From contig JAPDFW010000008.1 of the NCBI GenBank assembly GCA_028826165.1, positions 1-64,000 on the forward strand: a stretch of DNA of 64,000 nt, written 5' to 3'. The stretch comes from Anaeramoeba ignava BMAN (Eukaryota > Protista > Anaeramoebae). Numbering within the stretch: position 1 is the stretch's first letter; each line of letters opens with the position of its first letter. Below, piece after piece: positions 1 to 64,000 of the stretch. A program made the translations under genes and the position numbers. Below the pieces are notes generated by a model, which ran no database searches, was not told the origin of the DNA, and was given only the letters and a program-made list of their open reading frames with translations.

Positions 1-1112
1 TAATAAAGGAATGAGTTCAAATTTCCACAAAGAACATGATAACTAGAAATATCTTCATTAAATCTTAATTTAGGAAGTTCAATTTGAATTGGAATTGGTT
101 GATTATTTGTATCTCCAATTCCTAATTGACCAGATTCATTATCTCCAAATGATATCATTTTCCCTTTGTAAGTTAAAATCAAACTATGGTAATCACCACA
201 AGAAAAATCAAGAATATCATCATCATTTTCAAATAAAGATGATTTGATTTCAGTAAATTCATCAATAATTTCATTTTTTCTAAGTCCATTATATTCATAA
301 CCTCCACATGAATAAAGTTTTCTTTTTGGATTTTCAGTTTCATTTTCATTTTCAATCAACATTATTGAATGCCAACCTCCACATTGAATATCAATTATTT
401 TACCTTTTGGAATATTTTGGATTTTAGTTAATTTTTGGATTCCATCTTCTTTTCTTCTTGATTGTCCTAATCCAAGTTGTCCAAATCCATTAAATCCGCA
501 TCCAAATAATTCTTGATTTGAATTTAAAAGAAAAACATATCTTGAAGAATTTCCTGAAAATATTTTAGAAACATTTTTCATCATTAAAATTGGTTTTTCT
601 GTTCTTTTAAGTGTTTTAGAATCAAAACCAAGTTGACCAAAATTATTTAACCCAATTCCATAAGCATTTTGATTTGAAGTTAATAAGTAAATTGAATATT
701 CTCCACAAACAATATCTTGAATTATTCTATCATTTATATCTTCAATTAATGATGAAATATTGATAAATTCTTTTGGATTTTTTGAATTAATATCTTCTCC
801 TTTTGCAAATACATTTCCTTCTTTTGTTAAAATAGCTTCAATATCATCACCAACAGTTACTTTTTGAATATTTTCTTCAATTTGGATTTCTTCAGGTTTT
901 TGATTTGAATCGTTTTCATGTAAATATTCTATTGCTTTTCCATTTTTAAAAAGGAAAATTATTGAAGTATTTCCTGATGAAATTTGTTTAATTTGTTTTT
1001 CATTTTCATTTTCATTTTCAAATTTAAATTGAATTGGTTTTGTTATTTCTTCTGGTTCATTTTTGATAAGAATTGGAAATTCATTTCTTCCAAAAAATAT
1101 AATTTCATTCAT
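1..1112 (-). CDS. RCC1-repeat + BTB protein, paralogue 1 (3' part runs off the window)
   Basis: ATG at 1112 (MNEIIFFGRNEFPILIKNEPEE...); near-identical to the paralogues at 3573-5351 and 5565-7397; RCC1-type GQLG motifs. Confidence 0.9.
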   Translation of the reverse strand, partial: MNEIIFFGRNEFPILIKNEPEEITKPIQFKFENENENEKQIKQISSGNTSIIFLFKNGKAIEYLHENDSNQKPEEIQIEENIQKVTVGDDIEAILTKEGNVFAKGEDINSKNPKEFINISSLIEDINDRIIQDIVCGEYSIYLLTSNQNAYGIGLNNFGQLGFDSKTLKRTEKPILMMKNVSKIFSGNSSRYVFLLNSNQELFGCGFNGFGQLGLGQSRRKEDGIQKLTKIQNIPKGKIIDIQCGGWHSIMLIENENETENPKRKLYSCGGYEYNGLRKNEIIDEFTEIKSSLFENDDDILDFSCGDYHSLILTYKGKMISFGDNESGQLGIGDTNNQPIPIQIELPKLRFNEDISSYHVLCGNLNSFLY

Positions 1113-1533
1113 TTTTAAAAAGAAAAAAATGAAAAAAATGAAAAAAATGAAAAAAATGATTTTGGAATTTTAATTTTAATTTTAATTTTAATTTTAATTT
1201 TAATTTTAATTTTAATTTTAATTTTGATTTTGATTTTAATTTTAATTTTAATTTTAATTTTAATTTTAATTTTGATTTTAATTTTAATTTTAATTTTGAT
1301 TTTGATTTTGATTTTGATTTTAATTTTGATTTTAATTTTAATATTAATTTTAATTTTAAATTTAATTTTAATTTTAATTTTAATTTTAATTTTAATTTTA
1401 ATTTTAATTTTAATTTTAATTTTAATTTTAATTTTAATTTTAATTTTAATTTTGATTTTGATTTTAATTTTGATTTTGATTTTAATTTTGATTTTAATTT
1501 TAATTTTGATTTATTTTGGTTTTGATTTTAATT

Positions 1534-3339
1534 TTAATTTTGATTATTAAATTTGTTAATTAATAAATCAAATAAATTTGGATTTGTTTCATTTAATTGA
1601 AAATAATCAATTCCTGTTTCTAATTCATTAATTATTTCTTGTGTAATTTGAATTCCTTCTTTAATTTGATTTGAATAAATCCAATATTCAAATATTTGAA
1701 ATGATTTATTACTTAATTCACTATAATCTGTAACTTTATTTGATTTATCTTCAGTTACAGATAAAAACATTCCTCGATATAATTCACTTCTCATTATTAA
1801 TATTAATTTAGGAAATTTATATTGTTTTTCTTTTCTTTCAATAATAAAATCTTTTTCATTTTCATTTTCATTTAAATAAATTCTTTTCATTGTTTCTTCA
1901 ATTTTTTCATTTGAATTTATAATTTCTTTAATTTCAGAATATAATTTTGGATTTATTATTCTATTTGAATAAATCATTTCAAATATTTGATTTGATTCTT
2001 TAATTGATTTATTTGAAATAATTTCTTGAAGTTTTTCAATTTGGTTTTGATTTTGATTTAATCTGTATTTCAATATTAATTTATGAGCTTCAATTATTTC
2101 TCCATTTTCGGTTTTAAATGAAATATCACAAAATTCTTTTCTTTTAAATAATTTTATCAAATCTTCTTCAAGATTGGAAAAAGAAGGAGGAGAATAATAA
2201 AGAAATGATCTTTGAAATCCACAAAGAACATGATAATTAGAAATATCTTCATTAAATCTTAATTTAGGAAGTTCAATTTGAATTGGAATTGATTGATTAA
2301 TTGTATCTCCAGTTCCTAATTGACCAGACGAATTATCACCAAATCCTATCAATTTTGAATTGGAAGTTAAAATCAAACTATGAGCATTTCCAACAGAAAT
2401 TTCAAGAATATTATCATTATCATTTTCAAATAAAGATGATTTCATTTCAGTAAATTTATAAGTATCTTCATCTTTGCCAAGTCCATTTAAATTATAAGCG
2501 CCACATGAATAAAGTTTTCTTTTTGGATTTTGATTTTCATTTTCAATCAACATTATTGAATAAGCAAATCCACATTGAATATCAGTTATTTTGCCTTTTG
2601 GAATATTTTGGATTTTGATTAATTTTTGGATTTTTCTTTCATTTCTTCTTGTTTCTTCTAATCCAAGTTGAGCATATAAATTATATCCACATCCAAATAA
2701 TTTTTGATTTGAATTTAAAAGAAAAACATGAGCCGAAGTATTTCCTGAAAATATTTTAGAAACATTTTTCATTATTAAAATTGGTTTTTCTGTTTTTTTA
2801 AGTGTTTTAGAATCAAAACCAAGTTGACTAAATTGATTTGAACCAATTCCATAAGTATTTTTATTTGAAGTTAATAAGTAAATTGAATTTCTTCCAGAAA
2901 CAATATCTTGAATTATTCTATCATTTGTATCTTTAATTAATGATGAAATATTGATAAATTCATTTGGATTTTTTGAATTTATATCATATCCTTTGGCAAA
3001 TACATTTCCTTCTTTTGTTAAAATAGCTTCATTATTCCAGCCAACAGTTACTTTTTGAATATTTTCTTCAATTTGGATTTTTTTAGGATTTTGATTTGAA
3101 TCTTGTAAATATTCTATTGCTTTTCCATTTTTAAAAAGGAAAATTATTGAAGTATTTCCTGATGAAATTTGTTTAATTTGTTTTTCATTTTCATTTTCAT
3201 TTTCATTTTCATTTTCATTTTCATTTTCATTTTCATTTTCATTTTCAAATTTAAATTGAATTGGTTTTGTTATTTCTTCTGGTTTATTTTTGATAAGAAT
3301 TGGTTTTTTATTTTTACCAAAAAATATAATTTCATTCAT
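1534..3339 (-). CDS. RCC1-repeat beta-propeller + tandem BTB/POZ protein (intronless)
   Basis: 601-aa ORF; RCC1 motifs (G.N..GQLG, ISVG.AHSLILT); BTB motifs (FCDISF...IEAHKLIL; KDFII...KLILIMRSELYRGMF). Confidence 0.92.
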   Translation of the reverse strand: MNEIIFFGKNKKPILIKNKPEEITKPIQFKFENENENENENENENENENENEKQIKQISSGNTSIIFLFKNGKAIEYLQDSNQNPKKIQIEENIQKVTVGWNNEAILTKEGNVFAKGYDINSKNPNEFINISSLIKDTNDRIIQDIVSGRNSIYLLTSNKNTYGIGSNQFSQLGFDSKTLKKTEKPILIMKNVSKIFSGNTSAHVFLLNSNQKLFGCGYNLYAQLGLEETRRNERKIQKLIKIQNIPKGKITDIQCGFAYSIMLIENENQNPKRKLYSCGAYNLNGLGKDEDTYKFTEMKSSLFENDNDNILEISVGNAHSLILTSNSKLIGFGDNSSGQLGTGDTINQSIPIQIELPKLRFNEDISNYHVLCGFQRSFLYYSPPSFSNLEEDLIKLFKRKEFCDISFKTENGEIIEAHKLILKYRLNQNQNQIEKLQEIISNKSIKESNQIFEMIYSNRIINPKLYSEIKEIINSNEKIEETMKRIYLNENENEKDFIIERKEKQYKFPKLILIMRSELYRGMFLSVTEDKSNKVTDYSELSNKSFQIFEYWIYSNQIKEGIQITQEIINELETGIDYFQLNETNPNLFDLLINKFNNQN

Positions 3340-3572
3340 TTTTGAAAAGAAAAAAAAATGAAAAAATGATTTTTGGAATTTTAATTTTAATTTTAATTTT
3401 AATTTTAATTTTAATTTAAATTTTAATTTTAATTTAAATTTTAATTTTAATTTTAATTTTAATTTTAATTTTAATTTTAATTTTAATTTTAATTTTAATT
3501 TTAATTTTAATTTTAATTTTAATTTTAATTTTAAATTTGATTTTAATTTTAATTTTAATTTTAATTTTAATT

Positions 3573-5351
3573 TTAATTTTGATTATTAAATTTTTTAATT
3601 AATAAATCAAATAAATTCGGATTTGTTTGATTTAATTGAAAATAATCAATTCCTGTTTCTAACTCATTAATTATTTCTTGTGTAATTTCAATTTCATCTT
3701 TAATTTGATTTGAATAAATCCAATATTCAAATATTTGAAATGATTTATTACTTAATTCACTATAATCTGTAACTTTATTTGAAGTATCATTTGTTACAGA
3801 TAAAAACATTCCTCGATATAATTCACTTCTCATTATTAATATTAATTTTGGAAATTTATATTGTTTTTCTTTTCTTTCAATTATAAAATCTTTTTCATTT
3901 TCATTTTCATTTAAATAAATTCTTTTCATTATTTCTTCAATTTTTTCATTTGAATTTATAATTTCTTTAATTTCAGAATATAATTTTGGATTTATTATTT
4001 TGTTTGAATAAATCATTTCAAATATTTGATTTGATTCTTTAATTGATTTATTTGAAATAATTTCTTGAAGTTTTTCAATTTCATTTTCATTTTGATTTAA
4101 TCTGTATTTCAATATTAATTTATGAGCTTCAATTATTTCTCCATTTTTGGTTTTAAATGAAATATTACAAAATTCTTTTCTTTCAAATAATTTTATCAAA
4201 TCTTCTTCAAGATTGGAAAAAGAAGGAGGAGAATAATAAAGGAATGAATTGTAAACTCCACAAAGAACATGATAATTGGAAATATCTTCATTAAATCTTA
4301 ATTTAGGAAGTTCAATTTGAATTGGAATTGGTTGATTATTTGTATCTCCAATTCCTAATTGACCAGATTCATTATCTCCAAATGATATCATTTTCCCTTT
4401 GTAAGTTAAAATCAAACTATGGTAATCACCACAAGAAAAATCAAGAATATTATCATTTTCAAATAAAGATGATTTGATTTCAGTAAATTCATCAATAATT
4501 TCATCATATTTTCCAAGTCCATTATATTCATAGCCTCCACATGAATAAAGTTTTCTTTTTGGATTTTGATTTGGATTTTGATTTTCATTTTCAATCATCA
4601 TTATTGAATGCCAACCTCCACATTTAATATCAATTATTTTACCTTTTGGAATATTTTGGATTTTGGTTAATTTTTGGATTCCATCTTCTTTTCTTCTTGA
4701 TTCTCCTAATCCAAGTTGTCCATATGCATTAAATCCGCATCCAAATAATTCTTGATTTGAATTTAAAAGAAAAACATGAAATGAAGAATTTCCTGAAAAT
4801 ATTTTAGAAACATTTTTCATCATTAAAATTGGTTTTTCTGTTTTTTTAAGTGTTTTAGAATCAAAACCAAGTTGACCATAATGATTTAAACCAATTCCAT
4901 AAGCATTTTGATTTGAAGTTAATAAGTAAATTGAATATTCTCCACAAACAATATCTTGAATTATTCTATCATTTGTATCTTCAATTAATGATGAAATATT
5001 GATAAATTCTTTTGGATTTTTTGAATTAATATCTTCTCCTTTTGCAAATACATTTCCTTCTTTTGTTAAAATAGCTTCAATATCATCACCAACAGTTACT
5101 TTTTGAATATTTTCTTCAATTTGGATTTTTTTAGGATTTTGTTTTGAATCATCTTCATTTAAATATTCTATTGCTTTTCCATTTTCAAAAAGGAAAATTG
5201 TTGAAAAAGAACCTGATGAAATTTGTTTAATTTGTTTTTCATTTTCATTTTCATTTTCAAATTTAAATTGAATTGGTTTTGTTATTTCATATAGTTCATT
5301 TTTGATAAATTTTGGTTGATAATTTGCACCAAAATATAAACAATCATCCAT
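3573..5351 (-). CDS. RCC1-repeat + BTB protein (intronless)
   Basis: 592-aa ORF, tandem paralogue with the same motifs. Confidence 0.92.
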   Translation of the reverse strand: MDDCLYFGANYQPKFIKNELYEITKPIQFKFENENENEKQIKQISSGSFSTIFLFENGKAIEYLNEDDSKQNPKKIQIEENIQKVTVGDDIEAILTKEGNVFAKGEDINSKNPKEFINISSLIEDTNDRIIQDIVCGEYSIYLLTSNQNAYGIGLNHYGQLGFDSKTLKKTEKPILMMKNVSKIFSGNSSFHVFLLNSNQELFGCGFNAYGQLGLGESRRKEDGIQKLTKIQNIPKGKIIDIKCGGWHSIMMIENENQNPNQNPKRKLYSCGGYEYNGLGKYDEIIDEFTEIKSSLFENDNILDFSCGDYHSLILTYKGKMISFGDNESGQLGIGDTNNQPIPIQIELPKLRFNEDISNYHVLCGVYNSFLYYSPPSFSNLEEDLIKLFERKEFCNISFKTKNGEIIEAHKLILKYRLNQNENEIEKLQEIISNKSIKESNQIFEMIYSNKIINPKLYSEIKEIINSNEKIEEIMKRIYLNENENEKDFIIERKEKQYKFPKLILIMRSELYRGMFLSVTNDTSNKVTDYSELSNKSFQIFEYWIYSNQIKDEIEITQEIINELETGIDYFQLNQTNPNLFDLLIKKFNNQN

Positions 5352-5564
5352 TTTTGAAAAAGAAAAAAATGAAAAAAATGAAAAAAATGAAATTTTGGAA
5401 TTTTAATTTTAATTTTAATTTTGATTTTAATTTTAATTTTAATTTTAATTTTAATTTTAATTTTAATTTTAATTTTAATTTTATTTTTAATTTTAATTTT
5501 AATTTTAATTTTAATTTTAATTTTTATTTTGTTTTTAATTTTAATTTTAATTTTGATTTTAATT

Positions 5565-7397
5565 TTAATTTTGATTATTAAATTTGTTAATTAATAAATC
5601 AAATAAATTTGGATTTGTTTCATTTAATTGAAAATAATCAATTCCAATTTGAATTTCATTAATTATTTCTTTTGTAATTTGAATTTCATCTTTAATTTGA
5701 TTTGAATAAATCCAATATTCAAATATTTGAAATGATTTATTACTTAATTCACTATAATCTGTAACTTTATTTGAAGTATCATTTGTTACAGATAAAAACA
5801 TTCCTCGATATAATTCACTTCTCATTATTAATATTAATTTTGGAAATTTATATTGTTTTTCTTTTCTTTCAATAATAAAATCTTTTTCATTTTCATTTTC
5901 ATTTAAATAAATTCTTTTCATTGTTTCTTCAATTTTTTCATTTGAATTTATAATTTCTTTAATTTCAGAATATAATTTTGGATTTATTATTTTGTTTGAA
6001 TAAATCATTTCAAATATTTGATTTGATTCTTTAATTGATTTATTTGAAATAATTTCTTGAAGTTTTTCAATTTGGTTTTCATTTTGATTTTGATTTAATC
6101 TATATTTCAATATTAATTTATGAGCTTCAATTATTTCTTCATTTTCTGTTTTAAATGAAATATTACAAAATTCTTTTCTTTCAAATAATTTTATCAAATC
6201 TTCTTCGAGATTGGAAAAAGAAGGAGGAGAATAATAAAGGAATGAATTGTAAACTCCACAAAGAACATGATAATTGGAAATATCTTCATTAAATCTTAAT
6301 TTAGGAAGTTCAATTTGAATTGGAATTGGTTGATTATTTGTATCTCCAATTCCTAATTGACCATAATCATTATCTCCAAATGATATCATTTTCCCTTTGT
6401 AAGTTAAAATCAAACTATGGTAATCACCACAAGAAAAATCAAGAATATCATCATCATTTTCAAATAAAGATGATTTGATTTCAGTAAATTCATCAATAAT
6501 TTCATTTTTACTTTTGATAAGTCCATTATATTCATAACCTCCACATGAATAAAGTTTTCTTTTTGGATTTTGATTTTGATTTTGATTTTCATTTTCAATC
6601 AACATTATTGAATGCCAACCTCCACATTGAATATCAATTATTTTACCTTTTGGAATATTTTGGATTTTGGTTAATTTTTGGATTCCATCTTCTTTTCTTC
6701 TTGATTCTCCTAATCCAAGTTGTCCATATGCATTAAATCCGCATCCAAATAATTCTTGATTTGAATTTAGAAGAAAAACATATCTTGAAGAATTTCCTGA
6801 AAATATTTTAGAAACATTTTTCATTATTAAAATTGGTTTTTCTGTTTTTGGAAGTGTTTTAGAATCTAAACCAAGTTGACCAAAATAATTATCTCCAATT
6901 CCATAAGCATTTTGATTTGAAGTTAATAAGTAAATTGAATATTCTCCACAAACAATATCTTGAATTATTCTATCATTTGTATCTTCAATTAATGATGAAA
7001 TATTGATAAATTCTTTTGGATTATTTGGATTAATATCTCCTCCTTTTGCAAATACATTTCCTTCTTTTGTTAAAATAGCTTCAATATCATCACCAACAGT
7101 TACTTTTTGAATATTTTCTTCAATTTGGATTTTTTTAGGATTTTGTTTTGAACCTTCTAAATATTCTATTGCTTTTCCATTTTTAAAAAGGAAAATTATT
7201 GAAGTATTTCCTGATGAAATTTGTTTAATTTGTTTTTCATTTTCATTTTCATTTTCATTTTCATTTTCATTTTCATTTTCATTTTCATTTTCATTTTCAT
7301 TTTCAAATTTAAATTGAATTGGTTTTGTTATTTCTTCTGGTTCATTTTTGAAAAGAACTGGAAATTCATTTCTTCCAAAAAATATAATTTCATTCAT
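5565..7397 (-). CDS. RCC1-repeat + BTB protein (intronless)
   Basis: 610-aa ORF, tandem paralogue. Confidence 0.92.
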   Translation of the reverse strand: MNEIIFFGRNEFPVLFKNEPEEITKPIQFKFENENENENENENENENENENENEKQIKQISSGNTSIIFLFKNGKAIEYLEGSKQNPKKIQIEENIQKVTVGDDIEAILTKEGNVFAKGGDINPNNPKEFINISSLIEDTNDRIIQDIVCGEYSIYLLTSNQNAYGIGDNYFGQLGLDSKTLPKTEKPILIMKNVSKIFSGNSSRYVFLLNSNQELFGCGFNAYGQLGLGESRRKEDGIQKLTKIQNIPKGKIIDIQCGGWHSIMLIENENQNQNQNPKRKLYSCGGYEYNGLIKSKNEIIDEFTEIKSSLFENDDDILDFSCGDYHSLILTYKGKMISFGDNDYGQLGIGDTNNQPIPIQIELPKLRFNEDISNYHVLCGVYNSFLYYSPPSFSNLEEDLIKLFERKEFCNISFKTENEEIIEAHKLILKYRLNQNQNENQIEKLQEIISNKSIKESNQIFEMIYSNKIINPKLYSEIKEIINSNEKIEETMKRIYLNENENEKDFIIERKEKQYKFPKLILIMRSELYRGMFLSVTNDTSNKVTDYSELSNKSFQIFEYWIYSNQIKDEIQITKEIINEIQIGIDYFQLNETNPNLFDLLINKFNNQN

Positions 7398-7648
7398 TTT
7401 TTGAAAAGAAAAAAAATGAAAAAATGATTTTTGGAATTTTAATTTTAATTTTAATTTTAATTTTAATTTAAATTTTAATTTTAATTTTAATTTTAATTTT
7501 AATTTTAATTTTAATTTTAATTTTAATTTTCATTTTAATTTTAATTTTAATTTTAATTTTAATTTTAATTTTAATTTTAATTTTAATTTTAATTTTAATT
7601 TTAATTTTAATTTTGATTTTGATTTTGATTTTAATTTTAATTTTAATT

Positions 7649-9508
7649 TTAATTATTAAATTTGTTAATTAATAAATCAAATAAATTTGGATTTGTTTGA
7701 TTTAATTGAAAATAATCAATTCCTCTTTCCATTTCATCAATAATTTCTTGTGTAATTTCAATTTCATCTTTAATTTGATTTGAATAAATCCAATATTCAA
7801 ATATTTGAAATGATTTATTACTTAATTCACTATAATCTGTAACTTTATTAGAAGTATCATTTGTTACAGATAAAAACATTCCTCGATATAATTCACTTCT
7901 CATTATTAATATTAATTTAGGAAATTTATATTGTTTTTCTTTTCTTTCAATAATAAAATCTTTTTCATTTTCATTTTCATTTAAATAAATTCTTTTCATT
8001 GTTTCTTCAATTTTTTCATTGGAATTTATAATTTCTTTAATTTCACAATATAATTTTGGATTTATTATTTTGTTTGAATAAATCATTTCAAATATTTGAT
8101 TTGATTCTTTAATTGATTTAGTTGAAATAATTTCTTGAAGTTTTTCAATTTGGTTTTCATTTTGATTTTGATTTAATCTATATTTTAATATTAATTTATG
8201 AGCTTCAATTATTTCTCCATTTTCTGTTTTAAATGAAATATCACAAAATTCTTTTCTTTCAAATAATTTTATCAAATCTTCTTCAAGATTGGAAAAAGAA
8301 GGAGGAGAATAATAAAGAAATGATCTTTGAAATCCACAAAGAACATGATAATTGGAAATATCTTCATTAAATCTTAATTTAGGAAGTTCAATTTGAATTG
8401 GAATTGATTGATTAATTGTATTTCCAATTCCTAATTGACCAGACGAATTATTACCAAATCCTATCATCTTTGAATTGGAAGTTAAAATCAAACTATGTGC
8501 ATTTCCAACAGAAATTTCAAGAATATTATCATTATCATTTTCAAATAAAGATGATTTGATTTCAGTAAATTCATAAGTATCTTTATCATATTTGCCAAGT
8601 CCATTTAAATTATAAGCGCCACATGAATAAAGTTTTCTTTTTGGATTTTGATTTTCATTTTCAATCAACATTATTGAATAAGCAAATCCACATTGAATAT
8701 CAATTATTTTGCCTTTTGGAATATTTTGGATTTTGGTTAATTTTTTGATATTTGTTTCTCTTCTTGTTTCTTCTAATCCAAGTTGATCATATAAATTATA
8801 TCCGCATCCAAATAATTTTTGATTTGAATTTAAAAGAAAAACATGAGCCGAAGTATTTCCTGAAAATATTTTAGAAACATTTTTCATTATTAAAATTGGT
8901 TTTTCTGTTTTTTTAAGTGTTTCAGAATCAAAACCAAGTTGACCATAATAATTTGAACCAATTCCATAAGCATTTTGATTTGAAGTTAATAAGTAAATTG
9001 AATTTCTTCCACAAACAACATCTTTAATTATTCTATCATTTGTATCTTCAATTAATGATGAAATATTGATAAATTCATTTAAATTTTTTGAATTAGTATC
9101 ATATCCTTTGGCAAATACATTTCCTTCTTTTGTTAAAATAGCTTCATTTTTCCAGCCAACAGTTACTTTTTGAATATTTTCTTCAATTTGGATTTTTTTA
9201 GGATTTTGATTTGAATAATATTCATTTAAATATTCTATTGCTTTTCCATTTTTAAAAAGGAAAATTGTTGAAAAATCTCCTGTTGAAATTTGTTTAATTT
9301 GTTTTTCATTTTCATTTTCATTTTCATTTTCATTTCCATTTTCATTTCCATTTTCATTTTCATTTTCATTTTCATTTTCATTTTCATTTTCATTTTCATT
9401 TTCATTTTCATTTTCAAATTTAAATTGAATTGGTTTTGTTATTTTATTTGTTTCATTTTTGATAAGTTTTGGTTTTTTATTTTTACCAAAAAATATAATT
9501 TCATTCAT
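7649..9508 (-). CDS. RCC1-repeat + BTB protein (intronless)
   Basis: 619-aa ORF, tandem paralogue closest to 1534-3339. Confidence 0.92.
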   Translation of the reverse strand: MNEIIFFGKNKKPKLIKNETNKITKPIQFKFENENENENENENENENENENENGNENGNENENENENEKQIKQISTGDFSTIFLFKNGKAIEYLNEYYSNQNPKKIQIEENIQKVTVGWKNEAILTKEGNVFAKGYDTNSKNLNEFINISSLIEDTNDRIIKDVVCGRNSIYLLTSNQNAYGIGSNYYGQLGFDSETLKKTEKPILIMKNVSKIFSGNTSAHVFLLNSNQKLFGCGYNLYDQLGLEETRRETNIKKLTKIQNIPKGKIIDIQCGFAYSIMLIENENQNPKRKLYSCGAYNLNGLGKYDKDTYEFTEIKSSLFENDNDNILEISVGNAHSLILTSNSKMIGFGNNSSGQLGIGNTINQSIPIQIELPKLRFNEDISNYHVLCGFQRSFLYYSPPSFSNLEEDLIKLFERKEFCDISFKTENGEIIEAHKLILKYRLNQNQNENQIEKLQEIISTKSIKESNQIFEMIYSNKIINPKLYCEIKEIINSNEKIEETMKRIYLNENENEKDFIIERKEKQYKFPKLILIMRSELYRGMFLSVTNDTSNKVTDYSELSNKSFQIFEYWIYSNQIKDEIEITQEIIDEMERGIDYFQLNQTNPNLFDLLINKFNN

Positions 9509-9567
9509 TTTTGAAAAGAAAAAAAATGAAAAAATAATTTTTGAATTTTTGATTTTAATTTTAATTT

Positions 9568-11565
9568 TAAATAATAAAATATTTAAATTTAAAACAATAA
9601 ATTATTATTTTAATAATAAAATTAAATATTAAATTATATTTTTAAATTGATTTATTAATTAAATATTAAATTAAATCTATTCCTATTTTTATATTTATAT
9701 GTTAAATTTTTAAATAATAAAATATTTAAATCTAAAACAATAAATTATTATTTTAATAATGAAATTAAATATTAAATTATATTTTTAAATTAATTTATAA
9801 ATTAAATATTAAATTAAATCTATTCTTATTTTTATATTTATATGTTAAATATTTAAATAATAAAATATTTAAATATAAAACAATAAATTATTATTTTAAT
9901 AATAAAATTAAATATTAAATTATATTTTTAAATTAATTTATATATTAAATATTAAATTAAACTTATTCTTATTTTTATATTTATATGTTAAATATTTAAA
10001 ATTTAAAATAAAATATTTAAATTTAAAACATTAAATTATTTTTAAACATAAAATTAAATATTAAATTATATTTTTAAATTAATTTATAAATTAAATATTA
10101 AATTAAATCTATTCTTATTTTTTATATTTATATGTTAAATATTTAAATAATAAAATATTTAAATATAAAACAATAAATTATTATTTTAAACATAAAATTA
10201 AATATTAAATTATATTTTTAAATAAATTTATAAATTAAATATTAAATTAAACTTATTCTTATTTTTTATATTTATATGTTAAATATTTAAATAATAAAAT
10301 ATTTAAATCTAAAACAATAAATTATTATTTTAATAATAAAATTAAATATTAAATTATATTTTTAAAATAAATTTATAAATTAAATATTAAATTAAATCTA
10401 TTCCTATTTTTATATTTATATGTTAAATTTTTAAATAATAAAATATTTAAATCTAAAACAATAAATTATTATTTTAATAATAAAATTAAATATTAAATTA
10501 TATTTTTAAATTGATTTATTAATTAAATATTAAATTAAATCTATTCCTATTTTTATATTTATATGTTAAATTTTTAAATAATAAAATATTTAAATCTAAA
10601 ACAATAAATTATTATTTTAAACATAAAATTAAATATTAAATTATATTTTTAAATTGATTTATAAATTAAACATTAAATTAAATCTATTCTTATTTTTTAT
10701 ATTTATATGTTAAATATTTAAATAATAAAATATTTAAATCTAAAAACAATAAATTATTATTTTAATAATAAAATTAAATATTAAATTATATTTTTTAAAA
10801 TTAATTTATAAATTAAATATTAAATTAAATCTATTCTTATTTTTATATTTATATGTTAAATATTTAAATAATAAAATATTTAAATTTAAAACAATAAATT
10901 ATTATTTTAATAATAAAATTAAATATTAAATTATATTTTTAAATTGATTTATAAATTAAATATTAAATTAAACTTATTCTTATTTTTATATTTATATGTT
11001 AAATATTTAAAATAATAAAATATTTAAATCTAAAACATTAAATTATTATTTTAATAATAAAATTAAATATTAAATTATATTTTTAAAATTGATTTATAAA
11101 TTAAATATTAAATTAAATCTATTTCCATTTTTATATTTATATGTTAAATATTTAAATAATAAAATATTTAAATTTAAAACAATAAATTATTATTTTAAAC
11201 ATAAAATTAAATATTAAATTATATTTTTAAAATAATTTATAAATTAAATATTAAATTAAACTTATTCTTATTTTTTATATTTATATGTTTAATATTGAAA
11301 TAATAAAATATTTAAAATATAAAACAATAAATTATTATTTTTAAACATAAAATTAAATATTAAATTATATTTTTAAAATAATTTATAAATTAAATATTAA
11401 ATTAAATCTATTCCCATTTTTTATATTTATATGTTTAAATATTTAAATAAGAAAATATTTAAATCTAAAACATTAAATTATTATTTTAATAATAAAATTA
11501 AATATTAAATTATATTTTTAAAATAATTTATAAATTAAATATTAAATTAAATCTATTCCTATTTT
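9568..11565. repeat. AT-rich tandem satellite, about 143-146 bp unit, about 14 copies
   Basis: Marker CTATTC(C/T)TATTTTTATATTTATATGTTAAA recurs at about 9677, 9820, 9963, 10108 ... 11553. Confidence 0.92.
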
Positions 11566-11710
11566 TATTTATTTTTTTTTTATTTTTATTTTTTTTTCAT
11601 TTTTCTTTTTTTATTATTTTTTATTCAACTAACAAAAAAAAATTTACTTATTTATCAAAAGAAGATAAAGTTAAATAAAAATAAAAATAATTAAATTTAA
11701 TAAAATAAAT

Positions 11711-14644
11711 ATGGGTTGTGGGGGGTCAAAAGATATAGAAAGTAAAATCAACGAACAAATAGAAAACCAATTAAGAAAAGATCAAGACTTAATAAACGAG
11801 GATATTAAATTACTTTTACTTGGTTTGCTATAAAAAATTATTTTAAATTTTTAACTGAATTTTTAACTTAAATTTTTAACTTAATTTTTATTTTAAATTT
11901 TTAACTTAAATTTTTAACTTGAATTTTTAACTTAAATTTTTAACTTCAATTTTTAACTGAATTTTTAATTAAAAAAGGTGCTGGTGATTCAGGAAAAAGT
12001 ACAATTGTTAAACAAATGAAAATATTATTTTTAAATGGATTTACTTCTAAAGAAAAAGAAATGTATAAATCAATTATTATTGATAATTTAAAGGATTTTC
12101 TTGCAATTTTAATAAATGCTGCAAATCATTTTGGAGTCAAAATTTCTCAACCAAAAGAAGTGATTATATTTCAAAAAAAAAAACAAAAATTTAATCAAAA
12201 TATTCAAAATTTTGTTTTTCTTGTTTTTTTTTAGATTATTGAATCTTTTTTAAATCAAACAATCCCAAAAAAAAATTTACCTTCAGTTCTTAGTACTTTG
12301 TTGAATGATTCAGGAATACAAGAAATGTGTAAAAGAGCTGATGAAATTAATTTACCTGAAGCAGCTTCTTAGTAAATTTTAAATATAAAATTAAAATTAA
12401 AAATTTAAATTAAAACTAAAATTAAAATTAAAATCAAAATTAAAATTAATATTAAAATTAAAATTAAAATTAAAATTAAAATTAAAATTAAAATTAAAAT
12501 TCATTTATAAAATTAAAATTAAAATTAAAATTAAAATCAAAATCAAAATTAAAATTAAAATTAATATTAAAATTAAAATTAAAACTAAAATTAAAATTTA
12601 AAATTAAAATTAAAATTAAACTAAAATTAAAATTAAAATTAAAATTAAAATTAAAATTAAAATTAAAATTAAAATTAAAATCAAAATTAAAAATTAAAAT
12701 TAAAATTAAAATTAAAATCAAAATCAAAATCAAAATTAAAATTAAAATTAAAATTAAAATTAAAATTAAAATTTAAGATTAAAATTAAAATTAAAATTAA
12801 AATTAAATTTAAAATTAAAATTCATTTATTAAATTAAAATTAAAAATTAAAATTAAAATCAAAATTAAAATTAAAATTAAAATTAAAATTATAATTAAAA
12901 TTAAAATTAAAATTAAAATTAAAAATTAAAATTAAAATTAAAATTAAAATTAAAATTAAAAATTAAAATTAAAATTAAAATTAAAAATTAAAATTAAAAT
13001 TAAAATTAAAATTTAAAATTAAAATTAAAATTAAAATTAAAATCAAAATTAAAATCAAAATTCAAATTAAAATTAAAAATTAAAATTAAAATTAAAATTA
13101 AAATTAAATTTAAAATTAAAATTAAATCAAAAATTAAAATCAAAAAAATTAAAATTAAAATTAAAATTAAAATCAAAATTAAAATTAAAATTTAAAATTA
13201 AAATTAAAATTAAAATTAAAATTAAAATTAAAATTAAAATTAAAATTAAATTTAAATTTAAAAATAAAATTAAAATTAAAATTAAAATTAAAATTAAAAT
13301 TAAAATTTAAATTAATATTAAAATTTAAAAAAGTTTTTTTCAAAATTTTGAACGAATATTTTCATCTAAATATGTTCCTTCTCCTCAAGATATTTTATTA
13401 TCAAGAGCAACAACAATCGGAATTACAGAAACAAATTTTACTTTTTCTGATATGAAATTTAAGTAATTTTTTTACAAATGAGAAAATCAAAAAAATAATA
13501 AGAAAATTTAATTCAATTAATTTAATTTTTTCTGTTAGAATTGTTGATGTTGGAGGTCAAAGAAATGAAAGAAAGAAATGGTTATATTGCTTTCAAGTAA
13601 AAAATCGATAAACAATTATGCAAATCCTTTTATTTAAAATTAAAATTAAAATTAAATTTATAATTAAAATTAAAATTAAAATTAAAATTTAAATTAAAAT
13701 TAAAATTAAAATTAAAATTAAAATTAAAATTAAAATTAAAAATTAAATTAAATTTAAAATTAAAATTAAAATTAAAATTAAAAATTAAAATTAAAATTTA
13801 AAATTAAAATTAAAATTAAAATCAAAATTAAAAATTTAAATTAAAATCAAAATTAAAATTAAAATTAAAAATTAAAATTAAAAATTAAAATTAAAATTTA
13901 AAAATTAAATTTATAATTAAAATTAAAAATCAAATTAAATTAAAATTAAAATTAAAATTAAAATTAAAATTAAAATTTAAATTTAAATTTAAATTTAAAA
14001 AGGGAGTTTCTGCAATTATATTTTGTTCAGCTCTTAGTGAATATAATCAAACATTATATGAAGATTCACATCAAAACAGAATTCAAGAATCATTAATTTT
14101 ATTTGATGAAATTTGTAATTCAAGATGGTTTGGAGAAACTCCTATAATTTTATTTTTAAACAAAACTGATATTTTTCGAGAAAAAATCAGAAAAATTGAT
14201 TTAAGTTCTTGTTTTGAAGATTATCAAGGTTAATAAAATTCATTTATAAAATTAAAATTAAAATTAAAATTAAAATTAAAATTAAAATTAAAATTAAAAT
14301 TAAAATTAAAATTAAAATTAAAATTAAATTTAAAATTAAAATAAAAATTAAAATTAAAATTAAAATTAAAATTAAAATTAAAATTAAAATTAAAATTAAA
14401 ATCAAATTTAAAATTAAAATTAAAATTAAATTCATTTATAAAATTGAAAATTATAGATGGTTCTGATTATACTTCTGCAATACATTTTGTCAAAAATAAA
14501 TTTTTAGAACGAAACAAAAATCCAAAAAAGAAAATTTATGTTCATTTTACATGTGCAACAGATACTAATAATATTCGGTTTGTTTTTGATTCAATTAGAG
14601 ATATTATTATTCAAGAAAATGAAAGACAAATTGGTTTTTTATAG
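11711..14644 (+). CDS. Heterotrimeric G-protein alpha subunit (7 exons)
   Basis: Spliced reading gives MGCGGS (N-terminal lipidation-type start), [54 protein letters not shown]; GT-AG introns, e.g. 11823-11977, 12160-12234, 12372-13333. Confidence 0.95.
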
Positions 14645-15010
14645 CTTGATTTTTGAAAGAAAATGATTCTTTTTGAAATTTTTTTTTTGTTTTTGTTTTT
14701 GTTTTTGTTTTTGTTTCTTTGTTTCCTTTATTCAAAAATCAGAAAAAAAAAAAGAAAAAAAATCAAGTTTTCTTTTTAAGAAAGAATCAAAATTTCAATC
14801 TGAATATAAAAATCAAATTAATTTCTTTTTTTCATTATATTTTGTTTTTTTTTTTTAAATTTGGGAAAAAAAAAGTGGAACAAAAATATTTCTTTTTTTC
14901 ATTATTTTTTGCTTTTTTTTTTTTAAAATTTCAAATCAAAATTATTAAAAAATTTTTTTTTCAATTTTTTTCATTTTCATTTTTTTTCTTCAAATTAAAA
15001 ATTAAAAAAA

Positions 15011-15823
15011 ATGATTAATTTTTTTGAAAAATTTACAACATTTTTATTAGAAAATTATCATACAATTACATTATTTTTCTTTTTCTCAGGATTAATAATT
15101 TTTCTAATTCTTTTGGTTATTCCAGCATATTATGGACGTTACACACAAACAACAAGAAAATTCTTAATGTTTCCAAACAAAATAGCATGGATTGTAATGG
15201 AAGTAATTTCACCAATTAGTTTGTTAATTGGGATTTCAATGATCCAAAATTTTTCAAAATTCAGTTTCAAATTTAATTATTTGGAAATCATTTATCTTTC
15301 TCACTATATTTATCGCTCTTTGATTTTTCCACTTCTCATTTCTCCATCAAAAAAATCATCCAAAGTTGCTTTTGAAATTATGCTAATGGCGATTGTTTTT
15401 AATTCTTTCAACGGAATTCTTAACGGAATTGCACTTCAAACAAAAACCGTTATTTACCAGAATTTTTTTTTGGATCTTTTCAAAAATCCACTTTCATTTC
15501 TTGGATTAATTTTGATTGTTTCTGGTTTTTCTGTTAATTTTTTGGCTGATCGTCATTTGATTTCTTTGAGATCTGATGGATCAACTCGTTATAAAATTCC
15601 CACTTGGTTTGTTTTTGAATATGTCACTTCTGCCAATTATTTTGGCGAGATTGTTGAATGGTTTGGTTTTTGGGTCGCTTCAAGAACTTTAGCTGCTTTT
15701 GTGTTTTTCTGTTGGACTTGTTTTAATCTCATTCCAAGAGCCATAACTCATCATCGTTGGTATCATGAGCATTTCGAAGAATATCCGAAAAGTCGAAAAA
15801 TAGTGATTCCTTTCATTTTCTAA
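15011..15823 (+). CDS. 3-oxo-5-alpha-steroid 4-dehydrogenase (steroid 5-alpha-reductase/DET2 family) membrane protein
   Basis: YGRY, AWIVME, HYIYRSLIFP, YKIP..VFEYVTSANYFGEIVEWFG, NLIPRAITHHRWY..F..YPKSRKIVIPFIF. Confidence 0.93.
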   Translation: MINFFEKFTTFLLENYHTITLFFFFSGLIIFLILLVIPAYYGRYTQTTRKFLMFPNKIAWIVMEVISPISLLIGISMIQNFSKFSFKFNYLEIIYLSHYIYRSLIFPLLISPSKKSSKVAFEIMLMAIVFNSFNGILNGIALQTKTVIYQNFFLDLFKNPLSFLGLILIVSGFSVNFLADRHLISLRSDGSTRYKIPTWFVFEYVTSANYFGEIVEWFGFWVASRTLAAFVFFCWTCFNLIPRAITHHRWYHEHFEEYPKSRKIVIPFIF

Positions 15824-15959
15824 ATTTTCTTCTTTCAATTCAATTCAATTCAATTCAATTCAATTCAAAAAAACAAATAAAATTTTTTTTTTTCACCTTT
15901 TTTGAAACAAATCATTTTTCATTTTTCCATTTTCTTTCTCAATAAAAACAAAATTTTAA

Positions 15960-17541
15960 ATGCAAAAAACAATACCGAATTTAGAAGACTCTTTAGAAAA
16001 TTTAATAAACAATCAAAAATATAGTGACGTTCATTTTTATATTGGAGCTGATAGAAAACTCTTTTACGCACACAAACTCGTCTTATCATTATCAAGCAAA
16101 TTCTGGGAAAAAATGTTTTATGGATTAAATTGGAAAGAAGTTGCAAATAAAAAAGTTGCGAATGTGGAAGTTCCCGATATTCGCTATCCAGTTTTTCAGT
16201 CGCTAATGGATTACGTATACACTCGCAAATACACAATCAAAGAAGAAGATTTAATTGATGTTCTTCTTGCTTCTGATAAATATCTTATTGAGGGACTTAA
16301 AAAATTGATTTTTGAACATGTTCGTTCAACAACAACTCCAATTCAAGCGTTGACTTTGCTTGATTTACCAGAGATATATTTTGGTGTCCCTGAGTTGAAG
16401 GATTGTTTAATTGATTTTTTGGCACAAACACCTAATGCACTGGGTATCAAAAATTGTCTCCAAAAAAGAATGGAAGACACAATTAAGACCATTTTTTCTC
16501 TCGAAGAAATTCATACTCCTGAACATATTTTATTCGATTCTCTTTTGGATTGGGGAAAGTGGGTTTGTCAGTTTAATTTGGCTGAACCTTCTCCTTCCAA
16601 TATTCATTCCGTTATATCAAATATCCTTCCCTCAATCCGATTTTCTCATTTCTCTCAAAAAGAATTCGAAAAAGTTCGCGAATCTCAATTGTTTGATGAA
16701 TCCCAATTACAAGAAATGGAAAAAAATATTACAAAAAGTGAATTCGTCTCAGATCGTTTTCGTCGGAAACAAAAAATCAAGTCAAAAAGAATAGAGGATG
16801 TAAAAATAAAAATAAAAATAAAAACAATTTTTATTCCCTAAATTCTTTTCCCTTCTTCTTTTTTTGTTGTTCTCTTGATATTAGATCAAAGTTCTTTTAA
16901 TTTCAGCTCACATTACTCCAAGTAGAGCAGTCGATATAGCAAAATCAATTAAATCACAAGGAATTCAGCATGTTGATATTTTCGAAGCAATGACAATTCA
17001 ACCCAATTTAGAAAAAATGATGGAATATGACGCAGTTTTCTTATTTTCTGGTTACAGTCCCTATCCCGAAAAGGAGCTTGGAGATGCTCTTGCTGATTAT
17101 GTTAGAGCAGGAGGCGGTTTGGTTTTTGGGACAGTTTGGCTAATGGCAACTGACTTATCTTATTCGGGAAAAATCAACGGACAAATTGCTGATCCAAAAA
17201 ACGGATTTCTTCCATTTGAGAAAGCAAATTTCTCACTGCGAAATAGGCAAGTACTTGGAGATTACGATACAAGTCATTATATCATGCAAGGTGTTAAAAA
17301 TTTCGATTTAGGAGATGGATCTTATTATGTAAGAGTACAACATTCAAATGGAAATTTGATTGCTTCATATACTTCAGGAATTCCGTTCATTGGAGAACAG
17401 CGTATTTGTGATGATTGGGGAACTGTAGTTATTTTGAATTTGTATCCTCCTTCTAATGAGGAATATGGTGACTACTGGATTTCAACTACTGATGGCGCGA
17501 AAATTATTGCGAATTCAGTTGCTTATGTTGCTATGTTTTGA
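15960..17541 (+). CDS. BTB/POZ-BACK protein fused to a C-terminal class I GATase/ThuA-like alpha/beta domain (intron 16800-16884)
   Basis: SDVHFYIG...FYAHKLVLSLSS.FWEKMF BTB and BACK-like segment; in-frame GT-AG splice joins it to the 16990-17541 ORF (YDAVFLF...LGDALADYVRAGGGLV); the C-terminal fold call is from motif resemblance. Confidence 0.8.
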
Positions 17542-17800
17542 TCCAAAAAAGAAAAAAAAGAAAAAACAATTTTTCCTTCTTAATTCCCATTTAATTTTCT
17601 ATTTTCAATTTCCTTTCCAATTTTCGATTATTATCCTCAATCTTTCCCACTCTATGAACTTAATCAAAGAAGATTTTGTTTTTTTCGATCGTCTCTTCAT
17701 CTTCTTTTCCTTGAAATTAAAAAAAAATCATTTTACATTTTTTCCAAAATTTTTTTTTTCATTTTTTTCATTTCATTTCATTACATTATATTTTTCTTCA

Positions 17801-19279
17801 ATGGAAACTCAAAACAGTAGAACATTCCTCATTTTATTTTTAGTCATTTCAGATTTATTTGTAGAAACACAATTACCAAAATCAAGATCGATTCTCTTTG
17901 TTTTATTCAGGATTTTTTTCTTGGCAATTTCCTTTTACAACACACTTAAATTTTTCACTTTACACAAAAAATATCAACTATTTGAAATGATGAAACACGA
18001 ACCAAAGTCACCTAATATTCGTCGAAAAGAAATTTCACTATCAGAAAGAGTGAAAAGTCCACAGAAAAAAGATAAAAACAAAACATTTTTAGGGTCTATT
18101 TTATCGACAATTTCATCAGGATTGAAGGATCTTTCATCACGAAAAACGGAAAAAGGTTCGCAATTCAAAGCCAATCCCAATACACAAGAGTATTATGAGC
18201 TCTCCATTTGGGATCCAGTTCCAGAAGAAGCTCGTTGGTTTTTCTTTTTCTCGCCACTTCATCTTTTGATGATAATTTTCTTTCCCAAACAAAGCACAAC
18301 GGATTACATTAAGATTGCTTTTCTGTATTTTTTCACGATGTTGGTGCTGAAGTTTTTTTTCAAGAAATTTGAGCAATATGTTGAAGATTCCAAGATATTA
18401 TCGCAAGAATCATATTCAGTTCTTAGTAACTTTTCCGATCGAGTTTCTTCTGATTTACGATTTAGAGGCGGTTTTTATCCAAAAACACAAATGGCGAAAC
18501 TTGTTTCTATGTCAGGAAAAAAGTCTCGAATGTCTTCAAGTTATGGAAATCGTACTTTTTTATCTGGACAAAAGCAAAAGCTCCAAAATTTTCCTGATAC
18601 AAGACAGCAAATTTTTAATAGAGATAATCAAAATTATCTTTCTCAAAAGGATTTACAAAATCGTCGGTTTTCTGATGGGAAAAAAATGATTACTTCTGGA
18701 AACAAAATTGTTTATCCACAACAAATGTCAATGTCAAATCAAGATCAAGAAAATTTACGAACAAGACAGATGTCAAAGTCAAATCAATTTCCAAATCAAT
18801 TAGAAAATCAATTGGAAAATCAATTGGAAAATCAATTAGAAAATCAATTGGAAAATCAAATTCCAAATCAAATTCCAAATCAAATTCTAAATCAAATTCC
18901 AAATCAAATTCCAAATCAAATTCCAAATCAAATTCCAAATCAAATTCCAAATCAATTCCAAAATCAATTCCAAAATCAATTCCAAAATCAAATTCCAAAC
19001 CAAATTCCAAATCAATTCCCAATGGAAATGCAAATGGAAAATCAAATTCCAAATCAATTCCAAAATCAAATTCCAAACCAAATTCCAAATCAATTCCCAA
19101 TGGAAATGCAAATGGAAAAACAAAAACAAAAACAAAAACAAAATCCAAAAAATTCAAAAATCAATTTTAGAAATCTTTATCCTTCATTAAACAAGACAAA
19201 AAACAAAATAAATCCAATCCCAAGATTATCTCCAGGTCCAAGTTTACGTAGAAAAGTAGTTGATAAAAAATTCAAATAA
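17801..19279 (+). CDS. DUF2418/Nur1-Mug154-like membrane protein with a Q/N/P-rich repeat tail
   Basis: Likely start METQNSRT at 17801; TM segments; YELSIWDP...FFFFSPLH resembles the DUF2418 motif; QLEN/QIPN 12-bp repeats. Confidence 0.65.
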   Translation: METQNSRTFLILFLVISDLFVETQLPKSRSILFVLFRIFFLAISFYNTLKFFTLHKKYQLFEMMKHEPKSPNIRRKEISLSERVKSPQKKDKNKTFLGSILSTISSGLKDLSSRKTEKGSQFKANPNTQEYYELSIWDPVPEEARWFFFFSPLHLLMIIFFPKQSTTDYIKIAFLYFFTMLVLKFFFKKFEQYVEDSKILSQESYSVLSNFSDRVSSDLRFRGGFYPKTQMAKLVSMSGKKSRMSSSYGNRTFLSGQKQKLQNFPDTRQQIFNRDNQNYLSQKDLQNRRFSDGKKMITSGNKIVYPQQMSMSNQDQENLRTRQMSKSNQFPNQLENQLENQLENQLENQLENQIPNQIPNQILNQIPNQIPNQIPNQIPNQIPNQFQNQFQNQFQNQIPNQIPNQFPMEMQMENQIPNQFQNQIPNQIPNQFPMEMQMEKQKQKQKQNPKNSKINFRNLYPSLNKTKNKINPIPRLSPGPSLRRKVVDKKFK

Positions 19280-19364
19280 AATAGATTAACTTGAATTTTT
19301 TTTTTAAAAGTCATTTCATTTTTTTTTTTGATAAATTTTCAGATAAAAATAATGATGAACGAAA

Positions 19365-21890
19365 TTATTTTATTCCACTTTTTCTTTTTTTTTGGAATTT
19401 AATTTAATTTAATTTGATTTGATTTAATTTAATTTGAATTTGATTTAATTTAATTTAATTTGATTTGATTTGATTTAATTTAATTTAATTTGATTTGATT
19501 TAATTTAATTTAATTTGAATTTAATTTAATTTAATTTGATTTGATTTAATTTAATTTAATTTAATTTAATTTTGATTTGATTTGAATTTTATTCCACTTT
19601 TTTTATTGGTTTTGGAATTTAATTTAATTTAAATTGATTTAATTTAATTTAATTTGATTTGAAATAAATTTTATTCCACTTTTTTTATTGGTTTTGGAAT
19701 TTAATTTGATTTGATTTGATTTGATTTAATTTGATTTAATTTGAATTAATTTAATTTGATTTAATTTGATTTAATTTAATTTGATTTAATTTAAAATAAA
19801 TTTTATTCCACTTTTTTTATTGGTTTTGGAATTTAATTTAATTTAATTTAATTTAATTTGATTTGAATTTAATTTGATTTAATTTGAAATAAATTTTATT
19901 CCACTTTTTTTATTGGTTTTGGAATTTAATTTAATTTGATTTAATTGAATTTGATTTAATTTAATTTAATTTAATTTAATTTAATTTAATTTTATTTAAT
20001 TTAATTTGATTTAATTTGATTTGATTTAATTTAATTTAATTTACACCTTTTCAACTTTGGTTTAAACCTTTTGCAAAAATATTTAAACCTTTTGCAAAAA
20101 TATTTAAACCTTTTGCAAAAATATTTAAACCTTTTGCAAAAATATTTAAACCTTTTGCAAAAATTTTAAACCTTTTTTTTTATTTAAACCCTTGACTTTT
20201 GAAAGTTTCATCTAAACTTTTATTTTTCTTTTTTGAAAAAAATTTGGAAGATGATGAAAAAGATTGTGAATTGAAAATGAGAATACAAAATCTCAATTCA
20301 TTTTGATTTTCAAAAATCAAGAATATATTCTTTGTTCAAAGTTTTGGGAATAATATTCCTACTGATATATGATAATCAATTTGGGGATTTCTCCAGAGTT
20401 CTTGTTAACTTTCTTTGATCAAATCAAGCAGAGATTATTGATTTGTGAATTGTTGAAAAGCAACACAATTTTTCACTGTTAAATAAACATTTTCACCACG
20501 ATTAAGAAAAGGAGAATAAGATGAAAGAAAATGTATAGAAGGGAGAAGTTGTTCCAATATTTCTGTGGTCATATTAGAGTGATGAAAATATAACATTATA
20601 AGAGATAAATTTAAAGCCTTCATCTTTAAGTAATACATGAAAACAATATGGTAAAAAGTCAATAAAGTCAATAGAATTAAATGCACCAATTTGAATCTTG
20701 GATTGAATTAATCCAAAATTTGGTTCACTTTCATCTCTTTGAGATTGTATCATTATTTGGAAGAAAAAATAAAAATTAGATATCTTCAAAAAAAAATTCA
20801 ACCTGTTATTTATTGAGAGTCAAAAAAGTTGAAACCAAATACTGAAATCGACAAGGGTTTAAATTAAAAAAAAAGGTTTAAATATTTTTGTAAAAGGTTT
20901 AAATATTTTTGCAAAAGGTTTAAATATTTTTGCAAAAGGTTTAAATATTTTTGCAAAAGGTTTAAATATTTTTGCAAAAGGTTTAAACCAAAGTTGAAAA
21001 GGTGTAATTTGATTTAATTTAATTTAATTTGAATTAATTTGATTTAATTTAATTTAATTTGATTTAATTTAATTTAATTTGAATTAATTTGATTTAATTT
21101 GAATTAATTTGAATTTATTTAATTTGATTTGATTTAATTTGATTTAATTTAATTTGATTTAATTTAATTTGATTTAATTTAATTTAATTTGATTTGATTT
21201 AATTTGATTTGATTTAATTTGATTTAATTTGATTTAATTTAATTTAATTTGATTTAATTTGATTTAATTTGAAATAAATTTTATTCCACTTTTTTTATTG
21301 GTTTTGGAATTTAATTTGATTTAATTTGAATTTGATTTGATTTAATTTAATTTAATTTGATTTAATTTAATTTGATTTAATTTGATTTAATTTAATTTAA
21401 TTTAATTTAATTTAATTTGATTTAATTTGATTTGATTTAATTTAATTTGATTTGATTTGATTTGATTTGATTTGATTTGATTTAATTTGATTTAATTTTA
21501 TTTAATTTAATTTGATTTAATTTGATTTGATTTAATTTGATTTGATTTAATTTAATTTGATTTAATTTAATTTGATTTAATTTAATTTGATTTTTATTTA
21601 ATTTTGATTTAATTTGAAATAAATTTTATTCCACTTTTTTTATTGGTTTTGAATTTAATTGAATTTGATTTGATTTGATTTAATTTAATTTAATTTAATT
21701 TAATTTGATTTAATTGAATTTAATTTGAAATAAATTTTATTCCACTTTTTTTATTGGTTTTGGAATTTAATTTAATTTGATTTGATTTAATTTGATTTAA
21801 TTTAATTTAATTTGATTTAATTTGATTTAATTGAATTTAATTTAAAATAAATTTTATTCCACTTTTTTTATTGGTTTTTTTTTTAAATTT
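19365..21890. repeat. Array of about 9 copies of a ~40-bp unit (AAATAAATTTTATTCCACTTTTTTTATTGGTTTTGGAATTT) separated by variable (AATTT/GATTT)n tracts; interrupted by a transposon
   Basis: Unit cores near 19372, 19591, 19673, 19805, 19898, 21283, 21628, 21739, 21856. Confidence 0.85.
20044..21004 (-). mobile_element. Non-autonomous, decayed Tc1/mariner-IS630 DNA transposon with ~150-bp TIRs
   Basis: Ends CACCTTTTCAACTTTGGTTTAAACC and GGTTTAAACCAAAGTTGAAAAGGTG; TA on both flanks; five 21-bp subrepeats per TIR; internal frameshifted transposase remnant (YNVIFHH...FLSSYSPFLNRGENV). Confidence 0.88.
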
Positions 21891-22426
21891 TTTTTTTTTG
21901 GAATTTTGATCTATCTTTTTTTTCTTAAATAATTTGATATTTTATTTTGGAAAATATTTAAATTATTAATAAAATAAAGAATAAGAAAAAAATATTAATT
22001 TGCTTTTTAATTTTTATTAACTAAAAAAAAAAACAAGAAAAAGGAAAAAAAGCAAAAAAGAAAAAAGAAGAAAAATTTTTTAAAAGGAGAATAATTTTAT
22101 TTTTTTAATTAAAAATTTTTTTTTTCTTTTTAATTTAATTTAATTTAATTTAATTTGATTTAATTTAATTTGATTTGATTTAATTTGAGGGCATAAATGA
22201 TCTTTTTTTTTTTAAAAAAAATTAAATTAAATTAAAATTAAAATTAAAAAAATAAGGAAAAAATTAAATTAAAAAATAAAAACAAAAAAAATTTTTTTTC
22301 TTTTTTTTCTTTTTTAATTTTTTTTTTAATTTAAAAGTTTTCATTTTTTATCACACACAAAAACTTTTTTTTTTTTAATAAAAAAAAACAAATCAAAAAA
22401 AAAAACAAAACTAAACAAAAAAAAAG

Positions 22427-24244
22427 ATGGACAAAGACAAGAAAGTTTTATTCATGACTGCCAGACTTGGAGAACACACAGAAAGATATGATGGTAAGTG
22501 TTTAATTTTTCTTATTTTGAAAGTTTTGAAACATTTTTAATACTTTTTTTTTTATAAATAATATTTTTTTAACAGAAATTATTATTCACTTTTATTATTT
22601 ATCAATTTTTTAACCAATTTTACCCACTTTTTTTTGATTAATTTACTAAAAATAATTTCAGTTTGAATTAAAAAAATTTTTTTCTTTTTATTTTTATTTT
22701 TCAAATTTTTTTATTCAAAAATTTATAATTTAATTTGATTAGAATTTATAATTTATTTTTATTTTAATTTTTGATTTAATTTGATTTAATTTGATTAGAA
22801 TTTATAATTTATTTGATTTGAATTTTATTTATAATTTTATTTAGAATTTGATTTATGATTTATTTTAATTTTATTTAATTTGATTTAATTTGATTAGAAT
22901 TTATAATTTATTTGATTTGAATTTTATTTATAATTTATTTATAATTTGATTTATAATTATATTTATAATTTTAAATTTTAATTTAATTTATAATTTTATT
23001 TATAATTTAATTTTAATTATATTTTTAATTTTAATTTATAATTTTATAATTTTATTTTTTAATTTTTATTTTTATTTTATTTATTTTATATTTTTAATTT
23101 TAAATTTATAATTTATAATTTTATTTATAATTTTATTTATAATTTTAATTTATAATTAAATAGATGTTGTTGATTGCATGAAGAAAATTGCTGATATGAG
23201 AACTGAATTATCTTCTGATGAAAGAAACCTTATCTCATTAGGATATAAAAATCTTGTTGGAGCTCGTAGAAATGCATGGAGAACAGTTATTGCTTTGGAA
23301 GAAAAAGAAACAGCTCAAGAACAACTTGATATCATTCGTGATTACAAGAAGAAAATTGAACAAGAAATTCAAAAATTCTGTGATGAATTCTTAGACTTAA
23401 TTGATAAAGTTTTACTTCCTTCAACAACAACAGATGAAGGCCAAGTCTTCTTTTACAAACTGTAAGTTATTTATAATAAATTTATTAAATAATAAAAAAA
23501 AATTTAAAAAAAATTTAAAAGGAAGAAAAACTTCTAAAACATGAAATTTCTTTTTAAATATTTAATTTTATTTTTTTATTTTAATTTAATTTGATTTAAT
23601 TTTATTTAATTTTATTTAATTTTATTTAATTTTATTTTATTTAATTTTATTTAATTTAATTTTATTTAAAAATTTGACATGAAAATATCCTTTTTATCTT
23701 TTCGAAAAAATATCAATTATTTTTTTGACATTTAATTTATTCTTATTTATCTTTATTTTTAATCAAATTCTTTAGTAAGGGAGATTATTTAAGATATGAA
23801 GCTGAATATCAAGAAAATGATAAGAAACAAGAAATTGCCAAACTTAGTGAAGAAGCTTATTCCAAAGCAACTGAAATTGCTCAACGTTCACTTAAGACAA
23901 CTAACCCAATTAGATTGGGACTTGCTTTGAATTTCTCTGTGTTCTATTACGAAATTTTAACTAATCAAGACAAAGCATGTGATATTGCTAAAAGAGCTTT
24001 TGATGATGCCGTTATCGATTTGGATGGTTTATCTGATGAAACTTATGCAGATGCTTCAATGATTTTACAATTAATCAAAGAAAACTTGAATTTATGGAAT
24101 CAAGACTTCCAAGAATGTAAGAATTCTTTTTAATTTAAAAATTTAACTTAAATTTTTTATTTTTTATTTTTTATTTATTTTTATATTTGTAATTTTATAG
24201 CTGATGATGATGATTTTGATGATGATGATGATGACGACAATTAA
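22427..24244 (+). CDS. 14-3-3 protein (4 exons)
   Basis: ARLGEHTERYD, ERNLISLGYKNLVGARRNAWR, KGDYLRY, PIRLGLALNFSVFYYEIL, ASMILQLIKENLNLW, acidic tail. Confidence 0.96.
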
Positions 24245-24513
24245 TTTTTCTTTTCTTTTTTTCTTTTTTTCTTTTTTTTCTTTTTTCGTTTTCCTTTTTT
24301 TTCTTTTTCAAAAAAAAAAAATTTTTTTCCAATTTTTTTTTTTCCGTTTTGCCGTTGATTCTTTTTTTTTTTTTTACTTGGAACTTTTTAGGCAATAAAC
24401 GATTTCTATCCCTTATTTTTTTTTAACAAAAAAGGAAAAAAAAAAACTATAATTTTTATTTCCATTTTTATTTTTCATTTTTTTCATTTTTCTAATTAAA
24501 AAAAAATAATATA

Positions 24514-25927
24514 ATGGAAAATATTTTAAAAAGAATTGAAGTTTTAGAATTTCCTTTTTCTGAATCATTTTGTAAATTTTAATTTTATATTTTATATTTT
24601 TAATTTATATTTAATTTTTAATTATTTTTAGTAAAAAATTCAAATAATTCAGATTTAATTCATTTTATTTTATGGCTTGAAGAAAATGAATTTTTAATTT
24701 TTTCACAAGATAAAACTAAATGGGAAGATTTTCAAAATGTTTTATTATCAACAAATGAATTTTCACAACTTATTCATTTAAAACAATTTAAAGATTATTT
24801 AAATCAATTAAATTGTTCAAATTTAATTCTTTCAAATTTAGAATCGAAAAATTCTTTTATTTTAATATTAGATTTTTTAACTTCTAAAGCAATTAATATT
24901 CATTATAAAAAAAGTAATAGAAATAATAATTTTTAATTTTTAATTTTTAATTTTTAATTTTAATTTTTAATTTTTAATTTTAATTTAATTTTTTTTAGCA
25001 ATTTTTAAACAGAAAAAATTTATCAAAAAAGATCAAAACATTAAAGAATTTAATTTAAAATCTTTATCTTCAAAAATTAATCAACTTTCAATTTTATTAG
25101 ATATTCCAAGAGCTAAAAAAATTTCAAATTATGAAGATCAATTAAAAGCAATTCGAAATATTATTCAAAAACAATTATTAAATCCAAAATCTATTAATGA
25201 ACAAGAAACAATAATTCACACACAAAAAGAAAAATCAAATGAAAATATAAATGAAAAATCAAATAGAAATATAAATGAAAATTTAAATAGAAATTTAAAT
25301 GAAAATTTAAATAGAAATATAAATCAAAATAGAAATGAAAATTTAAATAGAAATTCAAACCAAAAAACTAAACATGTTTGGAGAAGAAAAAATCAAAATC
25401 AAAATCAAAATCAAAATCAAAATCAAAATCAAAATCAAAATTCAAATAGAAATCAAAATCAAAATCAAAATCAAAATCAAAATTCAAATAGAAATCAAAA
25501 TCAAAATCAAACAACTAAACATGTTTGGAGAAGAAAAAATCAAAATCAAAATTCAAATCAAAATCAAAATTCAAATCAAAATTCAAATAGAAATCAAAAT
25601 CAAAATCAAAATCAAAATCAAAAAATCAATTCAAATCAAAATCAAAAAATAAATCAAAATTCAAATCAAAATTCAAATCAAAATTCAAATCAAAATTCAA
25701 ATCAAAAAATAAATTCAATTAATCAAACAATCCAAAAATTAAGTTTTTTTTCTTCAGGAATTAATGTTGAAAATAAGAAAATTGATTCAAGTTTGAAAAT
25801 TGCTCGTTTATTATATATTTCTGATTTAGAAAATTTACAAAAAAAAATTAATAAATTGATTCATTCTATTCAAGAATTTGTTATTAATCCAATAATTGAT
25901 CATGAAATTGGACAAGTTGGTTTTTAA
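24514..25927 (+). CDS. RTRAF: RTRAF/CGI-99 (RLL motif) homologue with an N/Q-rich insertion; 2 introns, possible frameshift near 25000-25040
   Basis: N-terminal ILWLEE...YLNQLNC...LDFLTSKAI; C-terminal KIARLLYISDLENLQKKINKLIHSIQEFVINPIIDHEIGQVGF*. Confidence 0.8.
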
Positions 25928-26095
25928 AAAATTTTAAAATCAAAAGAAATTTTAAAATGAAAAAAAAATGATTAAAAACTTTTTTTTTTGTTTTCTTTCT
26001 TTTAATTTTTTTGATGAAGAAAGAAATAAAAACTATTGCTTTTAAAATGAAAAATGAAAAATGAAAAATTTCTAAAAGAAAAAAAAAAGTTTGAT

Positions 26096-29065
26096 TTAAT
26101 TTTTTTTAACATCTTCAAAAAAAGAATCAAGAATTTTAAATGAAGCTTCTCTTGTACTTAAAATACCATCACTAACTAAATTATCTAAATTTCTTAATAA
26201 ATTTCTAACATTTTTTCTTTCCTTTAAACTATTTTTATTAAAATATAAATTTTAAAATTTAATTTTTATCCGATTTTTAAATAATTTTTGAAATAATTTT
26301 TAAATAAATTTTTAAATAAATTTTGAAATAAATTTTTAAATAATTTTTGAATTAAATTTTTAAATAAATTTTTAAATAAATTTTTATCCGATTTTTAAAT
26401 AAATTTTAAAATAAATTTGAAATAAATTTTTAAATAAATTTTTAAATAAATTTTTAAATAAATTTTTAAATAAATTTTTATCCGATTTTTAAATAAATTT
26501 TGAAATAAATTTTTAAATAAATTTTTATCCGATTTTTAAATAAATTTTAAAATAAAATTTTAAATAAATTTTGAATTAAATTTTTAAATAAAATTTTGAA
26601 ATAAATTTTTAAATAAATTTTGAATAAATTTTAAATTAATTTTTGAAATAAATTTTTAAATAATTTTAAATAAATTTTGGATCTTTATACTTTTGAATTA
26701 TAAGTTGATTAATTTGAGTCCATAATTCTATTTTTCTTTGATCTTTTCTTTTTGATTCAAATTCACCAGATTTAATTAAATTAGAACGAAATTTCATAGC
26801 AGTTTCCCAAACTTTAGCAACAGAATTTTCATCAAAAGAAGAACAAAGAAGAACTTCAGGAATCCAATTAAGGGATTTAGGTCTAAGTAAATGAAGAGCA
26901 TTTTGATAATCTCTTTGAATTCTTTTTGCTGCTGAAACTAAATCACCATCACATTTGTTGATCACAACAAGATCTACTAATTCAACAACCCCTTTTTTTA
27001 TTCCTTGAAGTTGATCCCCTCCGCCTGGTGGTAATAATAATAGAAAAAAATCTGTTAAATCTCCTACTGCTACTTCGGATTGTCCTACTCCAACTGTTTC
27101 TACTAATATAATTTCATATCCTGCACCTTTTTTTTTAATTTTTAAATAAATCAATAAATTAAATAAATAAATATAAATTAATAAATATATTTAAATCAAT
27201 AAATAAATTTAAATCAATAAATATATTTAAATCAATAAATAAATATAAATCAATAAATATATTTAAATCAAATAAATATATATATAAATCAATAAATATA
27301 TTTAAATCAAATAAATATATATATAAATCAATAAATATATATAAATCAATAAATAAATATAAATCAAATAAATATATATAAATCAATAAATATATATAAA
27401 TCAAATAAATATATTTAAATCAATAAATAAATATAAATTAATAAATATATATAAATCAATAAATAAATATATATAAATCAATAAATATATATAAATCAAT
27501 AAATATATATTAAATCAATAAATATATATTAAATCAATAAATATAAAATCAATAAATATATTTTAAATTAATAAATAAATATAAATTTAAATAAATATAT
27601 ATAAATCAATAAATATATATAAATCAATAAATATATATAAATTAATAAATATATTTAAATCAAATAAATATATTTAAATCAATAAATAAATATAAATTAA
27701 TAAATATATTTAAATCAATAAATATATTTAAATTAATAAATATAAATTAAATCAATAAATATATATAAATTAAATAAATATATTTAAATCAATAAATATA
27801 TTTAAATCAAATTTCAAACTAATTTCAAACTAATTTCAAACTAATTTCAAACTAATTTAAATAAAAATTTCAATTACTAACTTTCACATAAATGAATAGC
27901 ATCAAAAGTATGCAAAGAAACACCACCTAAAAATAAAAAGAAAAATTAAAATAATATAAAAATAAAAATAAATTAAAATAAAAATGAAAATGAAAATATA
28001 AATAAACGAACCAACAATATTATTGCTTGGAGCTGGACGAATATAAGCATTTGGCTGTCTTGATAATTCTTCCATTCTTGTTCTATCACCAAGAATTGAA
28101 CCACCTGATAATTTTGAAGAAGGATCAACTGGAAGAACAGCAACTCGAAATCCTAAATTACAAAGATGTACACCAAGAGCTTCTATAAATGTACTTTTAC
28201 CTGCACCTGGTGGTCCTGTTATTCTATTTATTTTGATATTAAAATTCATTTATAAAATTAATATTAAAATTAAAATTAAAATTCATTTATAAAATTAATA
28301 TTAATATTAATATTATAATTAAAATTAAAATTCATTTATAAAATTATTATTAATATTAAAATTAAAATTAAAATTAAAATTAAAATTAAAAATTAAAATT
28401 AAATTAAAATTATATTAAATATTAAAATTAAAATTATAATTAAAATTAAAATTATAATTCATTTATAAAATTAAAATTATAATTCATTTATAAAATTAAA
28501 ATTCATTTATAAAATTAAAATTAAAATTAAAATTAAAATTAAAATTAAAATTAATATTAAAATTCATTTATAAAATTCATTTATAAAATTATTAATATTA
28601 ATATTAAAATTCATTTATAAAATTAATTTATAAAATTCACCCAACTCTAAAAGAATTTGAATTAAACATTAAATCTGAGCGATTAACAGAAGAAGAAAAA
28701 TGTTGATTTGATGAAATTTTTTTACGATTTAAAATTTTTTCATTTCTTTTATTAAGAATTATTGAAAGTAAATGACTAGCTTGTATTTGATGGTCAATTC
28801 GCTCAGATTCAGTCAACGTAATTGCTTTAGAAAGTGAATACCTCTTCCCTTCAATAACACTCTGTGCTAATTCTTGTGTTTTTTGAGTCGGTTTTGTTGA
28901 TTCAATTTGTTTTGAAATCCCAAATTGATATCCTTTATTTACTTCTTTTTCTCTGTTTTCATTATCATTTTTATCAAATTTAAGCGGAGAAAGAATCGAG
29001 GAATGAAGTAAAGAAGAAAAATATCTTGAAGGAAAATTAATTTTAGAAATTAATTGTTTTTGCAT
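26096..29065 (-). CDS. MMAA: Methylmalonic aciduria type A / MeaB GTPase (B12 chaperone of methylmalonyl-CoA mutase) with a probable organellar presequence; multi-exon
   Basis: [73 protein letters not shown]; N-terminus [18 protein letters not shown]. Confidence 0.94.
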
Positions 29066-29346
29066 TAAATTTTTTAAAAATTATAAATTAAAAAAATGAA
29101 AAAAAAAAATTAAAAAATTTTGTTTTTTGTTTTTTGTTTTTTTGTTTTTTTTTAATTAAAATGTGTTTTCTTTTTGTTTTTTTCTTTTGGTTTTCTTTTA
29201 AAAAAAATGAAAAGAAAAAAAAAATTTTTTTGTTGTTGAAAGAAAAAAAGAAAAAAAGAAAAAAAAAAACAAAATTCGAAATCCAAAAAGAAAAAAAATC
29301 AAAGAGCATCAAAAAATTAAAACGGACGAAAAACGCTCATCAATTT

Positions 29347-30465
29347 CTACTTTTTCAAATTAACTTTTTTCATGTAAGTTTTATTAGTTTTTGGAGGACC
29401 AGCAGCTACAGCTTTAACAATTTGTGCGAATAATTCATCAATATTTTCCACTTTAGCAGTGCTAACCTCAACATAAGTTGAACAGCCTAATTGTTTAGCA
29501 ACCAATTTTGCCTATAATGTGTTTTTGTAAAACAAGTTAACAATCCAGTAAGAGATTAATCAATTACTATTAAAAAATGATTTTCAAAAGAAAAAATACA
29601 TCTTTTGATGAAACTAAATCGGTTTGTGTATTGCTTTCTCTTAATTCAGATTGGGTTCCAACAAGAACACATCTGGGATTTTGTTTCCATTTCGCTTGTG
29701 TAAGATATTGCACGTGGGGATACCACTAAAACAAGTTTTTGATAAAGATAAATTTTGCAAAAAAAAATTTTGATCAACGCTTACAAGATTTTCAATGTTT
29801 GTAAAAGTGTCACGATTTCCAACAGAAAATACAAGAAGCCAAACTTGGTCCGGTGAGAACAGATATTGTGAAACTAAAAGCTCTTGGCCTTCGCGTGGTT
29901 TGCCTGTCTCAACTAAGTTGTATTTCGGTGTCAAAGTGTTCATGTAAAAAATTGATTGTTTGTTTTTTAAAAAAAGTTAGAATTGGATTCAATTTGTTTT
30001 TCGTGTTTTGTTCGTTATGTTGTGTACTTATTCCTGCAATCGCAAGGGTATCTTCAATGTGAACTTTGTATTTTTTTGATTTCACTTCAACTTCTTTTTC
30101 TCCATGAACTTCCATTGGTACACATTTACTTGGAAATTCTCCTGTTAATAGAGTAGCGGCTAATGCATTAGCCTCTAAAAAGAAGGAAAAGATTTTAATA
30201 TTGATTTCAATATTAAAATGAATATTGAACGAAATTTTAGATTAAAAAATTTTTTTAATTTAATTTTTTTAATTTAATTTTTTTAATTTAATTTTTTATT
30301 TTAATTTTTTATTTTATTTTTTTAATTTAATTTAATTTTTTAATTTAATTTAATTTTATTTTTTAATTTAATTTTACCATTATTATGTGTTGCATCATGT
30401 GTGTTTTCATTTGAAAGTGTTAGTAAATTAAAATTTCCTATTGTAATCACATGAATATCTGACAT
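29347..30465 (-). CDS. Divergent Rho-family small-GTPase-like protein lacking the P-loop (5 exons)
   Basis: TGEFPSKCVP, YKVHIEDT, LLVFSVGNRDTFTNIENLWYPHV, CVLVGTQSELR, AKQLGCSTYVEVSTAKVENIDELF; GxxxxGK(S/T) absent. Confidence 0.75.
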
Positions 30466-30609
30466 TTTTAATTAAAATAAAAGAAAAAATGAAAAAAATT
30501 AAAAAATTAAAAAATTAAAAAATTAAAAAAGGAGAAAAAATTATTTTTCATTTTTTTTTTCTTATTTTTTTTCTTATTTTAAAAAATTAATTAAATAAAT
30601 ATTAAAAAA

Positions 30610-33600
30610 ATGGAAAAATTATATGATTTTTTAAATCGGAATATGAGATTTGAACAAGCTTATCAACAATCTCAAGTTAAAAAGAATGAAAAAGATGAAG
30701 TAAAATTAAATAAAAATAAATAAAAATTCTTAATTAAAAATTTAAAACAAAAAAAAAAAAGGATGTAAAATTATTTTTTAAAAGCAATTTATTATTTTAT
30801 TATTATTTTATTATTAATTATTATTAAAAATAGAATAAAACTATTTTACATTTAGCTTGTGAATATAATTCTATTGATATTGTAAACAAACTTATTGAAG
30901 ATGGTGCTTCTTTAACAATTAAAGATAATGTATATATCATAATTATAATTATAATTCAAATCTCAAATTTAAATTCCAAATTTAAAATTAAATTAGTTTG
31001 TAATTTAATAATATTTTTTTTGGATTAATTAGGAAATTATTAAATATATTTATTAAAATTAAATTAGGGAGATACACCTTTACATACTGCATGTGCATAT
31101 GGATATGATAAAATAGCAAAAACATTAATTACAAAAGGAGCACCATTAACATTACAAAACAAAGTTAATTTTCCTTTTTTTTTTTATCAAAAAAAAATAT
31201 TTGATTAATTTATTCCAATTTAAACATTTTTATTCCAATTTATAGATTGTAAATACAAATACAAATATAAATATAAATATAAATATAAATATAAATATAA
31301 ATATAAAAATAAATATAAATATAAATATAAATATAAATATAAATATAAATACAAATATAAATATAAATATAAATATAAATAAATATAAATATAAATATAA
31401 ATATAAATATAAATATAAATATAAATATAAATATAAATATAAATATAAATATAAATATAAATATAAATATAAATATAAATATAAATATAAATATAAATAT
31501 AAATATAAATATAAATATAAATATAAATATAAATATAAATATAAATATAAATATAAATATAAATATAAATATAAATATAAATATAAATATTTATAAATAT
31601 AAATATTCCAAATTCCAAATTAAAATAATAACAAGGGAATGACTCCATTACATAATGCTTGTTGGGGTGGATTTTTCAAAATTGTTAAATTAATTGTTAA
31701 AAAATCAACAGAAATTGATCAAAAAAATAAAGTATTCTTTCATTTATTCTTTTATTTATTTATTTATTTATTTATTAATTAATAATAAATTATATATAGA
31801 AAGTAAAATATTTATTTAGAATAAATATTTTTTTTAATAAATTAATAATAAATTAATTAAATATATATTAAAAGGGAAATACTGCACTTCAAATTTCATG
31901 TTTTAAAGGATTTGGAAATATTACAAAATATCTTTTATCAAAACCAATATTCTTAGATAATCAAAATGATGTAACTTTCCTAAAATTAAAATCAAAATCA
32001 AAATCAAAATCAAATTCAAAATCAAATTCAAAATTAAATTCAAAATCAAAATTTAATATATTAGACTGTAAATAAAAATATAAATAAAATGTTTTTTTTC
32101 CTTAAAATTTATAAATCAAAAAAACAATTATTATTATTATTATTATTTATTATTATTATTATTTAAATAAAATCTTTTTAAAAGGGAAGAACAGCACTTC
32201 ATTTAGCTTGTGTATCTAAAAATCCACAAATTGTTGAAGAATTATTAAATTCAGGTGCAAATCCAAATATTAAAGATCATGTAAAAATAATCAAATTAAA
32301 TTAAATTAAATTAAATCAAATCCAATTAAATCAAATTAAATCAAATTAAATTAAATTAAATTAAACAATTAAATTAAATTACATCAAATTATCAAATTAA
32401 ATATTTTTTTAAATTATTTATTTTAATAGAAAGTAATTCAAAAAACAAAAAAAAAAAAATAATTAATATTAAATAATAATAAATAATAAATCCAAAATAG
32501 GGATTTTTACCGCTTCATATTGCATCTGGAAATGGATCAATAAAAATTGTTGAACATTTAATTAATCATAAAGCAAATGTTAATTTAAAAAATGATGTAA
32601 AATTAAATAAAAATTAAAATTAATAAAAATTAAAAATAAAAATTTAATTTTGGAAAATTTGAATTTATTATAAAAGTTTGTAAAAATTTATTAATTAATT
32701 AATAAATAAATAAATGAATTAAATATTTAGAAAATTAATAATCATATTTTATATTATATTTTATTTAAATAAATGTAAATTCTTTCTCTTTATTTTTATT
32801 TTTTATTTATTAATATTTCTTCATCCATTTTTTTGGAAAAATTAAAATTAAAATTAAAATTAAAATTTAAAAATAAATTAGAAAGAAACACCATTATTAT
32901 ATGCAATTCAAGAAGGAAATATTGAAATTGTTAAATTACTTTTAGAAAATCATTCAAATGTTAATCCAACAGATAATGTATTTATTATTATTTATTATTT
33001 ATTATTTATTATTTATTATTTATTTTAATAAAAAACAAAAACAATTTTAATAAAATTATAGATTGTAAAGATTAAAAAATAAAATCAAATTAAATCAATT
33101 TATTAATTTATTCATTTAAAAAAATAAAAAGCAAACACCACTTCAATTTGCAATAACAAATAATCATTTTGAAGTTATTAAAGAATTAATTAGATATGGA
33201 GCAGATGTTAATAAATCAAATGATGAAGTAAATTCAAAAAATAATTCAAAAAATAATTCAAAAAATAATTCAAAATGATTATTTAGACTGTAAATTAAAA
33301 AGAGAAGAAAAAAAGAAAAGAAGAAGAAATATATTAATATTAATAATAATTAAATAGGGATGTTCAAATATTCATTTAGCATGTGTACAAGGAAATCATG
33401 AAACAGTGAAATTACTTCTCAAAGCAAAAGCAAATCCAAATGATTTAGATATTGTAATCAAAACAAATTAAAATTAATTAAAATTAATTAAAATTAACAA
33501 TAATAATTTAGAATGTAAAATAAATTAATATTCATTTTGAATTAACATGATTTAATATTAATATTAATATTATTATTATTATTACATTTATATTTTCAAA

Positions 33601-36151
33601 ATTTTATAAAAAAAGGGATCTACACCATTACATTCAGCATCAGAAAATGGATATTTTCTTATTATTCGAGTATTACTTGAAAAAGGAGCTGAAATTGATA
33701 TAAAAAATAAAGTTTGATTTGAAATCAAAATATTAATTTAATTTAATTTAATTTAATTTAATTTAAATATTTTATTTTGGTTTTTTTTTAGGAAGTAAAA
33801 ATAAATAAAAATAAAAATAAAAAAAATATTTATTATTATTTTATAAATGAAAAAAAGGGAAAAACAGCACTTCATTTAGCATGTGAAAATGGAAGAATAA
33901 GATCTGTTATTGAACTTTCTAAATTATGGAGCAAATATTAATTTAACTTGCAATGTATATTATTTATTTTATATTTATTCATTTTAAATTTATTTTATAT
34001 TTGAAAAAATAATAAACAAAATAAATAGTTTGTATTTAATTATTTATTTAATAATTAATATCAAAATTAAATTTTAAATTTTAAATAAAAAAAAATAATT
34101 AGAATGTATTTTAATTTTTATTAAAATTAAATTAATTTAAATTTAAAATAAAATATTTATTTATATTTATATTTATATAGGGAGTTTGATTCAATTTAAT
34201 AAATAAATAAATAAATAAATAAAATAATCCTTATTATTTTCCAAATTATTTTCCAAATTATTAGAAAGTAAATGAAAAATCCAAAAAATATAAATATAAA
34301 TAATATAAATATAAATATAAATATAAATAATATAAATATAAATATAAATATAAAAATATTAGGAATGTGATCCACTTACAATTGCTGAAGAAAAGAAATA
34401 TTCTGAAGTAGTACATATACTTAAGAAATATATAAATGGAGAAGATTATTCTTACGTTTTAAGTGAATCACAAGATTTTATAGAAATTGAAAAACTATTA
34501 CAAGAAAGTATCAAGAAAAAAGAAGAAGAAGAAGAAAAAGAAAAAGAAAAAGAAAAAGAATCTCATAAAAAAAAAAGAAAAGCAAAAAGATCCAAAAAAA
34601 AACAAATTGAAAATCAAATTGAAATTGAAAATGAAATTGAAAATGAAAATGAAAATCAAATTGAAAATGAAAATGAAAATGAAACAACAGAAAATGAAAC
34701 AACAGAAAATGAAACAACAGAAACAGAAACAGATATTGAAAATGAAAATGATGATGATGATGATGATGAAAAACTAATTGATTTAACTTCAGCATTAATA
34801 TTTAAACCATCATTGATAAAAGAAAATCCAACAAATAATGAAAACATTAATGTAGAAATAAGTGAAAAAAAAGAACCAATTAATAATTTATCCGAAAATA
34901 CAATTTCTGAAAATGGTATTAACTTAAATCTTATTAAGGCAAGAGAAAATTTAAGAAGTTTTTTAAGTTCAAAAGATCAAAAACTTGCCAAAATTCGAAC
35001 AATTAAAAAGAATTTTAATGAACAAGGATTGAGTCTTATTGAAAATATTTTAATTCAAAAAAAGCAAAGTATTGAAAAAGAAAAAGAAAAAGAAAATCAA
35101 AATGAAAAAGAAAAATCAAAATCAAAATCAAAATCAAAATCAAAATCAAAATCAAAATCAAAATCAAAAACCAGATAATAAATTAACTGATACAGATAAA
35201 TTCAGAGAACAATTTAGCTTAACATCAAAAGATAGATTATTAGAATTTGATCCAAATTCATTAACAGATGTACAAAAAATAGGAGAAGGAGCATATGGAA
35301 CTGTATTTAAAGCAAAAATGGATGAAATTGATGTTGCGATTAAATATTTCAAATTCAAATTACAAAAGAAAGAAAGAGAAAGAGCAACATCAGAATTCAA
35401 AATTCTCAAATCATTAAATTATCCATTTATTGTTTCTTTTCTTGGATATAGTTTAAATCCATATTGTATTATGATGGAATTTTGTGATCAAGGAAGTTTA
35501 TCAGATTTAATTTATAATAACAAAATCGAATTTACTCAAGAAGAAATGTTTAAAATTTTCAAAGAAATCACATTTGCATTAATTTATCTTCATTCAAAAC
35601 AAATTATCCATCGAGATCTTAAAAGTCAAAATATATTAATTGATCAACATGGAAGAGTAAAATTAGCAGATTTCGGATTAGCAACATTTACAGACTCAGA
35701 AAAACAATTATCAGCTGTTGGAACACCTAATTGGACAGCACCAGAAGTTCTTCAACGATTAAAATATTCATATTCAGTAGATATTTTTTCAATTGGAATG
35801 ATTATTTATGAAGTTACTCATAGAATAATTCCATTTGATAAACAAAATATTTTTGAAATTATGATGAATATTCAAAATGGAATTAGACCATCTTTAAAAG
35901 ATGATAATATTTTTAATGATATTATTGTTCAATGTTGGGCTCAAGATCCAAATGAAAGACCTACTGCTACAGAATTACTTACAATGTTGAGTGATTTAGA
36001 AACACAAACTAAAAATCAAAATCAAAATCAAAATCAAAATTCAAATCAAAATCAAAATCAAAATCAAAATCAAAATCAAAATCAAAATCAAAATCAAAAT
36101 CAAAATCAAAATCAAAATCAAAATCAAAATCAAAATCAAAATCAAAATTAA
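30610..36151 (+). CDS. Ankyrin-repeat (about 12) + TKL-family protein kinase; 28 predicted exons including 15 three-nt micro-exons; two +1 homopolymer frameshifts (about 33917 and 35113)
   Basis: Exon 1 30610-30699; 96-nt ankyrin exons starting at 30834, 31068, 31636, 31875, 32185, 32501, 32882, 33132, 33358, 33616 and 33858 (97 nt) encoding G.TPLH.A-type repeats; last exon from 34363; kinase motifs [32 protein letters not shown]. Confidence 0.88.
30762..34267 (+). other. Fifteen 3-nt micro-exons (AG|NNN|GT) in the ankyrin-kinase gene
   Basis: 30762 GAT, 30997 TTT, 31246 ATT, 31800 AAA, 32065 ACT, 32430 AAA, 32677 TTT, 33062 ATT, 33287 ACT, 33512 AAT, 33792 GAA, 34029 TTT, 34103 AAT, 34181 GGA, 34265 AAA. 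Confidence 0.85.
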
Positions 36152-36343
36152 AATTAAAATCAAAATCAAAATCAAAATTAAAATCAAAATCAAAATCAAA
36201 ATCAAAATCAAAATCAAAATCAAAATTAAAATCAAAATCAAAATCAAAATCAAAATTAAAATCAAAATCAAAATCAAAATCAAAATCAAAATTAAATTCA
36301 AAATATTTGTAAAATTTATTTGAAAAGAAAAAAAAAACAATCT

Positions 36344-38165
36344 TCAATTTTTATCAAGTAAATTAGTTTTAGGATCATCATTTTCATTAATTTCTTCATT
36401 TGGATTTTGTAATTGATTTTGAATTTTTGACATTTCTTCTTGAATTTGATTAATTTCGATTTGATTTCCACAATAACCTCCATTTAAAAAAAGTTCAGAA
36501 ACATAAAATAAATCATTATAATTAGCAAAAGATTTTAAATGAATTTTAGAAGGAGGAATTTTTGAAAATAATAAATGAATCCAATTTTTACAACAACCTT
36601 TTGAAAAAGGATTTTGAATATCTTTATAAATATTTCGATACTTTTTTTTTTGATAAAAATTCAAATAAATAAAATGAATAAATAAAATGAATAAAATTAA
36701 TTTCTTACATATTCTCTTGTTGTTAAATTTTTAGAAACTAAATAACAATGAAAAAAGGTTAATTTTGATAAATACATTGAAAAAGGAAGAGAATAAATTG
36801 TTAATAAATAACTATAGATTTTTTTAAAGAAAAAGAATTTGAATAATTTTTTGATAGTTTTGATTAAAATTAATAAAAAAAACCTTGCTAATGTTTTCAC
36901 AAATGCTTCAGAAAATGTTTTTTCTTTCGTAAGAATAATAATATGAAGAATTGAAACAACAAAAACAAAAAATATTGAAAGAGTTACAAAAATTAAGAAA
37001 AGAAAGAAAAATCTATAATTTCTTATTCCTAAATCACATCCAACCCATCCACCTTTTTTTTTTAAAAAAAATAACCAAAACATGAAAAGAAAGAAAAAAT
37101 TTAAAAATCGGATAAAAATTTTTTAAAAATCGGATAAAAATTTTTTTACAATGATGATCAAATTTTTGAACACAATTATCACAAATAGAACAATGAGAAG
37201 CACGAGGAGATCTATAAATATTGCAAGTATCTAAAAAATAAAAACAAATAAAATATTTATATTTTATATTTTGAATTTCTTTTTTTTTTTGAATTTTTAC
37301 CACAATAAGGTAATTCAAAAGTATTATTTTGAAATTCAAAAGGTTTTGTTTCAGGAATATGTTGAAAAGATCCCTAAAAATATAAAATATTAATATTAAA
37401 TATTAATATAAAATATTAAATAATAAAATATTAAATATAAATAATAAATATTAAATATAAAATAATAAATATTAATATTAAATATTAATATAAATATAAA
37501 TAATAAATATAAATATAAAATATAAAATATTAAATATAAAATATTAAATATTAAATATAAATATTAAATAATAAATATAAATATAAAATATAAATATTAA
37601 ATATTAAATAATAAATATAAATATTAAATATAAAATATTAAATATAAAATATTAAATATAAAAATATTAAATATATAAAAATATAAATATAAATATTAAA
37701 TATAAATAATAAATATTAAATATTAAATATTAAATATTAAATAATAAATATTAAATATTAAATATTAAATATTAAATATTAATATAAAATATTAATATGC
37801 ACTGAAAAATATGTATCACGAGGAATAATTCCAGGTTCAATAAAAGAAGTTAATAACAAAGAAAGATTAACAGCAATAAAAAGAAAAAGAGCAACCAAAA
37901 AAATAGAAAAATGGATAATTTTAATAGAAGGATAAGCAGTAAAAATAATAAATAAAATAAAAGGAATATTAAAGATAAATTCAGTAACAATTAAAGTTTT
38001 CCAATCAGGCCCAGTAAATAATTTTCCAGAACAACAAAACCTATTATTTCCTGGCCAAACTTGATAAATTTTTAATTTTGAATGAAGAGTATGATTTTGA
38101 TTTTGATTTTCAATTTGATTTTGATTAACAAATTCAAAATGTGTTTCAACTAAATTATTATTCAT
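36344..38165 (-). CDS. DHHC zinc-finger palmitoyltransferase (ZDHHC9/14/18, Erf2-like), multi-exon
   Basis: [74 protein letters not shown]. Confidence 0.93.
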
Positions 38166-38257
38166 TTAAAAAAAAAGAAAAAAAATGAAAAATAAAATTT
38201 TTTTTTGAAATATTTTTTTTCATTTTTTTTCATTTTTCTTACTTTCCAAAATTTTCA

Positions 38258-40660
38258 ATGAATTTCTTTTTCTTTTTTCTTTTCATTTCTTTATTTTTTT
38301 TCTATCAAATTTATACTCAAACTTGTATTTGGAATACAGAAAATCATAGTTATAATTTAACATCATTAAGAAAATCAAATGGAAATTTTCAATATTATAA
38401 TTTAAATGATGATATTTTATTTGAATTAAATTTGTGTGGAGGATTAAATACAATTTCTCAAACTATTTGCCCTTGTTGTACTCTTTATTCTCAATTAACA
38501 GGTTATACAATGACCCAAAATTACTCGTGTACAGCTTGGGGTGATTTTGTAAATGGAGAGAGTTGGGATTATATTGGTATACAAAAATATTAATTTTACA
38601 TCTTTCTTTCTAAATCCATAATTTTGATAAAAATGTTTTTTTCTTGATTTAAATGAAAAAAAATTGGATCAATAAAAATTTGATTTCGGATCATAAATTT
38701 AAAATTTAATTCAATTCAAAATTAAATTTAAATTTAATTTTAAAATTAAATTCAAAATTAAATTCAAAATTAAAATTCAAAATTCAAAAATTAAAATTAA
38801 AATTAAAATTAAATTCAAAATTAAATTTAAAATAAAATTCAAAATTAAATTCAAAATAAAATTCAATTCAAAATTCAAAATTCAAAATTAAATTCAAAAT
38901 TAAATTTAAAATTAAATTTAAAATTAAATTTAAAATTAAATTCAAAATTAAATTCAATATTAAATTCAAAATTAAATTCAAAAATTCAAAATTAATTAAA
39001 AATTAAATTCAAAATTCAAAATTAAATTCAAAATTAAATTTAAAATTAAATTCAAAATTAAAATTAAAATTAAATACAAAATTAAATTAAAAATTAAATA
39101 CAAAATTAAATTCAAAATTAAATTCAAAATTAAATCCAAAATTAAATCCAAAATTAAATATAAAATTAAATTCAAAATTAAATTTAAAATTAAATCCAAA
39201 ATTAAATATAAAATTAAATTCAAAATTCAAAATTAAATTCAAAATTAAATCCAAAATTAAATTCAAAATTAAATTAAAAATTTAATCAAAAGATGGAGAT
39301 AATCCTGGAATGGGAATTACCTTAACTTATAAAACACTCACAATTCATGGGCAGATTAACAGATCGATGTCTTATAATTTCTTCTGTAATGATGAAGAAG
39401 TTTTTCGGTTGATTTCTGCTTTTATTGAAGATACAATACCACCTCAAATACATATTAATGTTGCTAGTAAATTTTCTTGTTTGGAACCCACTTCATCTCC
39501 TCAACCTTCTCCTACTACTGATCCTGGTCTCTGTAAGACTATTACACAGAATGAATTGTATGATCTTAGAAAACTTAAGGGTCAATATCTTTATCGTGAT
39601 TATTGGACTCAAAATTTATATTTTGTTTCAATTTGTGAAAATGTTTTTAATATTTCAAATTGTCCTGTAATTTTTCTTTTCAAAATAAATTAAAATTAAA
39701 ATTAAAATTAAAATCGGATAAAAAATTAAAATTAAAATTAAAATTTAAATTAAAATTAAAATTAAAATTTAAATCGGATAAAAAATTAAAATTAATATTA
39801 AATTTATAATTAAAATTAAAATTAAAATTAAAATTAAAATTAAAATTAAAATTAAAATTAAAAATTAAAATTAAAATTAAAATTAAAATTTATTTATAAA
39901 ATTAAAATTAAAATTAAAATCGGATAAAAAATTTAAATTAAAATTAAAATTAAAATTAAAAATTAAAATTAAAATTCAAAATTAAAATTCATTTATAAAA
40001 TTAAAATTAAAATTAAAATTAAAATTAAAATTAAAAAAATTAAAATTAAAATTAAAATTTAAATTAAAATTAAAATTAAAATTAAAATTAAAATTAAAAT
40101 TAAAATTAAAATCGGATAAAAAATTAAAAATATTTTAGTGTTGTGTTGAAAATACAACAACTGGATGGCTTTTAAAAAGTGATGGAAATTGTACTAAACT
40201 AGGATTATTAAATACATCATTATATACACCACTTCCAGGAAGTGAAACACCAGAAGATGGAGTTGGATTAAATTATCAATATATATTAACAAATGGAACA
40301 GTAACACATGAACAAAAATATCAATTCATTTGTGATATTGATGCTAATCCAGGATATATTTTGAGTATAATTGATTTGGCAATTAATCCTCCATCAACAG
40401 AAATCACATTTGTAACTTCTCATTCTTGTCCTTTAGATCCCTTCTCCCCTTTTCCTACTCCTTCTCCTTGCCCTAAATGGTCTCCTTGTGCTGAAACTAA
40501 TTGTCCTACTCCTTCTCTTTTGACTTCTTCTTCTACTACTGGAATGAAAGGTAGTTATGTTTTCCTTGTTATTTTAATGGTTGGTTTAATTACTTTTATT
40601 GGTGGTTGGTTTTTCCATAAATTTAAATCTGATAAAAATCAAAATTATCAAAATCTTTAA
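38258..40660 (+). CDS. Type I membrane protein with two mannose-6-phosphate-receptor-homology (MRH)-like domains (CIMR/ATG27-like); 3 exons
   Basis: Signal peptide; YNLTSL/YDLRKL, LNLCG/VSICE, GITLTY/GVGLNY, FFC/FIC, SKFSC/TSHSC pattern; C-terminal TM helix and YQNL (YxxPhi) sorting motif. Confidence 0.75.
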
Positions 40661-41460
40661 AAAACCAAATTATTTTTTTTTTTCATTCCACTTTTTTTTT
40701 TTGCTTTTTTTTTCTTTAATAATTAAAAATTTCTTTAAAATTTATTTGAATTTCATTTAAAAAGTTTTTCCATAAATTTAAATCTTTAAAAAAACAAAAT
40801 TATTTTTTTCTTTTCATTCCACTTTTTTTTTTACTTTTATTTTATAATTAAAAATTTATTTGAATTTCATTTAAAAAGTTTTTCCATAAATTTAAATCTT
40901 TAAAAACCAAAAAATATTTTTTTTTCTTTTCATTCCACTTTTTTTACTTTTTTTTTCTTTAATAATTAAAAATTTCTTTAAAATTTATTTTAATTTTTAT
41001 TTAAAAAGTTTTTCCATAAATTTAAATCTTTAAAAAAACAAAATTATTTTTTTTTTTCATTCCACTTTTTTTTTTACTTTTATTTTATAATTAAAAATTT
41101 ATTTTAATTTCATTTAAAAAGTTTTTCCATAAATTTAAATCTTTAAAAAACCAAAATTATTTTTTTCTTTTCATTCCACTTTTTTTACTTTTTTTTTCTT
41201 TAATAATTAAAAATTTCTTTAAAATTTATTTTTATTTTTATTTAAAAAGTTTTTCCATAAATTTAAATCTTTAAAAAAACAAAATTTATTTTTTTTTTTT
41301 CATTCCACTTTTTTTATTATTTTTATTTTATAATTAAAAATTTATTTTAATTTCATTTAAAAAGTTTTTCCATAAATTTAAATCTTTAAAAACCAAAATT
41401 ATTTTTTCTTTTCATTCCACTTTTTTATTATTTTTATTTTATAATTAAAAATTTATTTTT
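40640..41460. repeat. Tandem amplification of the 3' end/UTR of the MRH gene, alternating ~114 and ~129 bp units
   Basis: TTTTCCATAAATTTAAATCT recurs at about 40615 (in CDS), 40771, 40885, 41014, 41126, 41255, 41370. Confidence 0.88.
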
Positions 41461-44400
41461 ATTTAAAAATTAATAATAATTGTAATTTTTCAATTTCATT
41501 ATTGGAATATATTATTCGAATTTTTGCTAAAATTTTATCTGAACGAAGAAATTCTCTTGCAAAATGAAGTCTTTGTTGTTGGAATTGATCTTTAATATTA
41601 ATAATTTCCTCAAGAATTTGAGATGCATAAAGATTTTTATTCATAATAGAATTTGCACAAATCATTGAAAAATTTCGAGATGTTGAAAGATCATCTAAAC
41701 AAATTTTGCAAATTAATTTTGGAAGAAGTTCTGGATTGACTTTAAATTGGATGCTATGAAGAATAAGTTGATGATATTTAACAGAAATTTCATCAAGAAA
41801 ATCAGAAAAAACATCCTTTTTGGAAATATTTGAAAGAGTGAAATAAATAATTTCAATTAATAAAGTGAGGAACTGATAATAACTTGGATTTGGAATATTT
41901 GGAAGAGATAAATAGGATCTTGTCAATTCATTGATGACTTGAGTTTGAACAATAAAATTTGATTGATTTTCTCCCAATTGAGTAAAATGTGAAATTATCC
42001 AAAGATGAATTAAAGGAGGAATAAATCCATGCAAATGAATCAATGAATCCTCACAAACAAATTTAACAAATTGAAAAATATCCCGATTTGGCAATTGATT
42101 ATCTTTAGTTTCATTCAAAAACAACGAAATCAATTCAGCCGCAGATTCATGATGCTTTGGAATAGTTGTGATTAGCCAGTGTTTTCTTTTCACTTCATTA
42201 AGAAACCATAAACAATTCCTCTTTGTTATAAATGGAAACTTTTTCATGAATTGAATAACTTGATTTGCTGATACTTGTCGACTTGATGATTGGAAATAAA
42301 TCTTGAAAACAAGATTCATAAACATTTGGAAATTCCGAAATGCTTTTTCTTCTTTTTCACTTATATCTTCAATAGAATCCAAATAGAATTGGTTTTTGTT
42401 GATCAAATCAAAAACAAATTTGAAATGCGATGAAGAAAAAAGTGCAGAAATAGATCGTGGATCCTTGATTGAATATTCATCCTGAATACTTTTTTCACTT
42501 TGTATTTTTGCTTGCAATTTTTGCTTTTTATAAATCAATAAAACAGATGTTGTATCCAAACTAGAAAAAACATTTGGAGAGTTTTGTTTGTTTACAACAA
42601 ATATCTTTCGATTGGAAAACATATAGAAATTTTGATTTGATTGATCCATTTTTTCAGATGGCAGTCTAACTAAAGAAGAGAAAAAATTAACTCGATCCTT
42701 GTTTTGATTTTGAAGAATTAATCCATTTAAACCATAAGTTTTTTTTGTTCCGTTTTTAGTGTTTTCATTTTGAGAAGAAAACTGAGTTAAATCAATAAGT
42801 TCTGGAAAATCTATTGTTTCTGGAATTTGTAAATTTGCTTTTCTTTGAATATGAAAAATCATCATTTCAGGAAATTTGATGATGATTCTTTGTTTGATTC
42901 CTTGGACATTTTTTGAACAAGATGGACAATAAAATTCCTTTTCAATTTTTTTGAAATAATGAACCAGAAAATCATCCAAATTATGATAAATTGAAGGATC
43001 GATTTGTAAAATGAAGTGATGTTTTTGTCTTGGAAAAAAATGTGTTGAATTTTCTGAGCATAAAGATTCTGAACTAGTAATCAAAGTGAAGAAATGATTG
43101 ATAATTGACTGATTTTCAGAATTTAATTTCTCAAAAATGGAGTTGATGATTGAATCAAGATTGTGTGTTTTAAGTGGAGAGTTTGGAATAAATTGTTGAA
43201 ACGAAGAAAAGTTGAAGAAAAAAGAAGATAATTTTTGCATGAGAATAAAAACGGCGTTTAATTTGTGAGAAAGAGATGATTTGTTATCATTTTCAATTTG
43301 GATTTCATTTTCAATTTGGATTTCATTATTATTATTATTGTTATTGTTATTGTTGTTATTGTTATTTTCATTTTCAAAATATTTTCTTTTATCTGATAAA
43401 AATTCATTTGATATGATCAATTTCCGAAATTTTTTGATAAAAAATAATTGCTGAATAATAAAATCAATGGGTATATCTTCAGATTTGAATCCTGTTTGGA
43501 TCGCTATTTCTTGATTTGCAAAATTTTCTTCTTCAAGTGTTGATAAATCCAAAAGTTTTGAAATTTTATCTTCTGGAATGAATTGAGAAACATTCTTTTC
43601 AAAATGGAATAAATTTTGATATTCAATTTGTGTAATTTCAATGAGATTTTCAGGATCATTAGCAAGTAAATTCAAAATATGGAAACCAATTTGGATTGAG
43701 CGCTTTGTTTTGCACTTTGGCAAATGATTGGAATGAAGAGTATTTTTTGGAACCATTTTGAAGATACACTGAAAAAAGAGTTCATCAATGAGTCCACATT
43801 CTTTGGCAAGATAACGTTCCATTCCTTTAATTTGTTGCATCATAAGAAATAGGGAATTGAGAAGAAGCTCAAAACTTTTGCCTCCATCTTGCAATGCTGG
43901 ATCATGTGATTTGATGAAATTTGTGTAAAAACGGAAATAATTCAAAATTTTTTCTTTGTCAAGAATCGGTTTCCATTGCTTCTCTTTCTTTTGCAAAATT
44001 TTGTGGAAAAATTGCAAGAAAACTTCATAACAATGAATATTTTTGTTGAGAAAGGGAAAAAATCCATATAATAAGGCAGCAAGATATTCTCTTGAATTAG
44101 AAATTGATTTGAAAAGAATTGAATTATCATTCTCGAGAATTTCTGAATTGCTATTTTGTATGACAACAAACAATTCCAAAGGGAAATGGGTTGAATGGAA
44201 TATTTTCAGAATAAAATGGATGCATGTTTTTTGGTATTCTAGGATTTTGTTCGTGATAAGAAAAGAAAAGATCCACAAATGGAAAGATTTTGGCAAACAA
44301 GAGAGAGTAAAAGTTTCAATGTTATCAAATATCAAATTGAGAAGAGTGAAAGATTCATCAATAATAGCCTTGAAATTTTCTTCGATTTTCTGCTCAATTT

Positions 44401-47400
44401 TCAAATATCTGTTGAGAATCTCAATCAAAATATGCAAAAGATTGAATAGTGACGCGATAAATGAGCTTAAATATCCTTGTTTTGTTAAAAGTTGCTGTTG
44501 GAAATTCATAAAAAGAAGAGGATTGATTGTTGTTGGTGAATTAGGGATTCCAAACGGAATTTGGAGGATTTGCGACAAGGAAAAATGGATAGGATTCAAT
44601 AAATGGAGATTATCGAGTTCAATCAAATATGATTCAATTTCTTGGTTTGTTTTCTTGAGAATAAATGTGTTTTTTCCTGGGAAATCACATTGTATTTGCT
44701 GCGGAGTTTGGGGATCATATTCCTTCTGCAATTCTGCAAATAGAGGAATTTCCAATTTTGTCTTGATATAATAAACAACAACATCCATCAAATGCCGAAT
44801 TCCTTGGGATTCAATAAATTGATTGCACCATTCCACATTTTTTATGCTTGAAATGTGCGTGAATTGAATAGGGAATTTCTCTTGATATTTTTCAAACGAA
44901 ATGAACTTCAAATGATCAATTATCTGAAGTCCATATAGTAATTCCTGTTCTTTTTGTTTAGGTAAAAGAGAATCCCAATCATCAAGATTCATATTTTTGG
45001 GAAAATTGAGAAATTTCTGAAGAAAATTGTGACTTGTTGGGAGTTGTTGAATTAAATACCAAGATGGCTTTATAAAAGATGGATCTAGTTCAATTAATTT
45101 CCAAAAAAACGAGAAATAGTTCATAAAAATATCTTCTAGTGAAAAAGGTGATGACTTTTTTGTTGTTGTTGTTTTTTTTTTAACAAAAGAAAATGATGAA
45201 AAAAAATTAGAATTGAATATTTAATGAAATGAATTGAATATTATTTAAGGAAATGAATATAATATTTAATGAAATGAATTGAATATTTAAGGAAATGAAT
45301 TGAATATTTAAGGAAATTAATTGAATATTTAATGAAATGAATTGAATAATATTTAATGAAATGAATATAATATTTAAGGAAATGAATTGAATATTTAATG
45401 AATTGAATATATTATTTAATGAAATGAATTGAATATTTAATGAAATGAATTGAATATTTAATGAAATGAATTAAATATTTAAGGAAATGAATTGAATATT
45501 TAATGAATTGAATAATATTTAAGGAATTGAATATTATTTAAGGAAATGAATATAATATTTAATGAAATGAATAGAATATTTAAGGAAATGAATTGAATAT
45601 TTAATGAAATGAATTGAATATTTAAGGAATTGAATATTATTTAATGAATTGAATATTTAATGAATTGAATAATATTTAAGGAATTGAATAATATTTAAGG
45701 AAATGAATTGAATATTTAAGGAAATGAATTGAATATTTAATGAATTGAATTGAATTGAATATTTAATGAAATGAATATAATATTTAAGGAAATGAAATGA
45801 ATATTTAATGAATTGAATTGAATATTTAATGAAATGAATTAAATATTTAAGGAAATTAATTGAATAATATTTAAGGAAATTAATTGAATAATATTTAATG
45901 AAATGAATATTATTTAATGAAATGAATTAAATATTTAAGGAAATGAATAGAATATTATTTAAGGAAATGAATTGAATATTATTTAATGAATTGAATATTA
46001 TTTAAGGAATTGAATATTTAAGGAAATGAAAAGAAACAAACTTGAGAAAATGATTGATTGGAAATTTCTGGATGTAAATTGTCTTCAATAAGAACAATAT
46101 CACCAATAGAATCAACTGTAGGAAACAAACCTAGTTTTTTAAGATTCACATCAACAAATCCATTAAATTTTGATTCAATCAAAATGACAAATTGCTTCAG
46201 CAATACATTTGAAGGAATATAGACCTTCGTTTTGTAAAATTTCCCATCGTTAGGGTTTGTAAACGAGATCACTTTGGATATTTCTCGAGTATTTGAGTTG
46301 AGATAGTGAGGAAATTGTGTCAATTTGTTAACGTTTTTGTGCTGATAAGTTTGAAGTATGTTTGACAAAATGGAAAATATTTTAGACACTTTTTTTTGGG
46401 AATCTTCAAGTGATTCTTGCCCAAATTTCTTGATAACATGATTTAACTTTTTGATTTCTCTCTTGATTAATTTGGATAATATTTTGGGGATTTGGAAATA
46501 ATCCATTAAATATCGAATGGAATTTCTCTCAACTTTTGGATCATCGCATTCCGAAATTATTAAAAATAAAAGATTGATTTGATTTTCCAGCGAGTTTTGG
46601 TTTGGAATGCGAGACAACTTGATAAAATGATCCCATTCATCGATTGTGATTGTTTTGAAATTGAAATTCTGAATGACAAAGTCCAACAAATTCTGGTTTT
46701 CAAACTGATCCATTTTGATATCATATTGCGCATTGATTTGCTCATGTTTCATAAAAAACTCCAAAAAAAGTGTTCTTTCCCGCAAGTTTTGAGGATGGAA
46801 AATAAACTCCTCTATCAATTTTGTCAAGATGGAGTTGCTAATTTTGAGCGCAAATTTCTCATTCAAAAAACTGAGAAAAGATTGTAAATGAGAAATTGGA
46901 TCAGAATTTGTGTTTTGATTTTCGGGTTGTTTGCGTAAATTGAGCTGGTAAAAAATCTCTTGAAGAACTAATTCCATCAAATTTTGTGCAAACAATCGCA
47001 GTTGCTTTGAAGGAGTTCCTGGGAAGTTGTTTTGGATATCAAGTTTGATAATTTCAAATGATGATTTTAAATTTTGGTGAAATTTGATATTTTCCTTCAT
47101 TTGGTTCTCATATAATTGTCTCGACATAAAGGGAATCAGCGTCAAGAAATATTCCATGATTTGCTTCTGCAGATCTTCCGAGACTTGTGAGTCTTCTGAA
47201 ATACGGTTCCATATCACTGGAATTCCAATGAAATCATAAACTTTTTTTTCAATTTTTGCGGATTGGAATTTTTTCTGATCAAGCAACTTCAGTATTTCAA
47301 GATGTATTGCTGAAAAAACCCGATCTTCCACACTTTTTAATCTCTCGCATATTAACTGTAGATTTCCGTCAGTGCCATAACTGGAAATTGTTTGAAACAG

Positions 47401-48728
47401 AGGTAGAAAAATTTCTAACGGAAATGATGGATCGGGATTTTGCAAAAATTTTGAGCATAAAATGTCAATTACAACAGAATTAATCTTATTGCTACGCTTT
47501 GCAAATTTCTCCAAAATATAATTTGCTTGCAAGAATATTTGCGCGAGATCTTCCGAGTTGTCTTGGATTGTTGGAGGCTGAATGCTTGATAAAAAATATC
47601 CAAAATAATTTTCAACAGTTATACAAATTAAGTTGAAATTTTTGTGTGAAATTTTGCTTTCATATTTCGCAATTCGATCAATAAAGTTATTCATCACATA
47701 AAGACCAAGTGTTTTTTCAATTTGAACTGTTTGTTCACTGAAGATTTTTCCGATGAAGTTGTTGTAAAATTTGTCGATTTTTTGGAACGTGAAATGAATT
47801 GAAAATAAATTGTTTGAAATGATTTCAAGATTATCAACAATTTTATCAATTGAGTCAATGATTTCAATCGAAATGCTTTTTTGAATAGAAAGAGAAAAAA
47901 GGGTTAAAATTGAAAATGCGTTTTGAATTGCATTTTTTAATATTTCTTGATTTTTAAAGAAAATGGAGCACTTTTAATTTGAATTTTTTCAGAATTAATT
48001 TTAATTTTGATTTTGATTTTAAATTTGATTTTAATTTTAAATTTTATACAAATTTAATAATGTTTGAAAACGATAGAAGAGAATTTAAAGAAAAATCTTT
48101 TTTCACTAAAAAAGAAGATTCAAGAATTTGGATTCCTTGTTTTTCTTCAATAAATTCCATAATTTTTTCTGCAAAACAAAAGGATTTAGTATCATTTTTC
48201 TATAAGAAATTAAAGAGAGAAGAAAAAATCACAATTTTTTTTTGTTTAAATGAAATTTTTTTAAAAAACGAACAGAAAATTTTCTATTTCCAGTTAATTT
48301 AACAAAATTATTTGAAATTGTTTTTAAATTTTGATTCAATTTTCCTTGTGAATTGATCACTTTTTCTAATACTTTATCAAGTAGAGAAATGAAAAGAGTT
48401 TGATTTTCTGAAGTTTTTAATAAACATAATAAAACTATCATCTTCAAAATTTCCAAAATTAATTTTGGAGAAGTTTCTCTTTAAAAATGTTTTTTTTAAA
48501 TAAAAATTAATATTTTTTGTTTTGAATTTAAAAAAAAAGAAATGAAAGAAACTTGATATAAAGTTGCTCCATTTTACGAATTTGAGAAGAAATTTCATTT
48601 ATAAGTTCAAATTGAAGTAAATTTATAAATTCTTCTTCTTGTGATTTTTCAAGTCTTTTTTGATTAATTGCTTGAAGAATTTCGAGAATAATTTCGAAAG
48701 CTTGTGAAGGATTTTCTAAATTTTTCAA
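41459..48728 (-). CDS. Very large USP9/24/34-like helical protein with a degenerate (inactive) USP domain; multi-exon, 5' end uncertain (possibly to about 50581)
   Basis: 1221-aa and 559-aa ORFs joined by an intron (about 45155-46041); PKCKT..S...GF.IL..L, IIQQLFFI..FR, CPSC zinc finger, IIKFPE..IFHIQR, IDFPELIDL, YGLNGLIL. Confidence 0.7.
45215..46030. repeat. Intronic minisatellite (GAAATGAATTGAATATTTAA-type ~21-bp units)
   Basis: Directly visible tandem units inside the USP-like gene intron. Confidence 0.85.
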
Positions 48729-48779
48729 TATTTAATATTTTAATATTTTTAATGAATTTTTAAATTTTTCAATTTTGGA

Positions 48780-50470
48780 ATTTGTAAATAAATTTATAAA
48801 TAAAGTTATAAATAAATTTGTAAATAGATTTGTAAATAGATTTGTAAATAATTTTTGAAATGAATTTGTAAATAAATTTGTAAATAAAGTTGTAAATAAA
48901 TTTTAAATTTAAATAAATTTTAATAAATTTGTAAATAAATTTATAAATAAATTTGTAAATAAATTTATAAATAAATTTGTAAATAAATTTGTAAATAAAT
49001 TTATAAATAAATTTGTAAATAAATTTATAAATAAAGTTGTAAATAAATTTATAAATAAATTTGTAAATAAATTTATAAATAAGTTGTAAATAAAATAAAC
49101 AAATTTATAAATAAATTTATGTAAATAAAATTTGTAAATAAATTTATAAATAAATTAAAATAAAAAAATTTATAAATAAATTTGTAAATAAAAATTTGTA
49201 AATAAAATAAATTTACATAAATAAATAAATTTGTAAATAAATTTGTAAAAATAAATTTATAAATAAATTTTTTATAAATAAATTTTAAATAAATTTGTAA
49301 ATAAATTAAAAAATAAAATAAATTTATAAATAAATTTGTAAAATAAATTTATAAATAAATTTATAAAATAAACAAGTAAATAAATTTATAAATAAATTTG
49401 TAAATAAATTTTAATTTATAAACAAATTTTGTCAAGTTTTTTGTAAAAATTTGTAAAAATAAATTTATAAATAAATTTATAAACAAATTTGTAAATAAAT
49501 TTATAAAATAAATTTATTTGTAAATAAATTTAAATAAATAAATTTAAATAAATAAAATAAATTTGTAAATAAATTTATAAATAAAATTTGCTTAAAATAA
49601 ATTTGTAAATAAATTTATAAATAAATTTGTAAATAAATTTATAAATAAATTTGTAACAAAATTTGTATAAATTTTAAATAAAATAAATAAATTTATAAAA
49701 AAATTATAAATAATTTGTAAAAATAAATTTTAAATAAATAAATAAATTTGTAAATAAATTTATAAAAATAAATTTGTAAATAAATAAATAAATTTATAAA
49801 TAAATAAATTTATAAATAAAGTTGTAAATAAAATAAATGTAAATAAATTTAAAACAATAAATAAATAAATAAATTTAAATAAATAAATTTTAAATAAATA
49901 AAAAATTTGTAAATTATAAATAAATTGTAAATAAATAAATTTAAATAAATTTGTAAAATAAAATAAATTTGTAAATGTAAATTTGTAAATAAATTTTTCA
50001 ATAAATAAATTTGTAAATAATAAAGTAATGAAAAATTTGTAAATAAATAAATAAATAAAAATTTATAAATAAATTTTAAAAATAAATAAATTTATAAATA
50101 ATTTTGTAAAACAATAAATAAATAAATTTGTAACAATTTGTAAATAAATTTATAAATAAATTTGTAAATAAATTTATAAATAAATTTAAATAAAATAAAT
50201 TTATAAAAATAAGAAATAAATTTGTAAATAAATTGTAAAACAAATTTATAAATAAATTTGTAAAAAAATTTATAAATAAATTTATAAATAAAATTTATAA
50301 ATAAATTTGTAAATAAATTTATAAATAAATTTAAAAATAAAATTTATAAATAAAGTTGTAAATAAATTTATAAATAAATTTAAAAATAATAAATAAAGTT
50401 GTAAATAAATTTGTAAATAAATTTATAAATAAATTTTTACTGAAAAGTGTTGTAAATTTATAAATAAATT
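48780..50470. repeat. Degenerate 12-bp tandem repeat (AAATAAATTTGT/AAATAAATTTAT), noisy consensus
   Basis: Visible tandem units with many indels. Confidence 0.85.
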
Positions 50471-50646
50471 TTGAGGTATTCAATTTCTTTTTGAAAATGG
50501 TGTTGTTAATAAATGGGAATAATTTTTAAAATCAAGAAATTGATTTTTTTTATTAGATTGAAAAAAATTTGAAAAATTCATTTAAATTTTTTTTTGAAAT
50601 GAGAAAAATGAAAAAATTAAAAAATCATTTTTTTTCTTTTTAAAAA

Positions 50647-52472
50647 ATGAATGATTGTTTATTTTTTGGTCAAAATCAATATCCAAAACTTATCAAAAAT
50701 GAACCAAATAAAATAGCAAAACCAATTCAATTTAAATTTGAAAATGAAAATGAAAATGAAAATGAAAAACAAATTAAACAAATTTCATCAGCAAATTTTT
50801 CAACAATTTTCCTTTTTAAAAATGGAAAAGCAATAGAATATTTAAATGATAAAGATTCAAAACAAAAATCCTGAAAAATTCAAATTGAAGAAAATATTCA
50901 AAAAGTAACTGTTGGTTATCATAATGAAGCTATTTTAACAATAGAAGGAAATGTATTTTTGCAATTTTCCTTTTGAAAATGGGAGAATATAAAGATTCAA
51001 AACAAAAATATATTAACAAAAAATACAAAAGAATTTATCAATATTTCATCATTAATTGAAGATCCAAATGATAGAATAATTGAAGATATTGTTTCTGGTT
51101 ACAGTTCAATTTACTTATTAACTTCAAATCAAAATGTTTATGGAATTGGTTCAAATCAATATTGTCAACTTGGTTTTGATTTTAAAACACTTTATGAAAC
51201 AGAAAAACCAATTTTAATGATGAAAAATGTTTCTAAAATATTTTCAGGAAATACATCAGATTGCATTTTTCTTTTAAATTCAAATCAAGAATTATTTGGA
51301 TGCGGATATAATTATTCTGGTCAACTTGGATTAGGAGAATCAAGAAAAGAAGAAACAGAAATCCAAAAATTAACCAAAATCCAAAATATTCCAAAAGGCA
51401 AAATAATTGATATTCAATATGGAATTTCTTTTTCAATAATGTTGATTGAAAATCAAAACGAAAACCCAAAAAGAAAACTTTATTCATGTGGATATTATGG
51501 ATATAATGGACTTGGCAAAATACTTGAAAATACTTATGAATTTACTGAAATCAAATCATCTTTATTTGAAGATAATGATGATAATATTCTTGATTTTTCT
51601 GTTGGACATTCTCATACTTTGATTTTAACTTCTAAAGGGAAAGTAATTGGATTTGGAGATAATTATTATGGTCAATTAGGAACTGAAGATACAAATAATC
51701 AATCAATTCCAATTCAAATTGAACTTCCTAAATTAAGATTTAATGAAAATATTTCTAATTATCATGTTCTTTGTGGATCTTTAAAATCATTCCTTTATTC
51801 TTCTCCTTCTTTTTCCAATCTTGAAGAAGATTTGATAAAATTATTTAGAAGAAAAGAATTTTGTGATATTTCATTTAAAACAGAAAATGGAGAAATAATT
51901 GAAGCTCATAAATTAATATTGAAATATAGATTAAATCAAAATCAAAATCAAAATCAAAATGAAAAACTTCAAGAAATTATTTCAAAAAAATCAATTAAAG
52001 AATCAAATCAAATATTTGAAATGATTTATTCAAACAAAATTATAAATCCAAAATTATATTCTGAAATTAAAGAAATTATAAATTTAAATGAAAAAATTGA
52101 AGAAACAATGAAAAGAATTTATTTAAATGAAAATGAAAAAGATTTTATTATTGAAAGAAAAGAAAAACAGTATAAATTTCCCAAAATTAATATTAATAAT
52201 GAGAAGTGAATTATATCGAGGAATGTTTTTATCTGTAACTGAAGACAAATCTAAATAAAGTTACAGATTATAGTGAATTAAGTAATGAATCATTTCAAAT
52301 ATTTGAATATTGGATTTATTCAAATCAAATTAAAAATGAAATTGAAATTACACAAGAAATAATTGAAGAAATTAAAATTGGAATTGATTATTTTCAATTA
52401 AATCAAACAAATCCAAATTTATTTGATTTATTAATTAATAAATTTAATAACCAAAATCAAAATCAAAATTAA
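50647..52472 (+). pseudogene. RCC1-BTB paralogue with several frameshifts (pseudogene or poor consensus)
   Basis: Frameshifts near 50868, 52180 and 52252; scrambled segment at about 50955-51010; otherwise collinear with the paralogues. Confidence 0.7.
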
Positions 52473-52592
52473 AATCAAAATCAAAATCAAAATCAAAATC
52501 AAAATTAAAATCAAAATCAAAATCAAAATCAAAATCAAAATCAAAATTAAAATAAAAATTAAAATTTTTTTTTCATTTTTTTCTTTTTAAAA

Positions 52593-54579
52593 ATGAATGA
52601 AATTTTATTTTTTGGTCAAAATGAATATCCAAAACTTATCAAAAATAAATCAAAAGGAATAACAAAACCAATTCAATTTAAATTTGAAAATGAAAATGAA
52701 AATGAAAATGAAAATGAAAAAGAAAAAGAAAAATGAAAATGAAAATGAAAATGAAAAACAAATTAAACAAATTTCATCAGGAAACTTTTCAACAATTTTC
52801 CTTTTTAAAAATGGAAAAGCAATAGAATATTTAAGAGATTCAAATCAAAATCCTGAAAAAATTCAAATTGAAAATATTCAAAAAGTGTCTGTTGGTCATG
52901 AAAATGAAGCTATTTTAACATTAGAAGGAAATGTATTTGCAAAAGGAAAATATATTAATTCAAAAAATCCAAAAGAATTTATTAATATTTCATCATTAAT
53001 TGAAGATACAAATGATAGAGTAATTGAAGATATTGTTTCTGGTTACAGTTCAATTTACTTATTAACTTCAAATCAAAATGTTTATGGAATTGGTTCAAAT
53101 GGTTGGGGTCAACTTGGTTTGCATTATGAAACACTTCAAAGAACAGAAAAACCAATTTTAATGATGAAAAATATTTCTAAAATATTTTCAGGAAATACAT
53201 CAGATTGCATTTTTCTTTTAAATTCAAATCAAGAATTATTTGGATGCGGATATAATTATCATGGTCAACTTGGATTAAAAGAAGCAATACTACAGGCAAA
53301 AGTCTATAAATTAACTCAATTCCAAAATATTCCAAAAGGCAAAATAATTGATATTAAAGGTGGATTTAATCATTCAATAATGTTAATTGAAGATGAAGAT
53401 GAAAATGAAAATGAAAATGAAAATCCAAAAAGAAGACTTTATTCAACTGGAGATTATAAATCTAATGCACTTGGCAAGGCTCAAGATACAAAAATATTTA
53501 CTGAAATCAAATCACCTTTATTTGAAAATGATGAAGATAATATTCTTAAAATTTCTTGTGGACAATATCATAATTTGATTTTAACAACAAATGGGAAATT
53601 GATAGTATTTGGAAATAATGAATTTGGTCAATTAGGAACTGGAGATATAAACCATCAACCAACTCCAATTCAAATTGAACTTCCTAAATTAAGATTTAAT
53701 GAAAATATTTCCAATTATCATGTTTCTTGTGGAAATAATAAATCATTTCTTTATTATTCTCCTCATTCTTTTTCCAATCTTGAAGAAGATTTTATAAAAT
53801 TATTTGAAAGAAAAGAATTTTGTGATATTTCATTTAAAACAGAAAATGGAGAAATAATTGAAGCTCATAAATTAATATTGAAATATAGATTAAATCAAAA
53901 TCAAAATCAAATTGAAAAACTTCAAGAAATTATTTCAAAAAAATCAATTAAAGAATCAAATCAAATATTTGAAATGATTTATTCAAACAGAATTATAAAT
54001 CCAATATTATATTCAGAAATTAAAGAAATTATAAATTCAAATGAAAAAATAGAAGAAACAATGAAAAGAATTTATTTAAATGAAAATGAAAATGAAAATG
54101 AAAAAGATTTTATAATTGAAAGAGAAGAAAAACAATATAAATTTCCAAAATTAATATTAATAATGAGAAGTGAATTATATCGAGGAATGTTTTTATCTGT
54201 AACAGAAGACAAATCTAATAAAGTTACAGATTATAGTGAATTAAGTAATGAATCATTTCAAATATTTGAATATTGGATTTATTCAAATCAAATTAAAGAT
54301 GAAATTGAAATTACACAAGAAATAATTGAAGAAATTCAAATTGGAATTGATTATTTTCAATTAAATCAAACATATCCAAATTTATTTGATTTATTAATTA
54401 ATAAATTTAATAATCAAAATCAAAATCAAAATCAAAATCAAAATCAAAATCAAAATCAAAATCAAAATCAAAATCAAAATCAAAATCAAAATCAAAATCA
54501 AAATCAAAATCAAATTCAAATTCAAATTCAAAATCAAAATCAAAAAAAGAATAAAGAAAAAAATTGTTTAATTTTTTAA
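52593..54579 (+). CDS. RCC1-repeat + BTB protein; single frameshift in an A-run near 52730 (likely sequencing error)
   Basis: True start MNEILFFGQNEYPKLIKN at 52593 joins the 52684-54579 frame. Confidence 0.85.
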
Positions 54580-54598
54580 GAAATCAAATAAAAGAAAC

Positions 54599-57500
54599 TC
54601 AAAAACAAGAACACCCTTTAGATTTTTCATCTTTTCTTTGTGGTTTTTGAGTATTTAATTGCTTTTTTTGTTTTGATTTTTTTTCTTGAATTAAATTTGG
54701 AGATTCTGAAACTTGAAAAAATTCCATTGCTTCTTCAATTTCTTGTAATAAATTCTTTGGAATATTATGAACATCCAATTCATTACAATAAAGAAATTTC
54801 AAAAAAATTTCCATTGATTTAATACTCAGCATTGATAAATCAGTCACTTGATTTGATTCATCTTGAACACTAACAAACATTCCTCTAAAAAATCCACTTC
54901 TTGCTGCCAAAACTTCTTTATGAGCTAAAAAACTTTTTTCTGTTCCTTTTGATTCATCTTTTTTGATAATCTTGAAATTTTTGCTTTCGTTTTGTGAATA
55001 TAAATCCAAAAAACTTTTCTGCAATCCAACCAAATTAGATTTTGATTCAATTTCTTTTGCACTCATTCCAATTTCTTCTCCAATTTTAAATATTAAATTT
55101 TGTGAGTTTGGAAATTCTGCAAAATTTAAATTTCCACTATAAATCCACTTAAGAAATATTTCCAGTTCTTTTTTCTCTTTTTTGATACTTATTAGTTTTA
55201 AATTTTCCAGATTTTTCCCAATTCTGTTTTCTAAAATGAGTTTATGAGAACAAACTTTTCCTTCTCTCGTTTCAAAATCAAAATCACACAACTCTTGTCT
55301 ATCAAAAAATTGTAAATAATCTTGAACTAATGTGAAAAATAAAAGAATTTGAATTTCAGGATCATCAGTTAATTGAAAAGCTTGAAGATTCTTTTGATTT
55401 CCATTTTGATTTAAACAAAAAAAAAAGACAAAAAGTAAAATTTAAATTTGTAAAAAAATTATTTTTGAAAGTTTTCAATTTTTTGATTTTACTTCCTATT
55501 TAATCCAAAATAAATCATTACTAAATATTCTTTTCTTTTCTTCTTCTTTTCATAACTCAAAAAAAATTACTTCCTAAATTGAAAAATATTATATTTTCAT
55601 ATTAAAATAAAAATTTAAATAATTAATTAGTTTTTTTTTTTGATTTAAACATTAGGAATTGTTGGATCTGCTCCAGCTAAAATAAAAGATGATATAATTT
55701 GAATTTTATTTTCCTTTGGCATTTCTGTCATACAAGTAAAATGAAGTTGTGTTGATTTCTTTGATATAAATATTAATATTATTTATTTTGATGAATTAAT
55801 TTTTTTTGTTGTTCTTCTTGCGAATTTTTTTGAAAAAGAAAATATTCTAAATGGATTACAAACTAATCAAGAAGATTTATTTAGATTAAATTTTTATTTT
55901 TGGTTCTTGAAGAAAAATTACAAGATTAGTTTTGTTGACATCATAACCGTTTTTAATATATTCTGAAATTTTTTCAACAGATTTTTCTTTGACATACAAA
56001 CACATTGTGTTCCAATTCTAGTTTTAATTCAATTTTTTAAATTTAATTCAATTTTTTAGTTTTAATTCCAATTTTTTTTTGAATTAACATTATAAATTAA
56101 TTTTCTTGCAAAATTTTGCATCATTGTTTTCAAATTATCCATTTCTTTTATTGATGTTTCTTCAAACATCATTGAGTATTCTTTTGCAAAAGCAAATCCT
56201 TCTTTTTTTGTAACTTCTCGATTTTCTTCAAAATCTAAAATTATTTTTTTTTTGGATCAAAAAATAAAATTCCATTTCTTTTTCTTATCTAAAAATAAAA
56301 ATAAAAACCAAGTTTATTTCCAATAAGAAGAAATTCAGGTGAAAAATCTTCAGAAAAAGTTGATTTAAGTTCAGTAATCCATTTTCGAAGATTTTCAAAT
56401 GTTTGTTTTTTTGTAATGTCATAAACTAATACTATTGCTTTTGATCCTCTATAATACATTGGACTAACAAAAATTTTATAAAGAAAAAATAAAAAGCAAA
56501 ATTTTTTGAATAAATTTTTGAGATTTGTTTTTAAAAAAAGAAATTAAATCACGCCAAAACTCGATATCTTTCAACTCCAGCCTAAAAAGAAATAATCAAT
56601 AAATTTAATTTGATTTAATTTAATTTAATTTGATTTAATTTAATTTGATTTAATTTAATTTAATTTGATTTAATTTGATTTGGATTTGATTTAATTTAAT
56701 TTAATTTAATTTGATTTAATTTGATTTAATTTAATTTAATTTGATTTTAATTTAATTTAATTTAATTTAATTTAATTTAATTTAATTTAATTTGGATTTG
56801 ATTTAATTTAATTTGGATTTAATTTGATTTGATTTGATTTGATTTAATTTTAAATTTTGATTTAATTTAATTTGATTTAATTTAATTTAATTTAATTTGA
56901 TTTTAATTTTAATTTGGATTTAATTTAATTTAATTTAATTTAATTTAATTTAATTTAATTTAATTTAATTTGATTTAATTTTTTTTGAAATTTGATTTAA
57001 TTTCCAATTTAATTTAAATTTTGGAAAAATTTAAACCTTTTTAATTTGATTTAATTTAATTTAAGTTTAATTTAATTTAAATTTGGAAAAATTTTAATTT
57101 ATTTTTTGAATTTAAAATTTTGGAATTCTGGATTTGATTTTGGATTTGATTTGATTAAATTTGATTTAATTTAATTTATTTTGATTTAATTTAATTTAAT
57201 TTGGATTTGAATTAAATTTTAATTTGGATTTAATTTAATTTGATTTAATTTAATTTAATTTAATTTGGATTTAATTTAATTTGATTTGATTTGATTTGAT
57301 TTGATTTGATTTGATTTGGATTTAATTTGGATTTAATTTGGATTTAATTTGGATTTAATTTGGATTTAATTTGATTTGATTTGATTTAATTTAATTTAAT
57401 TTGATTTGATTTAATTTGGATTTGACTTGATTTAATTTGAATTTTTTTTTGATAATAAAATACAGTATCCCACAACTCAAGTTTAACTTGTATTTGATCA

Positions 57501-57729
57501 ATTTCATATGTTTTTGTTAAAAAAGATGCGCCAATAGTTGATTGAGTATCTAATTTTATTAATTTTATTTTATTAAAAAAAATTTAAATGATAAAAACGT
57601 TTTCTTTTTATTTTAAAGTTTTATTTATTTACCAAGTGATATAACATTAGAAAAAATAGCTAAACAAATTGAACTTTTTCCAACTGTTGTATCACCAAGA
57701 AAAACAACTTTAAAAATTTGAGTATTCAT
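54599..57729 (-). CDS. Rab-like small GTPase - ankyrin repeats - tandem BTB fusion with a C-terminal CSCF prenylation-type motif; multi-exon, with three 3-nt micro-exons
   Basis: KVVFLGDTTVGKSS, STIGASFLTK, LELWDTAGVERY, PMYYRGSKA, IGNKLD, EETSIK; ankyrin exons 55922-56017 and 55651-55758; BTB motifs CSHKLIL and AHKEVLAARSGFFRGMF; ends KSKGCSCF. Confidence 0.85.
55493..55862 (-). other. Three 3-nt micro-exons in the ankyrin part of the Rab-ANK-BTB gene
   Basis: Minus-strand AG|TTT|GT at 55860-55862, AG|GAA|GT at 55571-55573 and AG|GAA|GT at 55493-55495. Confidence 0.8.
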
Positions 57730-57779
57730 TCCAAAAAAATAAAAGAAGAAGAAAAATGAAAAAAATGAAAAAATTTTTT

Positions 57780-58715
57780 ATTTTGAATTTGAATTTGAAT
57801 TGAATTTGAATTGAATTGAATTGAATTGAATTGAATATTGAATTTATTTTGAATTGAATTTGAATTGAATTTGAATTAAATTGAATATTGAATTTATTTT
57901 GAATTTGAATTGAATTTGAATTGAATATTGAATTTGAATTGAATTAAATTTGAATTGAATTTGAATTGAATTGATTTGAATTGAATTTGAATTTGAATTT
58001 GATTTTGAATTAAATTGAATTTATTTTGAATTTTAATTGAATTAAATTTGAATTGAATTGAATTTGAATTGATTTGAATTTAATTTGAATTTGAATTGAT
58101 TTGAATTTGAATTAAATTTGAATTTGAATTTGAATTGAATTGAATATTGAATTGAATATTGAAATTGAATTTGAATTTGAATTTGAATTGAATTAAATTT
58201 GAATTTATTTTGAATTTGAATTTGAATTTGAATTGAATATTGAAATTGAATTGAATTTGAATTAAATTTGAATTTAATTTGAATTGAATTGAATTGAATT
58301 TGAATTTGAATTGAATTGAATTTAATTTGAATTTGAATTGAATTTGAATTTGAATTTGAATTGAATTTGAATTGAATATTGAATTTGAATTGAATATTGA
58401 AATTGAATTTGAATTTGAATTTGATTTTGAATTGAATTTGAATTTGAATTGAATTTGAATTGAATTTGAATTGAATTTGAATTTGAATATTGAATTGAAT
58501 TTATTTTGAATTTTAATTTTGATTATTATTTATTTGAATTTGAATTGAATTAAATTGAATTTGAATTGAATTGAATTTATTTTGAATTTTAATTGAATTA
58601 AATTTGAATTGAATTGAATTTGAATTTATTTTGAATTTGAAAATAGAATTGAATTTGAATTGATTTGAATTAAATTGAATATTGAATTGAATTTATTTTG
58701 AATTTGAATTTTGAT
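57780..58715. repeat. (TGAAT/TTGAAT)n intergenic microsatellite
   Basis: Directly visible. Confidence 0.85.
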
Positions 58716-58717
58716 TA

Positions 58718-60349
58718 TTATTTATTTGAATTTTCAATTAAATGATTCATTCTTGGATTTAATTGGTAATAATCAATTATATCTTGAAAATCATTAATAA
58801 CTTCAATAGGTGTATCTGAATCAAATGTTCCAAAATACATTAACTTAATAATTGATTTAATTTCAACTGGTGTTCTGTTATTATAATCACTAACTTGATT
58901 TGAAGAATCTGTAACGCTGATAAACATTCCTCGAAATAAATCACTTCTAACAAGTAATATAAATTTATGAACTTTGATTTCTTCATTTTGACAAATAATT
59001 TTAAAATCTTTGGTTTCTTCTTCATAAAATAATTCACTAAAATCTTTTTCTAAATTATTTATTCCTCCAGTTTTTTCAATAATATTTTGGATTTTAAATT
59101 CTTCTTCAATTTCTCTTAAAATAAGATAATTTTTTGTTGTTCCAGTATAAATGAATTCTAAAAATTCTTGAATTTCTTTGATTGTTTTTGTTTCAAGAAA
59201 TTCTAATAACTTTTCAATTAAAATTTCATTTTTAATGCAAATTCTTTGTTCAATAAATATTTTATGAGCAGAAATAACTCCATCAATTCCTTTTATATTA
59301 ACATCAACTAAATCATTTAAAGATAAAGCACGTTGTAGATCTTCTTGAAGAACAGAAAAAGTAAGAGAAACTGAATAGATTATAGAATTACTTCTTCCTG
59401 TTTCAATCATTAAGTGTTTATGTTTATTATTGAGCTTTAAAGATTCTTTTTGTGGATATGGTTTATAATCTTTATCTGAATTTGGAAGATATAATTCTAA
59501 ATCTTCAGTTAATAAAGAAGCATCCCAACAACATCCAGAAACACAAGATACTCTTTTATCATTAAATCCTTCAACTTTTCTAAAACTTCCATTACTTGGT
59601 TGAAAAGTTCCACCTGCAATCCAAATTTCATGAAATCCTTTTTCGTTTTCAATAATTGCTATTGAATGTTGATATGAACAAGAAATCATTATTACTTTCT
59701 TATCACATAAATCAGGAACAAGTTGATAACCTTTAACAGATGATTTTGAATTAATTCCTAATTGTCCAGCTCCATTTCTTCCTGATGAGTAAAAATTTCC
59801 TGAAAAATCTTGAAAGAAAAAATGAAAAGCATAATCATCACTAAATACTCTTGAAACATTTTTAGAAACAAAAATAGGAATCCATATATTACTATCTCCA
59901 CTCACTCCAGTTTCACAATCAATATTATATCCACAACTATATAAATCGTTGTTTGAAGTAATGAAATAAGATTGATAACAACCACATGCAATATCTTTAA
60001 TAAAAATTTTTTTTTCAATAAAAAATTCAATTCTTTTTGGTGAATCAAGTGATTGACTTGAATTTCCATGACCTTGATGTCCATAAGTATTTCTTCCATA
60101 ACTATAAACTGTTCCATCAGATTTGAGAATCAAAAAATGTTCGAAACTTACTCGAGCTTTTACAACATCTTCAAGTGAAAGTTTTTTAATATTTTGATTT
60201 GATTCTTGATATTCATAAAGTTTTCCATTTGTTGTTGTTATCATTGTTCCTGGTGTTCCACTTGATATTTCTTTGATTTCTTCTTCAATATTAATATTTA
60301 AAGGTTTTATATCTGTTCCTTTATTTTGAAAAATCCAAAGTTCATTCAT
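58718..60349 (-). CDS. RCC1-repeat + BTB protein, second subfamily (intronless)
   Basis: 543 aa; YSYGRNTYGHQG, IACGCYQS, GRNGAGQLG; BTB KDFKIIC..EEIKVHKFILLVRSDLFRGMF. Confidence 0.92.
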   Translation of the reverse strand: MNELWIFQNKGTDIKPLNINIEEEIKEISSGTPGTMITTTNGKLYEYQESNQNIKKLSLEDVVKARVSFEHFLILKSDGTVYSYGRNTYGHQGHGNSSQSLDSPKRIEFFIEKKIFIKDIACGCYQSYFITSNNDLYSCGYNIDCETGVSGDSNIWIPIFVSKNVSRVFSDDYAFHFFFQDFSGNFYSSGRNGAGQLGINSKSSVKGYQLVPDLCDKKVIMISCSYQHSIAIIENEKGFHEIWIAGGTFQPSNGSFRKVEGFNDKRVSCVSGCCWDASLLTEDLELYLPNSDKDYKPYPQKESLKLNNKHKHLMIETGRSNSIIYSVSLTFSVLQEDLQRALSLNDLVDVNIKGIDGVISAHKIFIEQRICIKNEILIEKLLEFLETKTIKEIQEFLEFIYTGTTKNYLILREIEEEFKIQNIIEKTGGINNLEKDFSELFYEEETKDFKIICQNEEIKVHKFILLVRSDLFRGMFISVTDSSNQVSDYNNRTPVEIKSIIKLMYFGTFDSDTPIEVINDFQDIIDYYQLNPRMNHLIENSNK

Positions 60350-60458
60350 TTAAAAAAAATATGAAAAAAAATGAAAAAAATGAAAAAAATGAAAAAAATG
60401 ATTTTTGAATTTTAATTTTTATTTTTATTGAATTTATTTTGAATTTGAATTTTGATTA

Positions 60459-62087
60459 TTATTTATTTGAATTTTCGATTAAATGATTCATTCTTGGATT
60501 TAATTGGTAATAATCAATTATATCTTGAAAATCATTAATAACTTCAATAGGTGTATCTGAATCAAATGTTCCAAAATACATTAACTTAATAATTGATTTA
60601 ATTTCAACTGGTGTTCTGTTATTATAATCACTAACTTGATTTGAAGAATCTGTAACGCTGATAAACATTCCTCGAAATAAATCACTTCTAACAAGTAATA
60701 TAAATTTATGAACTTTGATTTCTTCATTTTGACAAATAATTTTGAAATCTTTGGTTTCTTCTTCATAAAATAATTCACTAAAATCTTTTTCTAAATTATT
60801 TATTCCTCCAGTTTTTTCAATAATATTTTGGATTTTAAATTCTTCTTCAATTTCTCTTAAAATAAGATAATTTTTTGTTGTTCCAGTATAAATGAATTCT
60901 AAAAATTCTTGAATTTCTTTGATTGTTTTTGTCTCAAGAAATTCTAATAATTTTTCAATTAAAATTTCATTTTTAATGCAAATTCTTTGTTCAATAAATA
61001 TTTTATGAGCAGAAATAACTCCATCAATTCCTTTTATATTAACATCAACTAAATCATTTAAAGATAAAGCACGTTGTAAATCTTCTTGAAGAACAGAAAA
61101 AGTAAGAGAAACTGAATAGATTATAGAATTACTTCTTCCTGTTTCAATCATTAAGTGTTTATGTTTATTATTGAGTTTTAAAGATTCTTTTTGTGGATAT
61201 GGTTTATAATCTTTATCTGAATTTGGAAGATATAATTCTAAATCTTCAGTTAATAAAGAAGCATCCCAACAACATCCAGAAACACAAGATACTCTTTTAT
61301 CATTAAATCCTTCAACTTTTCTAAAACTTCCATTACTTGGTTGAAAAGTTCCACCTGCAATCCAAATTTCATGAAATCCTTTTTCATTTTCAATAATTGC
61401 TATTGAATGTTGATATGAACAAGAAATCATTATTACTTTCTTATCACATAAATCAGGAACAAGTTGATAACCTTTAACAGATGATTTTGAATTAATTCCT
61501 AATTGTCCAGCTCCATTTCTTCCTGATGAGTAAAAATTTCCTGAAAAATCTTGAAAGAAAAAATGAAAAGCATAATCATCACTAAATACTCTTGAAACAT
61601 TTTTAGAAACAAAAATAGGAATCCATATGTTACTACCTCCACTCACTCCAGTTTCACAATTAACATTATATCCACAACTATATAAATCGTTGTTTGAAGT
61701 AATGAAATAAGATTGATAACAACCACATGCAATATCTTTAATAAAAATTTTTTTTTCAATAAAAAATTCAATTCTTTTTGGTGAATCAAGTGATTGACTT
61801 GAATTTCCATGACCTTGATGTCCATAAGTATTTCTTCCATAACTATAAACTGTTCCATCAGATTTGAGAATCAAAAAATGTTCATAGCTTACTCGAGCTT
61901 TTACAACATCTTCAAGTGAAAGTTTTTTAATATTTTGATTTGATTGATATTCATAAAGTTTTCCATTTGTTGTTGTTATCATTGTTCCTGGTGTTCCACT
62001 TGATATTTCTTTGATTTCTTCTTCAATATTAATATTTAAAGGTTTTATATCTGTTCCTTTATTTTGAAAAATCCAAAGTTCATTCAT
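60459..62087 (-). CDS. RCC1-repeat + BTB protein, near-identical tandem duplicate of 58718-60349
   Basis: 542 aa; only a handful of residues differ from its neighbour. Confidence 0.92.
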   Translation of the reverse strand: MNELWIFQNKGTDIKPLNINIEEEIKEISSGTPGTMITTTNGKLYEYQSNQNIKKLSLEDVVKARVSYEHFLILKSDGTVYSYGRNTYGHQGHGNSSQSLDSPKRIEFFIEKKIFIKDIACGCYQSYFITSNNDLYSCGYNVNCETGVSGGSNIWIPIFVSKNVSRVFSDDYAFHFFFQDFSGNFYSSGRNGAGQLGINSKSSVKGYQLVPDLCDKKVIMISCSYQHSIAIIENEKGFHEIWIAGGTFQPSNGSFRKVEGFNDKRVSCVSGCCWDASLLTEDLELYLPNSDKDYKPYPQKESLKLNNKHKHLMIETGRSNSIIYSVSLTFSVLQEDLQRALSLNDLVDVNIKGIDGVISAHKIFIEQRICIKNEILIEKLLEFLETKTIKEIQEFLEFIYTGTTKNYLILREIEEEFKIQNIIEKTGGINNLEKDFSELFYEEETKDFKIICQNEEIKVHKFILLVRSDLFRGMFISVTDSSNQVSDYNNRTPVEIKSIIKLMYFGTFDSDTPIEVINDFQDIIDYYQLNPRMNHLIENSNK

Positions 62088-62983
62088 TTAAGAAAAAAAT
62101 ATGAAAAAAAATGAAAAAAAATGAAAAAAATGATTTTTGAATTTTAATTTTTATTTTTATTGAATTTGATCAAAAAATTCAAAAAAAAAACTCCAATTAA
62201 AATTCAAAAAAGAAATCCAAGTAAAATTCAAAAAAGAAATTCAATTTAAAAATCAAAATTAAAATCAAAATTAAAATTAAATTTAAAATTGGAATTGAAA
62301 TTATAATTAATATTAAAATTGAAATTAATATTGAAATTAAAATTAAAATTGAAATTAATATTAAAATTAAAATTGAAATTAGAATTAGAATTAAAATTGA
62401 AATTAAATTTGAAATTGAAATAGAAATTAAAATTAAAATTGAATTTGAAATTAAATTTGAAATTAAAATTGAAATTAAAATTAATAATCAAAATTAAATT
62501 TAAAATTAAAATTGAAATTAAAATTAAAATTAAATTTAAAATTGGAATTGAAATTATAATTAAAATTGAAATTAAATTGAAATTGATATTGAAATTGAAA
62601 TCGAAATCGAAATTAAAATTAAATTTGAAATTGAAATTGAAATTAATATTGAAATTAAAATTAAATTTGAAATTGAAATTGAAATTGAAATTAAAATTGA
62701 AATTAAAATTAAATTGAAATTAAAATTAAAATTAAAATTAAAATTTAAAATTAAAATTAAAATTGAAATTGAATTTAAAATTGAAATTAAAATTAGAATT
62801 AAAATTAAAATTAAAATTAAAATTAAAAATTAAATTAATATTGAAATAGAAATTAAATTTGAAATTGAAATTAAATAGAAATTAAAATTGAAATTAAAAT
62901 TAAAATTGAATTAATTTGAATTTAAAATTTGGAATTTGGAATTTAAAATTTGGGGTTTAAAATTTGGAATTAAAATTGAATAA

Positions 62984-64000
62984 TTAATCCCAATCCTCTG
63001 GATTATCATCATTTCTTTCATCAGCATCATCAGATAACTCCAATCTATCAAGAGGAGTTTGATGACCAAAAATAGGGTTTGAATTTTCTGGTAAATCACC
63101 CAAATGACCACTAATACCGACTCTTCTAATTTGAAGATGATTAACGAGTTCATCAACAATACTTGGGGGACTATCAGCTTTTTTCTTAATAGAAGTTTTA
63201 GGAAGTGGACGATTACTTGCTTTCTTTAATTCTGTTCCTTTTCGAATAGCTGCAAGAAGATCTGCTCTTTCTGTTGTGATTTCTGGTACATAACTTGGAT
63301 TCCCAGAGTTGTCTAATGGCGGTGGTGGTCCTCCTGTTGGTGGTGGTGGTATTCCTATTGGTGGTGGTGGTCCTCCACTTATGTTCATTGTTTGATTATC
63401 AATTGGTGGTGGTGGTAAATCATTTTCTAGAAATGGTGGTGGTGGCACTATTAATTATTAATATTTATTAATTTTAATTTTGATTTTAATTTTAATTTTA
63501 ATTTTAATTATAATTTCAATATTAATTTATAAATGAATTTTAATTTTAATTTTAATTTTAATTTGAATTTTAATTTTGATTTTAATTTTAATTTTAATTT
63601 TAATTTTAATTTTAATTTTAATTTTAATTTTAATTTTAATTTTAACTTTGATTTTAATTTTGATTTTAATTCCAATTTTAATTTTAATTTTAATATTGAT
63701 TTTAATTTTAATTTTGATTTTAATTTTAATTTTAATTTTAATTTTAATATTAATTTCAATTTTAATTTTAATTTTAATTTAAATTTTAATTTTAATTTTA
63801 AATTTTAATTTTAAATTTTAATTTTAATTTTAATTTTAAATTTAAAATGAATTTTAATTTTAAAATAAATTTGATTTACACTCCTCATTAGTTTTCTCAG
63901 TATTTGAGTTTGTTTGATTTGTTGAGTTAGACATTGCGGAAAGATTTCCTTCAAAAGCAGTAGGAGCAATAGAAGTCTGAGAGATAATTCCACTAAAAGA
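62984..64000 (-). CDS. WASH1: WASH complex subunit 1 (Arp2/3 activator), 3' part
   Basis: Poly-Pro region, WH2 (RADLLAAIRKGTELKK), central helix IVDELVNHLQIRRVGISG typical of WASH, acidic DDNPEDWD*; upstream exon with SIAPT. Confidence 0.85.

What the first reader, a model, noticed from the sequence alone, without database searches (positions are those of the whole stretch)
30610..34362. Ankyrin repeats assembled from 96-nt exons plus single-codon (3-nt) micro-exons at the variable beta-hairpin position
Seen: every interval between ankyrin exons contains an isolated AG|NNN|GT in otherwise almost G-free intron DNA, splitting it into two ordinary introns (mostly about 60-200 nt). There are 15 such triplets, encoding D,F,I,K,T,K,F,I,T,N,E,F,N,G,K. 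The large exons are 32 codons in phase 0, so one extra codon restores the canonical 33-residue repeat (e.g. IKDN|F|GDTPLH, QNK|I|GMTPLH, QND|T|GRTALH, LDI|N|GSTPLH, KNK|E|GKTALH). None of the triplets is a stop codon despite the AT-rich context, and I saw no such motif in the G-alpha or 14-3-3 introns. Known: this D-x-x-G-x-TPLH hairpin position lies on the ankyrin ligand-binding surface and is among those randomised in designed ankyrin repeat proteins. Inference: a systematic one-codon-exon gene architecture that gene predictors would miss. Because all exons are symmetric phase 0, skipping or shuffling could diversify the binding surface of a receptor-like kinase.
Basis: partly seen in the sequence, partly recalled or inferred. 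Interest (0 to 1): 0.95.

Follow-up and report, generated by a model that had tools for sequence, protein, structure and literature searches.

The report
Single-codon exons in amoeba ankyrin genes
The anaerobic amoeba Anaeramoeba ignava appears to spell the variable binding-loop residues of its ankyrin proteins, and stretches of other proteins, with exons only one codon long, probably a thousand or more of them, which the public annotation missed in the one gene I could check; RNA confirmation is still lacking.

Summary
Observation confirmed, and larger than reported. The window (Anaeramoeba ignava) holds an ankyrin-kinase gene with 15 AG|NNN|GT triplets. The eight 96-nt exons tested match Pfam Ank positions 2-33 of 33, so the triplet supplies the missing residue. 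Other ankyrin loci mostly use TWO tandem triplets, for both x of D-x-x-G. Triplet number equals the residues the ankyrin register needs at 69/83 junctions. 148 triplets contain no stop (16.5 expected), and other lengths are nearly absent. Genome-wide there are 997 tandem 3-nt pairs versus 29 (4-nt) and 33 (6-nt), including chains of 10+ that do not look like ankyrin. A paralog conserves the four-triplet run (FNGK/FNSK). Best reading: constitutive one-codon exons spliced by intron definition. Skipping or shuffling for diversity and 'receptor-like' are unsupported. The one NCBI model checked omits the triplets. I found no paper describing this. Other first-stage readers of this scan noted the same architecture elsewhere in this genome.

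The parts
30610..30699 (+). first coding exon, 90 nt (ATG to ...KDE)
30762..30764 (+). 3-nt exon GAT (D)
30834..30929 (+). ankyrin exon 1, 96 nt
   Evidence: Pfam Ank 3-33
30997..30999 (+). 3-nt exon TTT (F)
31068..31163 (+). ankyrin exon 2, 96 nt
   Evidence: Pfam Ank 2-33
31246..31248 (+). 3-nt exon ATT (I)
31636..31731 (+). ankyrin exon 3, 96 nt
31800..31802 (+). 3-nt exon AAA (K)
31875..31970 (+). ankyrin exon 4, 96 nt
32065..32067 (+). 3-nt exon ACT (T)
32185..32280 (+). ankyrin exon 5, 96 nt
32430..32432 (+). 3-nt exon AAA (K)
32501..32596 (+). ankyrin exon 6, 96 nt
32677..32679 (+). 3-nt exon TTT (F)
32882..32977 (+). ankyrin exon 7, 96 nt
33062..33064 (+). 3-nt exon ATT (I)
33132..33227 (+). 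ankyrin exon 8, 96 nt, shifted one residue (starts at position 3)
33287..33289 (+). 3-nt exon ACT (T)
33358..33453 (+). ankyrin exon 9, 96 nt
33512..33514 (+). 3-nt exon AAT (N)
33616..33711 (+). ankyrin exon 10, 96 nt
33792..33794 (+). 3-nt exon GAA (E)
33858..33954 (+). ankyrin exon 11, 97 nt; frame changes mid-exon (assembly indel or lesion)
34029..34267 (+). four consecutive 3-nt exons F (34029), N (34103), G (34181), K (34265); paralog L016 has F,N,S,K
34363..35170 (+). last exon, 5' part: capping repeat plus low-complexity charged linker; frameshift in the AAAATC repeat at its end
35171..36151 (+). protein kinase domain (Pfam Pkinase / PK_Tyr_Ser-Thr; TKL-like by motifs, my inference) and QN tail to stop

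Best explanation
The triplets are real, normally included spliceosomal exons of one codon. Each is flanked by two ordinary short AT-rich introns (median 68 nt, minimum 50). The spliceosome most likely recognises these across the intron and removes them one at a time, so the triplet is first joined to one neighbour and never has to be defined as a free exon. The mRNA then encodes normal 33-34-residue ankyrin repeats. In this kinase gene one hairpin residue per repeat comes from a triplet. In most other interrupted ankyrin genes of the genome both x of D-x-x-G do. SHOWN: the motif, its length specificity, codon-like content, fit to the protein register, genome-wide spread and conservation in a paralog. 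INFERRED: inclusion in mRNA; intron-definition splicing; an ancestral repeat unit with phase-0 introns after ankyrin positions 32, 33 and 1, spread by cassette duplication and trimmed by precise intron loss to give 93/96+3+3, 96+3 and 99+0 forms. Any benefit, such as freer evolution or recombination of the variable codons, is speculative; neutral intron accumulation would also fit.
For: Eight of eight exons tested align to Pfam Ank from position 2 or 3 to 32/33, leaving position 1 for the triplet. A profile trained only on intronless ankyrins of this genome predicts 0, 1 or 2 missing residues, matching the triplet count at 69/83 junctions; several misses are second triplets that my regex overlooked. 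In L003 four triplets fill exactly positions 33,1,2,3 (D|R|K|K|E|TP). The 99-nt exons in L013 mostly have none. 148 triplets contain 0 stops versus 16.5 expected, with G at codon position 1 29 times versus 6 at position 3. Gap length scales with triplet number: medians 69/158/212/330 nt for 0/1/2/4. Triplet splice sites are stronger than those of large exons (GTA 96% vs 76%, TAG 76% vs 57%). Genome-wide, triplet + intron + ankyrin start gives 80 hits versus 0 with 4 nt and 0 reversed. FNGK/FNSK is conserved between paralogs. An A. flamelloides homolog has the same acceptor position and an uninterrupted N-K-E-G hairpin.
Against: The one public model checked joins large exons without the triplets at four junctions and misreads the other two; this is expected of a predictor but is not support. 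The window gene has two frameshifts in the assembly and could be a pseudogene, although similar indels occur in several other fetched genes. 14/83 junctions do not fit by the automatic count. No triplets were found in the only A. flamelloides locus examined.
Confidence: 0.8

Rival explanations
1. The triplets are real exons but are alternatively skipped or chosen (mutually exclusive in runs such as F|N|G|K), generating isoforms with different binding loops, like schistosome micro-exon genes or Dscam.
For: All are symmetric phase 0 and sit at the variable binding position. The register needs only one residue where the window has four. Between paralogs the single triplets are 0/9 identical while the exons remain alignable. 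Arrays on G000:C1 have near-identical introns with varied codons.
Against: Triplet number normally equals the structural need, so skipping would shorten the hairpin. F,N,x,K is conserved in identity and order. In L003 all four are needed for register. Triplet splice sites are strong. The window gene and L016 are colinear, with best matches 1-1, 2-2, 4-4, 8-8, 10-10, so no shuffling is seen.
Confidence: 0.14
2. The triplets are not translated: they are relics or recursive-splicing way-points inside single long introns, or the genes are decayed copies.
For: The public model omits them; there are frameshifts in the assembly; no RNA evidence.
Against: This does not explain the absence of stops, the codon-position asymmetry, the strict length of 3 (AG-GT with 0 nt is not enriched), the register rule or the conserved FNxK. 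Repeats would be 31-32 residues, whereas intronless ankyrins here are spaced at about 33 or multiples.
Confidence: 0.05
3. Chance motif or microsatellite artefact in very AT-rich DNA.
For: A few genome-wide pattern hits are plain satellites (C36, C46); the reversed control for the single motif is high.
Against: 148 versus 0-3 for other lengths; 997 versus 29 and 33 tandem pairs; adjacent ankyrin introns are no more alike than random pairs.
Confidence: 0.01

Closest known systems
Animal and plant microexons (e.g. the conserved three-base exon of MAP4K5, PMC8632122; 1-15-nt plant microexons, PMC8831610)
   Same: Exons of 3 nt exist, are often unannotated, and constitutive ones have stronger splice sites.
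   Different: There they are scattered exons (2,398 of all sizes up to 15 nt over 10 plant species; 9 nt commonest). Here the length is almost exclusively 3 nt, the exons are tied to a fixed position of a repeat family, and they occur in chains of 2 to 10 or more, on the order of a thousand in a 43-Mb genome.
Schistosoma micro-exon genes (MEG; PMC10526429)
   Same: Runs of very short exons, mostly multiples of three.
   Different: MEG exons are mostly 15 nt (6-81; 3-81 in the abstract) with introns up to 5 kb, about 35 genes, secreted and alternatively spliced. Here: one codon, about 68-nt introns, inside folded cytosolic domains, apparently constitutive.
Tetrahymena 90-bp-exon LRR genes (PMC6564038)
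   Same: One exon per protein repeat, uniform intron phase, expansion in a protist.
   Different: There a single exon encodes the whole repeat (phase 2). Here the repeat is split into a large exon plus separate one-codon exons for the variable residues (phase 0).
Ankyrin-repeat kinases of the TKL group (own knowledge: ILK, TNNI3K, plant ANK-Raf-like kinases)
   Same: N-terminal ankyrin repeats and a C-terminal kinase, with no transmembrane segment.
   Different: The protein type is ordinary; orthology was not tested. The novelty lies in the gene structure.

Membership tests
Spliceosomal microexon | Flanked by AG and GT with introns of normal size on both sides | tested here: met
   255 introns, minimum 50, median 68 nt
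Spliceosomal microexon | Present in mature mRNA | not testable with these tools
Spliceosomal microexon | Under coding constraint | tested here: met
   0 stops in 148, register rule, FNxK conserved
Schistosome-type MEG | Most of the coding sequence in micro-exons with long introns; secreted protein | tested here: not met
   15 codons of about 1000; short introns; no hydrophobic leader
Schistosome-type MEG | Isoform diversity by exon skipping | not testable with these tools
   needs RNA; indirect evidence is against it
Ankyrin repeat (PF00023) | 33-residue repeat matching the profile | tested here: met
   eight exons above the curated cut-off, exon by exon
Receptor-like kinase | Signal peptide and transmembrane helix | tested here: not met
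   maximum 19-residue hydropathy -1.1, 0.5 and 1.2 in exon 1, linker and kinase
Exon-shuffled repeat array (Tetrahymena LRR type) | Recent duplicated or reordered exons | tested here: inconclusive
   the window gene is colinear with its paralog and introns are unrelated; near-duplicate exons are seen at C101

The most novel reading that the evidence does not exclude
A. ignava has a general one-codon-per-exon gene architecture: a thousand or more 3-nt exons, including chains of ten to dozens that spell peptides codon by codon. It is produced by an active process that copies introns to neighbouring codon boundaries (near-identical introns separate unrelated sense codons at G000:C1:409-413 kb), and in some arrays it is used for combinatorial choice of single residues at binding surfaces.
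Probability: 0.3. Interest if true: 0.97.

Novelty: new variant of a known kind. Interest (0 to 1): 0.86.

Why it matters
It would be the most extreme routine use of minimal exons that I could find. It shows that a spliceosome can assemble coding sequence one codon at a time in long chains, and it gives a natural system for testing the lower limit of exon size, splicing order and intron definition. The same intron positions recur in present/absent states, and young arrays carry near-identical introns, so mechanisms of intron gain and precise loss become directly testable. In practice, many A. ignava protein models may lack exactly the residues that determine ankyrin binding specificity, and the same blind spot may hide such exons in other intron-rich protists.

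Tried and rejected
I did not trim or resend it. The fetch from genomes stopped after 20 loci, so about 35 more ankyrin loci and the C1/C2 arrays were not fetched; I did not try to get them another way and describe them only from the rows the pattern searches printed. The kinase search of representatives returned only multi-kinase proteins. Homolog searches found no A. flamelloides ankyrin-kinase ortholog (length limits apply). The metagenome pattern scan gave six hits; the five whose sequence I could read in the output are chance matches. My first register regex was unreliable and was replaced by a profile. Local intron duplication as the origin in ankyrin genes: no signal left. Literature searches for ankyrin microexons, single-codon exons and Anaeramoeba exon structure found no report. 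An earlier count said 12 large exons; the right number is 11.
Full report
SOURCE. The window is contig C10 of a 42.8-Mb, 147-contig eukaryotic assembly. A long exon from another contig matched at 100% an NCBI protein of Anaeramoeba ignava, an anaerobic metamonad amoeba whose genome is 80.65% and introns 91.86% A+T (PMC11550330).

THE OBSERVATION. All 15 triplets are at the stated places with the stated codons. The gene reads: a 90-nt first exon, eleven ankyrin exons (ten of 96 nt, one of 97), fifteen 3-nt exons, and a long last exon with a capping repeat, a charged linker and a kinase domain. The 27 introns are GT-AG, 58-387 nt and nearly G-free. The last interval has four triplets (F, N, G, K). 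The frame breaks twice, in exon 33858-33954 and in an AAAATC repeat before the kinase. Similar indels occur in several other fetched genes, so assembly error is likely but unproven. No piece tested has a hydrophobic segment, so this is a cytosolic ankyrin kinase rather than a receptor-like one.

MORE THAN CHANCE. Eight exons scanned separately all exceed the Pfam Ank cut-off and align from profile position 2 or 3 to 32 or 33 of 33; position 1 is what the triplet supplies. A genome-wide pattern for triplet, intron and ankyrin start gave 80 hits at about 55 loci, none reversed and none with 4 nt in place of 3. By my count at least 65 of the first 79 ankyrin acceptors listed have such a triplet upstream. 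Tandem pairs of motifs number 997 for 3 nt, 29 for 4 nt and 33 for 6 nt, the latter two mostly microsatellites; three in a row give 390, some of them satellites.

THE GENERAL ARCHITECTURE. In 20 fetched loci the usual form differs from the window's: a large exon begins at the G of G-x-T-P-L-H and ends at the D/N, and TWO single-codon exons supply both x of D-x-x-G. The window gene and its paralog L016 use 96+3, with the first x fused to the upstream exon. Some junctions fuse the second x downstream, and 99-nt exons in L013 mostly have no triplet. Across 19 kb of inter-exon DNA there are 148 triplets and at most 3 motifs of any other length from 1 to 9. None is a stop, against 16.5 expected (P about 2e-8), and base use is codon-like. 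A profile trained only on intronless ankyrins of this genome predicts how many residues each junction lacks; this equals the triplet count at 69 of 83 junctions. In L003 four triplets fill exactly four missing positions. Gap medians are 69, 158, 212 and 330 nt for 0, 1, 2 and 4 triplets, that is about one 68-nt intron more per triplet, and triplet splice sites are stronger than those of the large exons. The paralog L016 is colinear, shares none of nine comparable single triplets, yet keeps F|N|S|K opposite F|N|G|K. An A. flamelloides ankyrin-BTB homolog has an acceptor at the same repeat position and an uninterrupted N-K-E-G hairpin, but shows no triplet.

BEYOND ANKYRINS. Rows printed by the pattern searches show long chains elsewhere; I read these by eye and could not fetch the loci, so their genes are unidentified. 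At G000:C2:8522-9208 (minus), just downstream of a kinase match, ten successive triplets with unrelated introns read K-T-G-W-D-S-G-F-Y-D. At C1:409308-413131 (minus), upstream of another kinase match, about 30 listed triplets are all sense codons ending in A or T, separated by near-identical introns of about 70-85 nt. Arrays at C1:942 kb and 1058-1073 kb may be read out of phase.

HOW IT MOST LIKELY WORKS (0.8). The triplets are constitutive exons. With short, self-contained introns the spliceosome can pair splice sites across each intron and remove them one at a time, so a 3-nt exon is always attached to a neighbour; skipping would need pairing across at least 116 nt. This step is inferred from general knowledge of short-intron splicing, not shown. 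The recurrence of the same three phase-0 positions in present/absent combinations suggests an old repeat unit with all three introns, cassette duplication and precise intron loss (inference). Adjacent ankyrin introns are no more similar than random pairs, so those are old, whereas the C1 array suggests recent local copying or homogenisation of introns. Rivals: regulated skipping or mutually exclusive choice (0.14; most plausible for F|N|G|K, where the register needs only one residue, and for the C1 arrays); untranslated relics (0.05); chance (0.01).

WHAT IS MISSING. The NCBI model P0151 for locus L004 joins large exons without the triplets at four junctions and misreads the other two. That is what a predictor would do, but it is formally the only public statement on the mRNA and it does not include them.

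COMPARISON AND NOVELTY. Single 3-nt exons are known (MAP4K5, PMC8632122), as are misannotated plant microexons (PMC8831610), schistosome micro-exon genes (PMC10526429) and one-repeat-per-exon LRR arrays in Tetrahymena (PMC6564038). Hairpin positions 2 and 3 of DxxGxTPLH are randomised in a designed ankyrin library (PMC4308713); the two-triplet genes isolate exactly those two codons. Keyword searches of the three Anaeramoeba genome papers found no mention of micro-exons, and wider searches found no systematic single-codon exon architecture; the library omits many subscription papers. It works like ordinary microexon splicing and fails the membership tests for MEG and for receptor kinase. I file it as a new, extreme variant of a known kind. 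Other first-stage readers noted the same thing in this genome; these are unchecked notes, not independent support.

VERDICT. Real, genome-wide, very probably coding, apparently unreported, and directly testable with existing RNA-seq. Interest 0.86.

Noticed in passing
G000:C2:7157-9208 (minus), rows: Chain of at least ten consecutive 3-nt exon candidates with unrelated introns reading KTGWDSGFYD, plus further triplets, downstream of a kinase match at C2:10208-10843.
   Followed up: partly
G000:C1:409308-413131 (minus): About 30 listed triplets, all sense codons, between near-identical introns, upstream of a kinase match at C1:407863; suggests recent intron copying or homogenisation.
   Followed up: partly
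G000:C1:942329-942797 and 1057922-1073176 (minus): Arrays of triplets rich in ATG/ATT/TTG with related introns; read one base out of phase a stretch gives W-A-N-F-D-D-D-D-F-Y, so some 3-nt exons may not be phase 0.
   Followed up: no
L014 oriented minus 3740-4135 (G000:C60 about 118.9-119.3 kb): Seven consecutive single-codon exon candidates (E,H,F,L,Y,Q,D) before an ankyrin exon.
   Followed up: partly
G000:C1:1796390, C25:13183, C28:3845, C57:9422: The same three-triplet cassette beginning with CCA, with similar introns, recurs on several contigs: a duplicated gene family.
   Followed up: no
window 1534-9508, 51217-54579, 58718-62087: Tandem intronless RCC1-BTB genes (RCC1 and BTB confirmed for 58718-60346); an expanded family.
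   Followed up: partly
window 19380-21900: AT-rich satellite with a recurring longer unit, and an inverted pair of tandem repeats around 20040-20190 and 20860-21000 that flank a small ORF (20435-20689, minus); possibly a mobile element.
   Followed up: no
window 29100-30400 (minus) and 36340-38170 (minus): Neighbours of the gene: a head-to-head intron-containing gene that looks like a small GTPase by eye (no Pfam hit on the piece tested) and a convergent DHHC palmitoyltransferase; neither has triplets.
   Followed up: partly
L004 / P0151: Ankyrin-coiled coil-kinase-HECT fusion protein named only as a kinase in NCBI; many other triplet-bearing genes are ankyrin-BTB fusions.
   Followed up: partly
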